Origin: an uncultured delta proteobacterium
GTDB taxonomy: Bacteria > Desulfobacterota > Binatia > Binatales > Binataceae
Direction: 5' to 3'
DNA: 64,000 nucleotides
Assembly: GCA_963733715.1 (NCBI GenBank)
Contig: CAVTEN010000025.1
Location: forward strand, 24,931 to 88,930
Shown here: positions 1 through 64,000 of the stretch, piece by piece
Numbering within the stretch: position 1 is the stretch's first letter
Layout of the letters: each line of letters opens with the position of its first letter
Notes under the pieces: generated by a model
Told to the model about the DNA's origin: nothing
What the model saw: only the letters and a program-made list of their open reading frames with translations
The model's database searches: none
Translations under genes and position numbers: made by a program

Positions 1-1
1 G

Positions 2-1528
2 TGGAACGCGGCGCTCAATCCCGATTCCTCGACCCGCTACCTGCGCGAACTTGACTTTGCGCGCGCCGACGAAAGCGCGCGGCATCTCGAGCTGCTCGCG
101 CGCGGACCCTCGCATGCCCCCACCAGCCCGCGGCGTCGCGAGCTGCTCGAACGCCTCGGCCCGATGCTGATGGACGAGATAGGCAGGCTGCCCGATCCCG
201 ATCTCGCGCTGATGAACCTGGCCGAGTTTATCGCCGCGATCGGCGCGCGGACCTCGTTCCTTGCGCTGCTCGAGCAGCATCCCGCGACGCGACGAGTTCT
301 GCTGCGGCTGTTCGCATCGAGCGCATACTTGTCGACCATCTTCATTCGCCATCCCGACATGCTCGACACGCTCGTGCGATCCGACCTCGCCGCCACGCGG
401 CGCAGTCCGGCCGAGTTGCGTGACGAGTTGGCGGGCTTGATCGCGGCGAGTCCGGACTTCGAGAGCAAGCTCGACGCGCTGCGCGCATTTCGGCATCAGG
501 AATTCTTGCGTATCGCAATCGCCGACCTGGCCGGCGATCTCGAACTGTTCGACGTCGAGCGCGAGCTGACGACGCTCGCCGAAACGGTGCTGGACGAGGC
601 GATGGCGCTCGCGCGAATTCAGACCGAGGCCCGCTTCCCGATTCCCGCCACGATGCGCCTGTGCGCGATTGCGATGGGCCGGCTCGGCGCCAGCGAAATG
701 TCGTACAACTCGGACCTCGATCTGATCTTCGTCTATGACGATCGCGCCGAGGTCGCCGCCGGCAGCCGCGAGATCGCGTCGCGAATCACGCAGAAGCTGA
801 TCGCGATTCTCGAATCGCGCACGCGCGAGGGTTACGCCTACAAGCTCGACCTGCGCCTGCGCCCGTCGGGCAACGCGGGCCCGCTGGTCACGTCGCTGGC
901 GGGATTTCGCGACTATCATCGGCAAAGTTCCGCGGTCTGGGAGCGGCAGGCGCTGGTGCGCGCGCGCGTGATTACCGGCGACCCCGAACTGGCCCGCGAG
1001 GTCGAAGCGGCGCGCCAGGAATTCGTGTACGGGCGCGGGCTGAGCGCGGATGAGGTCGGCGAAATAGCGGCGATGCGTCATCGAATGGAGATGGAGATCG
1101 GCGCCGAGGACAAGACGCGGCTCAATATCAAGCAGGGTCACGGCGGTCTGGTGGACGTCGAATTCCTCGCGCAGATGATGGCGCTCAGTCACGGCTATCG
1201 GAATCCGGAACTGCGCGTGCGCAACACGATGGAATTGCTCGAGGCGCTCGCCCGCCTCCATCTGCTGTCAGCGGCCGACGCGTCCGTCCTCGAAGACGAC
1301 TACCGCTTCCTGTCGCGCCTGGAGAATCGCCTGCGCATCGAGAGCGACCAGCCTTCCTGGGCCGTCCCAACCGCGGTGATTAGCCTCCGCCCGCTAGCCC
1401 GCCGCATGGGCTTCGAAGGCGCAGACGGGGCAGCGAGACTGCTCGCCGAACTAGCGCAACGCCGCAATCGAATCCGCGCAATCTTCGAGCGATATTTCGC
1501 GGCGGCTAAGGACAATTTGTCATTGTGA
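2..1528 (+). CDS. glnE: Glutamine synthetase adenylyltransferase/adenylyl-removing enzyme, C-terminal portion (5' end outside window)
   Basis: Frame is open from the window edge (WNAALNPDSSTRYLRELDF...) into track ORF 164..1528. GlnE-type nucleotidyltransferase motif EMSYNSDLDLIFVYDD and HGGLVDVEFLAQ segment. Confidence 0.85.
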   Translation, partial: WNAALNPDSSTRYLRELDFARADESARHLELLARGPSHAPTSPRRRELLERLGPMLMDEIGRLPDPDLALMNLAEFIAAIGARTSFLALLEQHPATRRVLLRLFASSAYLSTIFIRHPDMLDTLVRSDLAATRRSPAELRDELAGLIAASPDFESKLDALRAFRHQEFLRIAIADLAGDLELFDVERELTTLAETVLDEAMALARIQTEARFPIPATMRLCAIAMGRLGASEMSYNSDLDLIFVYDDRAEVAAGSREIASRITQKLIAILESRTREGYAYKLDLRLRPSGNAGPLVTSLAGFRDYHRQSSAVWERQALVRARVITGDPELAREVEAARQEFVYGRGLSADEVGEIAAMRHRMEMEIGAEDKTRLNIKQGHGGLVDVEFLAQMMALSHGYRNPELRVRNTMELLEALARLHLLSAADASVLEDDYRFLSRLENRLRIESDQPSWAVPTAVISLRPLARRMGFEGADGAARLLAELAQRRNRIRAIFERYFAAAKDNLSL

Positions 1529-1560
1529 GAGTCTATGAGGGTCGGACGCCACCGCGAGCA

Positions 1561-1799
1561 AATTTTGTCATCCTGACGAAGCGAGCAAGGCGAGCGGATG
1601 GAAGGATCTCGGACAGCTTCGCGCCAGCGAAGCCGGTTCCGGTTTTGAAATCGCGCAGCGGTCCTTACTGATTGCTTCGCGCGAGCCTCCGAATTCTCAA
1701 CGGATGCAACCCAGAACCGGTACCGGCGGTGCTTGCGCCCCGCTGTCCGAGATCCTTCCTGCCGCTCGCGTTGCTCGCTTCGTCAGGATGACAACAATT
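1561..1799. repeat. MITE-like element: ~57-nt imperfect terminal inverted repeats flanking a ~125-nt partly self-complementary core
   Basis: Left arm 1561-1617 (aattttgtcatcctgacgaagcgagcaaggcgagcggatggaaggatctcggacagc) is the near-perfect reverse complement of 1742-1799. No ORF. Lies between convergent glnE and btuB. Confidence 0.75.
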
Positions 1800-1815
1800 C
1801 GCGAAGGAAACCCGA

Positions 1816-3937
1816 CTACTCAAAATCCAGCTTCACTCCCGCCAGCACGTTTATCGTAGGTGACCTGAAGCCGAACGCCTCGGAATAGTTTCGGTCCAAC
1901 AGGTTATTCACGCGCGCGAAAACTTCTTCGTTGGTCACGTGTTTGAGCGGGATTCCTATCGTGTATGACACGACCGCGTTGACCAGGTTGTATGCGGAGT
2001 GATTCGCAATCGGCGGAACTCCGGTCACGGTGATGTCGTCGCGATCGCCCACGAAGATGTAGTTCACGTTGGCGGTGATTTTATCGTGAGGCAGGAAATT
2101 CCCGCTCCGCACGTATTCCAGCAGCGCCGACGCCGTATGCTTCGCCACTCGCAGCGGACGCGGCGGGGTCAAAAACGCTGTGGCAAAAGGGAGCGGGGCG
2201 TCGGCGTGCGTCTCGTCGAGCACGGTCACGTTGCCGCTGAGCGTCAGACCCTTGGCTATTGTGAGGCTCGGGACGATCTCGACGCCCTGCACGTCCACGC
2301 GCGAGGCGTTGCCCGCTTCCGATCCAAATTCACACGTCGGGCCGACCTTGCACGGCACGGTGACGATCAGGTTCTTCACGCGGCGCGAAAAGTAGGTCGC
2401 AGTCAGGGAGGCGCGCTCGCCGAAGTTGGTGGTGAATCCGCCGTCCCACTCGCTTGAAATCTCCGGCTTCAAATTGGGATTGCCGAAGCCGGGGAAGAAC
2501 AGCTCGTTGAATGACGGCGCGCGAAAGCCTTCGCGTATAGCTGCCGCGCAATGTGGTCGAGATTTTTGTGATCGGAATCGCGACCGACCATGCGGGGCTG
2601 ACTTCCTTGCCGAACTGGCTGTTGCCATCGACGCGAAATCCGCCGGTGACAAGAATGTGGCCGTCGAGAAAACTGCCCTCCTGCTCGAGGTAACCCGCGT
2701 ATTCCTGGCGGCGTGCCCGGAACAGGCTTACCGATGTGAGCAATTGCGGCGGGGGCGGATTGAAGTTTGCGAACTTGAAGATGCCATCCGAGCGGACCCA
2801 TCGATCTTTGAAATCGAATCCAACCAGCGTGCGAAAGCCCTCGAGCCGGGGCCAGGTGAACACCGTCTCGATGAGTCCGCCGCGAGTCTCGTCGGGAATG
2901 CGATCCTCCTCGCTGCCTATGAAGCCTAGATAAGGGGTCGAGGTCGCGCGCAAATCCTGGCGCACAAAATACGCGTTCGCGCGCACCAGCACGTATTCGC
3001 CGAAGTGATGCTCGATTTCGCCCTTGAACAACATGAACTCGTTGCGTTGGTGCGCGGTCGGATCCAGTGGAGAGCCGGAGGCTACGTTCAAATTGGGCAG
3101 GCTCACGTTCGACGCGATGTAACGCGCGAAGCCCCGCAGGACAGTGTCGTCGCCGAGGTGGTAGTCGAGCCGTCCGTTGAGCGAGAGATTGTCGGAGTTG
3201 TCGTTGACCGGGCGAAACCCTTCGGTCGAGAAGTACGATACCGCGCCCGAGTAGCCGAGGTTTCCCTCGGCGCCGCTGACGGTTGCAACTTGCCGGCTGG
3301 TTGCTCGATTGCCGCCCTCGGAAAGCAGGCTCGCCGTCGGCGGCCCCTCGCCCTCCTGTGAGAGCAGGTTGATGACGCCGCCGATAGCCTGCGATCCGTA
3401 CAGCGAGCCGCCCGCGCCGCGCAGAACCTCGACGCGATCGAGATTGTCCGTAGTCAGGTTGGCCAAATCGAAGCTGCCGGTCGCGCCCGCGTTGACTTCG
3501 ACCCCGTCGACAAGGACCAGCGTCTGCGACGGCGTCGCGCCGCGAATCGACACGTCGGTAACTGAGCCGGGCGAGCCGCTCTGCGTGACCTGCACGCCGG
3601 GCACCTCGCGCAGCACGTCCGCGACGCGTTGGATCTTCTGCTCTTCGATTTGCGGAGCTTCGACCACCGTGATCGTCGTGCCGATCTCGCCGATTGGCTG
3701 CGGGATTCGCGTCGCGGTGACGACGATCGGATTCAGCTTCTGCGCCGCTTCCTTATTGGCTGGTGTCGCCGGCGTCTTCTTCTTCGACGATGCGGACTCC
3801 GTTCGATTGGCTGGCGAAGCTTTCTGAGTTTGAGTTTGCGCTGGCGACGACGTGGACGCCGGCGTTTGAGCGCGTGCGATCGGTGCATAAAGCGCCGTCG
3901 CCAACACTATCGACAAGATCAAAATGAGAAACCGCAT
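1816..3937 (-). pseudogene. btuB: TonB-dependent receptor, BtuB-like cobalamin outer-membrane transporter; one frameshift near 2527-2545 (possibly an assembly indel)
   Basis: Track ORFs 2330..3937 (signal peptide, TonB box/plug NPIVVTATR, barrel) and 1816..2652 join as ...TLRGSY / REGFRAPSFNELFFPGFGNPNLKPE in different frames. Sits directly downstream of the cobalamin riboswitch. Confidence 0.75.
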
Positions 3938-3994
3938 GAACTCCCTCCGAGTTCAAAGGCTGCCAGCGCGGTGGAGGAGATCAGGTTTCACCTG

Positions 3995-4033
3995 AAAGAA
4001 AAAACCCGACCACTCGCGAATCGAGGGATCGGG
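3995..4033 (-). terminator. Intrinsic terminator forming the expression platform of the cobalamin riboswitch
   Basis: On the minus strand, hairpin cccgauc...ggucggg (the G-U pair exists only on the minus-strand RNA) followed by TTTTTTCTTTC. Lies between the aptamer and the btuB SD/ATG (3937). Confidence 0.6.
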
Positions 4034-4039
4034 CTTCAG

Positions 4040-4250
4040 GAAATGCGTACCTGAGGCCACCCTCCCCGCGGAAGGCAGACAGTTAGTGACCCGGCCGGTC
4101 TCCTGGCTTGGGGTTCATCCTCGGGCCCGCCTTCCCGCCGAAGCGGTGGCATGATGGGCCGTCGTCCCCCCACACAGTTGCGGGGCAGCGCCGGATTTAA
4201 ACCGGCTTCCCGTGCACCGGGTGCGACGCCGAAGTTACGCGCGGCACGGA
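4040..4250 (-). promoter_or_regulatory. Cobalamin (B12) riboswitch aptamer
   Basis: Minus strand reads GGTGCACGGGAAGCCGGTTTAAATCCGGCGCTGCCCCGCAACTGT...GCCACCGCTTCGGCGGGAAGGC...AAGCCAGGAGACCGGCC. Core motifs and B12 box (plus-strand 4093-4107) match the RF00174-type consensus from memory. Confidence 0.85.
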
Positions 4251-4326
4251 TGGTAGTCAACCACGCGCGAGCCGCGCGAAAATTTTCGTCAGCGCGAACC
4301 GCGATCGTGTACGCTCGATCATTCGC

Positions 4327-4850
4327 ATGGGCACGACAACGCTAATCACCGGCGGCGCGCGCAGCGGCAAGAGCATGCAGGCGTTGAAGCTCGCGCTGCC
4401 GTATCAGCGCAAATTTTTCATCGCGACCGGAGAGGCGCTCGACGACGAGATGACGGCGCGAATCGAATTTCATCGCACGACGCGGCCACAGGATTTTGAA
4501 ACCGTCGAGGAGCCGGTGAATGTCGTCGCGGCGCTCGAGAAGCTTGGCAAAAGCGCGGACCTGGTCGTGCTCGATTGCCTGACGCTGTGGGTATCGAACC
4601 TGATGCAGTGGCACAGCACGGACGATGGCCCCGATTCTCGCCGAGGCGGACAGGCTTGCCGCGGCGCTGAAGAATGCGCACGTTCGCGAGTATCGTCGTG
4701 ACCGATGAGGTTGGATCGGGAATCGTGCCGACCGATCACGCGGAGTCGCGCCGCTTCCGCGATCTGCTGGGATGGACCAATCAGAAAGTCGCGGCGGTCG
4801 CGGACCAGGTGCTGCTGATGGTCGCGGGCTATCCGATCAAGGTTAAGTAA
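4327..4850 (+). pseudogene. cobU: Adenosylcobinamide kinase / adenosylcobinamide-phosphate guanylyltransferase, two +1 frameshifts (~4615-4625 and ~4675-4685)
   Basis: N-terminal P-loop LITGGARSGKS. Protein-like sequence continues in frame 2 (ILAEADRLAAALKNAH), then frame 3 (IVVTDEVGSGIVPTDHAESRRFRDLLGWTNQKVAAVADQVLLMVAGYPIKVK*). Confidence 0.8.
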
Positions 4851-4855
4851 GGCGC

Positions 4856-5632
4856 TCACGACGCCATCGTGACGAGGACCGCTATCTCGACCAGCTCGCC
4901 GCATGCGCCGATCAAATCCCCCGTAACTCCTCCGAGCCATCGCCGGTAGAACGATCGCATCGCGAAGACGATTGCGATCGCAACCGCGATAGAGACTGTG
5001 ATCGTATGCAACTCGCCAAGCATCAACATCACCACCATCGTGAAGATGGCGACGACCGTAGTTCGTGCGCCTGAGATCTTGCCGCTGAGCAGCGTCGATC
5101 CTGAGCCGGCGGTGCGCAGGTACGGTAGTCCCGCGGCGATTCTGAGCATCGCCCACCGCGCGAGCATCGGCGCGAAAATCAGGGCAGCGTATCGGCGATG
5201 ACCTGCAAGCGTCGAGAGTGCGAGGATTTTCAGAGTCAGGTCGAAGAAGATTGCGCTCGCACCGAACGTCCCGACGCGGCTGTCATGCAGGATGTCCAGC
5301 GCGCGCTCGCGATCGCGTCCCGCGCCGAGCGCGTCGGCCGTATCGGCCAGTCCGTCGAGATGGACCGCGCCGGTGATGACGGTGAGCGAGATGACGATGA
5401 GAACCGAGCGAATCACCTGCGCGAAGAAAAAGGCGAGCAACCAATCCTCGCCGACGAGTGCGACGCCGATTAGAAAACCGACAATCGGGAACCACGCGAA
5501 GGATGCGGCGACGGCCTCGTCGGATGCCGGACAGCGATCGATCACCGGCAGAATCGTGAGGAAGCTGATCGCGAGCGGCAGTTCGGCTAGAAAGCCGCCT
5601 TCCGATGGCGGCGCGCTCGCGTCGTCGCTCAT
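4856..5632 (-). CDS. cobS: Adenosylcobinamide-GDP ribazoletransferase (cobalamin synthase)
   Basis: Start taken at the internal ATG 5632 (MSDDAS...), which overlaps the cobT stop as ATGA. Polytopic membrane protein with the HLDGLADTADA motif typical of CobS. Confidence 0.85.
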   Translation of the reverse strand: MSDDASAPPSEGGFLAELPLAISFLTILPVIDRCPASDEAVAASFAWFPIVGFLIGVALVGEDWLLAFFFAQVIRSVLIVISLTVITGAVHLDGLADTADALGAGRDRERALDILHDSRVGTFGASAIFFDLTLKILALSTLAGHRRYAALIFAPMLARWAMLRIAAGLPYLRTAGSGSTLLSGKISGARTTVVAIFTMVVMLMLGELHTITVSIAVAIAIVFAMRSFYRRWLGGVTGDLIGACGELVEIAVLVTMAS

Positions 5633-6693
5633 CGAACTTTGCCGGAAACGTCTGCGCTCTCGAAGGTCGCCATGTTGTTGAGCAGGTCGAGCGCGGACTC
5701 GATCACGTTCATCGCGAGCGCGGCGCCGGTGCCCTCGCCGAGTCTCAGATCGAGATCGAGAATCGGACGGAGCTTGAAGTGATCGAGCGCGAGCGCATGG
5801 CCGCCTTCGGCCGAGCGATGGCTGAAAAAAAGATGGTCGAACAATCCCGGATGAATCTTTTCGGCGACCGCGGCCGCAGCTGTAGCGATGAAGCCGTCGA
5901 CGACGACCGGGACTTTCAAGCCAGCGCCGCCGATGCATACCCCGGCCATTGCGGCGATCTCGAAACCGCCGAGTGCGGCCAGCATCGACTCGCCCGACGC
6001 GAGTGCCGCGCGATGAATCTCGAGCGCGCGGGTGACCACTTCGATTTTGCGACGGACGCCGGCGTCGTCGAGGCCGGTGCCGCGCCCGACGATTGACTCC
6101 GGCTGGATCCCGGTCACCGCGCAGAGGAGCGCGGCGGCGGGCGTGCTGTTCGCGATTCCCATCTCGCCGATACCGATCAGCGTCGCGCCGCTATCGGCGA
6201 GCTCGCGTGCGATTTCGATTCCAACTTCGAGTGCGCGCGTCGTTTCGTCGGGTGTCATCGCAGGGCCGTCGAGGAAGTTGCGAGTGCCGGCGCCGATGCG
6301 TCGATACGTCACACCCGCGAGCGGCTTGGCACTGGTATCGACCTTGACTCCCACGTCGACGACTTTCAGTGAATAACCGAAGCGTCGTGCGAGCACGCTG
6401 ATTGCAGCGCCGCCAGCCGCGATGTTGCGAAGCATCTCGGCCGTAACGGCCTGCGGAAACGCGCTGACGCCTTCGTCCGCGACGCCGTGATCGGCGACGA
6501 AGACCGCGATCGCGCCGCGCCCGGATTTCACCGACTCATCGTGACGGATAGCGGCATAGCGGCGCACGAGTTCCTCAAGATGTCCAAGGCTGCCAGGCGG
6601 CTTGGTCAGAGAGTTCAGTCGCGCGTCAGCAGCCCACGCCGCTTCGTTGTCGACGGGCAGAATCGAGGCGATGGTTTGGGTGAGGAGGCTCAT
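5629..6693 (-). CDS. cobT: Nicotinate-nucleotide--dimethylbenzimidazole phosphoribosyltransferase
   Basis: 354 aa, LTKPPGSLGHLEEL and GIGEMGIANSTPAAAL motifs characteristic of CobT. Translationally coupled to cobS. Confidence 0.9.
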   Translation of the reverse strand: MSLLTQTIASILPVDNEAAWAADARLNSLTKPPGSLGHLEELVRRYAAIRHDESVKSGRGAIAVFVADHGVADEGVSAFPQAVTAEMLRNIAAGGAAISVLARRFGYSLKVVDVGVKVDTSAKPLAGVTYRRIGAGTRNFLDGPAMTPDETTRALEVGIEIARELADSGATLIGIGEMGIANSTPAAALLCAVTGIQPESIVGRGTGLDDAGVRRKIEVVTRALEIHRAALASGESMLAALGGFEIAAMAGVCIGGAGLKVPVVVDGFIATAAAAVAEKIHPGLFDHLFFSHRSAEGGHALALDHFKLRPILDLDLRLGEGTGAALAMNVIESALDLLNNMATFESADVSGKVR

Positions 6694-6956
6694 GCAGACG
6701 CGATCACGTCGCGAGATCCTAAAGCTAGTGAGGGCGATTTCATACCATAGGTTGTGGTTCCGCGGCGCCGTAGCACTTTCGGTAGTTTCGTTCCGTCAAA
6801 TTTTGTTTTTCGGATTAGGCTACTCGAGGAAAAAAATCGCAGGCGAGAAGGATTGTGAGGAGAGGTATGCATAGCGGGCCAAGATAGCACGAGAGGTGGG
6901 ACTCCGTCAGGCTGAAGGGTTCATCCTCGCCGTGGGACAGCAGACAATTGTTTAAT

Positions 6957-7048
6957 GCGGAACCCGCCGTGGGTTCCGCGCCTCCTTGGGCAGGGGGTGA
7001 CCCCTGCACCCGGTACTAATCGCAAAATGGCGAGGACGTCATTTTGCT
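6957..7048 (+). repeat. Structured intergenic repeat family A, copy 1 (diverged 3' half)
   Basis: gcGGAACCCGCCGTGGGTTCCgcgCCTCCTTGGGCAGGGGGTGACCCCTGCACC... aligns with copies at 11630 and 51132, same orientation. Contains hairpins ggaaccc/gggttcc and gggg.t.a.cccc. Confidence 0.8.
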
Positions 7049-7281
7049 ATCAGGGTGGGGGAGGAGGAGCCGCGGGCAGGGCCGCCCGCGCCACTAAATC
7101 AACCGAGTCTGCCAGCCTTGAAAGTGCCGCGGGCCGCCGTGCCTGCGGCCCTTCTCATATCACCCGTCGCCGCCTCGATTCGCGCCTAGGCGTCGTGACG
7201 ATGCGAGCGACCGCACCCCTAACCACTCTCCCTTCTTCTTCAGGAGAGTGGGAACCGGGCGCGGGAGAACTACGGGGCCGC

Positions 7282-10200
7282 TTACCCAATACTTTCGAGC
7301 AGGGATTTTGCGTCTTTCAGGTCGGGGGTGTTTAAGCCTTCGGTGAATTGATTGTAGATTTCGGCGAGCGTGGCGCGGGCTTGGTCTCGTCGATCGGTGT
7401 CGCGCAGCAGACGCGCGAGGCTGATGGTTGCGCGCAACTCCAGCGACTTTGCGCGCTGGATCCCCGCAACCTCGATCGCTTTCGTAAAACTATTCTCCGC
7501 TGCGGATGCGTCCTTAGCCTGTAGCAGAGTCAGCTCGCCCTTGATTCGATGGACTTCCGACTCGACGTAACGCTCCTGATTTTTCTCGACGAGATCGGCG
7601 GATTGAGCGATCAACGCAAGCGCCGTATCGATCTGACCGACGCTCGCAAAGCCCTGCGCGAGGATCGATCGCGCCCACGTATGAGCCAGCTCGTAGCCGA
7701 CGTCCGCAAATCCGGATTCACTTGATGCGCGGTCGGCAGTTTGACCGAATTTTCCCTGCGCGGCCGACCCTATCAATCGATAGGCGAGTATTTGCGCCTC
7801 GAGGAACGCCAGGCCGTGCTTGCGCGCGAGCGACAGCGCCTCGGTTGTCGTTTTCTCCGCTGCCTCAAAGTCGCGGCGAATCGTGTAGTACATGCCGAGT
7901 TGCGATAAGCACCACGTCAGCGTGAACGCAGATCCGAGCTCTCGTGCGCGTTCGAGCGACTCGTCGGCTCGCTTTGTCGCCTGATCGGGATAGCCGAGGA
8001 TCCACAACGTGATCGCGTCGTAGCATAGGGCACTCATCAAAGGATCCTGATCAGCTGGGGCGAGCCCAGTGGTTATATGCGGTTGGCGGGCGTGGTAGCC
8101 GGTACACAATTCCAGACTCGAGTGCGCATCGGCGAAGTCGCCCATGAAGAACTTGCTGAAGCCCGATAACAAATGCGCGTCAGCCTGCATCGCGTCGTTG
8201 CGGAATCGATCCGCCAGCACGATCGAATTCATCGATGTACGCAAGCGCCGTCGGGTGTTCGCCGCGGACGAGATGAAAGGAGTGCAATCCGCTCAGCACC
8301 CTGTACAGCCGAGGGTCTTCCTCTTTCTGCTGGCATAGTTCGCGCGCGCGGCGGAAGGCCTTCCCGGCTTCGGGGACCCACCATCCCCTGGTCACCAGCA
8401 GGGCGGCGCCGTAGTCGATTTGAAGATCGAGCTCCAGCTCGGTGCGTTCCGGGGAATCCGGCAATTTCGCGAACAGCTCGATCGCATTTTCCAGACGGTG
8501 CAGCGCGCCCTGGTAGCCGCTCTGCGAGAGTTCGCGCTTAGCCGCCATCGTCTGACATTCGACCGCTTTTTCGATATTCGAGCTGCGGGCGTAATGGTCG
8601 GCGAGCTCGCTAAGATGGTCTTCGATCGAATCCTTGAACAGCTCTCCGATTGCGGCGCCGATCCGTTCGTGAAGTGTCTTGCGGCGCTCGATCAGGATCG
8701 AGTTATAGGCCACCTCCTGCGTCAGTGCGTGCTTGAAGGTGTACTCGATTCGTCGCCGAAGGCGGGCTGCTCATAAATGAACTCACTTAGCTGCAGGTCG
8801 TCGAGCATCAGTGCTAACTCATCAGCCGAAGCGGCTACCACTGCGCGGACCAGACTTAGCGGGAACTCCTTGCCGATCACGGCGAGGGTTTGCAGCAGAT
8901 CCTTATCGGAAGGCGACAGACGATCGATACGCGCGGCCAGTATCGCGCGCACCGTCGGCGGGATCTTCAAGTCCGCGAGCGGCTTGGTGAGGCGGACGGC
9001 AGCGCCGTCGCGGACCAGCGCGCCGTCGTCAAGCAGCACCTCGACGGTCTCCTCCATGAAGAACGGATTGCCCTCGGTGCGCTCGATGATCAGGCGCTTG
9101 AGTGCTTCGATGTCGTGCGCCCTCACCCGCTCGGCGACATCAATCGTCCCGACCCTTCGGCTCCGCTCAGGGCAGGCTCTCCCGGCTGGCGCCTTGCGAC
9201 TGGGTCGCAGGCGCGGGAGAGGTGAGTAACGCGGACAGCATCTCGTCGGCGCTCTCGCGTCCGAGCGGATCGAGGCGCAGTTGCGTGTAGTAAGTCTTGC
9301 TGCCCCATTGATGCGAATATTCGGGCCGGTAATTCACCAGCAGCAGGATCTTCGCGGTGGCGATCGAGTCGGCGAGAATGTTCAGCAGCGCCTGCGTCTC
9401 GTCATCGATCCAGTGCAGGTCTTCGAAGATGACCATCAGCGGCTGGTTGAGGCTCTCGCGCAGCAGGATACGCTTGATCGCGTCGAGCGTGCCGCGCTTG
9501 CGAATTTGCGCGTCCATCTGCGCGAGCGGGTCGGGATCTTCGGCGATTCCGAGCAGACCGTAGAGGTAGGGGATTGTGTCTTCGAGCGCGCGATCAAGGA
9601 TTGCGATTCGGCCGGCAATTTTCTCGCGACGGGTCCGTTGATCATCCTGCGACGCAATCTTGAAGTAGCTGTGCAGGAGGTCGATCAGCGGCAAGTAGGA
9701 CGACGCCTTGCCGTGTGAGACTGAGAAAGCCTCGAGCACCATCCAGCCGGCCGCGGTGGTGGCCTTGAACTCGAACAACAGGCGCGACTTGCCGACGCCC
9801 GCCTCCGCTATCTCTGCGACGATCTGTCCGTGTCCCGACTTCGCGCGCCCGGCCGCGTGGCGCATCGCATCCATCTCGCGCTCGCGGCCGACGAACTTCG
9901 TGAACCCGCGTCCGGCCGAGCGTTGCAGCCGCGTTCGCAGCGGGCCGAGTCCTGTAACTTCGTACAGGTTGACCGGATCGGTGAGGCCTTTGATCCGCGC
10001 CGGCCCCAGCGGCTTGAGAATGAAGTAGCCCTCGACCAGCCGGCGCGTGCTTTCCGAGATTGCGGTCGCGCCGGGGTCGGCCAGGGTCTGCATCCGCGAC
10101 GCGAGATTGGTGGTATGGCCTATCGGCGTGTACTCGACGTGACCGGCTCCGGTGGCGATAGAGCGCACTACGACCTCGCCGGTATTCACGCCCACCCGAA

Positions 10201-10747
10201 TCTGAATTGGCGCGCGGCCGTCGGCGCGAAGCCGATCAGCATAGCGGCGGATTTCTTCCTGCATGCGAAGAGCGGCGTAGAGTGAGCGCTGCGGATGGTC
10301 CTCGTGCGCGACGGGAGCGCCGAACAGTGCGAAGATGCCGTCGCCGGTGCTCTGCACGATGTACCCGTCGTAGCGCCGGACCGCGTCGATCATCAGCTTG
10401 AGCGCGGGATCGATAATCGCGCGCGCTTCTTCGGGATCGAGATCCTGCTCGAGCTCGGTCGATCCCTTGATGTCGGCGAACAGGGCGGTGACGGTCTTGC
10501 GCTCGCCATCAGATGAGAGCGCGGATGCTTCCGCAGGCGCGGTCACGCGCACAGCAGGCGCGGCAGATTCGACCGGAGTCGATAATGGCGCGGCGACGCT
10601 TAGCGCCGTGCCGCAATCGGAGCAGAACTTCGCGCCGAATGCGTTATCGGAACCGCACTTCGAGCATCGATTCGACAACGGGCTGCCGCACTCGGCGCAG
10701 AACTTCTTGCCCGCTTTGCTTTGAGTTCCGCACTTCGCGCAGCGCAT
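7282..10747 (-). pseudogene. Large signalling protein: double zinc ribbon + class III adenylate/guanylate cyclase domain + AAA/STAND-type ATPase + TPR repeats. Split in four pieces by three frame changes.
   Basis: Track ORFs 9167..10747 (CxxC zinc ribbons, cyclase FADIKGST...GDGIFALFG, P-loop AEAGVGKSRL), 8722..9126 (ERTEGNPFFMEE), 8180..8713 and 7282..8244 (TPR) are colinear parts of one protein type. Junctions ~9170-9200, ~8740-8755, ~8215-8240. Confidence 0.8.
9121..9232 (-). repeat. REP-like family B element located inside the cyclase-ATPase gene
   Basis: Minus strand ctcacctctcccgcgcctgcgac...gagcgggtgagg shares the ccctcacccgc / cctctcccgc / gcgggagagg motifs of the intergenic copies at 12391, 12980 and 51256. 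Coincides with the first ORF break and with ~35 extra residues between LSALL and LKRLIIERTEGNPFF. Confidence 0.55.
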
Positions 10748-10822
10748 ATAGTTGTCCTATCGAGGGAAGACCACTTTTGTAGCACCTGCCGCTCGCGAAG
10801 GGATATATACACGCGGGCGCCT

Positions 10823-11602
10823 TTACTCGCGCGAAGGAGGCTTGTCGGGGGAATCCTCAGGGAAGATCGAGAGCCAGATTGAATGGTCGTCGATCTTTTT
10901 CAGCAGAGATTCGGACGCGGGCGAATTGCGGTTGTCGGCGTCATTCCACGAATCGAAATGAATCAGCGATTTCGGCGGCAGCCGCTGCGCCCAATCTTTG
11001 CTCGCGAGGATGGGACGGTCCGGAAACTCGCGGACATAGCCCATGCATAGATAGGCAATGGGAGTGACGTCGGCCGGGATGCCGAAGATTTCGGCGAGCG
11101 CGTCGTTGCGCATGATACTGACCCATCCCATGCCGAGGCCCTCTGCGCGCGCCGTCAGCCACATGTTTTCGACTGCCAGGCACGCCGAGTAAATTTCGAC
11201 GTCGCGGATGCTGGTCTTGCCGAGCACGGCGGGGCCGAAGCGGTCGGGCTTGCAGGTGACGATAATATTGAGAGGAGCTTCGAGGATCCCTTCGAGTTTC
11301 AGCGAGAGATATTTGTCGCGGCGCTCGCCGCTGAACTGGGCCGCATTCTTCTGGCGCTCGGCTTCGAAAACTTCCTTCACTCGGCGACGCTGATCGACGC
11401 TGCGCACCAGGATGAAGTCCCACGGCTGCGTGAAGCCGACGCTGGCGGCATGATGGGCCGCGATCAGCACCCGCGCGAGCACGTCATCCGGAATCGGATC
11501 GGAGATGAACTCGCGGATGTCGCGACGGCGGAAGATCGCCTCGTAAAGGCCGCGCTTGAGTGCGTCCGGGAATGCGTGGCGATTGGGTGCGTCTGTGGGC
11601 AT
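10823..11602 (-). CDS. bluB: 5,6-dimethylbenzimidazole synthase (nitroreductase-fold BluB) with C-terminal extension
   Basis: 259 aa. RRDIREF, AAHHAASVGFTQPW, GLGMGWVSI motifs match BluB-type flavin destructase from memory. Other B12 lower-ligand genes are in the window. Confidence 0.75.
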   Translation of the reverse strand: MPTDAPNRHAFPDALKRGLYEAIFRRRDIREFISDPIPDDVLARVLIAAHHAASVGFTQPWDFILVRSVDQRRRVKEVFEAERQKNAAQFSGERRDKYLSLKLEGILEAPLNIIVTCKPDRFGPAVLGKTSIRDVEIYSACLAVENMWLTARAEGLGMGWVSIMRNDALAEIFGIPADVTPIAYLCMGYVREFPDRPILASKDWAQRLPPKSLIHFDSWNDADNRNSPASESLLKKIDDHSIWLSIFPEDSPDKPPSRE

Positions 11603-11629
11603 TTAGGACTTAATCTTATGTGAAACCCG

Positions 11630-11722
11630 CCGTGGGTTTCACGCTTCCTTGGGTAGGGGTAACCCCTGCACCTTAGTACTAAGAAAAGATGCGGGACTTT
11701 GTCCCTGTTTAGGAAGTTAAAG
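11630..11722 (+). repeat. Structured intergenic repeat family A, copy 2
   Basis: GTGAAACCCGCCGTGGGTTTCACGCTTCCTTGGGTAGGGGTAACCCCTGCACC..AAGATGCGGGACTTTGTCCCTGTTTAG, near-identical to 51132-51224. Lies between the bluB start and the tpx terminator. Confidence 0.85.
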
Positions 11723-11731
11723 GTCCAGCTT

Positions 11732-11774
11732 CTCCTTGTCCGTCGAACAAGGAGAAGCTGGACCGTATACCTCG
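11732..11774 (-). terminator. Rho-independent terminator of tpx
   Basis: Perfect 17-bp stem ggtccagcttctccttg / caaggagaagctggacc with 9-nt loop, starting 4 nt after the tpx stop. Followed by a short T tract on the minus strand. Confidence 0.65.
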
Positions 11775-11777
11775 CGG

Positions 11778-12299
11778 TCAGGCGGCGGCCTTTTTGGCTG
11801 CTGCGAGGGCAGCTTCGTAGTTAGGCTGCTCCGCGACTTCCTTGACGTACTCGACGTAGGTCACGTTGTCGTTCTTATCGACGACGAAGACGGCCCGCGC
11901 GAGCAGGTGCAATTCCTTGATCAACGCGCCGTAGCTGGTGCCGAAGCTTGCGCTGCGCCAGTCACTCAACGTGGTGATCTTGTCGACGCCTGCCGCGCCG
12001 CACCATCGCGCCTGCGCAAACGGCAAATCCATCGAGACCGAGAGAATCTGCACGTCGCCGGGCAGGTTGCTCGCCTCGAGGTTGAAGCGGCGCGTCTCGG
12101 CGTCGCATACCGGAGTGTCGAGGGAAGGGACGGTCGTGATGATTTTGACCTTGCCCTTGAACTGATCGAGCGTCGCCGGCGCCATCCCTTTGCCGACGAC
12201 GGTGAAGTTGGGTGCTTTTTGTCCGACCTTGATTTCGGGGCCGACCAGAGTCATCGGGTTTCCCCGCATCGTAACGGCGCCTTTGCGTTCTTCCGCCAT
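11778..12299 (-). CDS. tpx: Thiol peroxidase (atypical 2-Cys peroxiredoxin)
   Basis: 173 aa. PSLDTPVCDAE peroxidatic Cys motif and LPFAQARWC segment are typical of Tpx. Confidence 0.9.
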   Translation of the reverse strand: MAEERKGAVTMRGNPMTLVGPEIKVGQKAPNFTVVGKGMAPATLDQFKGKVKIITTVPSLDTPVCDAETRRFNLEASNLPGDVQILSVSMDLPFAQARWCGAAGVDKITTLSDWRSASFGTSYGALIKELHLLARAVFVVDKNDNVTYVEYVKEVAEQPNYEAALAAAKKAAA

Positions 12300-12390
12300 G
12301 AGCGAATTCTCCTTGATGATGAAATTGAAAATAAAATCGAGAACGAGTCAGAGACTAGCGGCGTCGGTCGAAGAGGTAAAGCAGGAACCT

Positions 12391-12469
12391 AACCCCTAAC
12401 CCCTTCCCTCGAGGGAAGGGGAACCGGATAGAAAAGGACGGGCGCGACCTCTCCCGCTTCGGGAGAGGT
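12391..12469. repeat. REP-like family B element (two GC-rich hairpins)
   Basis: ccccttccctcgagggaagggg and ggcgcgacctctcccgcttcgggagagg hairpins immediately downstream of the MAPEG gene. Confidence 0.75.
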
Positions 12470-12474
12470 AAGAG

Positions 12475-12867
12475 TTACAACATTCTGATTGCGATCCAGA
12501 TCAGGGGAACCAGCACGAGGATGCCGTTGATTAACCCGGTAGCGAGTGCTCCGGTCGAGCGTTTGGACGCCGCGCTCAAATAGCCGGCTGCGTAGATGAT
12601 CCGCGCGATCACGAATAGCAGCCCCAGTAAAACTCCGAGGTGATAGTTTACACTCAGCGAGAATATCCACACCGCGGGGAGAAACACGATCAGGGCCTCG
12701 AGCGTGTTCACATGCACGCGGTTGTAGCGCTCGAAATCAGGATTGCCGGTGGTGGCGGGCGCCACGACGCCATAGGTCTGCCGTGCGCGTCCAACCATCA
12801 CGCCGAGTATCGAGTATTCGAGCAACGCCAACAGCGTCACGATCGCGAGTTCATGATAACCCTCCAT
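12475..12867 (-). CDS. MAPEG family membrane protein (membrane glutathione S-transferase-like)
   Basis: 130 aa, 3-4 TM helices, RVHVNTLEAL-type motif resembling MAPEG/MGST proteins. Confidence 0.7.
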   Translation of the reverse strand: MEGYHELAIVTLLALLEYSILGVMVGRARQTYGVVAPATTGNPDFERYNRVHVNTLEALIVFLPAVWIFSLSVNYHLGVLLGLLFVIARIIYAAGYLSAASKRSTGALATGLINGILVLVPLIWIAIRML

Positions 12868-12979
12868 TCAGCTTTCCTCCCCGTGCACGATTTGCGGCAG
12901 TGGCCGCTCGGACGAAGGTACTCGTGACGATTGAAAAGAGCGAGACGTGGTGAGCAGGCATGGCGGTTGATCCGCGGAA

Positions 12980-13080
12980 CCCTCACCTACCTGCCGCGTC
13001 GCGGCAGGCCTCCTCTCCCGTGAAAGCTCCCCCTCACCCGCGCCTGTGGCGCGACCTCTCCCGCAACCAAGCGGGAGAGG
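12980..13080. repeat. REP-like family B element (three GC-rich hairpins)
   Basis: cctgccgcgtcgcggcagg, cgcgcctgtggcgcg and ggcgcgacctctcccgcaaccaagcgggagagg. The last unit repeats the one at 12441-12469. Confidence 0.75.
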
Positions 13081-13125
13081 CGAAAAATAGGTTGCGCGGA
13101 ACGCAACATCCTAACTGGGGCGAGG

Positions 13126-13983
13126 TCAGCGGCGGCGGAATTTCGATTGACGTTCGGCTTCGAGAGCGTCGGCGGCTTCGCGCGACGGACGTGCCGGCAT
13201 CCATCCCTTAGTGTAGTCGACGTCTTCCCAGGTTCGATCATTCGCGTCCCAGACGTAGGGCAGCTCGACGATGGTTGCGGGAGTGGTGATCGTTTCGAAC
13301 GCGCGCATCGCGTCGGTCACGATTCTCCGCTGCAGATCGGGTTGATCGGGCGGACCGGTCTGATGGCCAAGTGGAAAATTTACGAACACCGCGCGCGGCG
13401 GCTTGACTGATTGAGTGATGTCGATCGCGGAAGTCATTGAGAGCGTGGGGATTCCCGCTTCTTCGACTGCGCGCGCGATCAGTCCAACGGACTGATGGCA
13501 GACGGGTCATGCGGGGACGAGGAAGAAGGCGTCGGCGTGCGCGCGCTTGAGCTCGTCGACAATTTGCGGAGCGAGTTCGTCGCGGACTTTGCGCGCCGAA
13601 TAAATTCCGCCCATGAAACTGAACGCGGGATCGACCAGTTCGCCGATGACGCCGGCCGCTTCGAGTTCGCGCATCCGTTCGAGCGGGAAGACGCAGTTGA
13701 CGTCGCGCTCGGCGTCGCGTGTCGGATAGCCGAAGTGCCACACGCTTAGTTCGTCGCGGCGGGCGTCACGCGGGATGCGGCGATACGATGCGTCCTCGCG
13801 ATGGAAGCGCGGCTGATCGCGATACATGATTCCGCCCGAACTCATCAGCGCGATCTTGCATTTGCCGATCGGTTTTGCGAGCGGCGTGAATGGCGCCGAA
13901 TCGTTCTCGACCCATCGGTATGGAATGAAATCGTTGTAGAGATCGCGCGTGCGAGAAATGTATGCGACCGGCATGCGACTCAC
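13126..13983 (-). CDS. Glycine/sarcosine/betaine/proline reductase component B-like selenoprotein; in-frame TGA (13507-13509) read as selenocysteine
   Basis: Track ORFs 13507..13983 and 13126..13437 are in the same frame. Read-through gives ...DAFFLVPA-U-PVCHQSVGLIARAVEEAGIPTLSMTSAIDI..., a UxxC redox motif in a GrdB-like fold. SECIS-like hairpin lies 10 nt downstream. Confidence 0.8.
13478..13496 (-). promoter_or_regulatory. Candidate bacterial SECIS hairpin
   Basis: Minus strand AUCAGUCC-GUU-GGACUGAU, a perfect 8-bp stem beginning 11 nt after the UGA, with G/U in the apical loop. Confidence 0.6.
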
Positions 13984-14366
13984 TCTACGATCGAGGCGCA
14001 GGACTCGGCAAACGGGAGTGGCCCGCGCTGTTGCGCTGACACGTCCTTGAACTCGCCGTGCGGGGCGCCTTGTGCGCGATATATTTATTCGGATGAGTGG
14101 ATGGAGCGTTAGAGCCTCAAGTCATAAACAAGCATCACATATTTATTTAATAGATGTCTAAGCAATAAAAAGGTAAACGATGCGTCCGATATCGACGGCT
14201 GGGTCGAAATAGGTTTACGCAAGATGATTGACTCTGAGCATGCTTTTCTGCGATGAGTTGTCCGTTAAGGTGTCCCTGGGGGGACCACGATCAGCTTTCG
14301 CGTTCCTGATTTGAGCGAGGCAGGCCAGAAGCCTTTTCTGGCGCGAGTTTCCAGGGAGGGACGGCA

Positions 14367-15194
14367 ATGCACGTATCACTGAGGCACACGCGACGCGTGA
14401 TGCTGGGCGTCGCGATGTGGGGGCTGGTTCTCGCCGCCGCATCGGGAGCCAGTCGGGCGGATGTGGTGGCGGGCGCGGGCGGACCGAAGGGTCCGCAAGG
14501 ACCGGCGGGAGCAATGGGTAACATGGGACCGGCAGGTCCGCAGGGTCCGGCTGGACCGGCGGGCCCAATCGGAATGCCTGGAAACGTCGGGGCTACGGGT
14601 CCATTAGGACCAGCCGGCGAAGTGGGTCAGCAAGGACCGCAAGGTCCGACCGGACCAATGGGAGCGATGGGACCGGCGGGATTGACGGGACCCTCCGGAA
14701 CTAGCGGCGTCCAGTTCTACACGCTGGGCGGGGGCGACTTTGGCAGCAACGTCGAGCTGCTGTTTAACTTCACCAGTGAACTGGCGGGTATGGACTTCGC
14801 GAGCGGGTTCGGGACCAGCCCGATTTATTACGGTCCTGGCAATGGCGCTGACACGATCCTGAAGAGCGAAGCGGTGCCAATCGACGCATCGACCGTAACT
14901 CAACTCTGGGTGCATACCAAGAACGCGCCGGGTGCAAATCAGAGCTATACGTTCCAGCTATGCAAGAACAGCGACTGCACCAAGACGGGAGTAGCCTGCT
15001 CGATCGGTAATCCTAGCCCTGGTTTCCCGGACCTGACCGGGTGCAACGATTTGTCTCACAGCCTGAAATTCCAGGCCGGTGACACGATCGCTTTGAAGGG
15101 CACCGCATCGCCTGGTGCGGCGCCGACGGAAGTGTCGTGGATGGTGGTCGTGCATCAGACCGGTGGGGATGTCCCCGTCGTGGTTGGACCGTGA
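14367..15194 (+). CDS. Secreted collagen-like triple-helix repeat protein, paralog 1
   Basis: SD gggaggga then ATG. Signal peptide with HTRRVMLG. About 26 uninterrupted G-X-Y triplets, then a ~150-aa domain with 4 Cys ([16 protein letters not shown]...GC). Confidence 0.85.
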
Positions 15195-15260
15195 GCCTCC
15201 GAGACAGGGGATTGAGAAATGCCGAGTACGCAAATGGTAACCGTCAGGGAGGGGACGAGA

Positions 15261-16112
15261 ATGCCTCAAACTTCTAGGAACGCGTGGCGTCGGCTCGTCG
15301 GCGCATCGGCGGCTGCGATGTTGATAGCGAGTATATCGGTGGCAGCAAGCGCGCAAAGCCCGGGGATGATCGGCGTACCAGGTGTGCAGGGTGAGCCGGG
15401 ACCAACGGGCCCGCAAGGCGCCGTAGGTCCGGTTGGACCGCCGGGGCCATTGGGGGCGCAGGGTTTGACCGGTCCCCCAGGTGCGCATGGAGTGAAGGGG
15501 CCGACAGGACCGATCGGCAACGTTGGTCAGCAGGGACCGACCGGACTAACTGGTTCGATTGGGCTGCCGGGAACTAACGCCCCCCTGACAAACGACAATG
15601 TCGAGATCTTGAGCGGCGGCACGCTCGGCGCAACTATCGGCGCGCGCGCGCAAATCCAGCTGACCCCAGCCACAGGATCCGGTGGATTGCCTAAAACCCC
15701 GATCTATATGGGGCCGGGAAACGGCGCTTCGGGAGATGGTGTCTTCTCTTCTCCGCCTGAGCCGGGCGCTAGTCCACAGGGCAGTGTCCAAGTACCAACT
15801 CCGGGCGGTACTGCGTTCAACCTGCAAGTCTCGATCGGGCCGACCGGTCCAGGTGGAATGGGAGGTGTCGGCGGCTCATACCAGTTTGTCGTATGCAATG
15901 AGATGTCGTGTGACCTGATGGGTCTGGAATGCATGAGCAAGCAAAATACGACGTTCCCTACTGTGCAGACTTGCGCGGATGATACGGACGCTCTGGTCTT
16001 TGCACCGGGTGACACTCTGTCGATTCTCGCCTTCAACAATGAAAACTCTGCCAACACCGTTGACGTAAGTTGGTCGCTGGACTTCGCAATCGGTTCTGGG
16101 GACGCTTTCTGA
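15261..16112 (+). CDS. Secreted collagen-like triple-helix repeat protein, paralog 2
   Basis: Start chosen at ATG 15261 behind SD gggagggga (track ORF begins 15219). Signal peptide [14 protein letters not shown]...ASAQS, ~23 G-X-Y triplets, 4-Cys C-terminal domain, shared P(I)Y.GPGNG motif. Confidence 0.85.
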
Positions 16113-16197
16113 TTCTGATGTGCGAGGAGGAAAGGTAATGAAATCGCGATCAGAATGCAGCACGGCCGGAAGGCAACAGTAAATGGAGGGCGTCAAC

Positions 16198-17032
16198 ATG
16201 CCTGCTTCCTTTAAGTTCGCCTGGCGTTGGATGGTCGGTGCGACCGCCGCTACGATACTTTGTCTGGCGGCTCTTCCAAGTGTCGGCCGAGCCGAGTCCG
16301 CAATGCAGGGCGTGGTTGGCGATCCTGGGCTTCCGGGCCCGCAAGGACCTCAGGGTGCTCCCGGCATCCAGGGACCTGCGGGAGGCCAGGGCGATTCGGG
16401 ACCTCAGGGACCTCAGGGTGCTATCGGGCCCACGGGACCTACGGGCCCGGCAGGAATTATGGGTGAGGATGGAGTCCGCGGGCCGACCGGGCTGATTGGA
16501 ACAACTGGGGCAACCGGCACGCCCGGCATCTCGGAACCCAATATATCGGTCTTCACCGGTGGCTCGCTGGGTACGTTGGGATCTTTGAACGGAACCGATC
16601 TGTCGGGGAACAACAGCGTCGGTAGCCCCGGCACCATCCTGATACTGGGACCGGGCAACGGTTCAGACAGTGCCGCCCCGCCGGCAAGTTCAGCAAATCC
16701 CGAAGACGCCGAAGTGATCATGGCCGAGGCCGGAACTGCCAAGCGCCTGTTTGTCAACGTGGACAACGATCCCGGAACTCAGATGAACAATGGGATCCCG
16801 AGCACGTTCTCCTTCTTCCTATGCAATGGAAATGGCTTCCCCGACGAACTGTGGGCTTACCTGCTTCATGACGGGACCCGACACGACTTGCAGCGATCTG
16901 ACGGACACCCAGACATTCGCGCGGACCGACGAAATGAGTCTGTGGGCATTCGCCGACTATCCTGGCGCAAATCACGCCAATGTGAAGTGGTCAGTGACGT
17001 ACGATCACGGCGCTGGGATCATCATTCCGTAA
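16198..17032 (+). pseudogene. Secreted collagen-like triple-helix repeat protein, paralog 3; frameshift ~16830-16850
   Basis: Start ATG 16198 behind SD ggaggg. ~24 G-X-Y triplets. The paralog-like C-terminus ([18 protein letters not shown]...[16 protein letters not shown]) continues in the frame of track ORF 16790..17032. Confidence 0.75.
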
Positions 17033-17063
17033 ACGCAATACGATCGCACTTTTGTTAAGGAAG

Positions 17064-17093
17064 ACCCCTGGGTAACTCCGGGGGTTTTTCTTT
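17064..17093. terminator. Bidirectional rho-independent terminator between collagen-like gene 3 and the LLM oxidoreductase gene
   Basis: accccugg-guaacu-ccgggggu stem-loop followed by TTTTTCTTT on the plus strand. Confidence 0.6.
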
Positions 17094-17102
17094 GGTGATG
17101 CT

Positions 17103-18113
17103 CTACTTGAAGCGCGGCAGAACTCCCGCGCCGAACCTCTCCAGCGAACGGCGCGCCTTGGCAGGATCGAGCCCGGGCAACTGCGTTACTACGATCAGTT
17201 CCGTCATGGGAGTCGATTCCAGAGTCTCTTCGAGCCGTGCGGCCACTTCGGACGCCGTTCCCAGCACGCTGGTGCGTCTCAGCCGCTCCGGGTCGGGACG
17301 AATCAGCACCTTGCTCTGGTCGGTGGTGCCCGCCGCGGCCGAAAGCCACTTGCCGTAAAGCTCGGCCTGGTACATCAGCGCGTCGCGCGTGTCGCGCCAT
17401 GCCTGCTCCTCGCTGTCCGCGATGTAGACCACGCGGCTGTTCACGATGCTGTAGCGCGCGGCGTCCTTGCCGGCGGCCTTCATCGCCTCGAGATAGATGC
17501 CGATTTCCTTGCGTCCGCCGACGCATGCGAATCCGAGATCGAGCGCGGCTGCCCGCCGAATCGACTTCGCCGCACCTGCTCCCCACAGCAGTTCTGGATG
17601 CGGCTGACTCACAGGCCGTGGCAGCACGCGCACGTCTCGGAACTTGAAATACTTGCCGTCAAAACTGAATCGCTCGCCCGTCCATGCGAGTTTGAGAATC
17701 TCGATGGTCTCCAGCGTGCGGCCGAGTCGCTGCGCGCGCGGCACGCCAAAGCCCTCAAACTCTTCGGCGCGGTAGCCAAGACCGATTCCCAACCGGAGCC
17801 GGCCACCAGAGACGACGTCGACGAACGCGGCATCCTCGGCCAGCTTCAGCGGGTGAAGAAACGGCGCCAGCAGGACGTAAGTGCCGATAGTGACGCGCGT
17901 CGTGCGCGCCGCAATAGCAGCAGCCGCGGGCATCAGCGTGGGCAGGTAGCCGTCGTCGGTGAAATGATGCTCCGTGAGCCAGATGGAATCGAAGCCAAGC
18001 TGCTCGGCGGCTTCAACCTGGGCAAACGACTCGCGATAGAGATCGCGAAACGACAACGTCGAGCCGGGCGGATTGCGGAAATCGAGCTGATAGCCAACTT
18101 TCACCTTGCGCAT
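17103..18113 (-). CDS. LLM-class (luciferase-like) flavin/F420-dependent oxidoreductase
   Basis: 336 aa. LGFDSIWLTEHHF and GRLRLGIGLGY motifs typical of the luciferase-like monooxygenase family. Confidence 0.8.
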   Translation of the reverse strand: MRKVKVGYQLDFRNPPGSTLSFRDLYRESFAQVEAAEQLGFDSIWLTEHHFTDDGYLPTLMPAAAAIAARTTRVTIGTYVLLAPFLHPLKLAEDAAFVDVVSGGRLRLGIGLGYRAEEFEGFGVPRAQRLGRTLETIEILKLAWTGERFSFDGKYFKFRDVRVLPRPVSQPHPELLWGAGAAKSIRRAAALDLGFACVGGRKEIGIYLEAMKAAGKDAARYSIVNSRVVYIADSEEQAWRDTRDALMYQAELYGKWLSAAAGTTDQSKVLIRPDPERLRRTSVLGTASEVAARLEETLESTPMTELIVVTQLPGLDPAKARRSLERFGAGVLPRFK

Positions 18114-18121
18114 TGTTTACC

Positions 18122-19930
18122 TCATGGCAGTCCGAGCGTCTTAGTGTTCAGCAGAAGCCACATCTCAAACTTGCTAGGGTCATTCACACTGGTTATCTCC
18201 GACGGCCGCACAAGGATTATGACCGCTCGATCGCGTCCCTCGTGCGCGGGAATCAATACGGCCGATTTGACTACGTGCTTGCCTGGTTCGATGGCTTGAG
18301 CAACGTTGAAACTGATGACCGCTTGCCCGCGCGATACCGTCAGCACTGGATCGGAAAACTGAATACCTATGTCCCATACCTGCGCACCGAAATTGCCGGG
18401 CGCCGAATCTGGAACGCCAACATTGACCTGTCCCTGGCGATTCACCCAGAAGGGACCAAACATTAGGTCATAGTGGCTCAGGTCGAAGTTCAAGGGGATT
18501 GCGTCGGATTCGGAGCTGATAGGCGGCGGTGACGCTGCGGCGGCCTGATCCTCGGACAGCTGATATGCTCCATTCATTCCCAGGACTCTTCGCAGTCGAT
18601 CGTCCTTAAGATGAGCCACAAAAGGATCGTCATTCGCGTCCGCGAAGATGAACTCGATCCGATTGAGTGCATCAAGACTCTCAAGCGTGCCCAGGATCGA
18701 GCGCAGTTGATCGTTGGACCCGACAATTCGAGCGAATTTCTCGACTCGTGGTCGCTCGAGTTTCAGTCGTCCGTCGACAAGGAATCCCTGCCGCTCCAGA
18801 AGACGGCGGAATTGGCCAAGCTGGCTTCGGATTGAAACGGACGCGGCGCCCCATGGCCCGAACGAAGACGCCAGCAGCGCGATCGCCACGCTGGCCGGTA
18901 TCGCTCGCAAGTCCATTCTGCCACGCGCCAGACCCATATAAATGGCCATTGCCAACAGCCATATGGCGAACAGGTACAGGCAGTATCGCTCAGGTGTTAC
19001 GCCGTACTCAGCGATTCGTTGCCAAACCGCCAGCGTCAGCAACAGCGTGGGGATTACCATCAGCCAGAACCATGAGCGCATGAACCATCGCACCGGGCGA
19101 AATCCAACTTCGCGCCACGGATAGGCGACCATGTAGCTAACAGTGCCGATAATGCCGAAGACCAGCACTAAGTGTCCCACTTCGCCCTTAGGCATATTCG
19201 CGGTGATGGCTATCTTGGCCGCATAGATATGGAGCATCACGGCGTAAACAAGGACCAGAGGCACCAGCGCGAAGTTAAGGACATAGAAGACCGCCTTTTC
19301 CATCAGGTCAGGCTTGGCCCCGGCGACGAACGGCTCGTCCGGATTTGTAGGTATCATAGCCAGTGCGAACAAAGGTCCTAGCAGCGACGCGCCAGTCGTC
19401 CATAAGTGCTCGTAAACCGAGCTGGCGACGGGAACCTCGAAGAGGTATCGGCAACTCTCAAGCAAAAGCGACAGGCCGCCGCAAACAATGATCAGCGCCA
19501 CCACTCCCATCACCGCGGCGATGCCGAGTTGAAGGTCGAACTGCCAGAACGATTCAATCTTCGCGCCGCGGCGCAGGTGCGCGGCGACCATCGTCGCCAA
19601 TATCAGGCCCCCTACAACCACAACGTCCTGCGTGTAGACCTCGCCATGAGAAAACTGGAGGAATGCGGCTACGGCGGCGGCAACGACTCCTGCGAATACG
19701 CCTGCAATAGCGCTAATACGGCGGGAGTCCGCCCAGAGCGCTGCGATCAACCCCGCCAGGGCCGCGCCTGCCGACGCAAAGATAACCTCGCCCTCGAACC
19801 GATCGGACATCGAAATGAAGCCTGCGATTTGAAGGTTCAGCAGGACGGTCAGAACAACGGACACTGCCACCGGAACCGGGAACCGTCCGATCGAACGAAG
19901 CTGCTCAGGAACCCGAGACAGTAACTTCAA
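18122..19930 (-). CDS. Polytopic membrane protein with soluble C-terminal domain (DUF4153-like)
   Basis: 602 aa, ~10 predicted TM helices in the first ~370 aa. Family assignment is from memory only. Confidence 0.5.
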   Translation of the reverse strand: MKLLSRVPEQLRSIGRFPVPVAVSVVLTVLLNLQIAGFISMSDRFEGEVIFASAGAALAGLIAALWADSRRISAIAGVFAGVVAAAVAAFLQFSHGEVYTQDVVVVGGLILATMVAAHLRRGAKIESFWQFDLQLGIAAVMGVVALIIVCGGLSLLLESCRYLFEVPVASSVYEHLWTTGASLLGPLFALAMIPTNPDEPFVAGAKPDLMEKAVFYVLNFALVPLVLVYAVMLHIYAAKIAITANMPKGEVGHLVLVFGIIGTVSYMVAYPWREVGFRPVRWFMRSWFWLMVIPTLLLTLAVWQRIAEYGVTPERYCLYLFAIWLLAMAIYMGLARGRMDLRAIPASVAIALLASSFGPWGAASVSIRSQLGQFRRLLERQGFLVDGRLKLERPRVEKFARIVGSNDQLRSILGTLESLDALNRIEFIFADANDDPFVAHLKDDRLRRVLGMNGAYQLSEDQAAAASPPPISSESDAIPLNFDLSHYDLMFGPFWVNRQGQVNVGVPDSAPGNFGAQVWDIGIQFSDPVLTVSRGQAVISFNVAQAIEPGKHVVKSAVLIPAHEGRDRAVIILVRPSEITSVNDPSKFEMWLLLNTKTLGLP

Positions 19931-19951
19931 GCGCCCTCTTTCCGTCTCCGC

Positions 19952-20731
19952 TCAACGGGTGGAGAGGCCGCCGTCGACGATCAATTCCGTGCCGGTGATG
20001 TAGGATGCGTCGTCGGACAGGAGGAAGACGATCGCGTTTGCGATTTCCCACGGCGTGCCCTGGCGGCGCATCGGGATTCGCGGGGCGACGGTGCTCTCGC
20101 GATCGCCGACGAGCCGTCGGACCATCGAGGAATCGATCAGCCCGGGCAGAATCGTGTTGACGCGGATGTTATCGCGCGCGTGCGAGACCGCGGCCGATCG
20201 CGAGAGCCCGAGAATCGCGGCCTTGGTCGCCTCGTAGGAAATCTGCGTGTTGCTGCGGAGCGCGGCCATCGACGAAACGTTGACGATCGCGCCGCCGCCG
20301 GCTTTCGCAATCTCGGGCACCGCGTAACGCATCATCAGGAAATGGCTGCGGAGGTTTACCGCGAACATCTTGTCGAAGTCCTCAGTGGAGGTCTTCAGCA
20401 GATTGCCGCCGACGGCGATGCCGACGTTGTTTACGAGCAGGTGAAGCGATGAGAACGCGCGGGTGGTCGCTTCGACGGCGCCGCGGCATTGATCCTCGAT
20501 GCTCACGTCGGCGGCGACCGCCTCTGCGCGACCGCCTTCGTCACGAATCGCGGCGGCAGTCTGCTGCGCGAGCTCGAGCGAGCGATCGGCGACCATCACC
20601 GAGGCGCCTTCGCGCGCGCACATGATCGCGGTGGCGCGGCCATTGCCGATCGAGAGTTTCTCGCCGGCCTTCGCGGGTCCGTCCGCGCCGCCTCCGACGA
20701 TTAACGCTACTTTTCCAGTGAGCCGAGCCAT
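19952..20731 (-). CDS. SDR family oxidoreductase (classical, YxxxK present)
   Basis: VGGGADGPAKAG-type N-terminus, NNVG, SSMAAL...YEATKAA catalytic motif. Confidence 0.85.
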   Translation of the reverse strand: MARLTGKVALIVGGGADGPAKAGEKLSIGNGRATAIMCAREGASVMVADRSLELAQQTAAAIRDEGGRAEAVAADVSIEDQCRGAVEATTRAFSSLHLLVNNVGIAVGGNLLKTSTEDFDKMFAVNLRSHFLMMRYAVPEIAKAGGGAIVNVSSMAALRSNTQISYEATKAAILGLSRSAAVSHARDNIRVNTILPGLIDSSMVRRLVGDRESTVAPRIPMRRQGTPWEIANAIVFLLSDDASYITGTELIVDGGLSTR

Positions 20732-20752
20732 GATCTGCCTCCTGCGATGTCT

Positions 20753-21565
20753 CTAATTTGTGTCGCCGCCGTATAATGAGTTTTCTATCGACGGATCCCG
20801 ATAAACGCTGCCCGACAGAACTATCCGCGGCTCGCTGGAGCAGTTTGTTGAGATCGCATGGAGCAGCGCCGGATGCGTTAAGAATACGTCGCCCGGTTCG
20901 CCCGTCATCTCGACCACGCGGACCTCTTGTCTGTCGATCATGGTGCTCGAATTGATGAATCGTCGCACGCGATCGGTCTTTCCGTCGAGCGAGAACAAGG
21001 CCTTGGCCCACGGGGAATTGCGGATCAGAGCCCTGCGCGCGTCGGCCGAGCGTATCCGCTCAGCGGTCTTATTGGCCAAGACCCTTTGCAGGAGACGATG
21101 CGATCCCGCGATGAAAAGGGTGCCTCCACCGCCGTGGCTCAGCTTTACGAGAGAAACGAAGATCCGTACCGCGTAGTTTCCTTCCAGGCCGCGCACTACC
21201 GGGTAGTCCAAATGCCAACCCTCACTGGGAACGTCCCATGGCTCGGTGGATTCCGGAAACGCGACCAGCATCGAGAAGCGTCGCTCGGGTCGTTTCCAGT
21301 TGCGAGTGCCGAACAGGCTGTCGAGCGCCTCGCAAACTGCAGGGGTGGCTATCCGGTGGAAGTTCAGAGACTCGGGCAAATCTTTGAGCCCGATCATTCT
21401 CTGCGCCTTCCAGGTATGCGGGTCGTTGCGGCGAACTTCGGCTCGCCGCTCGACCGTATCCCAGACGCGATCGCACATCTCCCTTACCGCTTCCTGTGCG
21501 ACGGCGCCCGGAAGGCGTGCTATGCCTGAGCGATCAAACTCCTCGCGCTGTTCCGACGTAAGCAT
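20753..21565 (-). CDS. Phytanoyl-CoA dioxygenase (PhyH) family Fe(II)/2-oxoglutarate oxygenase
   Basis: Start set at internal ATG 21565 (MLTSEQREEFDRSG...); the upstream part of track ORF 20753..22081 is Arg-rich shadow overlapping the Rieske gene. WHLDYP and THPALLHA motifs resemble PhyH. Confidence 0.65.
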   Translation of the reverse strand: MLTSEQREEFDRSGIARLPGAVAQEAVREMCDRVWDTVERRAEVRRNDPHTWKAQRMIGLKDLPESLNFHRIATPAVCEALDSLFGTRNWKRPERRFSMLVAFPESTEPWDVPSEGWHLDYPVVRGLEGNYAVRIFVSLVKLSHGGGGTLFIAGSHRLLQRVLANKTAERIRSADARRALIRNSPWAKALFSLDGKTDRVRRFINSSTMIDRQEVRVVEMTGEPGDVFLTHPALLHAISTNCSSEPRIVLSGSVYRDPSIENSLYGGDTN

Positions 21566-21594
21566 GGCTCTGATTCTATTTCCATGCGCGAAGG

Positions 21595-22581
21595 TTATTC
21601 CGCGGCGGGGCGCGCGGTTGGAAAGCGCCGCACGTATTGCAGGAAACGCGCGAGTGCGCGGTCGGCGTCTATTAGAAGGCCGTCGTGAAAGCGGATGGTC
21701 TTCATGATGGGCTCGTCTTCCTGGATCAGGCGGCGAAAGAATGCCTCGCCGATCTGAAGACGCTGCTCCCGCTCGGCGTCGTTGCCCTCGGCCTTCGGCG
21801 TCGCCGTGATCGACCATCCGTGTGTGCGGCCGTCTGGCGTCGGCGTCCCGGTCGCCATCGAGAGAATCGCCATGCCGTTGAGACGTCCCGCGAGCGCGAT
21901 CGTGTTGGTGCCGGTCACGCGGATTCGCTGATCGAACACGCCGAGGTTGGGATCCTCGAAGCGCACGTCGTACTGGATGCGGTAGTCGCCGACGTCGATT
22001 GCGTCGGGGTCGCACTCGATCTTGAGTCCGTGCAGGACGCGCAGATGCTGAAAGTCCATCGAGTTGGTGAAGGGCACCCACGGCTCGACCGGGAGATCGA
22101 AGGCCTCCGCCGTGCGGATGTCGAGATCAGGTTCGGCGAAGTCGACAAATTCGGGCACGTCGAACAGCGGCGTGATTCCGTTGAACGCCCAAATCAATCC
22201 CCACTTTTCGGCGGTCGGAAATTTGAACACTCTCGCCGCCTTGGGAATCTTTTCGGAAGCGGGAATTTTCGTGCATCCGCCGTCAGGGCCGTATTGCCAA
22301 TGATGGAATGCGCATTGTATGTCGTTGCCGACGACTTTGCCCATACTGAGATCGGCGCCGAGATGACGGCAGTACGCGTTCATCACGACGGCCTCGCCGT
22401 TCTCGCCGCGATACGCGATTGCACGGCCGTCAAGGAAATCGCGGCCGATCACCTCGCCGGGGCCGACTTCCTCCGAGCGCGCGATCGCGTACCACGACTG
22501 ATGGAATCCCGCCGGCTTCTTGTTGCGAGGCTTGATTGCACGTGTGCTCTGCGTGCGCGGTATAGCGGTGGTAGATGCCAT
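21595..22581 (-). CDS. Rieske [2Fe-2S] domain oxygenase, alpha-subunit-like
   Basis: CRHLGADL ... CAFHHWQY Rieske motif (CxH...CxxH). Confidence 0.8.
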   Translation of the reverse strand: MASTTAIPRTQSTRAIKPRNKKPAGFHQSWYAIARSEEVGPGEVIGRDFLDGRAIAYRGENGEAVVMNAYCRHLGADLSMGKVVGNDIQCAFHHWQYGPDGGCTKIPASEKIPKAARVFKFPTAEKWGLIWAFNGITPLFDVPEFVDFAEPDLDIRTAEAFDLPVEPWVPFTNSMDFQHLRVLHGLKIECDPDAIDVGDYRIQYDVRFEDPNLGVFDQRIRVTGTNTIALAGRLNGMAILSMATGTPTPDGRTHGWSITATPKAEGNDAEREQRLQIGEAFFRRLIQEDEPIMKTIRFHDGLLIDADRALARFLQYVRRFPTARPAAE

Positions 22582-22622
22582 CGTCGGGACCTCCAGCGGT
22601 GAGCGCTTGCAGTGATCAGCGA

Positions 22623-23492
22623 TCAGGCGGCTGCGGCCGCGGACCTGGTGTCGAACTTCGGAAGCTGTACGAAGAACAAGACGCAGTCCTCGACGACTTC
22701 GAGTTCGCGGCCGGTGTCGGCGGGATCGACGCGGAACGCCGAGTGAGTGTCGAGCACCTCGCCGGAGGTGACGTCGCGAATCGCGCCGCTCTCGACAAAC
22801 AGCAGCTCGGGCGCGCGATGGCGATCGACCTGGTGACGCGAGCCGCGCGTCGCTCGAATCTCGCCGATGTTCAGAGCGCGCTCACCAAACGTCGCCATAT
22901 GTTTCAACTCGAAGCCAGGATCGCGCGTCGCCAGCCATCCGAAACTGTCGGGATATATGATGACCGGGTCTAGATAGCGGGGCGGCGGATACTGGACGGC
23001 GCGACCGTTGACGTCCTCCCAAATTGCCTCGTAGCCGTCCTGGCGAACGACACGGCCGTCGGCAGTGTGGCGGGTGAAGATGCCGCCGTCGAAGCGGCCG
23101 AGGCCGGATAACTTTTTGTAGCCATCGGTCAACTGCGGATAGCCCATGAAACCGTAACCGGCCGACCCGCCCATCTGGAGGAGCAGGATGATAGACACGC
23201 CGGTGTCGGATTGTGGGCCGTAGAAGGTTCCCTCGGGAAAATAGCCGACCGTGCCGGCCTTCAAATCTTTGCCGGGGGCATAGTTCATCGCGCCTTCGAG
23301 GCAGAGACGGACCTGGTCGAAATTGTGGCGATGGCGCGGCGTGTAGTAGTCGCCGGTGGTTCGCACGATACTCAGTTCGAAATTGTCGGGCGTGCCGGGC
23401 GTGCCATGGAGCAGGCATTTGAAGTCGATCCCGCCCGAGCGATGCCCCGACACCTTGCCCCATTCAACCTCGGCAGCGTGTATCGTTTGCAT
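22623..23492 (-). CDS. Cupin-fold protein (bicupin-like), function unknown
   Basis: 289 aa; HRHNFDQV-type metal motif. Adjacent to the Rieske and PhyH oxygenase genes. Confidence 0.5.
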   Translation of the reverse strand: MQTIHAAEVEWGKVSGHRSGGIDFKCLLHGTPGTPDNFELSIVRTTGDYYTPRHRHNFDQVRLCLEGAMNYAPGKDLKAGTVGYFPEGTFYGPQSDTGVSIILLLQMGGSAGYGFMGYPQLTDGYKKLSGLGRFDGGIFTRHTADGRVVRQDGYEAIWEDVNGRAVQYPPPRYLDPVIIYPDSFGWLATRDPGFELKHMATFGERALNIGEIRATRGSRHQVDRHRAPELLFVESGAIRDVTSGEVLDTHSAFRVDPADTGRELEVVEDCVLFFVQLPKFDTRSAAAAA

Positions 23493-23531
23493 GCTGTGGG
23501 GTTAGCGCGGGCGTGTGCGCTGCGTCAAGGA

Positions 23532-24128
23532 TTACGACGCGCTGGCGACTGGGTGGTGTTCCTTCAGGATCGCGCCGCAGGCCGCGATGGCGGCGAGGAC
23601 GCCGTCGGCGACGTGGCCAGCTTTCACGGTTGCCAGAAATTCGTCGACGATTTTGTTCCAGGTCCCAGCCGGCGCGAGTGCGTGAGTCTCGTGATCGGCG
23701 ATGATCTCCACGTAGCGCTCGCCGAGCGAGACGAACAGCAGGATTCGGTGCTGCTGGGCTGGAGCTGCAAGCACGTGCGCGTTGAATTCGCGATGCGCGA
23801 GTTGCCAGGCGTGCGCGTGCTTGATGCGTTTGGGCACGATCGAGAGCCGGGCCGGCAGCCATTCGAGCAGCAGCGTCATCACGATCAGGAACCACATTTG
23901 GATCGCGATCACGATGCGGCTGGCGATGTCGGGCCGAATCAAACTGACGAGCCCGCCCAGCACAATCGCGGCGACAGCAGCCGATGCAATTGGATAGAAA
24001 GAATAGCGATCGCTGACGCGCGTCACGACGACGCTGAGATTTGCCGCCGTGCTTTGGCCGATCTCGGCAATCGCAGCATCGATGCGCTTGTGTTCGTCGG
24101 GCGTGAATGGACTTCTCGCTTTTTTCAT
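23532..24128 (-). CDS. TPM-associated membrane protein (COG3762-like)
   Basis: 198 aa with two central TM helices. Last gene of the LemA/TPM cluster, a synteny seen in many bacteria. Confidence 0.55.
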   Translation of the reverse strand: MKKARSPFTPDEHKRIDAAIAEIGQSTAANLSVVVTRVSDRYSFYPIASAAVAAIVLGGLVSLIRPDIASRIVIAIQMWFLIVMTLLLEWLPARLSIVPKRIKHAHAWQLAHREFNAHVLAAPAQQHRILLFVSLGERYVEIIADHETHALAPAGTWNKIVDEFLATVKAGHVADGVLAAIAACGAILKEHHPVASAS

Positions 24129-24135
24129 TTTTCAT

Positions 24136-24927
24136 TCACCAGCTTCCCGAAGCACCGCCGCCGCCGAATGAGCCGCCTCCGCCCGAGAAGCCGCCACCGC
24201 CGCCGGAAGATCCTCCTCCAGAAGATCCTCCAACATACCGGCCCTCCGAATCCCGGCCATAGCTGTCAAGCTGCCGGACACGTCCTGTAATGATTGCCCA
24301 CACGAGAGATGGAACGTAGATCAACGCCATACCTGTCATCATGATGACTACAACAGACAACAGGACGGCGACTGGAACGGGAACCCCGGATGTATCGGGA
24401 ACCCCAGATGTATTCGGTACGCTCATCGCGGGTGGGTTACCCCCGAGCGCCTGGAGTATCGACGTGGTGCCGAGCAGTACGCCGGCGTTGAAGTCGCCGC
24501 GCTTGAAGCTTGGCAGGATGTAGTTCTGGATTATGGTTGCGCTGATGGCGTCGGTGAGTTCTCCTTCGAGGCCGTAGCCGACCTCGATTCGAACTTTATG
24601 ATCCTTAGGTGCGACGATAAGAATCGCGCCGGTATTCTTGCCCTTCTGGCCGATGCCCCAGTAGCGGCCTAGCTGGTAGCCGTAGTCTTCGATCGAAAAT
24701 CCTTGCAGCGAATCGAGCGTGACGACCACTACCTGCTCGCCAGTCGCGCGCTGATGCGCGGCGAGCATGTCGGTGAGTTGGCCTTGTGTGGAGGCGTCTA
24801 GGACGCCCGCATCATCGACGACTCGGCCGGTGAGTGGTGGGAATTTCGGCTCGGAGGCGAGGGCGGATGGCGCGAGAATCAATAGAAGGAGAATGGGGAG
24901 CAGCCATTGCGTGCGTTTCGGATTCAC
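24136..24927 (-). CDS. TPM domain protein (YgcG-like) with C-terminal TM helix and Gly-rich tail, paralog 2
   Basis: GTG start 24927 overlaps the upstream stop (GTGA). Signal peptide, PLTGRVVDDAGVL TPM motif, tail GGGSSGGGGGFSGGGGSFGGGGASGSW. Confidence 0.8.
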   Translation of the reverse strand: MNPKRTQWLLPILLLLILAPSALASEPKFPPLTGRVVDDAGVLDASTQGQLTDMLAAHQRATGEQVVVVTLDSLQGFSIEDYGYQLGRYWGIGQKGKNTGAILIVAPKDHKVRIEVGYGLEGELTDAISATIIQNYILPSFKRGDFNAGVLLGTTSILQALGGNPPAMSVPNTSGVPDTSGVPVPVAVLLSVVVIMMTGMALIYVPSLVWAIITGRVRQLDSYGRDSEGRYVGGSSGGGSSGGGGGFSGGGGSFGGGGASGSW

Positions 24928-25748
24928 CAGCTTCCCGAAGCGCCTCCGCCGCCGAAGGATCCTCCACCGCCCGAGAAGCCGCCACCGCCTCCTCCAGATG
25001 AAGATCCTCCTCCGCCGAACCCGCCATCCGAATCCCAGCCATGGCTGCTGCCCCACTGAAAGTTGTTATCTGATCCAGCCAATGCGGCCATAACAAGCAC
25101 AGTGCCAATCAAAGGGATGAGGAAAAACAACACCAGAGCCACCGATGCCTTGCGGTCTGGAGGGTGGAAAAGACTTCCAAAACCTGCAGGCGCGGTCGCC
25201 GGTTCGCCAACCCATGTCGGTTCGCCTTCGTCACGAGGGTTACCGCCGAGCGCGCGCACCATCTCCGTGGCGCCGGCCAGGACCCCGAAGTTGAAATCTC
25301 CGCGCTTGAAACTCGGCAGGATGTAGTTGTCGATTATCGCGCGGCTTTTCGCGTCAGTCAGTTGTCCTTCGAGGCCGTAGCCGACCTCGATTCGAACTTT
25401 GTGCTCGTTGGGCGCCACGATCAGCAGCGCGCCGTTATTCTTGCCTTTCTGCCCTATGCCCCAGTAGCGGCCAAGCTCGTAGCCGTATTCCTCGATGGGA
25501 TATCTCTGCAGTGAAGCGAGGGTCACGACGACGACTTGATCGCCGGTTGCGCGCTCCTGCTCGGCCAGCATGTCCGTGAGTTGTCTTTTGGTCGAAGCGC
25601 TCAGGACGCCCGCATCATCGACGACGCGTCCGGTGAGCGGTGGAAATTTCGGCGCGGAGGCGAGCGCAGGTGACGCGAGGATCAGCAGCAGAAGGAGCAA
25701 CGCCCCCGCTGCTTTAGTGCCACTGTTCGCCCATGCGCGAACGCGCAT
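24924..25748 (-). CDS. TPM domain protein (YgcG-like) with C-terminal TM helix and Gly-rich tail, paralog 1
   Basis: 274 aa, same architecture and near-identical tail (...GGFSGGGGSFGGGGASGSW). Start overlaps the LemA stop by 1 nt. Confidence 0.8.
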   Translation of the reverse strand: MRVRAWANSGTKAAGALLLLLLILASPALASAPKFPPLTGRVVDDAGVLSASTKRQLTDMLAEQERATGDQVVVVTLASLQRYPIEEYGYELGRYWGIGQKGKNNGALLIVAPNEHKVRIEVGYGLEGQLTDAKSRAIIDNYILPSFKRGDFNFGVLAGATEMVRALGGNPRDEGEPTWVGEPATAPAGFGSLFHPPDRKASVALVLFFLIPLIGTVLVMAALAGSDNNFQWGSSHGWDSDGGFGGGGSSSGGGGGGFSGGGGSFGGGGASGSW

Positions 25749-26353
25749 TAGAACTTGACCTGGGGTACCTGTTGGGCTTGCTCGGTGATCGTGAACGTCT
25801 CGCGGACTTTCATGTCAGGGTAGAGGATCGATGCTATCCAGCGTTGCGGGATGGTCCTCAGCGCAGTGTTGTAATCCTGAACGGCGAGGATATAGTCGCG
25901 GCGCGCCACCGTGATGCGATTCTCGGTGCCTTCGAGCTGCGATTGAAGGGTCAGGAAATTCTGATTCGATTTGAGGTCGGGGTAGGCCTCGGCCACTGCG
26001 AGCAGGCGACCTAACGCGCCGGTGACGGCGGCCTGGTTCTGCTCGAACTGGTGAAAGGCCTGCGGATTCGACAGGATGTCCGCCGGAAGCTGCATCTGGG
26101 TCGCATGCGCGCGCGCTTCAGTCACTTGGGTCAGCACCTGCTGCTCCTGGTGCGCATAGCCCTTGACGGTTTCGACGAGGTTCGGGATAAGGTCGGCGCG
26201 CCGCTGATACTGATTCAGCACTTCGCTCCAGGCGGCCTTAACCTGCTCGTCGAGGGTCGGGATTTTGTTGACGCCGCATCCTGATAGGCCATCGAGCACC
26301 AGCCCAAGAATCAGCAGGAGAGCTAGCGCGCGAAGGTGCTTCAAGAGCTTCAA
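25748..26353 (-). CDS. LemA family protein
   Basis: 201 aa, N-terminal lipoprotein-like anchor (LDGLSGC). QYQRRADLIPNLVETVKGYA and YPDLKSNQNF motifs typical of LemA. Confidence 0.85.
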   Translation of the reverse strand: MKLLKHLRALALLLILGLVLDGLSGCGVNKIPTLDEQVKAAWSEVLNQYQRRADLIPNLVETVKGYAHQEQQVLTQVTEARAHATQMQLPADILSNPQAFHQFEQNQAAVTGALGRLLAVAEAYPDLKSNQNFLTLQSQLEGTENRITVARRDYILAVQDYNTALRTIPQRWIASILYPDMKVRETFTITEQAQQVPQVKF

Positions 26354-26370
26354 AATGGAGGACGAAATGG

Positions 26371-26931
26371 TCAGGCGCCTTCGCGGCTCTTGAAGCGATG
26401 CTGATGTGGTTCGGGCGGCATAGTCAGTAGCTCGCGAGAATAAATCTCACCGAGATACTCAATCAGGTTGCGCATCGAAACTACCGCAGTCGGATAGCCT
26501 TCATCGTCGACCAGCGGAATGTGGCGGAAGCCTTCGAGCACCATCTTGCTAAGCGCGAAGGCAACGTTGGCGTCGGCCGGGAGCGTGAAGGGATCGGGGG
26601 TCATCGATGCGGACACCGGAGTGTGGATGAGATCGAGCGGCTGGCCCGCGACCTTCATCAGGATGTCGCGCTCGGTGAAGATGCCCGTGAGGCGGTCGTT
26701 CTCCATCACCAGGACGCACGCGCGCCGCTCCTGCTGCATCAGGTGAATCGCGTCGGCGAGCGGGCTCGAGGCAGGCACCATCAGCGGCGGCTGCGAAACC
26801 ACCTCGCTGAGGGCAGTGTTGGCCAGCGCGGACTCGAGAACCTGGGGTCCAGGATGTTCGTCGTCGAATAGCTCGCGGTCATCGTCGTCGCCAGGCATGG
26901 TCAGCCCTCCGATGCCGTTATCGGCAAGCAC
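26371..26931 (-). CDS. CBS domain pair protein
   Basis: Two CBS-like units (LTGIFTERDILMKV ... AVVSMRNLIEYL). The true start may be the internal ATG at 26898. Confidence 0.7.
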   Translation of the reverse strand: MLADNGIGGLTMPGDDDDRELFDDEHPGPQVLESALANTALSEVVSQPPLMVPASSPLADAIHLMQQERRACVLVMENDRLTGIFTERDILMKVAGQPLDLIHTPVSASMTPDPFTLPADANVAFALSKMVLEGFRHIPLVDDEGYPTAVVSMRNLIEYLGEIYSRELLTMPPEPHQHRFKSREGA

Positions 26932-27000
26932 AGCCTAGGCTGTTCCACAGTTTAGGGCAAAGGGCGCGCGCGACGCAGTTTGTTTGATGGTTTTCGGAGG

Positions 27001-27606
27001 CTAGCCTGACACGACGATCATTTCCTCGACGTCTCGAAGGCGATCCTTGCCGAAAAAGATCTCGTTGCCGATATAAAAGGTCGGCGAGCCGAAGGTGCCG
27101 CGCTCAACCGAACGATTCGTATTCTCGATCAGTTCGTCCTTTACGGGCTTAGTCTCGATCAGCTCGAGGATTTTCGAGGTTGGTAGCCCAGCCTCGTCGA
27201 GCTCGGTGCGAAACACGTTGAGGTCGTCCATCTTTTTGGGGTCCGCCCACATATTCCGGTACATCTCGTCGACGTAGCGCTCGAACACGTCGAGCGTACG
27301 CGCGGCGATCGCTCCACGCATCATCATCAGGGTGTTCACAGGAAAGAAAGGATTGCTCTGAAAGCGCGTAATCCCATGGCGCTTGATGAAGCGGCTCATC
27401 TCGAGCCGCTCGTACTCGGGCTTGTTCTTGATGCCAACCAGGCTTTGCGCCGGCGATCGATTGTTAGTCATCTTGAAAACGCCGCCGAGCAGCACGGGCA
27501 CGTATACGAACTTCGCTCCCGTGCGCTTTTCTATTTCCGGAATAACGAGATGGCTCAGATAGGCGTTGGGACTGCCGAAGTCGAAATGAAATTCTACTTT
27601 GACCAT
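27001..27606 (-). CDS. 2-hydroxychromene-2-carboxylate isomerase / DsbA-like (kappa-GST-like) family protein
   Basis: 201 aa. FHFDFGSPNAYL N-terminus and GSPTFYIGNEIFFGKDRL C-terminus typical of the HCCA isomerase family. Confidence 0.75.
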   Translation of the reverse strand: MVKVEFHFDFGSPNAYLSHLVIPEIEKRTGAKFVYVPVLLGGVFKMTNNRSPAQSLVGIKNKPEYERLEMSRFIKRHGITRFQSNPFFPVNTLMMMRGAIAARTLDVFERYVDEMYRNMWADPKKMDDLNVFRTELDEAGLPTSKILELIETKPVKDELIENTNRSVERGTFGSPTFYIGNEIFFGKDRLRDVEEMIVVSG

Positions 27607-27610
27607 AGCG

Positions 27611-28354
27611 TCACCATTTTTCTCCGAAGGGACGGATTTCCAGCTCGAATGTCCACGCGTCGCGCGGCTGCTGATAGAGCTGCCAATAAGTCTCGGCCAC
27701 GGCGGCCGGCCTCATGAGGCGTGCGGGATCAAGGTTCTTCATCGCCTCGTCGCCCTCGCGTTCCCTGATTCGATCGCGGACCCATGCGGTATCGACGCCA
27801 GCGTCGATTACGAGATGCGCGACGTGAATATTTTTTGGGCCGAGCTCGCGCGCGATGCTCTGAGCAACCGCACGCAAGCCGAATTTCGCAGCCGCAAAGG
27901 CAGCGTAGCCGACGCCGCCGCGCAAACTGGCAGTGGCGCCCGTGAAGAAAATCGATCCGTGCCCGCGCGGGATCATCAAGCGCGCCGCCTCCCTGCCGGC
28001 GATGAATCCGGAGTAGCAGGCCATCTCCCAGACTTTGCGGAACACGCGGTCGGTCGTCTCGAGCAGTGGAAAGTTGACGTTTGCGCCAATATTGAAGATA
28101 CATACCTCGAGCGGCGCGTGCTTGTCAGCGTCATTCAGAAAAGCGGTGAGGTCATCTTCCTTGCGGGCGTCGAGCGATCGCGCAGAGATTCTGCCCCCGC
28201 CCGCCTCGACCTCGGCGACCAGAGGCGCAAGCTTGTCGCCCTGGCGTCGGCCAGCAAAAACGGTGAAGCCTTCCGCAGCGAATTTTTTTGCGATTGCGCC
28301 GCCGATGTAGTCGCCCGCTCCGATCACTGCCGCAGTGGCATTTCTGTGTTGCAA
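27611..28354 (-). CDS. Atypical SDR-fold oxidoreductase, paralog A (FxxxK in place of YxxxK)
   Basis: GAGDYIGGAIA Rossmann motif. Active-site region YAAFAAAKFGL. C-terminus WTFELEIRPFGEKW is shared with the other two paralogs. Confidence 0.75.
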   Translation of the reverse strand: MQHRNATAAVIGAGDYIGGAIAKKFAAEGFTVFAGRRQGDKLAPLVAEVEAGGGRISARSLDARKEDDLTAFLNDADKHAPLEVCIFNIGANVNFPLLETTDRVFRKVWEMACYSGFIAGREAARLMIPRGHGSIFFTGATASLRGGVGYAAFAAAKFGLRAVAQSIARELGPKNIHVAHLVIDAGVDTAWVRDRIREREGDEAMKNLDPARLMRPAAVAETYWQLYQQPRDAWTFELEIRPFGEKW

Positions 28355-28372
28355 AGGAATTCCTCCTTCCGT

Positions 28373-28990
28373 CTAGGAACGGCGGACGGTTCCGCGCGGT
28401 TTAGCACGCTTGATCACTCGCTTCGCCGTGCTCTTCAATATCAAATCTGAAAGTTCTTCATCGTTGACCGCGCGCGCGAGAATCAGCGCGCCGGCCATGC
28501 AAGCGAACGTGGCGATCGCGTCTTCGTACCGGCCCTCTTTGCCGTCATCGGGCATCAGCCGCGACAAAAATTCGAGGTCGTCCTTTATTTCCCGGGTGAA
28601 AGCCTGACGAACGCGACGCGGTTGCCTGGCTATGTCGGTGCCGAGCGCCGCGACCACGCAGCCGGTACCGGGCGCGTCGCGATGAGCGCGCGACAGGTAG
28701 CCGTCCACAATCTCGGGAAGCGCGCCCATCCCGGGATTGCGTTCCAGCGCGCGCCGCCAGATACGCTTGCTGCGGGCCAGCGCGAAACGAATCGCCTCGA
28801 CCGCGATAATCTCCTTGGATCCGAACTGGCTGTAGAGCCCGCCGTGAGTGAGGCCGGCGTCTTCGGTTATCGCGTCCACGCCGGTCGCGTCGATGCCGTG
28901 CTCGCGGAACAGACGCGCGGCAGAAGCCAGGATTCGTTCGCGGTTCTGCGCAGCTTTTTCTTTAGAAACCCGCATCCACCTCTCCGACAT
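28373..28990 (-). CDS. TetR/AcrR family transcriptional regulator
   Basis: N-terminal HTH RERILASAARLFREHGIDATGVDAITEDAGLTHGGLYSQFGSKE. Divergent from the SDR/GST operon. Confidence 0.85.
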   Translation of the reverse strand: MSERWMRVSKEKAAQNRERILASAARLFREHGIDATGVDAITEDAGLTHGGLYSQFGSKEIIAVEAIRFALARSKRIWRRALERNPGMGALPEIVDGYLSRAHRDAPGTGCVVAALGTDIARQPRRVRQAFTREIKDDLEFLSRLMPDDGKEGRYEDAIATFACMAGALILARAVNDEELSDLILKSTAKRVIKRAKPRGTVRRS

Positions 28991-29079
28991 TTGCGATTGA
29001 TGCTTGACTCATATGATTACGAGCGTCATTAATATGCCAAACATGGCGGCCGTCATCAATAGGCGGATCAGTAGGCAGG

Positions 29080-29811
29080 TTGAGCATGAGCGACTCGATT
29101 AAATCGGACAAAGTGTGTGTCGTAGTCGGTGTCGGCGAAGGCCTTGGGATGGCGCTGGCGGTGCGTTTCGCGCAAGGCTACAAGGTTGCGCTCATCGCCC
29201 GGAGTCCTGAGGTCATTGGAAAGACCGCCGGGGAGATCAAGTCGGCCGGCGGTATCGCTCTTCCAATCCAGAGCGACGCGACGATCGAAACCGAGATTGC
29301 GGACGCGTACAATCGCATCAAACGCGAACTGGGTCCGGTCGAAATTCTCATCTACAACGGTGGCCGTCGTCCGATGGGCCGTCTGATGGACACAACTCCC
29401 CAGGTATTCGAAGAAACGTGGCGACTGCATACCTTCGGCGCATTTCTGTGGGCTCGGCAAGTAGTGCCTGAAATGCTTTCGCGCGGCAGTGGCGCGATTC
29501 TTATCACTGGCGCGACGGCGGGCGTCAGGCCGTGGCCGACTTCAGCAGGTTTCGCGCCGGCCAAGTTCGCGGTGCGGGGACTCGCCGAAGTGATGTCGCG
29601 CGACCTTCATCCGCAGGGCGTTCACGTCGCATACGTGAACGTAGATGGCGGCATCGATATGCCTCTGCTCAGAAAGTTTCGTCCCGAGACCAAGGACGAA
29701 GACCTGCTCAAGCCGTCGGCGATCGCCGATGCATTCTGGTACCTTGCGCATCAGGATCGGAGCGCGTGGAGTCACGAGCTCGACGTCAGGCCGTTCAAGG
29801 AAAAATTCTAG
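29080..29811 (+). CDS. Atypical SDR-fold oxidoreductase, paralog B (FxxxK)
   Basis: VVGVGEGLGMALA Rossmann motif, SAGFAPAKFAV, C-terminus WSHELDVRPFKEKF. Confidence 0.75.
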   Translation: MSMSDSIKSDKVCVVVGVGEGLGMALAVRFAQGYKVALIARSPEVIGKTAGEIKSAGGIALPIQSDATIETEIADAYNRIKRELGPVEILIYNGGRRPMGRLMDTTPQVFEETWRLHTFGAFLWARQVVPEMLSRGSGAILITGATAGVRPWPTSAGFAPAKFAVRGLAEVMSRDLHPQGVHVAYVNVDGGIDMPLLRKFRPETKDEDLLKPSAIADAFWYLAHQDRSAWSHELDVRPFKEKF

Positions 29812-29833
29812 CTAGGAGCTGCGAACCACTTCT

Positions 29834-30475
29834 ATGGCCGATGATCTAACTCTTTGGGGAGTAGGGACCAGCCGCACGATGCGGCCTCATTGGATGCTGC
29901 TGGAACTAGGCCTGGAGTACGAGTATCACGCGATAGGTTCGCGCACTGGGGAGACTAAGACCGACGAATTCCTTCGGATCAATCCCCGGCATAAGATTCC
30001 AGTCCTTCGCCATGGATCTTTTATACTTACCGAAAGCGCGGCGATCATTCAGTATCTTAGTGAGACCTTCACCAGGCCTGAATCGATAGCTGTGCCGCGA
30101 GATACTGAGAGCCGCGCCGCTCTCAGTGAGTGGTGCTATTTCATCGCGACGGAGCTCGATGCGGGCTCACTCTACGTGATGCGGCGCCACGTAGGACTCG
30201 AGCACGTCTATGGCGCGGCGCCAAAGGCGGTAGAGGCGGCGAGAAGCTACTTCATGGAGAATGCCGAAGCGATGGCTCCCAGGATCGCAAGGTCGGGAAA
30301 ATATCTCATGGGTGATCAATTCAGTGTCGCCGATATCCTTCTGATGACTTGCCTGGATTGGGCGGTCACGGACCGAATTCCCCTATCCGATAGCTTGCAC
30401 GAGTATAGATCGCGTGTTGCTGCCCGGCCGGCGTACCGGAAGGCTCTCGAAAGAAATTTTCCGGCGCGAGGGTAG
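29834..30475 (+). CDS. Glutathione S-transferase family protein
   Basis: 213 aa. N-terminal thioredoxin-like part with KIPVLRHGSFILTESAAIIQYL (GSH-binding motif). Confidence 0.8.
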   Translation: MADDLTLWGVGTSRTMRPHWMLLELGLEYEYHAIGSRTGETKTDEFLRINPRHKIPVLRHGSFILTESAAIIQYLSETFTRPESIAVPRDTESRAALSEWCYFIATELDAGSLYVMRRHVGLEHVYGAAPKAVEAARSYFMENAEAMAPRIARSGKYLMGDQFSVADILLMTCLDWAVTDRIPLSDSLHEYRSRVAARPAYRKALERNFPARG

Positions 30476-30511
30476 ATCAAATGAAGCCGTTAGGGCACCA
30501 GGAGTAAGCAA

Positions 30512-31724
30512 ATGGCCGGTGCGCTTGAGGGAGTCCGAGTACTTGATCTGACGACGATGGTCGCGGGCCCGGTCGCGACCATGATGCTAGCTGACCAGGG
30601 CGCTGACGTTATCAAGGTCGAATCGCCGCGCGGCGATCTTATGCGTCATTTCAGCCGTGGCCGCAACGGAATGAATGCGTCCTTTCTAAGCTGCAACCGG
30701 AACAAGCGCTCACTAGCCGTCGATCTCAAGTCAGAAGATGGTCTCCAGATCCTTAAGCGGCTGATAGCTACTGCACAGGTATTCGTTCATAACTTCCGTC
30801 CCGGAATCGCTGAGCGGATAGGTCTCGGCGAAGAAGTAGTAAGATCTGTTCGACGCGACATAGTCTACGTATCGATCACTGGCTATGGGACCAAGGGGCC
30901 CTATGCCAACCAGCGGGCCTATGATCCTGTGATCCAGGCTATGTCCGGCCTTGCGGATATTCAGCGCGACAGGGATACCGGGCGCCCCAGGATGGTGCGA
31001 ACAATCATAGCAGACTACACCACCGCTTTGACGGCAGCTCAGGCGATAACCGCCGCGCTTTTTGCGCGCGAGCGATCCGGCGAAGGTCAGCACGTGCGGC
31101 TCTCGATGCTCGACTGCAATGATTTCCTACCTGTGGCCAGAGGCGATGCCCAGCTTGACCTTTATAGGTTCAGAGACCGATCCCTCGGACGGCGAGTTGG
31201 GTCCCGATCTCGTATTCGCGACGCAGGATCGCTATATAACCGCCGCGGCGCTGTCGGACGACGAATGGGCCGGCATGTGCCGTGCGCTTAATCGGCAGGA
31301 ACTCATCGAGGATCCCCGCTTCAAGACCGCACGCGATCGATCGATAAACGCGGTGGAGCGGCGCACGATAACCTCGACCGAGTTGGAGAAATGGCGCGCC
31401 GATGAAATCCTGCCGCGGCTGCTCGCCAACGACGTTCCATGCGCGCCGGTCCGCAGCCGTTTCGAACTGCTGCAGGACGATCAAGTCCGCGAAAACCACA
31501 TCCTCGAGGAGTTTGAGAGCAAGGAATTCGGGAAGGTGCGAATGCCGCGGGCGGCGGCGCAATTCGATCGCACGCCTGCCAAGGTCCGCACGCTGGCACC
31601 CATGCTGGGCGCGGACAATGCGAGCATCCTCGCAGATCTTGGCTACGGCGCAGACGACATCGCGCGGTTTGAAAACAGTGGAGTCCTACACACTCAATCG
31701 AAGAAGGAATCGGCTGGTGGATAA
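30512..31724 (+). pseudogene. Family III CoA-transferase (CaiB/BaiF type); frameshift ~31100-31125
   Basis: LEGVRVLDLTTMVAGP N-terminus and NKRSLAVDLK motif. Continues in the frame of track ORF 31062..31724 (AMISYLWPEAM...RMPRAAAQFDRTP...LGADN). Confidence 0.8.
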
Positions 31725-32424
31725 AAATAATCCAGTTGCAATCGTGACCGGGGTAGGTCCTGGGACAGGGGCGGCGATCGCTCGCCGCTTCGCGCGCGGC
31801 GGATATTCGGTTGCGATGCTAGCGCGGAATCGCGATCGGCTCGCCTCGCTTGAACGCGAGATCGCGAACTCGTACGCGTATCAATGTGATGTCACAGACG
31901 AAATGCAGCTCGACAAAACCCTGGACACGATACGCGCCAAACTCGGTGCGCCCAAGGTGTTGGTTCACAATGCGGTTGGCGGCGCATTCGGGAACTTCAT
32001 GGAAATCGATCCCAAAGTGCTCAATCAGAACTTCCAGGTGAACACGATGGCGCTGCTGTATCTCGCTCGGCGCCTCGCACCCGCGATGGTCGCCGCGGGA
32101 GAAGGCGCTATCATCGCCAGCGGCAATACCTCGGCTCTTCGCGGCAAAGCCAGCTTTGCCGGGTTCGCTCCCACCAAGGCCGCGCAACGGATCCTCGCAG
32201 AGTCAATGGCCCGGGAGCTAGGACCCAAGGGTGTGCATGTCGCCTACGTTCTGATCGACGCGGTCATCGATCTGGAGTGGACGCGCAAGCGCTTTCCTGA
32301 CGCTCCCAACGAGTTCTTCATCAAACCCGCTGCCATAGCCGACGAAATCTGGCACGTCGCGCATCAGGATCGCAGCGCCTGGTCATTCAATGTCGAGATA
32401 AGGCCATTTCGCGAGACCTGGTGA
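31717..32424 (+). CDS. Atypical SDR-fold oxidoreductase, paralog C (FxxxK)
   Basis: GTG 31717 behind SD aaggaa, overlapping the CoA-transferase stop. TGVGPGTGAAIA, FAGFAPTKAAQ, C-terminus WSFNVEIRPFRETW. Confidence 0.7.
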   Translation: MDKNNPVAIVTGVGPGTGAAIARRFARGGYSVAMLARNRDRLASLEREIANSYAYQCDVTDEMQLDKTLDTIRAKLGAPKVLVHNAVGGAFGNFMEIDPKVLNQNFQVNTMALLYLARRLAPAMVAAGEGAIIASGNTSALRGKASFAGFAPTKAAQRILAESMARELGPKGVHVAYVLIDAVIDLEWTRKRFPDAPNEFFIKPAAIADEIWHVAHQDRSAWSFNVEIRPFRETW

Positions 32425-32454
32425 GCTATAGGTCTTGCCTAAGAGGTACTTCTC

Positions 32455-33279
32455 ATGAGTGACCTGCGAATATTTTCTTACTTGCCTAACCCACGCATCT
32501 GGAAAGCTACTATTGCGGCGCGTCTCTGCGGCGTCGACGTCGAGGTAAGAGGAAGCTCGCCTAAGGAATTACAATCATGGCTATGGGACTTTGACGCGCA
32601 TCCCCTATCGGGCAACGGTCTGACGACATCTGCTGACACTCAGACTGGCAAGGTCGGTTTCTCTGGAACTCTGCATAAGACTGCCGCATTCATGGAGGCT
32701 CATCCGTTTGGCACAGTCCCAGCCGCCTTCAGTCCTGACGGGAAGACCGGGATTTTCGAGTCTAACAGTATCATGCGAGCTGTGGCCCGCCTCGGTGAAA
32801 AACGGTTCCCGCTCTATGGCCGCGATGCCTATGAAGCCTCGCGCATCGACAGCTTCCTCGATGCTAGTCTGGTGTTTGCGCGCGACTCGCAGATCTATCT
32901 GCTTTCTTTGATCAGCGGAACAGTGTCGCCTGAGATTCACTCGAGAATGCGCGACGGATTCAAGGTCTACCTGGGTGGAATCAACCAAGCGCTGTCGCCC
33001 AATCGCGACTTCCTGGTGGCTGCGAATATTTCCCTGGCGGATATCTGTTTCGTTGCCGAATTGGTCCTGTTTTTCAACGAAAAGGCGAGATCCGGAGAGT
33101 TACAAAAGAAAGGACTCGAGCCGATTCTGCATCCTGGCGTCGATGGTGAATATCCGCGGGCCTTCGCGCACTTCTCCAGGCTGCGCGCGCACCCGGCGTT
33201 CGCGCCTGACGTGGAGCCGTACTTAAAGAAACTTGAATCATCGAAACGCAGCGATGCTGAACGCTCGCCGGCGCGCTAG
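32455..33279 (+). CDS. Glutathione S-transferase-like protein (EF1B-gamma-like subgroup)
   Basis: 274 aa. N-terminal GST fold (FGTVPAAF...IFESNSIMRAVA) and C-terminal helical GST domain (SLADICFVAEL). Confidence 0.65.
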   Translation: MSDLRIFSYLPNPRIWKATIAARLCGVDVEVRGSSPKELQSWLWDFDAHPLSGNGLTTSADTQTGKVGFSGTLHKTAAFMEAHPFGTVPAAFSPDGKTGIFESNSIMRAVARLGEKRFPLYGRDAYEASRIDSFLDASLVFARDSQIYLLSLISGTVSPEIHSRMRDGFKVYLGGINQALSPNRDFLVAANISLADICFVAELVLFFNEKARSGELQKKGLEPILHPGVDGEYPRAFAHFSRLRAHPAFAPDVEPYLKKLESSKRSDAERSPAR

Positions 33280-33297
33280 TCAGAAAGGAAAATCCTC

Positions 33298-34083
33298 ATG
33301 AACAAGGTACGTTTCGAAACATCGGACGCTCTAGGTCTGCTGACTCTCACGAATCCGCCGCTCAATCTGTTCAGCATGGAGTTAATAGAAGATCTTCGTG
33401 CCGCAGTGACAGAGGCTAAGAACAGGCCCCTGAGAGCATTATTGGTGCGAGCCGAGGGAAAGGTGTTTTCCGGCGGCGCCGACGTGAGTGTGTTCAAGGG
33501 TAAGACTTCCAGCGAAGCTCGCAACCTGTTCACCAGCCAGCTTAAGCTGATTGCCGACCTCGAAGAGTTACCCTTTCCCACGCTGGCCGCAGTTCAAGGC
33601 CTATGTATCGCGGCCGGGCTGGAACTTGCGCTCGCGTGTGATTTGATCTGGGCGGCTGCATCGGCGCGTTTCGGTCAGGCTGAGGCGTCGATTGGAACGA
33701 CGACTCTTCTCGGCGGTGTTCAGCGCCTGGCCGAGCGCGCGGGACCAAGCCGAGCCCGCGAGATCATCTACACGGCAGACCAGTACGATGCGGCTACCTT
33801 TGAGCGATGGAATATTGTGAACCGGGTCGTTCCCGATGAGACCTTTGAATCGCAGACGAGGGCATTCGCCGAGCGTCTTTCCAACGGCGCGACCCTCGCC
33901 TATGCGGCCGGCAAGCGGATCGTTCGAGCTTATCTGGATGGTGGCATTCGCGCGGCGGACAAGGTTGTGAACGCGGTGGCTCCGTCGCTCTTTGACACTG
34001 AAGACATGCGTGCCGGAGTAGCTGGTTTGCTCGAGCATGGCCCGCGTGCTTTTCGCGACAAAGTAGTATTTCGCGGACGCTAG
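33298..34083 (+). CDS. Enoyl-CoA hydratase/isomerase (crotonase) family protein
   Basis: 261 aa. FSGGADV and AAVQGLCIAAGLELALACD oxyanion-hole motifs. Confidence 0.85.
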   Translation: MNKVRFETSDALGLLTLTNPPLNLFSMELIEDLRAAVTEAKNRPLRALLVRAEGKVFSGGADVSVFKGKTSSEARNLFTSQLKLIADLEELPFPTLAAVQGLCIAAGLELALACDLIWAAASARFGQAEASIGTTTLLGGVQRLAERAGPSRAREIIYTADQYDAATFERWNIVNRVVPDETFESQTRAFAERLSNGATLAYAAGKRIVRAYLDGGIRAADKVVNAVAPSLFDTEDMRAGVAGLLEHGPRAFRDKVVFRGR

Positions 34084-34086
34084 CAA

Positions 34087-34737
34087 TCAGCCTTTGCGCG
34101 TCGATTCATTCATCATCCGAATCATCGCCTGAGTCGTAGCAGTGTCGTTGAGCCGCGGAAACGGTTCGTCAGGGATAGGAACATCGAGGAAGCGGCAGAG
34201 CGGCGCCCATCCTTCACGCACGTCGAACTCGAGCAGACGCGCGGGATCGACAGAATCGCGGACTTCTTGATTGTGCCGCTTGAACACCTCGATCGCGTGG
34301 GCCTTATCTTCGAAGCGGTTGTCGAACGTTTCAACAAGAATCGACTTTCGGACCATCTCGCTCTGCTGCCGAACGAGCTCGGGCGCATGGTCAGGCGCCG
34401 GGAATTTCATCGGTTGGTAGATGGTATTGATCATGCTCGCGTACCACGCTTCCGGATCGCGAACTGACAGCAGCACTTTCGCGTCTGAATAGTGAGCAGC
34501 AATTTCGCGCCACCATCGCGCACTCGGCCAATCGACGGTCGCATGGAAGCCGCTAAAGAGCTGGTCCCAATCCATCTGATCCTCGAATGCCAGCCGATGC
34601 CACATCGCGATATGTTCGGGCCGCCCAAATACCTCCGCCATGTGATAGCAGGGTCCGAAGCCAACCTTTTCGAGCGCAGTTTTAAGTGAGAGAGTGCCGG
34701 TTCGTCCGAATCCGGCGCCGACTACCTTCAATGCCAT
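34087..34737 (-). CDS. Sulfotransferase family protein
   Basis: 216 aa. GAGFGRTGTLSLKTAL PAPS-binding-loop-like N-terminus and SVRDPEAWYAS motif. Confidence 0.7.
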   Translation of the reverse strand: MALKVVGAGFGRTGTLSLKTALEKVGFGPCYHMAEVFGRPEHIAMWHRLAFEDQMDWDQLFSGFHATVDWPSARWWREIAAHYSDAKVLLSVRDPEAWYASMINTIYQPMKFPAPDHAPELVRQQSEMVRKSILVETFDNRFEDKAHAIEVFKRHNQEVRDSVDPARLLEFDVREGWAPLCRFLDVPIPDEPFPRLNDTATTQAMIRMMNESTRKG

Positions 34738-34791
34738 GAGTACGACTCCTGCCCAAGGGCGTTCGAGTCACACTACCATGTCGGAATTAAT

Positions 34792-34841
34792 TGGTGGAGC
34801 TGACGCGGATCGAACGCGCGACCTCCTGAATGCCATTCAGG
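34792..34841. repeat. attL: 50-bp direct repeat identical to the 3' part of tRNA-Ala
   Basis: tggtggagctgacgcggatcgaacgcgcgacctcctgaatgccattcagg is identical to 44732-44781. The sequence diverges immediately outside on both sides. Confidence 0.95.
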
Positions 34842-35114
34842 TTAGGGCTATTTTAGGCTTATATTCCTAGACTTTTCATATTAGCAAAAACGCTAACTTC
34901 CAAGCCCGTTCAAGTCACGGTTCTAGGCTTGAACACCAGTCATAAACACTGGATATATATAGGCTTTCGTATATAGTCAGGATACAGATCAGAGTTATAG
35001 TTTTGTAGTAAACCGCTAATCCAATGCGTTGATTCTGACATTTCGCCTGCCTGCCTCATCTGCTAGCAATCTGCTAGCAAATCGGGTAACCTGACTTTAT
35101 TGGAGAAACAAAAG

Positions 35115-36417
35115 ATGGCGATCAATTTAGACACAATCGAGATTCGCGATAAGGTTCAGAAATCTACCACTACCAAGCCCGCCAGTATCGACGCCCGCGC
35201 AGAACCGGCGCCACCATTAACCGACCCTCGAATCAGGACGCTCAAGCAGCCAGAACGTGGCAATTCGATGGTGCCTGATGGCATTGTTCCAGGTTTGTAT
35301 CTGCGAATTTCCCAAGGCGGAAAGAAATCTTGGCTGGCAACGTACCGCATAAAAGGCGACAGCAGGATGGTTTACCATACTTTTGGTAACTATCCAGGAT
35401 ACGACACTTGGCAAAGCCCGCGATCTCGCTCGACAGTATCGATCACAAGCCAAGCTTGGGATTGATCCACGGCCACAAGAACAGCCGGTTATCGAACTAC
35501 CGACAGTTGCCGATCTTTGCACTGACTATATCGACAATCACGCCATACATAAGCGGAAAGCCTCACAGTACGAAGACAAGGCCATGATCGAGAACTACAT
35601 AAAACCAAAGCTAGGTAAGCTGACTATTGCTGCGGTTACAAGGTTCAATATCGAGGCTTTACTCAATGAAATAGGTCAGCCCAAGAAAGAGAATCATCCT
35701 TACCGTGCTAACCGTGTACGATCATTGCTCAGTACCATGTTTAATCGAGCAGTCGAGGTACATAACTGGTGTACTAGGAATCCAGTTATAGGAACGATCA
35801 AGTTTCCTGAACACGCTCGAAAGCGTTATCTCAGTGCTGAGGAAGCATCACGGTTGATTACCGCGTTGAGTAACTACAAGGATCAGACAGTAGCTAATGC
35901 GATCTTATTCATGCTCTTTACTGGCGCTAGGTCAGGTGAGGTTTTGAGTGTTACTTGGGATCACTTTCTCGATACAGGTGACAAGGTTATATGGAGCAAG
36001 CCATCAGCCCACACTAAGCAGAAACAAGATCATCACGTACCGCTGAATCCTTACGCTATCGAGGTACTTAGACGGATCAAGGAACATAACGAACCGGATC
36101 AGGTTCAGCTATTCCCAAGTAGAGACGGTAAGACGCATCTGGTAACTATAAAGAAATCTTGGAAAACGATACTAACGGCGGCTAAGATCGCGGACCATCC
36201 CGAATTTGGCAGGTTCCGTATCCATGATTTGCGACATTCGTTTGCCAGTCTGCTAATCAACAAGGGTGTATCGCTTGACGTTATCGGCCAGCTCCTAGGC
36301 CATACCAAGATCTCGACAACGTACAGATATGCACACTTAAACACTGCCTCACTGAGTGAGGGAACAAACAAATTAGCTTTGGATTTTCCAGTCCGTGAGG
36401 TTTCAACCCATGAGTGA
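35115..36417 (+). pseudogene. Tyrosine recombinase/integrase (P4-like, N-terminal arm-binding DUF4102-type domain); frameshift ~35390-35410
   Basis: SD ggag + ATG 35115. N-terminus LTDPRIRTLKQPERG...GLYLRISQGGKKSWLATYR...FGNYPG, then TLGKARDLARQYRSQAKLGIDP in the frame of ORF 35383..36417. Catalytic RIHDLRHSFAS...LGHTKISTTYRYAHL. Confidence 0.85.
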
Positions 36418-36595
36418 CATTGAAATCCGAATAGGTGCGGGCATAGCGCTTACTTTACTGCTGTTTTTTCTCGGCAGAACGCTTGTATGGTGGTACTTTG
36501 GAATTGATAGGGCACTGGAGCTGCTCGCGTCGATTGATAAATCCTTGAAGCAACTGCCAGCGGTCCAACGGTCTACCTATCGCAAAGAAGCCTGA
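36410..36595 (+). CDS. Small single-pass membrane protein, unknown function
   Basis: ATG 36410 overlaps the integrase end. MSDIEIRIGAGIALTLLLFFLGRTLVWWYF... has one TM helix. Followed by a terminator-like hairpin. Confidence 0.45.
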   Translation: MSDIEIRIGAGIALTLLLFFLGRTLVWWYFGIDRALELLASIDKSLKQLPAVQRSTYRKEA

Positions 36596-36613
36596 ACATA
36601 CGATTCAGAACAT

Positions 36614-36652
36614 ATGCCCTGTCAGCCGGAAACGGCTATTCAGGGCATTTTC
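36614..36652 (+). terminator. Terminator-like hairpin after the integrase/small-ORF unit
   Basis: atgccctg..agccg-gaaa-cggct..cagggcat, a two-tier stem with GNRA loop, followed by TTTT. Confidence 0.5.
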
Positions 36653-37326
36653 ATATGTCCGGTGGCATCTCTGCCTAGCCGGAATACTCGGAAGGCTTAA
36701 AAGGGCTGTAATGAGGGAATTTAAATAAAAGAAAACCCACAACTGGGAATTAGTCAGTTATGGGTTAGCAGAGGAAACTCCGATTGTTTTCATTGTGGTG
36801 AATGGTCGCTGCTAGGCGAGTACAACCGGTTTAGTCGGAATGGACGGGAGACCAACTAGGGCTAAGTGTTACATTTTATTCGGAGATTTGCAAGTGGGCG
36901 GCTAAGGACTTAGACAGTTCAGATAACCATTCAATCACCCCATAGTTGCATTTCCTTCCAATTTCCGTTACAAACGTAAGTACTGCTAGGGTTGCTTCAT
37001 TGTTCACTCAGTTCTCAATCAAAGCAGTCAGACGTAAGGCGCTATACTTCACATTGGAAGTAACTTACCTATCAGGACAATCGGTAACACTAATTGATCC
37101 TGACCATAGTACGAATGGAATGGAGAGGGAAACTAAAACACTCCCTCTTTATTAAATCGTCATTGTCATTCCGATTTAATCGGACAGACTCCAGGCCTCA
37201 ACCTTCACAATATAAGAGGTTTGGATTTACAAAAATAACTGTACTCGCATTCCATGCGAGTACGACAGCCTTCCTAGGCTGTCATTATAAGTAATATATA
37301 GGAACCAAGGGAGAAGATTAAAGAAT

Positions 37327-37542
37327 ATGAAATCAGGGAAAATAGAAGAGAATAAATATGTAACCTATGTCTGTGAACTGCTAGAACATGTGCTCTATCC
37401 TAGCATTGGATTAGAACAGAGAGACTTACCAACGGTAATGAGCCTCAGACGCTTGTGCGCAAAGTTTGCCTATGATCTGAAACTTAGTGTCAAACAGCGA
37501 AGCTTCATACATTACCTGTCATATAAGTACTTAGGAAAATAA
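37327..37542 (+). CDS. Hypothetical protein (71 aa), island ORFan
   Basis: SD gggag upstream of the ATG. AT-rich codon usage consistent with the island. No recognisable motif. Confidence 0.5.
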   Translation: MKSGKIEENKYVTYVCELLEHVLYPSIGLEQRDLPTVMSLRRLCAKFAYDLKLSVKQRSFIHYLSYKYLGK

Positions 37543-37545
37543 ACA

Positions 37546-37734
37546 ATGTCAATATTATCAGATGAACAGATGCAGGACTTTGAGGCTATGAGCAGGATTC
37601 ATGGTGTGGAGTTTGCTATTAAATCTGCTGAGAAGTATTTACAGAAGAGACTCAGACGGAAAGGACTTAGGAAGGATGAGCAAACCGCCTTACTAGAGGC
37701 ATTGCGTAAGGAATTGTCAGCTACGGAGAGTTAA
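37546..37734 (+). CDS. Hypothetical helical basic protein (62 aa), island ORFan
   Basis: Starts 1 nt after the previous stop. Predicted all-helical, Lys/Arg-rich (KRLRRKGLRKDEQ). Could be a small DNA-binding or regulatory protein. Confidence 0.45.
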   Translation: MSILSDEQMQDFEAMSRIHGVEFAIKSAEKYLQKRLRRKGLRKDEQTALLEALRKELSATES

Positions 37735-38096
37735 CTACCCTTAGAATCTATCCACACATCCACAAGCACAGTTCCGGTCTCTGCCGTACATGCCAGACTT
37801 ACAGTCGGACTTGAATAGTTGGTCAGGTAATTACCTGACACAAATTCATATCCAAGAGTAGCACTGGGCGTTGTACTTGAAGGCTGACCGTTAACAAGTC
37901 CAGGAATGCAATTCACTGAACCATCACGCGCATGCATGGTCCAGTATAATCGTGTTGGGTCGAATGCTAGTACCTGAGTATTGGTAGTTACAGAGACTTG
38001 AATATAGCTTGGACTGCCTGTCACGATCTGAGCCCTAGAGACACCGGACATAGATATTACACATAAAAAGATATAAGCGATGAGAAATGTTTTCAT
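37731..38096 (-). CDS. Secreted small beta-rich protein (121 aa), last gene of the island operon
   Basis: Start at ATG 38096 (MKTFLIAYIFLCVISMSGVSRAQ, Sec signal) overlaps the upstream stop as TAATG. Two Cys. Confidence 0.65.
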   Translation of the reverse strand: MKTFLIAYIFLCVISMSGVSRAQIVTGSPSYIQVSVTTNTQVLAFDPTRLYWTMHARDGSVNCIPGLVNGQPSSTTPSATLGYEFVSGNYLTNYSSPTVSLACTAETGTVLVDVWIDSKGS

Positions 38097-39877
38097 TAGA
38101 CTGGTACCACTAGAGTTTTGATTTGGGCTGACCAATCCGCTAGAAGTCCTTGAATGTTAGCGGTTGGTATTTTGAGATTTGTAAGATTATTGGTAACGTA
38201 GGTAGCATCGACCAATGATTTGATAAACTGTTCCTTGATTGCTGCAACCTTTTCTCTGAGAAGGATTGCCTGATTTCTTGGCAATAGTAATCCGAAGGTA
38301 TCGACGCGACGTGCCTGTAATTCTGTTTCTAGTAGAATAATTGTCATCGGCACTAGTGAGAGATCAAGGCCACTGATGCCTATAGCTGCTGACATGGCAG
38401 CGAAATCTGTCTGACCACTAAGATAACTGGATTTGGCTTGCTGTATATTGAGCCTGATACGCTGAGCCTCTAACTTTGCCTCTGCTCTTGCAGTAGCCGC
38501 AATCTCACGACCATGAAGTTTGCTTGACGCGATGCCATAGTAGCCATCGGCTAGGTTTGTATCCATGCCAGCGGCGGTTAGACTGGCTACATACTGCGCA
38601 TCTGCCAGTTGGTTCGTGTTGTAAAGTGTATCAATCTCACGTCGATACAAACCTAGCAGCGTGTCTAATTTCCGCTGGGCAACGGTGAGAATTATCAGAT
38701 TGATAGCTGTAGTTCCGTAACCTATATTTGTCAGGTCAGTATTTAATTCCGCTTCAGAGATAGTGCCCAGCTCGGATGAACGTATTACCGATGCAACGTA
38801 GCCCTGTCTCAATGCCGAAACTGATTTATACTCGTAAGCATTTAACAGAGTCGGTATGTTTGTGTCGCTGATGCCGGAATCTTCTAGTAGTAACTGCACC
38901 TGATTTCTGTCAAAAGGCGCGTCTGTGTAGAGATTGGTTAATTGTCTAGGATTGAGTGGCCTAAATGCAGTTGCTTTAGTCGAATCAACATAGTCAGCAC
39001 GAACACCGGCATACGCGAGCAACGTATCGGCCTGCGTATCAGTGATCTTACGGCGCGCATATTGTCCCAGGGCTGGACCGATTGCAGGAACATAGGGTCT
39101 GAACTTCTGATTGACCTGATATTTGCGATTCGCACCTATTGACGCTTCCCAGTACGGACCATGCAGATTCTTGCGGATGTCTTCATAGGCTAGTAGCTCG
39201 ACTAGTAGTACGGCATTGTTTGACCATAGGCTACTCATTGGGTAACCGAGAAACTTAGCCAAATCGCTTAGAATATGAATGCCTTGACCTATGATCCAAG
39301 CGAATCCGAATGCCCTGAAGCCTCTATCTTCTGCATTATCAGGAGTGATTGGACCACCGTTCTCTATAACCGTTTCCGTTAATTGGAAAACTGATTTGGG
39401 TAGTAGATCGACCCAATCACTTGTATGTGTAGTTAGCGATAGAAGGGGTGCCTCTAGCTGCTTGAGTATCGTAGTTGCCGGTGTATTGCTGCCAGTGATA
39501 AGCTTGCCAATCTCATTATTTGCATAGTCGAATAGCTTGGCGAGTAAGTCCTTGAGGTATGAGAGAATGCGATTCGCTTCGGCTGGATCAACACTGCCGA
39601 GATACTTTAATACCTTGATTGTTTCTGGCGCGTAGCGAGATGGATCAATTCTTACTCTTGCAGGGTCGCCAAGAATCTGACCGACCTGCGGATCAATGAT
39701 GCCTAACTCTACCATCCGATCCAAGAGATCCTTACCGGCAATGTCCAAATCATTGATCTCTTTAAGTTGCTCTACAATTCCGCTTACGTTGAACGTCTCG
39801 GAATTGGTTAAAGTGTCGTTTATGCCTGATAATTGCTGAGCGATAACTGTAGTGTTCTTGTCTGCATCAGCAGGCAA
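38096..39877 (-). CDS. Large island protein (593 aa): central hydrophobic segment and long C-terminal helical region; tape-measure-like or membrane-active, unknown
   Basis: Long uninterrupted ORF in AT-rich DNA. Hydrophobic stretch FRAFGFAWIIGQGIHILSDLAKFLGYP...AVLLVELLAY. C-terminal Ala/Leu/Gln-rich helices. No Walker A. TTG start is uncertain. Confidence 0.7.
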   Translation of the reverse strand: MPADADKNTTVIAQQLSGINDTLTNSETFNVSGIVEQLKEINDLDIAGKDLLDRMVELGIIDPQVGQILGDPARVRIDPSRYAPETIKVLKYLGSVDPAEANRILSYLKDLLAKLFDYANNEIGKLITGSNTPATTILKQLEAPLLSLTTHTSDWVDLLPKSVFQLTETVIENGGPITPDNAEDRGFRAFGFAWIIGQGIHILSDLAKFLGYPMSSLWSNNAVLLVELLAYEDIRKNLHGPYWEASIGANRKYQVNQKFRPYVPAIGPALGQYARRKITDTQADTLLAYAGVRADYVDSTKATAFRPLNPRQLTNLYTDAPFDRNQVQLLLEDSGISDTNIPTLLNAYEYKSVSALRQGYVASVIRSSELGTISEAELNTDLTNIGYGTTAINLIILTVAQRKLDTLLGLYRREIDTLYNTNQLADAQYVASLTAAGMDTNLADGYYGIASSKLHGREIAATARAEAKLEAQRIRLNIQQAKSSYLSGQTDFAAMSAAIGISGLDLSLVPMTIILLETELQARRVDTFGLLLPRNQAILLREKVAAIKEQFIKSLVDATYVTNNLTNLKIPTANIQGLLADWSAQIKTLVVPV

Positions 39878-39899
39878 AGCAGCTACTGACGTATTTATA

Positions 39900-40511
39900 T
39901 TATTCAGCGCATGGACTCACCGGAGTTAAATCTATGGGTGTACTCGATTTACCACTGCCTGAAACCTTAATCGCTTGCGAGATCTCATACAGGAAAGCGT
40001 TCACTTGCCCTACGTATCCCCCTAGCTGAGTGCATGTTACTGGATCGAGATTCGTAGGTTGTCCAGTAATGCCCTGCGCCAGTTGTGAGATCTGATATCG
40101 GAGATAAATCAGATTCTGACTGATACAGTCGAGACCATTAGTTAGTTCATCTCCAGGATTACCAACAGGAATACACGGTGGAGGTGTAGGTGGAGGTGGT
40201 GGAGGTGGTGGAGGTGGAGGTGGAGGTGGTGGAGGTGGAGGTGGTGGTGGATTCTGCGGCTGGATCGGTGTAATCGGAATTACAGGATTAGCTTTGCAAG
40301 TCTCCGTAGCTGGGTCCCAAGTAAAACCCTCTGGACATGTCGGAACCTTTTGAACCGCGAGCACTGCGCATAGATGATCCAGTACGCTGGTCCATTGAAT
40401 GAGATCCTGACCGTCGCCATGCTGGAAATTAAGTTCTGCAACTGGAACGTCGCCATATCCATCAGGGCAATCATCGCCCTGAACAGTTGGCGAATCCTGT
40501 GGAGCTATCAC
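39900..40511 (-). CDS. Cys-containing N-domain / poly-proline linker / helical C-domain protein (203 aa)
   Basis: 21 consecutive Pro codons (40188-40250), then T and PPP. N-domain has CPDGYGD...C...CPEGFTWDPATETC. GTG start overlaps the preceding ORF by 41 nt (could be a fusion via indel). Confidence 0.65.
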   Translation of the reverse strand: MIAPQDSPTVQGDDCPDGYGDVPVAELNFQHGDGQDLIQWTSVLDHLCAVLAVQKVPTCPEGFTWDPATETCKANPVIPITPIQPQNPPPPPPPPPPPPPPPPPPPPPTPPPCIPVGNPGDELTNGLDCISQNLIYLRYQISQLAQGITGQPTNLDPVTCTQLGGYVGQVNAFLYEISQAIKVSGSGKSSTPIDLTPVSPCAE

Positions 40512-40776
40512 CGCTGGTAACGATGAACCGTCTCAGTCCGATGTGGATGCTAACGAAGAGTATTATTGGGATCGGGCTGAAGTTAACCGGCGTGCGATAG
40601 TAGCCAAGTGGCAGAGTATCCCAAGGTGCGAAAAATGCGTGATACTGAGTCCATCCGCCTTTCTCGATTTCGTATGTAAAGACCACGTAGCTAAGATTCC
40701 CAGGATGAACCAGTGTGCTTGGGAAAGTAGGCTGTGGGCCTAAGAATGGTGGTGGTGGTATATTGTCGGTAGCCAT
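40471..40776 (-). CDS. Pro-rich N-terminus, C-terminal TM helix protein (101 aa)
   Basis: MATDNIPPPPFLGPQPTFP..., hydrophobic FSPIPIILFVSIHIGL. Co-directional within the operon. Confidence 0.5.
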   Translation of the reverse strand: MATDNIPPPPFLGPQPTFPSTLVHPGNLSYVVFTYEIEKGGWTQYHAFFAPWDTLPLGYYRTPVNFSPIPIILFVSIHIGLRRFIVTSGDSSTGFANCSGR

Positions 40777-40855
40777 TTAATCGTTTGCAACCTGATACCA
40801 GAAGAAACAGCCACAATTGAAACTCTCTTTCGAGGTTAGTGCCTATTCAGATACG

Positions 40856-41308
40856 CTATCCTTTGGGAATGATGAACATAGGGAACGGTGAAAAGTTCGT
40901 AGCACTATCAAACCCGCTGCATCCGATGGCGCTGAACAGTTTGGCAGGAATGAAAGGATTCGGAGTGTTATTGTTATTGCCGAGAGATGTAGCCAGGATG
41001 TAGATCAATCCAGGTGGCGTACCTCTGTCAGGTCGGATCGCTTGTGGTGGTGGCTGCAACGTTCCTAGCACTTCATTGGAATACCAGAAGCCCCATCCTT
41101 CACCAGCGAATCCGCTGACATAGATTCCATATACTTTGAATGTTCGGCCTTGGCTGTCATTGTTGAACAGTGAGACGGTGATATAGTTGCCACCGCTTGG
41201 CTGTGGGTACGGGAGCCTAGCACCACTGACACCGAGATTGTCATCGAACCAATCAGGTGCGGGACGCGTAAGAACGCCTAAAGGATACTTTCCCGATGCG
41301 TCAGACAT
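40856..41308 (-). CDS. Beta-rich island ORFan (150 aa), candidate structural protein
   Basis: SD ggag 9 nt upstream of the ATG. Composition (G/P/N/S/F/Y-rich, alternating hydrophobic pattern) suggests a beta-sandwich. Confidence 0.65.
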   Translation of the reverse strand: MSDASGKYPLGVLTRPAPDWFDDNLGVSGARLPYPQPSGGNYITVSLFNNDSQGRTFKVYGIYVSGFAGEGWGFWYSNEVLGTLQPPPQAIRPDRGTPPGLIYILATSLGNNNNTPNPFIPAKLFSAIGCSGFDSATNFSPFPMFIIPKG

Positions 41309-41325
41309 TAGAACTACTCCGTAGC

Positions 41326-41679
41326 CTAAATGCCTGAGCCAGTTAGGATCTGTTCTGTAATATGAACCTGTCCGCTAAATCCAGGTGTAGTGACAGCGTA
41401 AAAAGCTAGAGTAGGTAGATCGTTATCCTGTTGGAAGTGATATTTGAGTATCTCCCCAGGAGGTACGAGCACACCGAAAATACCTGATACGTTACTTGAT
41501 GTAGAAATAACGGCATTGTTAGAACCTGTATTCGAGAATTGAATCCAGATCCTAGCGCCATTATTAGTTACAAGCGTGGAAACGGATGGACTAAGAGCCA
41601 CATCCGATTCACGTATTATGCCTTCAAGATCGCTATCATACTCCGCAAATAGCAGTTGTCTACAATTGCGGTATGACAT
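41326..41679 (-). CDS. Beta-rich island ORFan (117 aa), candidate structural protein
   Basis: ATG lies 1 nt after the upstream TAG (translational coupling). Ser/Thr/Asn/Val-rich beta-strand-like pattern. Confidence 0.65.
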   Translation of the reverse strand: MSYRNCRQLLFAEYDSDLEGIIRESDVALSPSVSTLVTNNGARIWIQFSNTGSNNAVISTSSNVSGIFGVLVPPGEILKYHFQQDNDLPTLAFYAVTTPGFSGQVHITEQILTGSGI

Positions 41680-41680
41680 A

Positions 41681-42451
41681 CTAACCTGTTACTGAACTGG
41701 AAACCTGTACTAGGTCTAACCAGAGTTCTTCTGCTGTGTCGGCACTGCCTGCGAATATTTCTACTTGAGGTAATGCTGTAGTAGCGAAAGTAATAAACTG
41801 ACCACTTGCTCCATATCGAGCATACTTATAGTCATAGCCGTCATAGCTATTAACCATAGGTACTCCAGGACGGTAGGTTTGTGATCCGCTATTCGGAATT
41901 AATCTAGCTGCGATGCCTGTAGGAGAATAAGCACGCATTCCTATGACACTGTAAGTGCCAGGATCTAGCGAAGTGTCGAGAGCGAATGTTACTGAAGTCC
42001 AAGCATTAGCTGTAACTGTGGCTGAAGCTGTAGCGTGAACTGTGATAGCACCCAATGGGCTAGCAGGACGTACAGGTCCATCGGTGAAAAACACTAGGCT
42101 TGAAACTGTTCCAGGTGAACCTGAGTTCTGAGCAGCAAAGAAATCTAACTCTTCATTGCTTCTGACCTGTAAGGGGTTAGCATAAAAGTCAGTAAATCTA
42201 ACTGGAGACTCTGCCCCTGTAGATCTATTTACTGGAACTATGTCTATGAAAGGTTGAACACGTAAGCTAGCTGATTGTAACTGTCCGCGAATACCACCTG
42301 ACGCTACAACTACAACACTGGACATCTTGTTCAAGTTCTGAACTAGAAATCCATTATTAGTCTTAGGATAGATGTTACTTGTTACAGCATTTACTTGTAG
42401 TAGTGCTGTACCGGACGCAATGCTAGAGCTGTATAATTCGAGGTGATTCAT
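41681..42451 (-). CDS. Island ORFan (256 aa), candidate major structural (jelly-roll-like?) protein
   Basis: SD gagg upstream. Beta-rich, no Cys, no low-complexity. Size is in the range of small-virus major capsid proteins. Function is inferred only. Confidence 0.65.
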   Translation of the reverse strand: MNHLELYSSSIASGTALLQVNAVTSNIYPKTNNGFLVQNLNKMSSVVVVASGGIRGQLQSASLRVQPFIDIVPVNRSTGAESPVRFTDFYANPLQVRSNEELDFFAAQNSGSPGTVSSLVFFTDGPVRPASPLGAITVHATASATVTANAWTSVTFALDTSLDPGTYSVIGMRAYSPTGIAARLIPNSGSQTYRPGVPMVNSYDGYDYKYARYGASGQFITFATTALPQVEIFAGSADTAEELWLDLVQVSSSVTG

Positions 42452-42465
42452 ATTATATCAACCTC

Positions 42466-42912
42466 TTATAGAGTGCCACGTAAGGCAGATACTTGCTGTA
42501 GGTATGAAGTTAAGCGAGTGATATTCTGTGCTGAACCTCTAGGGCCTCTAGGATTCGTTCTGTTCAAGTTAGAAGTGATTGAATCTAACTGAGGCAAGAA
42601 GGCATTCATAAATGCAGTTTCTTTGCTGGTCTTTGTGGTAGCTGAAGCTACGTACTTCTGTTGGCTTGAACCGTTAACAGTCGCTGTGAAAGCAGTAACG
42701 TCAACGTTCTGAAGCCCTTTAACGAAGTTGTTTTGAGCAGCCTGACTTGATACAGCCGCTACCCAGTTAACTGAAGCTGCTGCCGCTTGGAAAGGATCGC
42801 GCGTAGGTGAAAGAACGCCAGTAGACCATTTAGTCCCTGAACGCTGAACGCCTGCTGTCCAATTTGCTACTGCCTGAGCAGGAGTCTTTGTTTGTCTGAT
42901 TGTAAGTGCCAT
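42466..42912 (-). CDS. Island ORFan (148 aa), Ala/Thr/Ser/Gln-rich helical basic protein, first gene of the operon
   Basis: Starts the minus-strand operon at the divergent control region. Repeated W-x-x-G/A-V pattern (ANWTAGV, TKWSTGV, VNWVAAV). Confidence 0.6.
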   Translation of the reverse strand: MALTIRQTKTPAQAVANWTAGVQRSGTKWSTGVLSPTRDPFQAAAASVNWVAAVSSQAAQNNFVKGLQNVDVTAFTATVNGSSQQKYVASATTKTSKETAFMNAFLPQLDSITSNLNRTNPRGPRGSAQNITRLTSYLQQVSALRGTL

Positions 42913-43090
42913 TTTAAACCTTGTGTGCCCATATCGGGCTGCAAGGTTCGCAACTGGCTATTAGCAACGTGTTATGTCTGTGGGATGCAACGTCCGCGAG
43001 ATACACTTTTGGCTAAAGCCAAGTGCGAACGTTGCTAATAATGGACTGTATACTAGAAGTATGATAAAGTCAAGTCTAGTAGGTATTCAA

Positions 43091-43562
43091 ATGGCTATAC
43101 GTATTAATGCAAATCAACAAAGAGAAACACAACTTCTTATGGAATGGCTATTATCATTGGGTAAGACCACTGCTTGGAAAACACATGTCAATGTAGGGGC
43201 TGAAATGTTACAATACAATGGTAAACCTTTCGACGCCAGCCCAACAGAAAGCGTTCGGAGTCTGGAACAGTTGGGCAGATGCCAGGGTCTTCACTGGTAC
43301 TGAGGTACTGTTAGTCGAAGCTAAGATCGTAGCGACTGGTACAGCATATGGTGAAATCTTAGATTATCTAGACCAGTACCCTAGTAGCTCTGACTACAAA
43401 CAGTACTCAACTTATCCAGTCAGGGGCGTAGTTCTGGCAGCGTATGTTAAAGACCGTACAAGAATGCTGTTTTCTAACTACGGTATCCAAACTGTAATCT
43501 TCACACCTGTATGGGCTGGAGACACGCTAGCTAATAAAGTCTTTACTGGAATCGGGACTTAG
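43091..43562 (+). pseudogene. PD-(D/E)xK nuclease-like protein (Hjc/restriction-endonuclease fold candidate); frameshift ~43215-43250
   Basis: MAIRINANQQRETQLLMEWL...THVNVG (helix with Glu, strand), then in the other frame WADARVFTGTEVLLVEAKI, i.e. a D-x13-E-x-K arrangement. Confidence 0.4.
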
Positions 43563-43805
43563 TAGATCACGTAGTACGATCTATAGAAGTTGATTCAATG
43601 TAGATAGTCCGACAATTTAAACTCGATTCAGAGTGATACCCACCCCGTATCGAAAACCTACCCACCCATTTTCAATTTTTATTTTGATTTTCACGATATA
43701 GTTTGCGATTGCAAAGCCGGTCAAACATTTTCCAAGTTACTACTAGGACTTGAATTAGTCACTGATTAGTGTCATATTGGTATGTTTCGCTAATGAGGTA
43801 TATTT

Positions 43806-44072
43806 ATGTTACTCTATAACGCACTAACTCAAATTTGTTCCCAAGCCGGTTCCATCGCAAGACGTCCTAACGGTGTAATGCTTCAAGTGACCGACCGTAT
43901 GAAGCTTCTGACTTTTAACTCTGGCAGGGCATACCGCTGGACTCCCAAGACAAGAGACCTGTTAGCGGATGACTGGGAAGTTATTTCTATAGAGAGACTT
44001 ATAGAAGAGACTCGCTTAATGCAGGAACAGGCCGAACTAGACCAGTCTGAAGGGGCTGAATCCAATGGCTAG
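43806..44072 (+). CDS. DUF2829-like small protein (family that includes the anti-Thoeris sponge Tad2)
   Basis: N-terminal ALTQICSQAGSIARRPNG and C-terminal YRWTPKTRDLLADDWEVI match my memory of the DUF2829 signature (EAL..GKKVARKGWNG ... W.pSQtDlLAeDWeiV). Confidence 0.45.
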   Translation: MLLYNALTQICSQAGSIARRPNGVMLQVTDRMKLLTFNSGRAYRWTPKTRDLLADDWEVISIERLIEETRLMQEQAELDQSEGAESNG

Positions 44073-44586
44073 TACTACGATCTTTGCCCTATTATCCGAA
44101 CCTTTCGAGTATGTTGATCTTGCACATTCAATGTCTATGACCATTCAAGTTACAGCCTTTGAAGATGGATCAGGCTTGATACATCCGACTAATCCAAGCC
44201 CAAAGCATGTACGTCAACATATCGATCAGAATGGATTAACTGAACCGCCAGCGTCAGGAACGCCGATAGGCGTGCAGGTTCCAGTTCTCAGACTGTTTGG
44301 ATCAAGAATCGATAAAGCGAGTCCCTCACCGTATTGGGACATCAGCTCCAGGACGTTACAGGCACAATTGCTGCCACTTCTGGACGTACAGGCTGGAAGT
44401 ACCTCCGACTACCGCGTTAGAAGCCCGCAAATCGGCTACCAGCTACGGCAAAGTACCATTGCTGACACCGATCACGGTCAAGATCACAGCGAATGGTGCG
44501 CGACCGCAGAAACGGTATTCTCTGGAAGTTCTCTAAATACATTGGTCATGGAAATTGGATGCAGTGCGGGGAATCTGGAAGCGTGA
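44065..44586 (+). CDS. Island ORFan (173 aa); C-terminal third may be frameshifted
   Basis: ATG overlaps the previous stop by 8 nt. The alternative frame (track ORF 44297..44536) ends in more protein-like sequence (LTPITVKITANGARPQKRYSLEVL). Confidence 0.45.
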   Translation: MASTTIFALLSEPFEYVDLAHSMSMTIQVTAFEDGSGLIHPTNPSPKHVRQHIDQNGLTEPPASGTPIGVQVPVLRLFGSRIDKASPSPYWDISSRTLQAQLLPLLDVQAGSTSDYRVRSPQIGYQLRQSTIADTDHGQDHSEWCATAETVFSGSSLNTLVMEIGCSAGNLEA

Positions 44587-44731
44587 GGCTGACTTGGAAA
44601 ACTGTATAAACGAGGCTAGCAAGGTAAAATGTGCTAGCACTGTGATAGCAAATCGCCGAATGTGCCCAATTCGAGGCAGAGGGTTCAAACCGCTGATGAT
44701 AACCAAGTCCTTGTGTGCGTTGGGTTTGGAG

Positions 44732-44781
44732 TGGTGGAGCTGACGCGGATCGAACGCGCGACCTCCTGAATGCCATTCAGG
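44732..44781. repeat. attR: 50-bp direct repeat (functional 3' part of tRNA-Ala)
   Basis: Identical to 34792-34841. Confidence 0.95.
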
Positions 44782-44808
44782 CGCTCTCCCAAACTGAGCT
44801 ACAGCCCC
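44732..44808 (-). tRNA. tRNA-Ala (anticodon GGC), CCA encoded
   Basis: Minus strand GGGGCTGTAGCTCAGTTTGGGAGAGCGCCTGAATGGCATTCAGGAGGTCGCGCGTTCGATCCGCGTCAGCTCCACCA. Cloverleaf folds by eye, G3:U70 Ala identity pair, anticodon loop AUGGCAU. Confidence 0.9.
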
Positions 44809-44865
44809 ACCGTTGGCGAGATTTTTCAGCTAATCGGATACAGGACATGGAGTCAACCGACCGGT

Positions 44866-45966
44866 TCAATCAAAGCCGTAAAGCGCTGCGACGTTGTCCG
44901 ACGTCATCTGGCGGCGCTCGTCGTCGGGCACGCCTTCGAAGTCGCGCGCGATTACCTCGAGCGAGTTCGGCCAGGTCGAGTCCGAATGCGGGAAGTCCGA
45001 CCCCCACATCAGGTTTCTGACGCCGATGAAATGCCGCGTTACCACACCGACGCGATCGTCCTGAAAAGTTGCGGCGACCTGCCGTCGAAAATAATAGCTG
45101 GGCGGATTCGCGATCGTCTGCTTTTCGAGATAGCGATATTTCTCAAAGGAGTGGTCGAGGCGCTGGAGAAAATGCGGAATCCACCCGATGTCGTTTTCGA
45201 CCGACACCAGCTTGAGATTGGGGAAACGTTCGAGCACGCCGGCAAAAATAATTTCGGTGAGTGATCGCTCGACCGAATGATGCAGCGCCGGGTAACCCTT
45301 CATCACGCTTTGAAAATCGCTGCCGCCGCGCCGCTCAGTCAGTATATGCAGACTGATTGGCGTTCCGAGATCGTGCGCCGCCGCCCAGAATGGATCGTAT
45401 GACGGGTCGCTGTAGGGACGCTCTGCCGGAGCCGCGCCCCATATCATCGCACCGCGCAGGCCCTTGCTCACAGCGCGCTTGAGTTCCTCGACGCCTTCGA
45501 GCGGATCGTCGAGCGAGACCATCGCGACTCCTGCCAGGCGGCCAGGGCTATGCGCACAATACTCCGCCAGCCAATCGTTGTATGCGCGAAAGCACGCCGC
45601 ACGCAGCTCGCCGTCTTCCATTTGAAACAGCCGCATGCCGAGGCTCGGATACAACACCTCGCCCGAGACGCCGTCGCGCTCCTGGTCTTTGATTCGCAGG
45701 TCCGGATCCCACGCGCTGGGACGGACGCCCGGGTAACCGGCTGCCATTTTTTCCGCAAAGTCTTTCGGATCGACACCGGCGACGGCGAATCCTGCAACCG
45801 GAAACGGGCGGAGTCCCTCGGCGACAAAGAAGTCGCCTTCGCGGCTGCCGGCGTGCTTGATGATGCGTGGGGCGCGGTCGAGAAAGCGCTTGTCGATTCG
45901 CGCGGTCCAGACGTCGGCGGGTTCAATCACATGCGAATCGGCGGACAGGATTTTCTGCGCGTGCAT
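44866..45966 (-). CDS. Amidohydrolase 2 family (ACMSD-like metal-dependent hydrolase/decarboxylase)
   Basis: 366 aa. ILSADSHVIEP N-terminal metal motif and WGSDFPHSD C-terminal motif. Confidence 0.75.
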   Translation of the reverse strand: MHAQKILSADSHVIEPADVWTARIDKRFLDRAPRIIKHAGSREGDFFVAEGLRPFPVAGFAVAGVDPKDFAEKMAAGYPGVRPSAWDPDLRIKDQERDGVSGEVLYPSLGMRLFQMEDGELRAACFRAYNDWLAEYCAHSPGRLAGVAMVSLDDPLEGVEELKRAVSKGLRGAMIWGAAPAERPYSDPSYDPFWAAAHDLGTPISLHILTERRGGSDFQSVMKGYPALHHSVERSLTEIIFAGVLERFPNLKLVSVENDIGWIPHFLQRLDHSFEKYRYLEKQTIANPPSYYFRRQVAATFQDDRVGVVTRHFIGVRNLMWGSDFPHSDSTWPNSLEVIARDFEGVPDDERRQMTSDNVAALYGFD

Positions 45967-46039
45967 CGCGGAACCTCCTCTAATTATCGCAAGCCTGATC
46001 GCCGTTTAGCGCCGGTGGCGGATCGGCGTCAAGCGCGCG

Positions 46040-47737
46040 TCATTCGCGGGCGCGATCGAGCAGTTCGCGGGCGGCGCGACGGAATTTGTCTGACACTTCG
46101 CCGCCTAGCATGCGCGCGATCTCCTCGGTTCGATCGCCGGGTTCCAGAACTGCGACGCGGCTGCGAGTCGAACCGCGCCGCTCTTCTTTTTCGACGGTGA
46201 GGTGACGATCGGCGAACGCCGCGATCTGCGCGAGATGCGTGACGCACAGAATCTGATGGAAGCGCGAGAGCTGTTTCAGTTTCCGGCCAACCACCTGGGC
46301 AACTGCACCGCCGATTCCCGCGTCCACCTCGTCGAAGATCATCGTCGCGACACCACGGCGCTGCGCCTCGAGGCGTTTGAGCGCCAGCATCACGCGCGAG
46401 AGCTCGCCGCCCGAAGCGATTCTGAGCAGCGGCATCGCGGGCTGGCCGACGTTCGGCGACAGATGAAATTCGACGGTATCGATACCGAACGGACCGAGCG
46501 CAACGCCGCCGTGCACGAAGCCCGCTTCGTCTGAGGTGAGCGCGCCAAGGCGCGGTTCGAAACCCGGCGAGCGCATCCCGAGCGACTTCAGTTCGGTTTC
46601 CATCTTGCGGCCGAGATCGGCGGCAGCGCGCTTGCGAATCGAGGACAGTTTGTTTGCGTGCGCGACGAGATCGTCGAGCGCCGCCGCCATCGCCGCCTCG
46701 ACCTGCGCTTTCGACTCGCCGATTCCTTCGAGCTCGCCAATCTCTGTTCGCGAACGCTCCAATGTTTCGACAGCAGTGTCGATTGAGCCGCCATATTTAC
46801 GCTTGAGCCGGGTCAGTTCCTGGAGGCGGTTGTCGATCTCCTCGAGCCGCGCGGGATCCGCCTCGATTTTGGACGCGTATGCGCCGAGCGCGCGCGCTGC
46901 CTCCTCGAGGTTGGCGCGGGCCGACTTGATCATCTCGAGTGCGTCGCCCAGTTTCGGATCGAGCGCTGCCGCTTCGAGCAGGCGCACTTCGGCGCGCGAA
47001 ACCGTTTCGGTCGCCGCGCCGTCGGCACCGTACAGCGCCTGCTCGGCCTCGAGCGCCGCGTCGGCGAGCTTGCTTGCGTTGGAGAGTACGGTTCGCTCGC
47101 GCGACAACGCTTCGTCCTCGCCCGCGACGAGTCCGGCGCGTTCGAGTTCCGTCGTACGAAATCTTGCGAGCTCCAACAAATCAGCGCGCTCACGCTCGCG
47201 TCGGTTCAGTTCATGAAGTCGAGACTGGATTTCTTCCGCGCGCGTGTAGCGTTCGCGATACGAGGCGAGTTCGCCGTCGAGGTTTGCGTAGCGATCGAGA
47301 ATTTCGCGGTGGCTCTCAGCGCGGAGCAGCGAATGCTGTTCGTGCTGTCCGTAAACCTGGACCAACGATGCACCGATTTTGGCGAGACTCTGTACGGTGG
47401 CGAGTTCGCCGTCGATCGTCACGCGCGAGCGTCCACCACCCTCGGCAATCACCCTGCGCACGAGCAACTCCCTGCCAACGCCGTCGCGTTTGCGCGCCTC
47501 CAGTTCAGGCATCGCGGCCTCGCCCTCGAGTTCGAACAGACCCTCGACGATTGCTTCCTTCTCGCCGGCGCGAATCATATCGGGCGACGCGCGCGATCCG
47601 AGCAGCAATCCGAGCGCATTCAGGATGATCGTCTTGCCGGCGCCGGTCTCGCCGGAAAGCACGTTGAGGCCGGCGCCGAACTCGAGATGGGCTTCTTCGA
47701 TGATCGCGAAGTTGCGTATGTTCAGTTCGAGCAGCAT
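46040..47737 (-). CDS. recN: DNA repair protein RecN
   Basis: 565 aa. N-terminal LNVLSGETGAGKTII Walker A, long coiled coil, C-terminal ASGGELSRVMLAL and FDEVDAGIGG. Confidence 0.95.
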   Translation of the reverse strand: MLLELNIRNFAIIEEAHLEFGAGLNVLSGETGAGKTIILNALGLLLGSRASPDMIRAGEKEAIVEGLFELEGEAAMPELEARKRDGVGRELLVRRVIAEGGGRSRVTIDGELATVQSLAKIGASLVQVYGQHEQHSLLRAESHREILDRYANLDGELASYRERYTRAEEIQSRLHELNRRERERADLLELARFRTTELERAGLVAGEDEALSRERTVLSNASKLADAALEAEQALYGADGAATETVSRAEVRLLEAAALDPKLGDALEMIKSARANLEEAARALGAYASKIEADPARLEEIDNRLQELTRLKRKYGGSIDTAVETLERSRTEIGELEGIGESKAQVEAAMAAALDDLVAHANKLSSIRKRAAADLGRKMETELKSLGMRSPGFEPRLGALTSDEAGFVHGGVALGPFGIDTVEFHLSPNVGQPAMPLLRIASGGELSRVMLALKRLEAQRRGVATMIFDEVDAGIGGAVAQVVGRKLKQLSRFHQILCVTHLAQIAAFADRHLTVEKEERRGSTRSRVAVLEPGDRTEEIARMLGGEVSDKFRRAARELLDRARE

Positions 47738-47752
47738 CCGGGAAGCGCGCGG

Positions 47753-48619
47753 CTATCCCCAGTGGAGCTTGTCGCGCCAGATTTCGAAATACGGATGAGC
47801 GGACCGGATTAGCGAGACGACGTGCCTCCCGCGATGAACTTTGATTACGTCGTCCGGCCCCAATTGCGACGACTCCTGGCCGTCGACGGTGAAAGTCGTG
47901 TCGTGATCGGGCGCCTTGACGTGAATCTCGATTTCGTAAGTGTCGGGCAGCACCACGGGCCGGTTGCTGAGCGTGTGCGGACAAATTGGCGCGAGCACGA
48001 TCGCGCCCAGAGTCGGATACACGATCGGGCCGCCCGCGGAGAGCGCGTAAGCGGTCGAGCCGGTGGGCGTGGCGATGATCAAGCCGTCGGCGCGATACGA
48101 GCAGAAGGCTGTGTTGTTGGCGATCACGTCGAGTTCAAGCATCCTGCCGAGCGGACCTTTGCCGACGACCACGTCGTTGAACGCCTGGAACGATTGCGGG
48201 ATTTCCTCGGACGCGCGATCGACGATCGCCTCGAGCATGATGCGTTGATCGACCTCGTAGTCGCCCGCGAGCACACGCCCCAACGCTGCGCGCGCTTCGG
48301 AGATAGTCACTTCGGTCAGGAAACCGAGGCCGCCAAGATTCACGCCGAGGATCGGAGTGCCCTCCGACGCGACCATCCGCGCGACGCCGAGCAGCGTGCC
48401 GTCACCGCCGAGCACAACTATCAGGTCGGCACGATCGGCGAGGTGATGGCGCTCGACGCCCTCGGCGCCGATTTTCTTTGCAGTGTCCGAATCAGCAATC
48501 GGGGTCTTGTGCTTGGCGCGAAGAAAACGGGTCAGGATTCGCGCGATTTTGATCGCTTCGGGCCGCTCGCGCTTGACGACTAGGCCGACTGTCTTTATTG
48601 ACCGCTTCCCAGACGCCAT
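47753..48619 (-). CDS. nadK: NAD(+) kinase
   Basis: 288 aa. VVLGGDGTLL and NLGGLGFL motifs. The nadK-recN synteny is conserved. Confidence 0.9.
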   Translation of the reverse strand: MASGKRSIKTVGLVVKRERPEAIKIARILTRFLRAKHKTPIADSDTAKKIGAEGVERHHLADRADLIVVLGGDGTLLGVARMVASEGTPILGVNLGGLGFLTEVTISEARAALGRVLAGDYEVDQRIMLEAIVDRASEEIPQSFQAFNDVVVGKGPLGRMLELDVIANNTAFCSYRADGLIIATPTGSTAYALSAGGPIVYPTLGAIVLAPICPHTLSNRPVVLPDTYEIEIHVKAPDHDTTFTVDGQESSQLGPDDVIKVHRGRHVVSLIRSAHPYFEIWRDKLHWG

Positions 48620-48676
48620 CAGATGCTCATCATGCGCTGAAATCCGGGGTGACGCGAAAGCATTCTGGGCGCATTC

Positions 48677-49105
48677 TCAGTTTCCCTGCGGAAGCTTCGG
48701 AACCTTATATGCAGTGCCGGCGGCGGTGGGATTTTCCTTGCCGTACACTATGGCGACCGAATCGATGTAGTAGCCGGTGGCAGTTTCGGTCGTCTGCGCC
48801 TTGCTCGTCAGTACGACGATCGCGTCCGCACCGGTTTCGCAGGCCTTGCGCTGCACGGCAGGCAGCACGTCGGCCTCATCCGCAAAACGATTTCCCAAGG
48901 CCTCGACGATCGCGACCTTGCGAAAATCTTTCAACGGTTCGTGCCGCAACACCGGCATGTTGCAATCCGGCGGCTTGGCCGCACGACCGGAAGGTTCCAC
49001 TTCCGAAAGCGTCACCTGCGGCGGCAGCGATACGACGTGAGCGCATCCCGCGGCGGCAATCGCCAGTATAATGATCGCGATTCGCACGAGTAATGAAGTA
49101 TCCAC
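48677..49105 (-). CDS. Lipoprotein, unknown function
   Basis: Signal peptide with lipobox IAAAGC. 142 aa. Confidence 0.6.
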   Translation of the reverse strand: MDTSLLVRIAIIILAIAAAGCAHVVSLPPQVTLSEVEPSGRAAKPPDCNMPVLRHEPLKDFRKVAIVEALGNRFADEADVLPAVQRKACETGADAIVVLTSKAQTTETATGYYIDSVAIVYGKENPTAAGTAYKVPKLPQGN

Positions 49106-49229
49106 CGATGGGTGTCGCGGGCAAGAGCGCTTGCGCCAATCCCGCCGCTCGCTTTGGGCGTTCTTTCATATAAAATCGCGATGCGCTCGCCTCGATCAAA
49201 GGCCGGCGCGCAAAGGCAGCATCTCAACG

Positions 49230-50106
49230 ATGACAAAGATCGGCAAACCCACCCGTCCATTGCTTGGCGCTCATATGTCGATCGCCGGGGAAGTCGGCGA
49301 GTCGCTGAATCGCGGCAAGCAGGTCGGCTGCGAATGTATCCAGATTTTCACCAAGTCGTCGCGGCAGTGGGCCTCGAAGCCGTTCACGAAAGAGGAAATC
49401 GAAACGTTCAAACGCAATCGAATCGAAACCGGCATCACGACCGTGATCGCGCACGATTCTTACCTGGTTAATCTCGGCGCGCCCGATCAAGCGATGCGGC
49501 TCAAGTCGGTCAATGGCGTTATCGACGAACTGAATCGATGCGAGGCGCTCGGCGTAGACATTCTCGTCGCGCATCCCGGCGCTCACGTAGGATCGGGAAT
49601 TGAAGCCGGCATCAAGACGATTGCCCAGTCGATCGACGAGGCGCACGCGGCGTGCAAAGGCTTCAAGGTAAAGCTCGCGCTCGAAATCACGGCAGGTCAG
49701 GGCAGTAACCTGGGCCATACCTTTGAGCAGATGGCGCAGATTTTTGACGCCGTCGTCGAGAATGAGCGGGCTGCGGCTTTGCTTCGATACCGAACACGCA
49801 TTCGCCGCCGGTTACGATATTCGCACGCCTGAAGGATATGAAAATACATTCGGCGAGCTGGATAAATTCGTCGGTCTCAAAAGGCTTGCCGCATTTCATC
49901 TCAACGACTCGATTAAAGACTTCAATTCACACGTCGATCGACATCAGCATATCGGGAAGGGCTTTATCGGACTCGACGCGTTTCGCCGGCTGCTGAACGA
50001 CGAGCGATTTTTCGGACTGCCGATGTGCCTCGAAACACCCAAGGGACCCGACATGAAAGAGGATATCGAGAACCTCGCGACATTACGCAGTCTGTTTGCG
50101 AACTGA
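49230..50106 (+). pseudogene. nfo: Deoxyribonuclease IV (endonuclease IV); frameshift ~49760-49775
   Basis: LLGAHMSIAG...AHDSYLVNL...VAHPGAH...[12 protein letters not shown], then [15 protein letters not shown]...HLNDS...HIGKG...ETP in the frame of track ORF 49723..50106. Confidence 0.85.
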
Positions 50107-50117
50107 CTGTTCGACTG

Positions 50118-51116
50118 ATGCTTAAAAGAATACTCACTGGAGACCGTCCGACCGGGCCATTGCATCTCGGGCATTATGTAGGATCGCTGCAAAACCGCGT
50201 ACGCCTTCAGGAAGAATACGATACCTACTTACTAATCGCCGATATCCAGGCGCTGACCGACAACTTCGAGCATCCTGAAAAACTCGAAGCGAATATCTTC
50301 GAGGTCGCGCTCGATTACCTTGCGGTCGGTATCGATCCGGAGAAAGTGAAGTTCGTCGTGCAGTCGATGGTTCCCGAGCTGACCGAGCTGACGATTTATT
50401 TCATGAATCTTGTCACGACCGCGACGCTCGAGCGCAATCCTACGCTCAAGGACGAAATCAAGCAGAAGAATTTCAGCAAGGGTTTGCCGGTCGGATTTTA
50501 TACGTATCCAATTTCACAAGCCTCGGACATCACGATCTTCAAAGCGCATCTCGTGCCGGTCGGTGAAGATCAGCTACCGATGATCGAGCAGGCGCGCGAG
50601 ATCGTGCGACGCTTCAATCGCATGTACGACAAAGTCCTCATCGAACCGAAGGCGCTCGTCGGCGAAGTGGCGCGGCTGCCCGGGACCGACGGCGGCGCGA
50701 AGATGGGCAAGTCGCTCGGCAATTGCATCTACCTTGGCGACCCGCCCGACGTCGTGCGCAAGCGCGTGATGTCGATGTACACCGATCCGACGCGGCTGCA
50801 TCCGACCGATCCCGGCCACATCGAAGGCAATCCGGTTTTCACTTATCACGACGTGTTCAATCCGGATAAGTCGGAAGTCGAGGACCTGAAGGAGCGCTAC
50901 CGCAAGGGCACCGTCGGTGACGTCGAGGTCAAGGAGAAGCTGTTCAAGGCGCTGAACGCTTTCCTGGAACCGATTCGCGCGCGCCGCGAGCAGTTCGCGT
51001 CGAAGCCAGAGCACGTGCGCGAGATCATCGTCGAGGGCACGCGCAAAGGGCGCGCCGTCGCCCAGGAGACGATGGCCGAAGTCCGCAGCGCGATGAAGAT
51101 CAGCTACAAGTTCTAA
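50118..51116 (+). CDS. trpS: Tryptophan--tRNA ligase
   Basis: Start at ATG 50118 ([24 protein letters not shown] = HIGH-type motif). KMGKS (KMSKS) motif present. Confidence 0.9.
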
Positions 51117-51131
51117 TCCACTTTATTGAAT

Positions 51132-51224
51132 GTGAAACCCGCGGTGGGTTTCACACTTCCTTCGGCAGGGGTGACCCCTGCACCCAGCGTTAAAAACAAA
51201 GATGCGGGACTTCGTCCCTATTAG
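51132..51224 (+). repeat. Structured intergenic repeat family A, copy 3
   Basis: GTGAAACCCGCGGTGGGTTTCACACTTCCTTCGGCAGGGGTGACCCCTGCACC..AAGATGCGGGACTTCGTCCCTATTAG, between convergent trpS and proS. Confidence 0.85.
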
Positions 51225-51255
51225 AACTTTTTCTTAGGGAGCGGTCCTGTTTTGC

Positions 51256-51308
51256 CTCGCCCCCTGTGGGGAGAGGCCGACGCGCGTCCGCGCGCGGCGG
51301 GTGAGGGA
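51256..51308. repeat. REP-like family B element (inverted orientation)
   Basis: Reverse complement reads ccctcacccgccgcgcgcggacgcgcgtcggcctctccccacagggggcg, sharing ccctcacccgc and cctctccc motifs with 12980-13080. Confidence 0.6.
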
Positions 51309-51327
51309 CGAAACTTCCGAGATTTCG

Positions 51328-52800
51328 TTAGTAAGACTTCGCGAAGTATGCGCGCTCGGTGGCCGGCTCGCCGCATACCAGGCACTTGCCTGCGACGCCG
51401 TCATTTGTGAGCGGTATCGCGCGGCAAGTTGCCTTGGTCTCTTCGCGAATCTTCGTCTCGCAGACGGGATTGCCGCACCAATAGATGTCGGCGAATCCGC
51501 CGCCGCCTTCACCTTCCATATGTTTGCGGAACATCGCGTAGTCGTCGAACTTTCGCGTGTTCGCGACCATCGCAGCTTTCGCCTGCGCGTAGAGATTTTT
51601 CTGAATCTCGTCAAGCAGTGCGCTAATTGTTTGCGCGATCGTGGCAAGCGACGCCTTGCTCTTCGATTCCGGCCCCGACTTGTCGCGCCGCGCGAGCACT
51701 GCTTCACCTGACGCCACGTCGCGCGGTCCGATCTCGATTCTCACCGGCACCCCGCGCATCTCCCAATCGTTGAACTTGAATCCCGGCGTCATTCCTTCGC
51801 GCTCATCGATACGCGCGCGGATTCCCGCTTTCGTCAGCGCTTCCAGCGCGGTACGCGCCGCGGCGAGCACGGTCGCACCCTCCTCGGGTTTGCGAAAGAT
51901 CGGCACGATGACCGCCTGCGTCGATGCGACCGTCGGCGGTAGCCGCAGTCCCTGGTCGTCGCCGTGCGCCATCACGATTGCGCCCAGCAGCCGCGTCGAT
52001 ACGCCCCAACTCGTCTGCCACACGAACTGCATCTGATTCTGATCGTCGAGGTAGCGGATCTCGAACGGCTTCGCGAAATTCTGTCCGAGAAAATGCGAGG
52101 TGCCGCATTGCAGCGCGCGCCCATCGCCCATCAAGCCCTCGATCGAGTAGGTCTCGACCGCGCCCGGGAATCGTTCGGCCGCGCTCTTGCGTCCGACGAT
52201 CAGCGGAATCGCGAGAAAGTCCTCGACGAACTGCCGATAAACTTCGAGCATCCCGAGCGTCTCGCTCTGTGCTTCCTCGGCCGTCGCGTGCGCGGTGTGC
52301 CCCTCCTGCCAGAGGAACTCCGTGGTGCGCAGAAAAAGCCGCGTGCGCATTTCCCATCGCACGACGTTGCACCATTGATTCAGCATCATCGGCAAATCGC
52401 GATGCGACCTGATCCACTGCGCGAACATGTGGTTGATGATCGTCTCGGACGTCGGCCGCACGACCAGCGGCTCTTCGAGCTCCTTGCCGCCGCCATGCGT
52501 GACGACTGCGAGCTCGGGCGCGAACCCCTCGACGTGTTGCGCTTCTTTTTGCAGGAAGCTCTGCGGGATGAACAGCGGGAAGTAGGCGTTGCGCGCGCCG
52601 GTCTTTTTGATGCGCCGGTCGAGCTCGTCGCGCAGCGCCTCCCAAATCGCAAAACCATCGGGACGAAACACGATGCATCCGCGCACCGGCGAGTAATCCG
52701 CCAGCTCCGCGCGCAGACAGATGTCGTTGTACCACGCCGCGAAATCCTCGCTGCGCGGAGTTACCTTCTTGTCGTTCTGCTTTGGTGGTTCTTTCGCCAT
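51328..52800 (-). CDS. proS: Proline--tRNA ligase (archaeal/eukaryote-like type)
   Basis: 490 aa. Class II aaRS motifs (FRPDGFAIWE, RWEMRTRLFLRTTEFLWQEGHTAH) and C-terminal zinc-binding-like domain ending ...AYFAKSY. Confidence 0.9.
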   Translation of the reverse strand: MAKEPPKQNDKKVTPRSEDFAAWYNDICLRAELADYSPVRGCIVFRPDGFAIWEALRDELDRRIKKTGARNAYFPLFIPQSFLQKEAQHVEGFAPELAVVTHGGGKELEEPLVVRPTSETIINHMFAQWIRSHRDLPMMLNQWCNVVRWEMRTRLFLRTTEFLWQEGHTAHATAEEAQSETLGMLEVYRQFVEDFLAIPLIVGRKSAAERFPGAVETYSIEGLMGDGRALQCGTSHFLGQNFAKPFEIRYLDDQNQMQFVWQTSWGVSTRLLGAIVMAHGDDQGLRLPPTVASTQAVIVPIFRKPEEGATVLAAARTALEALTKAGIRARIDEREGMTPGFKFNDWEMRGVPVRIEIGPRDVASGEAVLARRDKSGPESKSKASLATIAQTISALLDEIQKNLYAQAKAAMVANTRKFDDYAMFRKHMEGEGGGGFADIYWCGNPVCETKIREETKATCRAIPLTNDGVAGKCLVCGEPATERAYFAKSY

Positions 52801-52902
52801 TCGTCTTGCGTGACGACTTTGATTATCGTCAATTGATACAGTCTCCGGATAAAACCGGCTGGAATCAACTTAGTCTGGAGCGTGCCCGAGGTGAAAGTCA
52901 CA

Positions 52903-53628
52903 ATGAAGCTGAGATCCCGAATAGCTGCCGTCGGACTTGCGGTAGCGACTGTCATCGCAGTGTTCGGAGCGGCGTCAGCGCAAAGCGACGCAAATAATTT
53001 CGCTGTGCGGACGATAGAAGTTGATGGCAACGGCGAGACGCGCACGTCTCCCGACACCGCCGATTTGGATCTTGCGATTGATACTCATGCAAGGACAGCG
53101 GAGGAAGCCGCCACCAGTAACGCCGCGCTGGCCACAAAAGTGATCGACGCGCTCAAGGCAAAGCTCGGCGACAAGGGCAAGATTACCACCGGTGGCTATT
53201 CGCTGGATCCCGAGTACGATCAGCGCCCGAACGCGAAGCCGACGATCATCGGCTACAACGCACAAAACACCGTGACGGTTAATACTCGCGCGTTGGACCT
53301 CGTTGGCGCGCTGATCGATACCGCGATTGCGGCGGGCGCGAATCGCGTCAACTCGCTTAACTTCAGCGTCAAGGACGATACCAAGGCGCGCACCGAGGCG
53401 ATCGCGATCGCAACTCGCGACGCGCATGCTCAGGCCGACGCGCTCGCGTCTGCCCTGAATGTGAAGCTCGGCAAAGTCCTCAAAGCGACGACGGTATCGC
53501 AAGAGCGGCCGATTCCGATTCGCATGGGCAGGGCGATGGCGATGTCAGCGGCTAGTGTCGCGACGCCGGTCGAACCCGGCGAGGTCACTGTGCCGGCGAC
53601 GGTTTCTCTCACCTTCGAGATTGAGTAG
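52903..53628 (+). CDS. SIMPL/DUF541 family periplasmic protein
   Basis: Signal peptide MKLRSRIAAVGLAVATVIAVFGAASAQ. Typical length (~240 aa) and VEPGEVTV...V.F C-terminus. Confidence 0.7.
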   Translation: MKLRSRIAAVGLAVATVIAVFGAASAQSDANNFAVRTIEVDGNGETRTSPDTADLDLAIDTHARTAEEAATSNAALATKVIDALKAKLGDKGKITTGGYSLDPEYDQRPNAKPTIIGYNAQNTVTVNTRALDLVGALIDTAIAAGANRVNSLNFSVKDDTKARTEAIAIATRDAHAQADALASALNVKLGKVLKATTVSQERPIPIRMGRAMAMSAASVATPVEPGEVTVPATVSLTFEIE

Positions 53629-53645
53629 GTTCTGCAGTTATTGCG

Positions 53646-54173
53646 ATGCTGAAGCCTGGCGATCCCGCTCCGCCATTCGATCTCGAATGCGCTCTTGATG
53701 GGCGTACCGCCCGCTGCAGTCTCGCGAAGATTTCCACCGAACTGGTTCTGATCTTTTTCTATCCGCGCGATTTTTCGTTCATCTGTCCGACCGAGGTCAC
53801 CGGCTTCAACAAAGCGCTGAAGGAATTCGCCGCCGAGGATACGGCCATCGTCGGCGTCAGCATCGACGACGTGGACAGCCATCTTCGATGGGCGCGCGAG
53901 CTCGGCGGAATCGGCTACCCACTGCTCGCCGACCCCGACGGCAGTCTCGCGCGCGCCTACGGCGTCTTCGACGAGAGTGAAAAGGTCGCGTTGCGCGCGA
54001 CGTTCATCCTCGATCGCAAACGCAAGGTTGTGTTCGCCGCGTCATGCCCGTTGAACGTCGGGCGCAGCGTCATCGAGACGCTGCGAATCGTGCGCGCGCT
54101 CCGCACCGGCCAACTCTGCCCCGCCGATTGGACGCCGGGCGTCGAGTTCGGCCCAACTGATCGCGACTTCTAG
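53646..54173 (+). CDS. Peroxiredoxin (AhpC/TSA family)
   Basis: FFYPRDFSFICPTE peroxidatic Cys motif. 175 aa. Confidence 0.85.
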   Translation: MLKPGDPAPPFDLECALDGRTARCSLAKISTELVLIFFYPRDFSFICPTEVTGFNKALKEFAAEDTAIVGVSIDDVDSHLRWARELGGIGYPLLADPDGSLARAYGVFDESEKVALRATFILDRKRKVVFAASCPLNVGRSVIETLRIVRALRTGQLCPADWTPGVEFGPTDRDF

Positions 54174-54180
54174 GGCGAGC

Positions 54181-54908
54181 TTGGCCACAGTCGATCCCGC
54201 GCAAAAAAGGCAGCTCTTCGAGCGGCTCTCGAGCATCCGCGAAATTGTTTTCGGCGTGCAGGACGGCGTGCTGACCACCGCCGGCGTGCTATGCGGACTC
54301 AGCGGCGCCGTCTCACAGCATTCGCAGGTCGCGCTCGCCGCGCTGGCCTCGACCGCGGCCGGCGCGCTCTCGATGGGTGCAGGAGCCTATCTGGGCGCGC
54401 GCGCGGAAGCCGAGGTGCTTGCGCGCCGAGCTCGATGTCGTACGCGCCGACGCCGCCGAAAAGCCGTACACCGTCCAGGAAGGATTGCTCGACGAGCTGT
54501 GCAAGGAAGGCCTCAGCCGCGAAGCCGCCTTTCGCGTCGTCCGGCTACTCAGCACCGCGCCCAAGGCTCTCGAATCGACCGCCGAGGCAAAAATGTTCGG
54601 GCTCGGCGGCCCGACTGCTCGGCAGGCCCGCCCTCGACGGACTCGTGATGGGCATCGCATTCCTCGTCGGCGCGCTCGTTCCGCTATTGCCGTACATGCT
54701 GATAACAATTCCGCGCTACGACCTTGGCGGCGCGCTCGTCGCAACCGCGCTCACCCTGTTCGGTGTCGGATATTTCGAAGGATGGCTCGCGCATCGCAAC
54801 GATCGCTGGCGCTCGGGCGTGCGCTTCCTTGCAATCGCGATGAGCGCGGCCGCCGCCGGCTATCTGATCGGACTCGCGATCTCGCCACTCGGTGCAACCG
54901 CAGGCTAA
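54181..54908 (+). pseudogene. VIT1/CCC1 family iron/manganese transporter; two frameshifts (~54415-54430, ~54600-54620)
   Basis: IVFGVQDGVLTTAGVLCGLSGA..., then ELDVVRADAAEKPYTVQEGLLDELCKEGLSREAA..., then ALDGLVMGIAFLVGALVPLLPYML...GYLIGLAISPLGATAG* in three successive frames. Confidence 0.75.
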
Positions 54909-55175
54909 CCTTGTTTGCGTGAAAATTCCTGCGTACTCATCGCTGGCCGCATTCCTGGCGCACTATCACGCCCTCAAATCGGCGCGCGTCCCGCGGCTCC
55001 GACGACGAAGCAGCTGTTCGCCGAAATGTCGGCGGCGATCGCGACACTCGCTCCTGAAGCTCGTGCCGCGCTCGATTCCACCGACGACACTGGCAGCGCT
55101 CGACGCCATCGCGAGCGCGCCGAACTCCAACTCCGCCGCGAGCTTGTCGCGCGCGGGATCATCGCCGGCTGAACG

Positions 55176-56105
55176 ATGCTCGCTTACCTGGTACGGCGAA
55201 TAGTCTTCGGCGCCGCAGTCCTGATCGGAACTTCGATCATCACATTCGCGATCGCGTTCGTCGTTCCCGCCGATCCCGCGATCGCGATGGCCGGGGCGAA
55301 GGCCGATCCGCAAACTCTCGCAACCATTCGGACCGAGCTGGGTCTCGATCAGCCGGTCTACGTCCAGTACGCGCGCTACCTCGACCGCGCGATTCACGGC
55401 GACCTCGGCCGCTCGTACATCCGCCGCGAGAACGTGACGACGCTTATAGCTGATCGTTTTCCCGCGACCGCCGTGCTCGCCGGCGCCGCGATGGCGGTCT
55501 CGTTGATCCTCGGAATCGCGATGGGCGCGATCGCCGCCGCGTATCGCGGCCGCGCCGCCGACAACGTGCTCCTCGTCATATCGCTCGCGCTCGTGTCGAT
55601 CCCGGTGTTCTGGCTGGGCACGATGCTGCTGATCGGCGTCGCCGCTACCATCCGCTCGTTTCCGCTCGGCGGCTATAGCGGCGCGACCAGCTTGATCCTG
55701 CCGACTCTGACGCTCGCGCTCGGCTCGGCCGGCTACTATTCGCGCGTTCTGCACACCAGCCTGTGCGACGCGTTCGATCAGGATTACGTGCGCACCGCAC
55801 GCGGCAAGGGTCTCTCGCGCGCCCGCGTGATTTTCAAGCATGCGATGGCCAACGCGCTGCTGCCGCTGGTCACGCTCGCCGGTCTCGATCTCGCGGGACT
55901 GCTTTCGGGCGTCGTGCTGACCGAGACGGTCTTCAATTGGCCGGGAATCGGGCGCCTCGCAGCCGACGCGATTTTCAATCTCGACATCCCGGTGATCATG
56001 GGCACCGTGCTGTTCTCCGCGTTCCTGATTGTCGTCGTCAACCTGCTCGTCGACCTGCTTTACGCATGGCTCGATCCGCGCATTCGGCTGGCAGAGACCG
56101 GATGA
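55176..56105 (+). CDS. ABC transporter permease (peptide/nickel type, DppB/OppB-like)
   Basis: 309 aa, 6 TM. Motifs DYVRTARGKGL and TETVFNWPGIG. Confidence 0.85.
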   Translation: MLAYLVRRIVFGAAVLIGTSIITFAIAFVVPADPAIAMAGAKADPQTLATIRTELGLDQPVYVQYARYLDRAIHGDLGRSYIRRENVTTLIADRFPATAVLAGAAMAVSLILGIAMGAIAAAYRGRAADNVLLVISLALVSIPVFWLGTMLLIGVAATIRSFPLGGYSGATSLILPTLTLALGSAGYYSRVLHTSLCDAFDQDYVRTARGKGLSRARVIFKHAMANALLPLVTLAGLDLAGLLSGVVLTETVFNWPGIGRLAADAIFNLDIPVIMGTVLFSAFLIVVVNLLVDLLYAWLDPRIRLAETG

Positions 56106-56915
56106 ATATCCGCCGCTACGTGACGCTCGAAACCGTCGGCGCCGCGATGGTCACCGTGCTCGTGATCGTCGCGATCTTTGCGCCGATGCTCGCGCCGCAC
56201 GATCCCACGATCGTCGTCGCGCCGACCTTCGGCGATCCCGGCGCGCCGTCGCTCAAATTTCCGATGGGCACCGACGAGCTCGGCCGCGACGTGCTCTCGC
56301 GCATCATCTTCGGCGCGCGAATCTCGCTGACCGTCGGCGTCGCCGCGATGGCCGTCACGATGACCATCGGCATCGCCATCGGCCTGTGCTCGGGATTCTT
56401 CGGCGGCGCGGTCGACTTTCTTCTGATGCGTTTCACCGACCTGATGCTGTCGCTGCCGCCGCTGCTGCTCGCGATGGCTCTGGTAGCGGTGTTGGGGCCG
56501 AGTCTTGCGCACGATCTTCATCGTCATCGGCCTGGTTTCATGGACGTCGATCGCGCGCGTGGTGCGTGCAGAAACGCTTTCGATGTCCCGGCGCGATTTC
56601 GTCGTCGGCGCTGAGGCTCTCGGCGCGCCGTCGCGCCGATTGATCGCGCTGCACATCCTGCCGAACGTTTTGCCGATAATCATCGTGATGGCGGCGCTGC
56701 GAACTTCCGACACCCTGCTGCTCGACGCTGCGCTCAGCTTCCTCGGCCTCGGCGTGCCGCCGCCAACGCCGAGTTGGGGCCGCATGATCGAAGAGGCGAC
56801 GATTTACTTCCGCACCGCGCCGTGGCTCGCGACGTTTCCCGGTCTCGCGATCTTCTGGGCGGTGCTCAGCTTCAATCTTCTCGGCTACGGATTTTTGCGC
56901 AGGCGCTCGCAATGA
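56102..56915 (+). pseudogene. ABC transporter permease (DppC/OppC-like); frameshift ~56495-56510
   Basis: ATGA overlap with the upstream permease. GTDELGRDVLSRIIFGARISL..., then RTIFIVIGLVSWTSIARVVRAETLSMSRRDFV... in the frame of ORF 56505..56915. Confidence 0.8.
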
Positions 56916-58505
56916 CATCCTCGAAAAATCATCGCGGCTCTCATCGCGATCGCGCTGGCGGGATGCGGCGGCGGTCCGCCTCCGCTCAATCTGCCGCCGC
57001 ATGCGATGGTCCTGCGCCTCGCGGATGCCGACGACGTCCCGACCCTCGACCCAGCCGCCGGCTACGACACCGTTTCATGGACTTTCGAGCAGGCGATTTT
57101 CGACACGCTCGTGCGCTACGGCGACGGCAACATCGAGCTCGAACCCGATATCGCGACCACTTGGGAGAGTTCGCCCGACGCGACGACTTTCACATTTCAT
57201 CTGCGCGCCGATGCCCGCTTTTCCGACGGACGCGCCGTGACCAGCGGCGACTTCCGCTATGGAATCGAGCGCGTGCTGAATCCCGCGACGCGCTCGCGCG
57301 GGATGGAGTACTACCGCGGTATCGCAGGCGCCGCCGACTTCGCCGCGCATCGAAGCGCGCACGTCAGCGGCATCGAGACGCCGGACAATACGACGATCAT
57401 TTTCCATTTGAGTGCGCCTGACCCGATCTTCGGCCACAAGCTCGCGATGCCGTTTGCGTCGGCGATCCCGCGCGATGTCGCGGAGAAATGGGGCGACGAT
57501 TTCTCGCGCCACGTCGTCGGCAGCGGCGCGTTCATGCTGCGCGATTGGATTGGCGGGCAGCGAATCGTGCTCGTGAAAAATCCGTACTACTTCGCCAAAC
57601 CGTTGCCGCATCTCGACGCTATCGTCGAGTCGGTCGGCGTGAACCAGGAACTGCAATGGCTGCGCTTCGACGCGGGCCAAATCGACGCGGTGGTCGATAT
57701 TCCGCCGGCGGAGTTCCCCTACGTCATGAAAACTCCGGCGCTGCGAAATTTGACCCTGGCGAAAACGACGGTCACTACCCGCTACCTCGGCATGAACTGC
57801 CAGATGTGGCCGTTCACCGACGTTCGCGTGCGCCGCGCGCTCAGTTACGCAATCGATCGCCACAAGCTGATCGCAATTTTGAACGGACGCGGCGTCGTCG
57901 CGCGCGGCGTCATGCCACCGAACCTGCCCGGCTACGACGCCGATCTCGAGGGCTACGATTACGATCCCGCGAAAGCGCGCGCTCTGCTCGAGGAAGCGCA
58001 TCTCGCGCACGGCTTCGAGATTGAAATCTGGATGCGCGCCGATCAAACCCTCCTGATGCTCGCGCAATCGATACAGCAGGATCTCGCGCCGCTCGGCATC
58101 CGCGCGAAGTTGAAGCCTGTAGCATGGGGTCCGTTCCTCGAAGCGATTCGCCAGCCGAAAACCGTGCAAACGTTCATGCAGGGATGGGAAGCTGACTTTC
58201 CCGACCCCGAAAATTTTCTCGGCGCGTTGCTCTCGCGCGCGCAGTGGGGCGCCAACAACGACAGTTTCTATTCCAATCCCGAGGTCGAGGCGCTTCTCCG
58301 TGAAGCCGAACCGATCGCCGACATGAAAAAGCGCTACGCGCTCTATGACCAGGCCGAGAAAATCGTCGTCGCCGACGCGCCGTGGGTTTTTCTCTATTAC
58401 CCGGTGACCTACATAATTCGCCAGCCATGGGTGCACGACTACGTAATCAATCCGATGCGCCCGACCCGCTTCGAGCACGTCTGGCTCTCCCCACATCCGG
58501 AGTGA
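56912..58505 (+). pseudogene. ABC transporter substrate-binding lipoprotein (family 5, peptide/nickel); frameshift in an A5 run at 56924-56928 within the signal peptide
   Basis: ATG 56912 (ATGA overlap with the permease stop) gives MTSSK. Removing one A restores MTSSKIIAALIAIALAGCGGG (lipobox), in frame with track ORF 57006..58505. Confidence 0.8.
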
Positions 58506-58561
58506 GCGACAACTGTGCGCGATTTCGACTATGATCCGAAAATCAGGATGAGGAGCTAACC

Positions 58562-59659
58562 ATGATCACACAGGGCGACGATTATCCGATTCATCAGACG
58601 CCAGAGCCGGTTCAGCAGGTATTCACCAGCGACCGCAACTTTTACGATCGATTTTTTTTCAACGGATATTTCCGCGAGGGCGAGCCGTACTTCGCGCTCG
58701 CGATGGGAATTTATCCGAACGTCGGAATCATCGATTGCGCGTTCAGCGTCGTCGTCGGCGGCGTGCAACATTGCGTGCGCGCGTCGCGGGTGCTCGGCGC
58801 CGAGCGGATGGATACGCGAGTCGGCCCGATCTCAATCGAGATCGTACGCCCAATGCGCTCGATGCGCATTCGCGTCGATCATGAAACCGTAAAGGCCGAC
58901 CTGATGTTCGAGGCGCGCGCCGACGCGATCGAGGAGCCTCGCTTTTCGCGCCGCGCCGGTCCGCGGCTCATCATGGATCTGACGCGCTTCACGCAGCACG
59001 GCGGTTACAGCGGCAGCCTGACTGTCGCCGGCAAGACCTACGATGCTCAACCGTCGCGAGTGTGGGGTTCGCGCGATCGCTCGTGGGGCGTGCGCGGAAT
59101 CGGCCCGCAGGATCCCGCGGGAGTGCCGTCACCGACGCCCGTGATGGGCCAGTTCTACTGGCTCTGGTCGCCGACGAATTTCGAGGACGTCTGCACGCAT
59201 TGCGACTGCAATGAAAATGCCGACGGCTCGCGATGGCACCAGTTCGGCGCCGTCACGCAAGCCGAGCCCGGTGCACCGCTGGATCTCGCGACGGGAGTCG
59301 ATTTCAACATCAACTATGCCCCGGGAACGCGCCACGCGAAGACCGCCGAGATAATTTTGCGCAGCCCGCGCGCCGGCGAAAGCCGCATCGAACTGAAGAC
59401 GCTCTACAACTTCTACATGCAGGGCATCGGCTACTTTCATCCGAAGTGGGGCCACGGAATGTACGTCGGCCCCGACGTCTCGACCTACGAGTCATTCAAA
59501 ACCGCCGACGTCAACGAGCGCGACCTGATGCATCAGCACATCCAGGCCGTCTGTCAGGCGAAAATGGGCTCGCGCGAAGGGATGGGGATTCTCGAGATGG
59601 CGATCCTCGGGCCGCACGAGCGCAGCGGCTTCAAGGAATTTCTCGACATGCACAAGTAG
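58562..59659 (+). CDS. Conserved hypothetical protein (365 aa), function unknown
   Basis: Long ORF with ordinary composition and SD ggaggag upstream. No motif I can assign. Confidence 0.6.
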   Translation: MITQGDDYPIHQTPEPVQQVFTSDRNFYDRFFFNGYFREGEPYFALAMGIYPNVGIIDCAFSVVVGGVQHCVRASRVLGAERMDTRVGPISIEIVRPMRSMRIRVDHETVKADLMFEARADAIEEPRFSRRAGPRLIMDLTRFTQHGGYSGSLTVAGKTYDAQPSRVWGSRDRSWGVRGIGPQDPAGVPSPTPVMGQFYWLWSPTNFEDVCTHCDCNENADGSRWHQFGAVTQAEPGAPLDLATGVDFNINYAPGTRHAKTAEIILRSPRAGESRIELKTLYNFYMQGIGYFHPKWGHGMYVGPDVSTYESFKTADVNERDLMHQHIQAVCQAKMGSREGMGILEMAILGPHERSGFKEFLDMHK

Positions 59660-59678
59660 CGGACTGGCCGCCGCGTCT

Positions 59679-59981
59679 TTAGTTCCTGAGCTTGCCGAGC
59701 ATGCGCCCGACGAATCCTTCCGGCTTTTTTTCTTCGACGGGCGCAGGCTCGCGGCCTTCTTTCAGCGCCGCGAAAATTTCTTCGACTTCGCCGTCAACCG
59801 GGAATCGGCCGGTGCTGGATTTCGAGAACACCAGCCGTCCGTTCACGATCACGTCGAACTGACCCGATTTGCCGGCGGTGATTTCCGCCTTCTCGCCGAA
59901 CCTGGAATCCAATGATGCGGCCAGACTGGCCGCGCGTGGTTTGTAGCCTCAAGCAGAGCAGTAGAGAATTTCTGTAGCCAT
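59679..59981 (-). CDS. SelW-like (Rdx family) selenoprotein; in-frame TGA (59949-59951) read as selenocysteine
   Basis: Extending track ORF 59679..59912 upstream in frame gives MATEILYCSA-U-GYKPRAASLAASL..., the CxxU motif of SelW/Rdx proteins. SECIS-like hairpin downstream. ...GQFDVIVNGRLVFSK...GRFP is typical of the family. Confidence 0.8.
59917..59933 (-). promoter_or_regulatory. Candidate bacterial SECIS hairpin
   Basis: Minus strand GCGGCCA-GUC-UGGCCGC, a perfect 7-bp stem starting 16 nt after the UGA. Confidence 0.55.
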
Positions 59982-60016
59982 AGTTAAAGCCTACCGCCCA
60001 TCGAGCGCCGTACAAA

Positions 60017-60580
60017 CTACTTGCCGTTAGGAATATCGACGAACACCGCCGCCGCGACCACCGACGACCACAGCCCGTCGCGATCGCCAATCGCCGACTG
60101 CGTCACGTTGCGCGTCGTCACGATCTTGTCCGACATGCGCCAGATATCCTTGCGCTCGTCGTAGCTTAGATTCGGATCGAAATCGACGCCGAGGATTGTC
60201 GCGAGCATCATCGCCGCCAGATCCTCGGCATAGTCGCCCGCCTTCTGATCGGTCTCGCCCGTGCTGTGATGCTCCGACAGGTATCCGTACTGCGCAGGAT
60301 TGCTCGGCAGCGCCACGCCCACCGACGACGCGATCAGCCGATGCGGTTCGTTGGTCGCGTTATCGCTCATCACCGCAAAAACAATTTGCCCCGGCGTCAG
60401 GTACTTCAGGCCTTCCTGCTGGCTGAGCAGTTTGCAGTTCGGCGGAAAAATCGATTTGACCCGCACGAGGTTGAACTCGGCAATCCCGGCGGAACGCAAC
60501 GCGAGCTCGAAAGAAGTCAGCTTCTCGCGATGCCGTCCCACGCCTTTCGTCAGAAATGTTCCCTTCGGGATCGGCCCCAT
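60017..60580 (-). CDS. pdaD: Pyruvoyl-dependent arginine decarboxylase
   Basis: 187 aa. [37 protein letters not shown] matches the PdaD self-processing region from memory. Confidence 0.75.
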
Positions 60581-60665
60581 TTATTTTCTCTCCGATCGAT
60601 CTCGCTGGTCGCGGCGGTTGATTTTCACGGTCCGTTTTCTTTTATACGAATCCGCCCGTCCTACG

Positions 60666-62339
<1,674 letters not shown>

Positions 62340-62343
62340 CGTC

Positions 62344-62847
62344 CTACTCGATAACGATCATAAGCTGGCCCTTTTCGACCGCCTGCCCCGCGACCACCTT
62401 CACTTCCACGACCTTGCCGGCCTTGGGCGATTTGACTTCGTTTTCCATCTTCATCGCTTCGACCACGATAATTCCCTGGTCCGCTTTGACTTCGTCTCCC
62501 GGCGCGACCAGCACGTTGACGACCCGGCCCGGCATCGCGGATTTTATTTCCACGCGCCCGCTGACTTCGCGCCGCTTGCCGGCCGCGCGCGCCGTCCGCC
62601 GCGCCGCGTCGGCGACTGTCAGCCGCGTCGATCCGCTTCGCGAGGCGACCACAGTTTCCTCGCCGTCGCGCGCCACGTCGAAATCGAACGATCGATTGTC
62701 GACGATCACCGAAAACGAGACCGGCCCGACCTTGCGCAAATCGGCCTCGAAACTATTTTCGCCGAAGCGAATCGCGAACGAGTTCGCGGCGAGCTCTTCA
62801 ATCTCGATTTCGTGCTCGGTGCCGTCAAGAATCGCGACGTATCGCAT
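62344..62847 (-). CDS. Biotin carboxyl carrier domain protein
   Basis: C-terminal biotinyl motif [11 protein letters not shown]. Start assumed at ATG 62847 (MRYVAILDG...), 14 nt after the upstream TAG. Confidence 0.75.
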
Positions 62848-62861
62848 CTGTAAGTGTCCGG

Positions 62862-64000
62862 CTATCTCCGCAGCATGTCGAGCCGGCCGAGCATCCGCCA
62901 CGCGGACGCATTCGGCGCGGCTGCCGGCTGCGCGCCGGCGCCATTGCTGTGATTGGTGTTCTTCTGCGCCGCGATCGCCGCGAGGAAAATCGCCGCCAGC
63001 TCGGCACCGCGCGGCGCCGCGCCGTTTTGATTCGGATGATACTCGTGATTGATAAAATTCGTATCGAAGTCGCCCTTCAGAAACTTCGGATGCGTCATGA
63101 TCCAGCGATGGAAGTCGAGGTTGGTGCGCAGCTCACCCGTAATCACGAATTCGCCGAGCGCGCGCCGCATGCGGTCGATCGCCTGATCGCGATCCGCGCC
63201 CCACACCGCCAGCTTGGAGATCATCGGGTCGTAAAAGACCGGCACTTCGGCGCCCGCGTACACGCCCGCGTCGTTGCGCACGCCCGGACCGTCGGGAAAT
63301 CTCAGCGTCTCGATCTTCCCGGGCGCAGGTACGAAGCCTGCCGCAGGATCTTCCGCGTAGATTCGGCACTCGATCGCCCATCCGCGCTGCGCGAGATCCT
63401 TCTGCTTGAACGGCAGCTTCGCGCCCGCCGCTATTTCGATTTGCGTGCGCACGAGGTCGATGCCGGTGACCAGCTCGGTTACAGGATGCTCGACCTGGAT
63501 GCGCGTGTTCATTTCGAGGAAATAAAAATTGCGGTCCGCATCGACCAGGAACTCGATCGTGCCAGCGCTGACGTAGTTCACCGCTTTCGCCGCGCGCACC
63601 GCGACCTCGCCCATCTCCGCCCGCATCTTCGGCGTGATAAACGGCGACGGCGATTCCTCGACGACCTTCTGATTGCGCCGCTGAATCGAGCATTCGCGCT
63701 CGAATAGATGAACGGTGTTGCCTTGCGAATCGGCCAGCACCTGCACTTCGATATGGCGCGGCTGCTTGAGAAATTTCTCGACGTAAAAGCGACCGTCGCC
63801 GAATGACGACTTGGCTTCGCTCGCGACCGTGCGCACCACCGACGCGAGGTCCTTGCCGTTCTCGACGAATCGCAGGCCCTTGCCGCCGCCGCCCGCGGCC
63901 GCTTTCACCATGATCGGATACCCGATCTTTTTCGCGATCGCCGCGACTTCCGCCTCGGTCTCGAGCGTTCCGGGCGAGCCAGGCACGACAGGCACTCCGG
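62862..64000 (-). CDS. Biotin carboxylase (acyl-CoA carboxylase alpha chain), C-terminal two thirds; 5' end outside window
   Basis: ATP-grasp motifs YPIMVKAAAGGGGKGLR, ECSIQRRNQKVVEE, EMNTRIQVEHPVTE. Frame is open to the window edge. Confidence 0.9.
   Translation of the reverse strand, partial: GVPVVPGSPGTLETEAEVAAIAKKIGYPIMVKAAAGGGGKGLRFVENGKDLASVVRTVASEAKSSFGDGRFYVEKFLKQPRHIEVQVLADSQGNTVHLFERECSIQRRNQKVVEESPSPFITPKMRAEMGEVAVRAAKAVNYVSAGTIEFLVDADRNFYFLEMNTRIQVEHPVTELVTGIDLVRTQIEIAAGAKLPFKQKDLAQRGWAIECRIYAEDPAAGFVPAPGKIETLRFPDGPGVRNDAGVYAGAEVPVFYDPMISKLAVWGADRDQAIDRMRRALGEFVITGELRTNLDFHRWIMTHPKFLKGDFDTNFINHEYHPNQNGAAPRGAELAAIFLAAIAAQKNTNHSNGAGAQPAAAPNASAWRMLGRLDMLRR

What the first reader, a model, noticed from the sequence alone, without database searches (positions are those of the whole stretch)
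34792..44781. A 9.9-kb AT-rich element integrated in tRNA-Ala(GGC) with almost no recognisable genes: candidate novel minimal temperate virus or satellite
Seen: a perfect 50-bp direct repeat (34792-34841 = 44732-44781) equal to the 3' part of the tRNA, a P4-type tyrosine integrase next to attL, and a sharp compositional break (the island is visibly AT-richer than both flanks). Of ~15 ORFs I can only tentatively place three: integrase, a DUF2829-like protein and a PD-(D/E)xK-like nuclease. I find no Walker-A NTPase, terminase, portal, HK97-like capsid, Rep/primase or cI/Cro-type HTH. Established: the size matches the smallest membrane-containing phages (corticovirus PM2 ~10 kb, FLiP ~9 kb) and phage satellites. 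Inference: either a new small temperate virus lineage that lacks a recognisable packaging ATPase, or a satellite dependent on a helper.
Basis: partly seen in the sequence, partly recalled or inferred. Interest (0 to 1): 0.8.

Follow-up and report, generated by a model that had tools for sequence, protein, structure and literature searches.

The report
Integrated small tailless virus without ATPase
The 9.9-kb island in the tRNA-Ala gene is most likely the integrated genome of a small tailless bacterial virus with a double-jelly-roll capsid protein. It belongs to a very large, apparently unnamed environmental family with no DNA-packaging motor; similar motor-less groups are already known, and this copy may be damaged.

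Summary
There is a perfect 50-nt repeat (34792-34841 = 44732-44781) equal to the 3' part of tRNA-Ala(GGC), a P4-type integrase beside attL, and GC of 0.41-0.49 inside against 0.57-0.65 outside.

- The 256-aa ORF (41681-42451, minus strand) models at pLDDT 93 as two eight-stranded jelly rolls. Its best solved-structure match is the phage PM2 capsid protein P2, but the score is marginal.
- A conserved basic 148-aa protein sits just upstream, and a 117-aa single jelly-roll protein just downstream.

A profile of the 256-aa protein finds 1,488 clusters (50% identity) in public data. Relatives sit on complete replicons of the same size:
- two circular contigs of about 9.9 and 11.2 kb;
- a 10.8-kb linear genome with inverted terminal repeats and a protein-primed polymerase;
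- other integrated copies.

No element carries a Walker-A ATPase. A virus fits better than a satellite.

Motor-less small double-jelly-roll viruses are already known (Odin group, FLiP, Chaacviridae). This capsid family shows no sequence link to the ones I could test.

The window copy has five frame breaks, one of them in the integrase. Host genes also look frame-broken, so decay and assembly error cannot be separated.

The parts
34792..34841 (.). attL: duplicated 3' 50 nt of tRNA-Ala(GGC)
   Evidence: 100% identical to 44732-44781. No tRNA is called here, so it is a fragment.
35058..35084 (.). Two copies of the palindromic octamer TGCTAGCA; candidate arm-type integrase or excisionase sites (P' arm of attP)
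   Evidence: TGCTAGCA occurs 3 times in 64 kb, all just inside the island ends; 0.53 expected by chance.
35100..36417 (+). P4-type tyrosine integrase, broken by one frameshift near 35385-35400
   Evidence: PF13356 positions 1-54 fall in ORF 35100-35465 and positions 52-80 in ORF 35383-36417. PF00589 scores E 4.7e-31.
36395..36595 (+). 66-aa ORF with one predicted membrane segment; function unknown
   Evidence: Hydropathy segment at residues 8-35. No Pfam or PHROG hit.
37327..37734 (+). Two small ORFs (71 and 62 aa) in the position where relative L017 has an excisionase-like HTH_17 gene; not homologous to it
   Evidence: No family hit. No tblastn match to L017 or L018 genes. L017 gene table.
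37731..38135 (-). 134-aa protein with an N-terminal hydrophobic segment (signal or anchor); last gene of the structural operon
   Evidence: Hydropathy segment 9-35. No family hit.
38096..39877 (-). 593-aa conserved large protein (524-558 aa in relatives, fused into 934-994 aa in L001 and L003); function unknown. Inferred to be a vertex, membrane or DNA-delivery component.
   Evidence: Homologues in 9 of 10 loci. No Pfam or PHROG hit. One hydrophobic segment at 497-517.
39900..40776 (-). About 400-aa Cys- and Pro-rich protein (CPxGxxWDxxxxxC module plus a poly-Pro tract at 40168-40263), read here in three frames. Candidate host-recognition spike.
   Evidence: L013 (361 aa), L017 (398 aa) and L018 (421 aa) proteins map to frames -2, -3 and -1. 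Faint CBM_14 hits in relatives. Repeat tract.
40856..41308 (-). 150-aa conserved protein (159-174 aa in relatives); probable minor structural protein
   Evidence: Homologues in L001, L005, L006, L013 and L017. No family hit.
41326..41679 (-). 117-aa single jelly-roll protein; candidate penton (vertex) protein
   Evidence: AF2 with 46 sequences: pLDDT 86, eight strands. Foldseek gives generic jelly rolls: Ena subunits, PirA, cupins, a phage cement protein and a plant-virus coat protein. dN/dS 0.17.
41681..42451 (-). [quoted passage not shown]
   Evidence: AF2 with 38 sequences: pLDDT 93.3, pTM 0.90, 8+8 strands. Best PDB match is PM2 P2 (2vvf_A, E 1.5e-3, prob 0.93); the phiCjT23 and PBCV-1 capsids are also in the top 7. 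1,488 clusters in 1.84 billion representatives. dN/dS 0.11.
42466..42912 (-). 148-aa basic protein (pI 11.3) immediately upstream of the capsid gene. Inferred DNA-condensing or assembly protein.
   Evidence: Present in all loci, pI 9.9-11.6, conserved (N/T)PRGxxG motif. No family hit. dN/dS 0.13.
43091..43562 (+). 156-aa conserved early gene with a D...E...ExK motif (possible small nuclease), broken by a +1 shift at about 43231-43233
   Evidence: L017, L018 and L015 encode an intact 156-aa protein. The window matches it in frame 2, then frame 3. Motif. No Pfam or PDB hit.
43806..44072 (+). 88-aa ORF with a weak Tad2-like/DUF2829 C-terminal match
   Evidence: PF11195 at 23 bits against a cutoff of 25; phrog_643 at E 4e-6. 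Conserved in 5 loci. dN/dS 0.17.
44065..44536 (+). Second conserved 156-aa early gene, function unknown, broken by a +1 shift at about 44403-44405
   Evidence: L017 and L018 156-aa proteins match frame 1 (44065-44403), then frame 2 (44405-44533). No Pfam hit.
44629..44655 (.). TGCTAGCA motif plus degenerate copies; candidate arm-type sites (P arm of attP)
44732..44808 (-). Intact tRNA-Ala(GGC); its 3' 50 nt (44732-44781) is attR
   Evidence: ARAGORN, Rfam at 59.7 bits, repeat.

Best explanation
The island is the integrated genome (9,940 bp once excised) of a small tailless icosahedral bacterial virus.

Shown:
- It entered the 3' half of tRNA-Ala(GGC) by site-specific recombination with a P4-type tyrosine integrase, duplicating 50 nt.
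- It carries a conserved, purifying-selected operon: a basic 148-aa protein, a 256-aa protein with two jelly rolls, a 117-aa protein with one jelly roll, and several larger proteins.
- The same module sits on free circular replicons of about 10-11 kb and on a linear replicon with inverted terminal repeats and a protein-primed polymerase.
- No member encodes a P-loop ATPase.

Inferred:
- The 256-aa protein forms pseudo-hexameric trimers of the capsid.
- The 117-aa protein fills the vertices.
- The Cys- and Pro-rich ~400-aa protein is the host-binding spike.
- The ~10-kb genome is not pumped into a preformed shell. It is condensed by the basic protein and enclosed as the shell assembles, as proposed for the Odin group.

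Unresolved: whether this copy can still excise and produce particles.
For: - Attachment sites, tRNA and integrase. The TGCTAGCA motif occurs only at the two island ends.
- Foreign composition.
- Capsid candidate: AF2 pLDDT 93.3 with 8+8 strands. Foldseek's best PDB match is PM2 P2, with the phiCjT23 and PBCV-1 capsids in the top 7. Tectivirus and giant-virus capsid proteins appear among the BFVD matches.
- 117-aa protein: single jelly roll.
- Conserved synteny in 10 or more loci.
- Replicon forms: L005 has an exact 141-nt terminal overlap (circular, 11,239 bp). L008 has a 202-nt overlap (about 9,927 bp). L011 has a perfect 30-nt ITR plus pPolB and a phi29-type SSB. All are close in size to the 9,940-bp island.
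- No Walker A in any element ORF of 50 aa or more, and no Pfam ATPase or Rep in the complete genomes.
- The protein upstream of the capsid gene is basic in every locus.
- dN/dS is 0.11-0.17.
- The capsid family has 1,488 clusters.
Against: - The structural matches are marginal: E about 1e-3 and TM about 0.27. A single-chain C1q head scores as well as PM2 P2. The fold is therefore 'two tandem jelly rolls', not a proven capsid double jelly roll.
- The 117-aa model matches generic jelly rolls, not known penton proteins.
- No sequence link to any known capsid protein: Pfam, PHROGs, PDB sequences, GenBank phages.
- Pattern scans of IMG/VR returned no relatives.
- No particle, excised form or empty site was observed for this element.
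- Five frame breaks in this copy, including the integrase.
Confidence: 0.72

Rival explanations
1. It is the same kind of provirus, but this copy is a dead remnant. Frameshifts in the integrase, two early genes and the spike-like gene have fixed it in the chromosome, and it can no longer excise or form particles.
For: - Five frame breaks in 9.9 kb relative to intact short-read relatives L015, L017 and L018. This density is several-fold higher than the apparent breaks in the 54 kb of host sequence.
- Other integrated copies also look damaged. L001 has a truncated integrase next to an IS. L013 has a split capsid gene.
Against: - Host genes in the window also look frame-broken: biotin carboxylase / BCCP at 62344-63995 and a cyclase-AAA-TPR gene at 7282-10747.
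- The two breaks examined at nucleotide level are +1 insertions in short homopolymers.
- L013 is a metagenome-assembled genome. Indel errors of the assembly are therefore a live alternative.
- The att repeats are still identical, and the capsid module is intact.
Confidence: 0.4
2. It is a non-viral integrative element or plasmid family. The conserved beta-sandwich proteins would be surface or adhesin-like proteins (C1q/TNF-like tandem jelly rolls), not a capsid.
For: - Foldseek scores a single-chain C1q head, and more weakly exosporium C1q-like proteins, alongside capsid proteins.
- The 117-aa model resembles Ena spore-appendage subunits.
- No viral hallmark is detectable by sequence, and pattern scans of IMG/VR found nothing.
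Against: - Replicon size is tightly constrained at about 10-11 kb across three unrelated replication or maintenance strategies: integrase, circular, and ITR with pPolB. That pattern is typical of a capsid-limited virus module.
- No conjugation, mobilisation or partition genes were found.
- The basic-protein/two-jelly-roll/one-jelly-roll gene order mirrors the Odin group and Chaacviridae (PMC5894146, PMC9894754).
Confidence: 0.12
3. It is a phage satellite that depends on a helper phage for its capsid and packaging.
For: Small size, an integrase, a tRNA site, and no terminase, portal or ATPase.
Against: - It has its own conserved structural-type operon under purifying selection.
- Relatives are complete stand-alone genomes, one with its own DNA polymerase.
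- No satellite hallmarks (primase or replicase, capsid-size redirection, helper-sensing regulators) appear in Pfam or PHROGs.
Confidence: 0.04
4. It is a FLiP/phiCjT23-like virus: the virion carries circular single-stranded DNA, which would explain the missing packaging ATPase. The integrated copy would be the double-stranded replicative form.
For: - The phiCjT23 capsid is the third-best PDB match.
- FLiP-type viruses are about 9 kb, lack a packaging ATPase and have a minimal double jelly roll. phiCjT23 is temperate (PMC5894146, PMC9719478).
Against: - No HUH or rolling-circle Rep in any member.
- One member replicates by protein priming from ITRs, which implies linear double-stranded DNA.
- The capsid profile does not hit any PDB sequence at E up to 10.
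Confidence: 0.06

Closest known systems
'Odin group' of double jelly-roll viruses (Yutin et al. 2018, PMC5894146), including Huginn virus of Ca. Odinarchaeum (PMC9246712)
   Same: - Genomes of 7-11 kb with direct or inverted terminal repeats; some are proviruses.
- No packaging ATPase.
- A small conserved protein encoded immediately upstream of the capsid gene.
- A jelly-roll minor protein.
- Sporadic integrase and PolB.
- A PD-(D/E)xK-type nuclease is reported there; a similar motif is seen here.
   Different: - Odin capsid proteins (about 395 aa) match STIV at 100% HHpred probability. The family here (about 250 aa) shows no profile similarity to an Odin-A capsid protein (hhalign prob 0.3%) or to any PDB sequence.
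- No ParB-like nuclease was found here.
- The upstream protein here has a conserved PRG motif and is strongly basic.
Chaacviridae (order Coyopavirales), ANME-1 archaeal viruses (PMC9894754)
   Same: - Uniform 10-11 kb genomes; linear with ITRs and pPolB, as in relative L011.
- Double jelly-roll capsid proteins recognisable only by structure prediction.
- A conserved uncharacterised gene upstream of the capsid gene.
   Different: - Archaeal hosts.
- I found no integrated or circular members described in the text I read.
- Homology of the capsid proteins could not be tested because the sequences are not in the collections at hand.
Corticoviridae / Vinavirales (phage PM2 and PM2-like prophages)
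   Same: - About 10-kb circular dsDNA genomes, often temperate.
- A minimal 269-aa double jelly-roll capsid protein P2, which is the best structural match here.
   Different: - PM2-like viruses encode the FtsK/HerA-type ATPase P9 and a rolling-circle Rep. Neither is present here.
- No sequence similarity to P2.
Finnlakeviridae (FLiP, phiCjT23)
   Same: - About 9-kb genomes with no packaging ATPase.
- A minimal double jelly roll undetectable by sequence.
- phiCjT23 is temperate.
   Different: - Those are ssDNA viruses with an M13-like Rep; no Rep is present here.
- A relative here uses pPolB.
- No sequence link was found.
P4-type tyrosine-integrase islands in tRNA genes
   Same: - Arm-binding domain PF13356 plus PF00589.
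- Duplication of the tRNA 3' part as att.
   Different: - The integrase lies at the end far from the intact tRNA.
- It is frame-broken in this copy.

Membership tests
Double jelly-roll capsid viruses (Varidnaviria, Bamfordvirae) | Major capsid protein made of two eight-stranded jelly rolls in one chain | tested here: met
   AF2 pLDDT 93.3, pTM 0.90, 16 strands arranged 8+8.
Double jelly-roll capsid viruses (Varidnaviria, Bamfordvirae) | Specific structural similarity to known double jelly-roll capsid proteins | tested here: inconclusive
   PM2 P2 ranks 1, phiCjT23 ranks 3 and PBCV-1 ranks 7. But E is 1.5e-3 to 1.4e-2 and TM about 0.25, and a single-chain C1q head ranks 2. No coordinates were available for a proper superposition.
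Double jelly-roll capsid viruses (Varidnaviria, Bamfordvirae) | Single jelly-roll penton protein | tested here: inconclusive
   The 117-aa protein next to the capsid gene is an eight-stranded jelly roll. It matches generic jelly rolls, not known pentons.
Double jelly-roll capsid viruses (Varidnaviria, Bamfordvirae) | FtsK/HerA-type packaging ATPase | tested here: not met
   No Walker A in any element ORF of 50 aa or more in 10 loci. No Pfam ATPase.
Odin group (Yutin 2018) | Capsid protein clusters by sequence with Odin / STIV-like capsid proteins | tested here: not met
   hhalign of profile A1 against Odin-A capsid protein LGVF01378372 gene_2: probability 0.3%. Profile against all PDB sequences, including STIV and PM2: no hit at E up to 10. 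Only one Odin sequence was available.
Odin group (Yutin 2018) | No packaging ATPase; 7-11 kb genome with direct or inverted terminal repeats | tested here: met
Odin group (Yutin 2018) | Conserved small 'cons1' gene directly upstream of the capsid gene | not testable with these tools
   A positional analogue is present in all loci. The cons1 sequence is not in the held supplement, so homology is untested.
Odin group (Yutin 2018) | ParB-like and PD-(D/E)xK nucleases | tested here: inconclusive
   No ParB domain in any locus. A D...E...ExK motif is conserved in the 156-aa gene but has no profile support.
Chaacviridae / Coyopavirales | Capsid protein homologous to MCP-1 or MCP-2 of chaacviruses | not testable with these tools
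   OP413841 is not in the collections. No sequences in the held supplements.
Chaacviridae / Coyopavirales | Linear 10-11 kb genome with ITRs and pPolB | tested here: not met
   The window element is integrase-based and has no PolB. Relative L011 does meet this feature.
Corticoviridae / Vinavirales | PM2-like capsid protein by sequence, P9-type ATPase, rolling-circle Rep | tested here: not met
Finnlakeviridae | FLiP-like capsid protein by sequence and an M13-like Rep | tested here: not met
   No PDB sequence hit. No Rep in Pfam or PHROGs. Genome strandedness is not testable.
tRNA-integrating element with a P4-type tyrosine integrase | PF00589 catalytic domain plus PF13356 arm-binding domain; att is a duplicated tRNA 3' segment | tested here: met
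tRNA-integrating element with a P4-type tyrosine integrase | Intact integrase reading frame | tested here: not met
   The PF13356 model is split between two frames at about 35385-35400. This could be an assembly error.
Phage satellites (PICI, P4-like and similar) | No capsid genes of its own; dependence on a helper phage | tested here: not met
   It has its own conserved capsid-type module, and its relatives are autonomous replicons.

The most novel reading that the evidence does not exclude
The island would be a bacterial provirus of a very large, so far undescribed lineage of double jelly-roll viruses at family level or above. The lineage has at least 1,488 capsid-protein clusters at 50% identity and no Pfam, PHROG, PDB or GenBank-phage match, and my limited scans of IMG/VR found none. 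These viruses would enclose about 10 kb of double-stranded DNA without any packaging motor, using a conserved basic protein encoded next to the capsid gene. The lineage would be independent of the Odin, FLiP and Chaac groups.
Probability: 0.4. Interest if true: 0.75.

Novelty: new variant of a known kind. Interest (0 to 1): 0.6.

Why it matters
If the reading is right, a whole family of small tailless bacterial viruses is invisible to standard virus-detection pipelines, because none of its genes matches a known hallmark. This adds a third or fourth independent case of double jelly-roll viruses that do without the packaging ATPase, which is otherwise treated as part of the defining module of that realm. 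It also gives a concrete candidate for the alternative mechanism: the basic 148-aa protein. An integrated copy in a bacterial genome provides a host link and a starting point for induction experiments.

Tried and rejected
- Pfam and PHROGs on all island ORFs and on intact relatives: only the integrase and a weak Tad2-like tail.
- Capsid profile against all PDB sequences: nothing.
- Capsid protein against GenBank phages by tblastn: nothing.
- IMG/VR pattern scans with an alignment and two single proteins: nothing. These scans reach only close relatives, so absence is weak evidence.
- hhalign against an Odin-A capsid protein rebuilt from the paper's HHpred file: no similarity.
- hhalign of the N-half against the C-half of the capsid protein, and of the 117-aa family against each half: no similarity. 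This is uninformative, because most double jelly rolls show none.
- Profile of the 156-aa 'nuclease' against PDB sequences and Pfam: nothing credible.
- Fetching Chaacviridae genome OP413841: not held. Its supplements hold no capsid sequences.
- Looking up the window's own contig through P0056: masked.
- Empty-site search with a 30-mer across the left junction in metagenome contigs: no hit.
- Promoter and terminator scan: not above the shuffled expectation.
- att repeats of L017 and L001: none convincing. L013 has a possible 21-nt pair at 7748 and 17870.
- Cluster names for 17 family members: all 'hypothetical protein' or unnamed.

Full report
**1. The observation**

One tRNA is present in the window: tRNA-Ala(GGC) at 44732-44808 on the minus strand. 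Its 3' 50 nt are repeated exactly at 34792-34841, 9,940 nt away. Between the repeats GC falls to 0.41-0.49, against 0.57-0.65 outside. GC3 of the ORFs falls to 0.30-0.53, against 0.6-0.8 for nearly all host ORFs. A tyrosine integrase with the P4-type arm-binding domain lies about 260 nt inside attL. The description is correct, and the repeat is far beyond chance.

The palindromic octamer TGCTAGCA occurs only three times in the 64 kb. All three lie just inside the two island ends. This is where arm-type sites around attP would be expected.

**2. Gene content**

At sequence level the island is almost blank. Pfam and PHROGs recognise only two things:
- the integrase;
- a sub-threshold Tad2-like/DUF2829 tail in the 88-aa ORF.

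Short-read relatives L015, L017 and L018 show the intact gene set of this clade:
- early genes of 156, 88 and 156 aa on one strand;
- on the other strand, an operon of 149 aa, 256 aa, 116 aa, 159-174 aa, about 400 aa and about 550 aa;
- then an excisionase-like gene and the integrase.

Against these, the window has five frame breaks:
- one in the integrase, at about 35385-35400;
- one in the 156-aa gene with the D...E...ExK motif, at 43231/43233;
- one in the other 156-aa gene, at 44403/44405;
- two in the ~400-aa Cys- and Pro-rich gene.

**3. The capsid module**

- **256-aa ORF (41681-42451, minus strand).** It has 50 word-index homologues. A profile of it finds 1,488 clusters at 50% identity among 1.84 billion representatives, and nearly all of the 150 best hits listed are 246-284 aa long.
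- **Structure of the 256-aa protein.** AlphaFold2 with 38 sequences gives pLDDT 93.3 and pTM 0.90, with sixteen strands arranged 8+8.
- **Structure search.** The best PDB match in Foldseek is the PM2 capsid protein P2. The phiCjT23 capsid ranks third and PBCV-1 ranks seventh. Tectivirus and giant-virus capsid proteins appear among the viral models.
- **Limits of that search.** E is about 1e-3 and TM about 0.27, and a single-chain C1q head scores equally well. The fold is securely 'two tandem jelly rolls'. The capsid assignment rests on that fold plus the genomic context.
- **117-aa ORF directly downstream.** It models as a single eight-stranded jelly roll (pLDDT 86). Its matches are generic.
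- **148-aa ORF directly upstream.** It is present in every locus, is always basic (pI 9.9-11.6) and carries a conserved PRG motif.
- **Selection.** Between the window and L014, dN/dS is 0.11 for the 256-aa protein, 0.13 for the 148-aa protein and 0.17 for the 117-aa protein.

**4. Relatives and genome forms**

The same module occurs on the following replicons:
- L005: 11,380 nt with an exact 141-nt terminal overlap, so circular at 11,239 bp.
- L008: 10,129 nt with a 202-nt overlap at 99.5% identity, so circular at about 9,927 bp.
- L011: 10,781 nt with a perfect 30-nt inverted terminal repeat, a protein-primed family-B polymerase and a phi29-type SSB.
- Integrated copies next to host genes and integrases: L001, L013, L017 and L018. 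None shares flanks with the window.

The excised size of the window element, 9,940 bp, falls in the same narrow range. One structural module combined with three unrelated ways of replicating or persisting, at a fixed genome size, is what a capsid-limited virus lineage looks like. It argues against a satellite.

**5. No motor**

A Walker-A scan of every ORF of 50 aa or more in ten loci found nothing inside the elements. Neither precomputed nor fresh Pfam scans of the complete genomes found an ATPase or a Rep.

My proposal is inference only. The genome is condensed by the basic protein and enclosed during shell assembly, as Yutin et al. suggested for the Odin group (PMC5894146).

**6. Comparison with what is known**

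The architecture closely parallels two described groups:
- The 'Odin group' has 7-11 kb genomes, direct or inverted terminal repeats, some proviruses, no ATPase, a small conserved gene upstream of the capsid gene, a jelly-roll minor protein, a PD-(D/E)xK nuclease, and sporadic PolB and integrase.
- The Chaacviridae have 10-11 kb genomes, ITRs and pPolB, a double jelly roll visible only by structure prediction, and a conserved gene upstream of the capsid gene.

Membership fails or could not be tested:
- The capsid profile shows no similarity to an Odin-A capsid protein or to any PDB sequence.
- No ParB is present.
- The family has no named member in the cluster tables.
- It has no GenBank phage match.
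- Limited IMG/VR scans found nothing.

I therefore rate it a new variant of a known kind, not a new principle.

**7. State of this copy**

Five frame breaks in 9.9 kb suggest decay. Three points cut the other way:
- Host genes in the window also look broken: a biotin carboxylase / BCCP pair at 62344-63995 and a cyclase-AAA-TPR gene at 7282-10747.
- The two breaks I examined at nucleotide level are +1 insertions in short homopolymers.
- The nearest genome-resolved relative, L013, is a metagenome-assembled genome whose capsid gene is itself split.

Assembly indel error is therefore as likely as real pseudogenisation. The att repeats are still identical. I could not find an empty site.

**8. Host**

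The host is unknown. It is a high-GC bacterium. The only relative in a species-representative genome is a MAG labelled 'uncultured delta proteobacterium'.

**9. Verdict**

The island is real and mobile in origin. It is most likely (0.72) a provirus of a large, unnamed family of motor-less double jelly-roll viruses. Novelty is moderate because the concept has precedents.

Noticed in passing
window 62344-63995 and 7282-10747: Host genes look frame-broken. A biotin carboxylase ORF overlaps a BT+BCCP ORF by 40 nt in another frame. A cyclase-AAA_16 ORF is followed by two separate TPR ORFs that normally form one ~1,100-aa protein. This suggests indel errors in the assembly.
   Followed up: partly
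window 35061, 35072, 44632 (degenerate copies at 44606 and 44643): The palindromic octamer TGCTAGCA is found only at the two inner ends of the island. These are likely recombination-protein binding sites flanking attP.
   Followed up: partly
window 40168-40263; L017 8171-8344: A poly-proline tract is encoded by GGTGGAGG-type repeats. It flanks a CPxGxxWDxxxxxC mini-domain in the ~400-aa gene. L017 carries 78-nt tandem repeats of the same module. This looks like a modular, fast-evolving adhesin.
   Followed up: no
window 4076-4236 (-): Cobalamin riboswitch, 101 bits. Unrelated to the island.
   Followed up: no
L001 17570-19403: In the 66.6-kb contig copy, the integrase is truncated to 201 aa and followed by an IS-type transposase (rve_3, HTH_32). 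This is another apparently immobilised provirus.
   Followed up: no
L013 9995-10763: In the 'delta proteobacterium' MAG, the capsid gene itself is split into two frames. The 402-aa integrase there is intact.
   Followed up: no
L003 9977-10054: tRNA-Ser(TGA) sits on an 11.8-kb contig that otherwise looks like a complete element. It could be an integration junction or an element-borne tRNA.
   Followed up: no
BFVD entry D5L264: The best viral structural match of the capsid model is a 152-aa protein of an 'uncultured virus'. It covers one jelly roll (E 6.6e-7, TM 0.71 on the target, 21% identity). It may be a single-jelly-roll relative.
   Followed up: no
L011 6430-9662: The linear member pairs this capsid family with a protein-primed PolB and a phi29-type SSB, and it has a 1,165-aa protein in place of the ~400-aa and ~550-aa pair.
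   Followed up: partly
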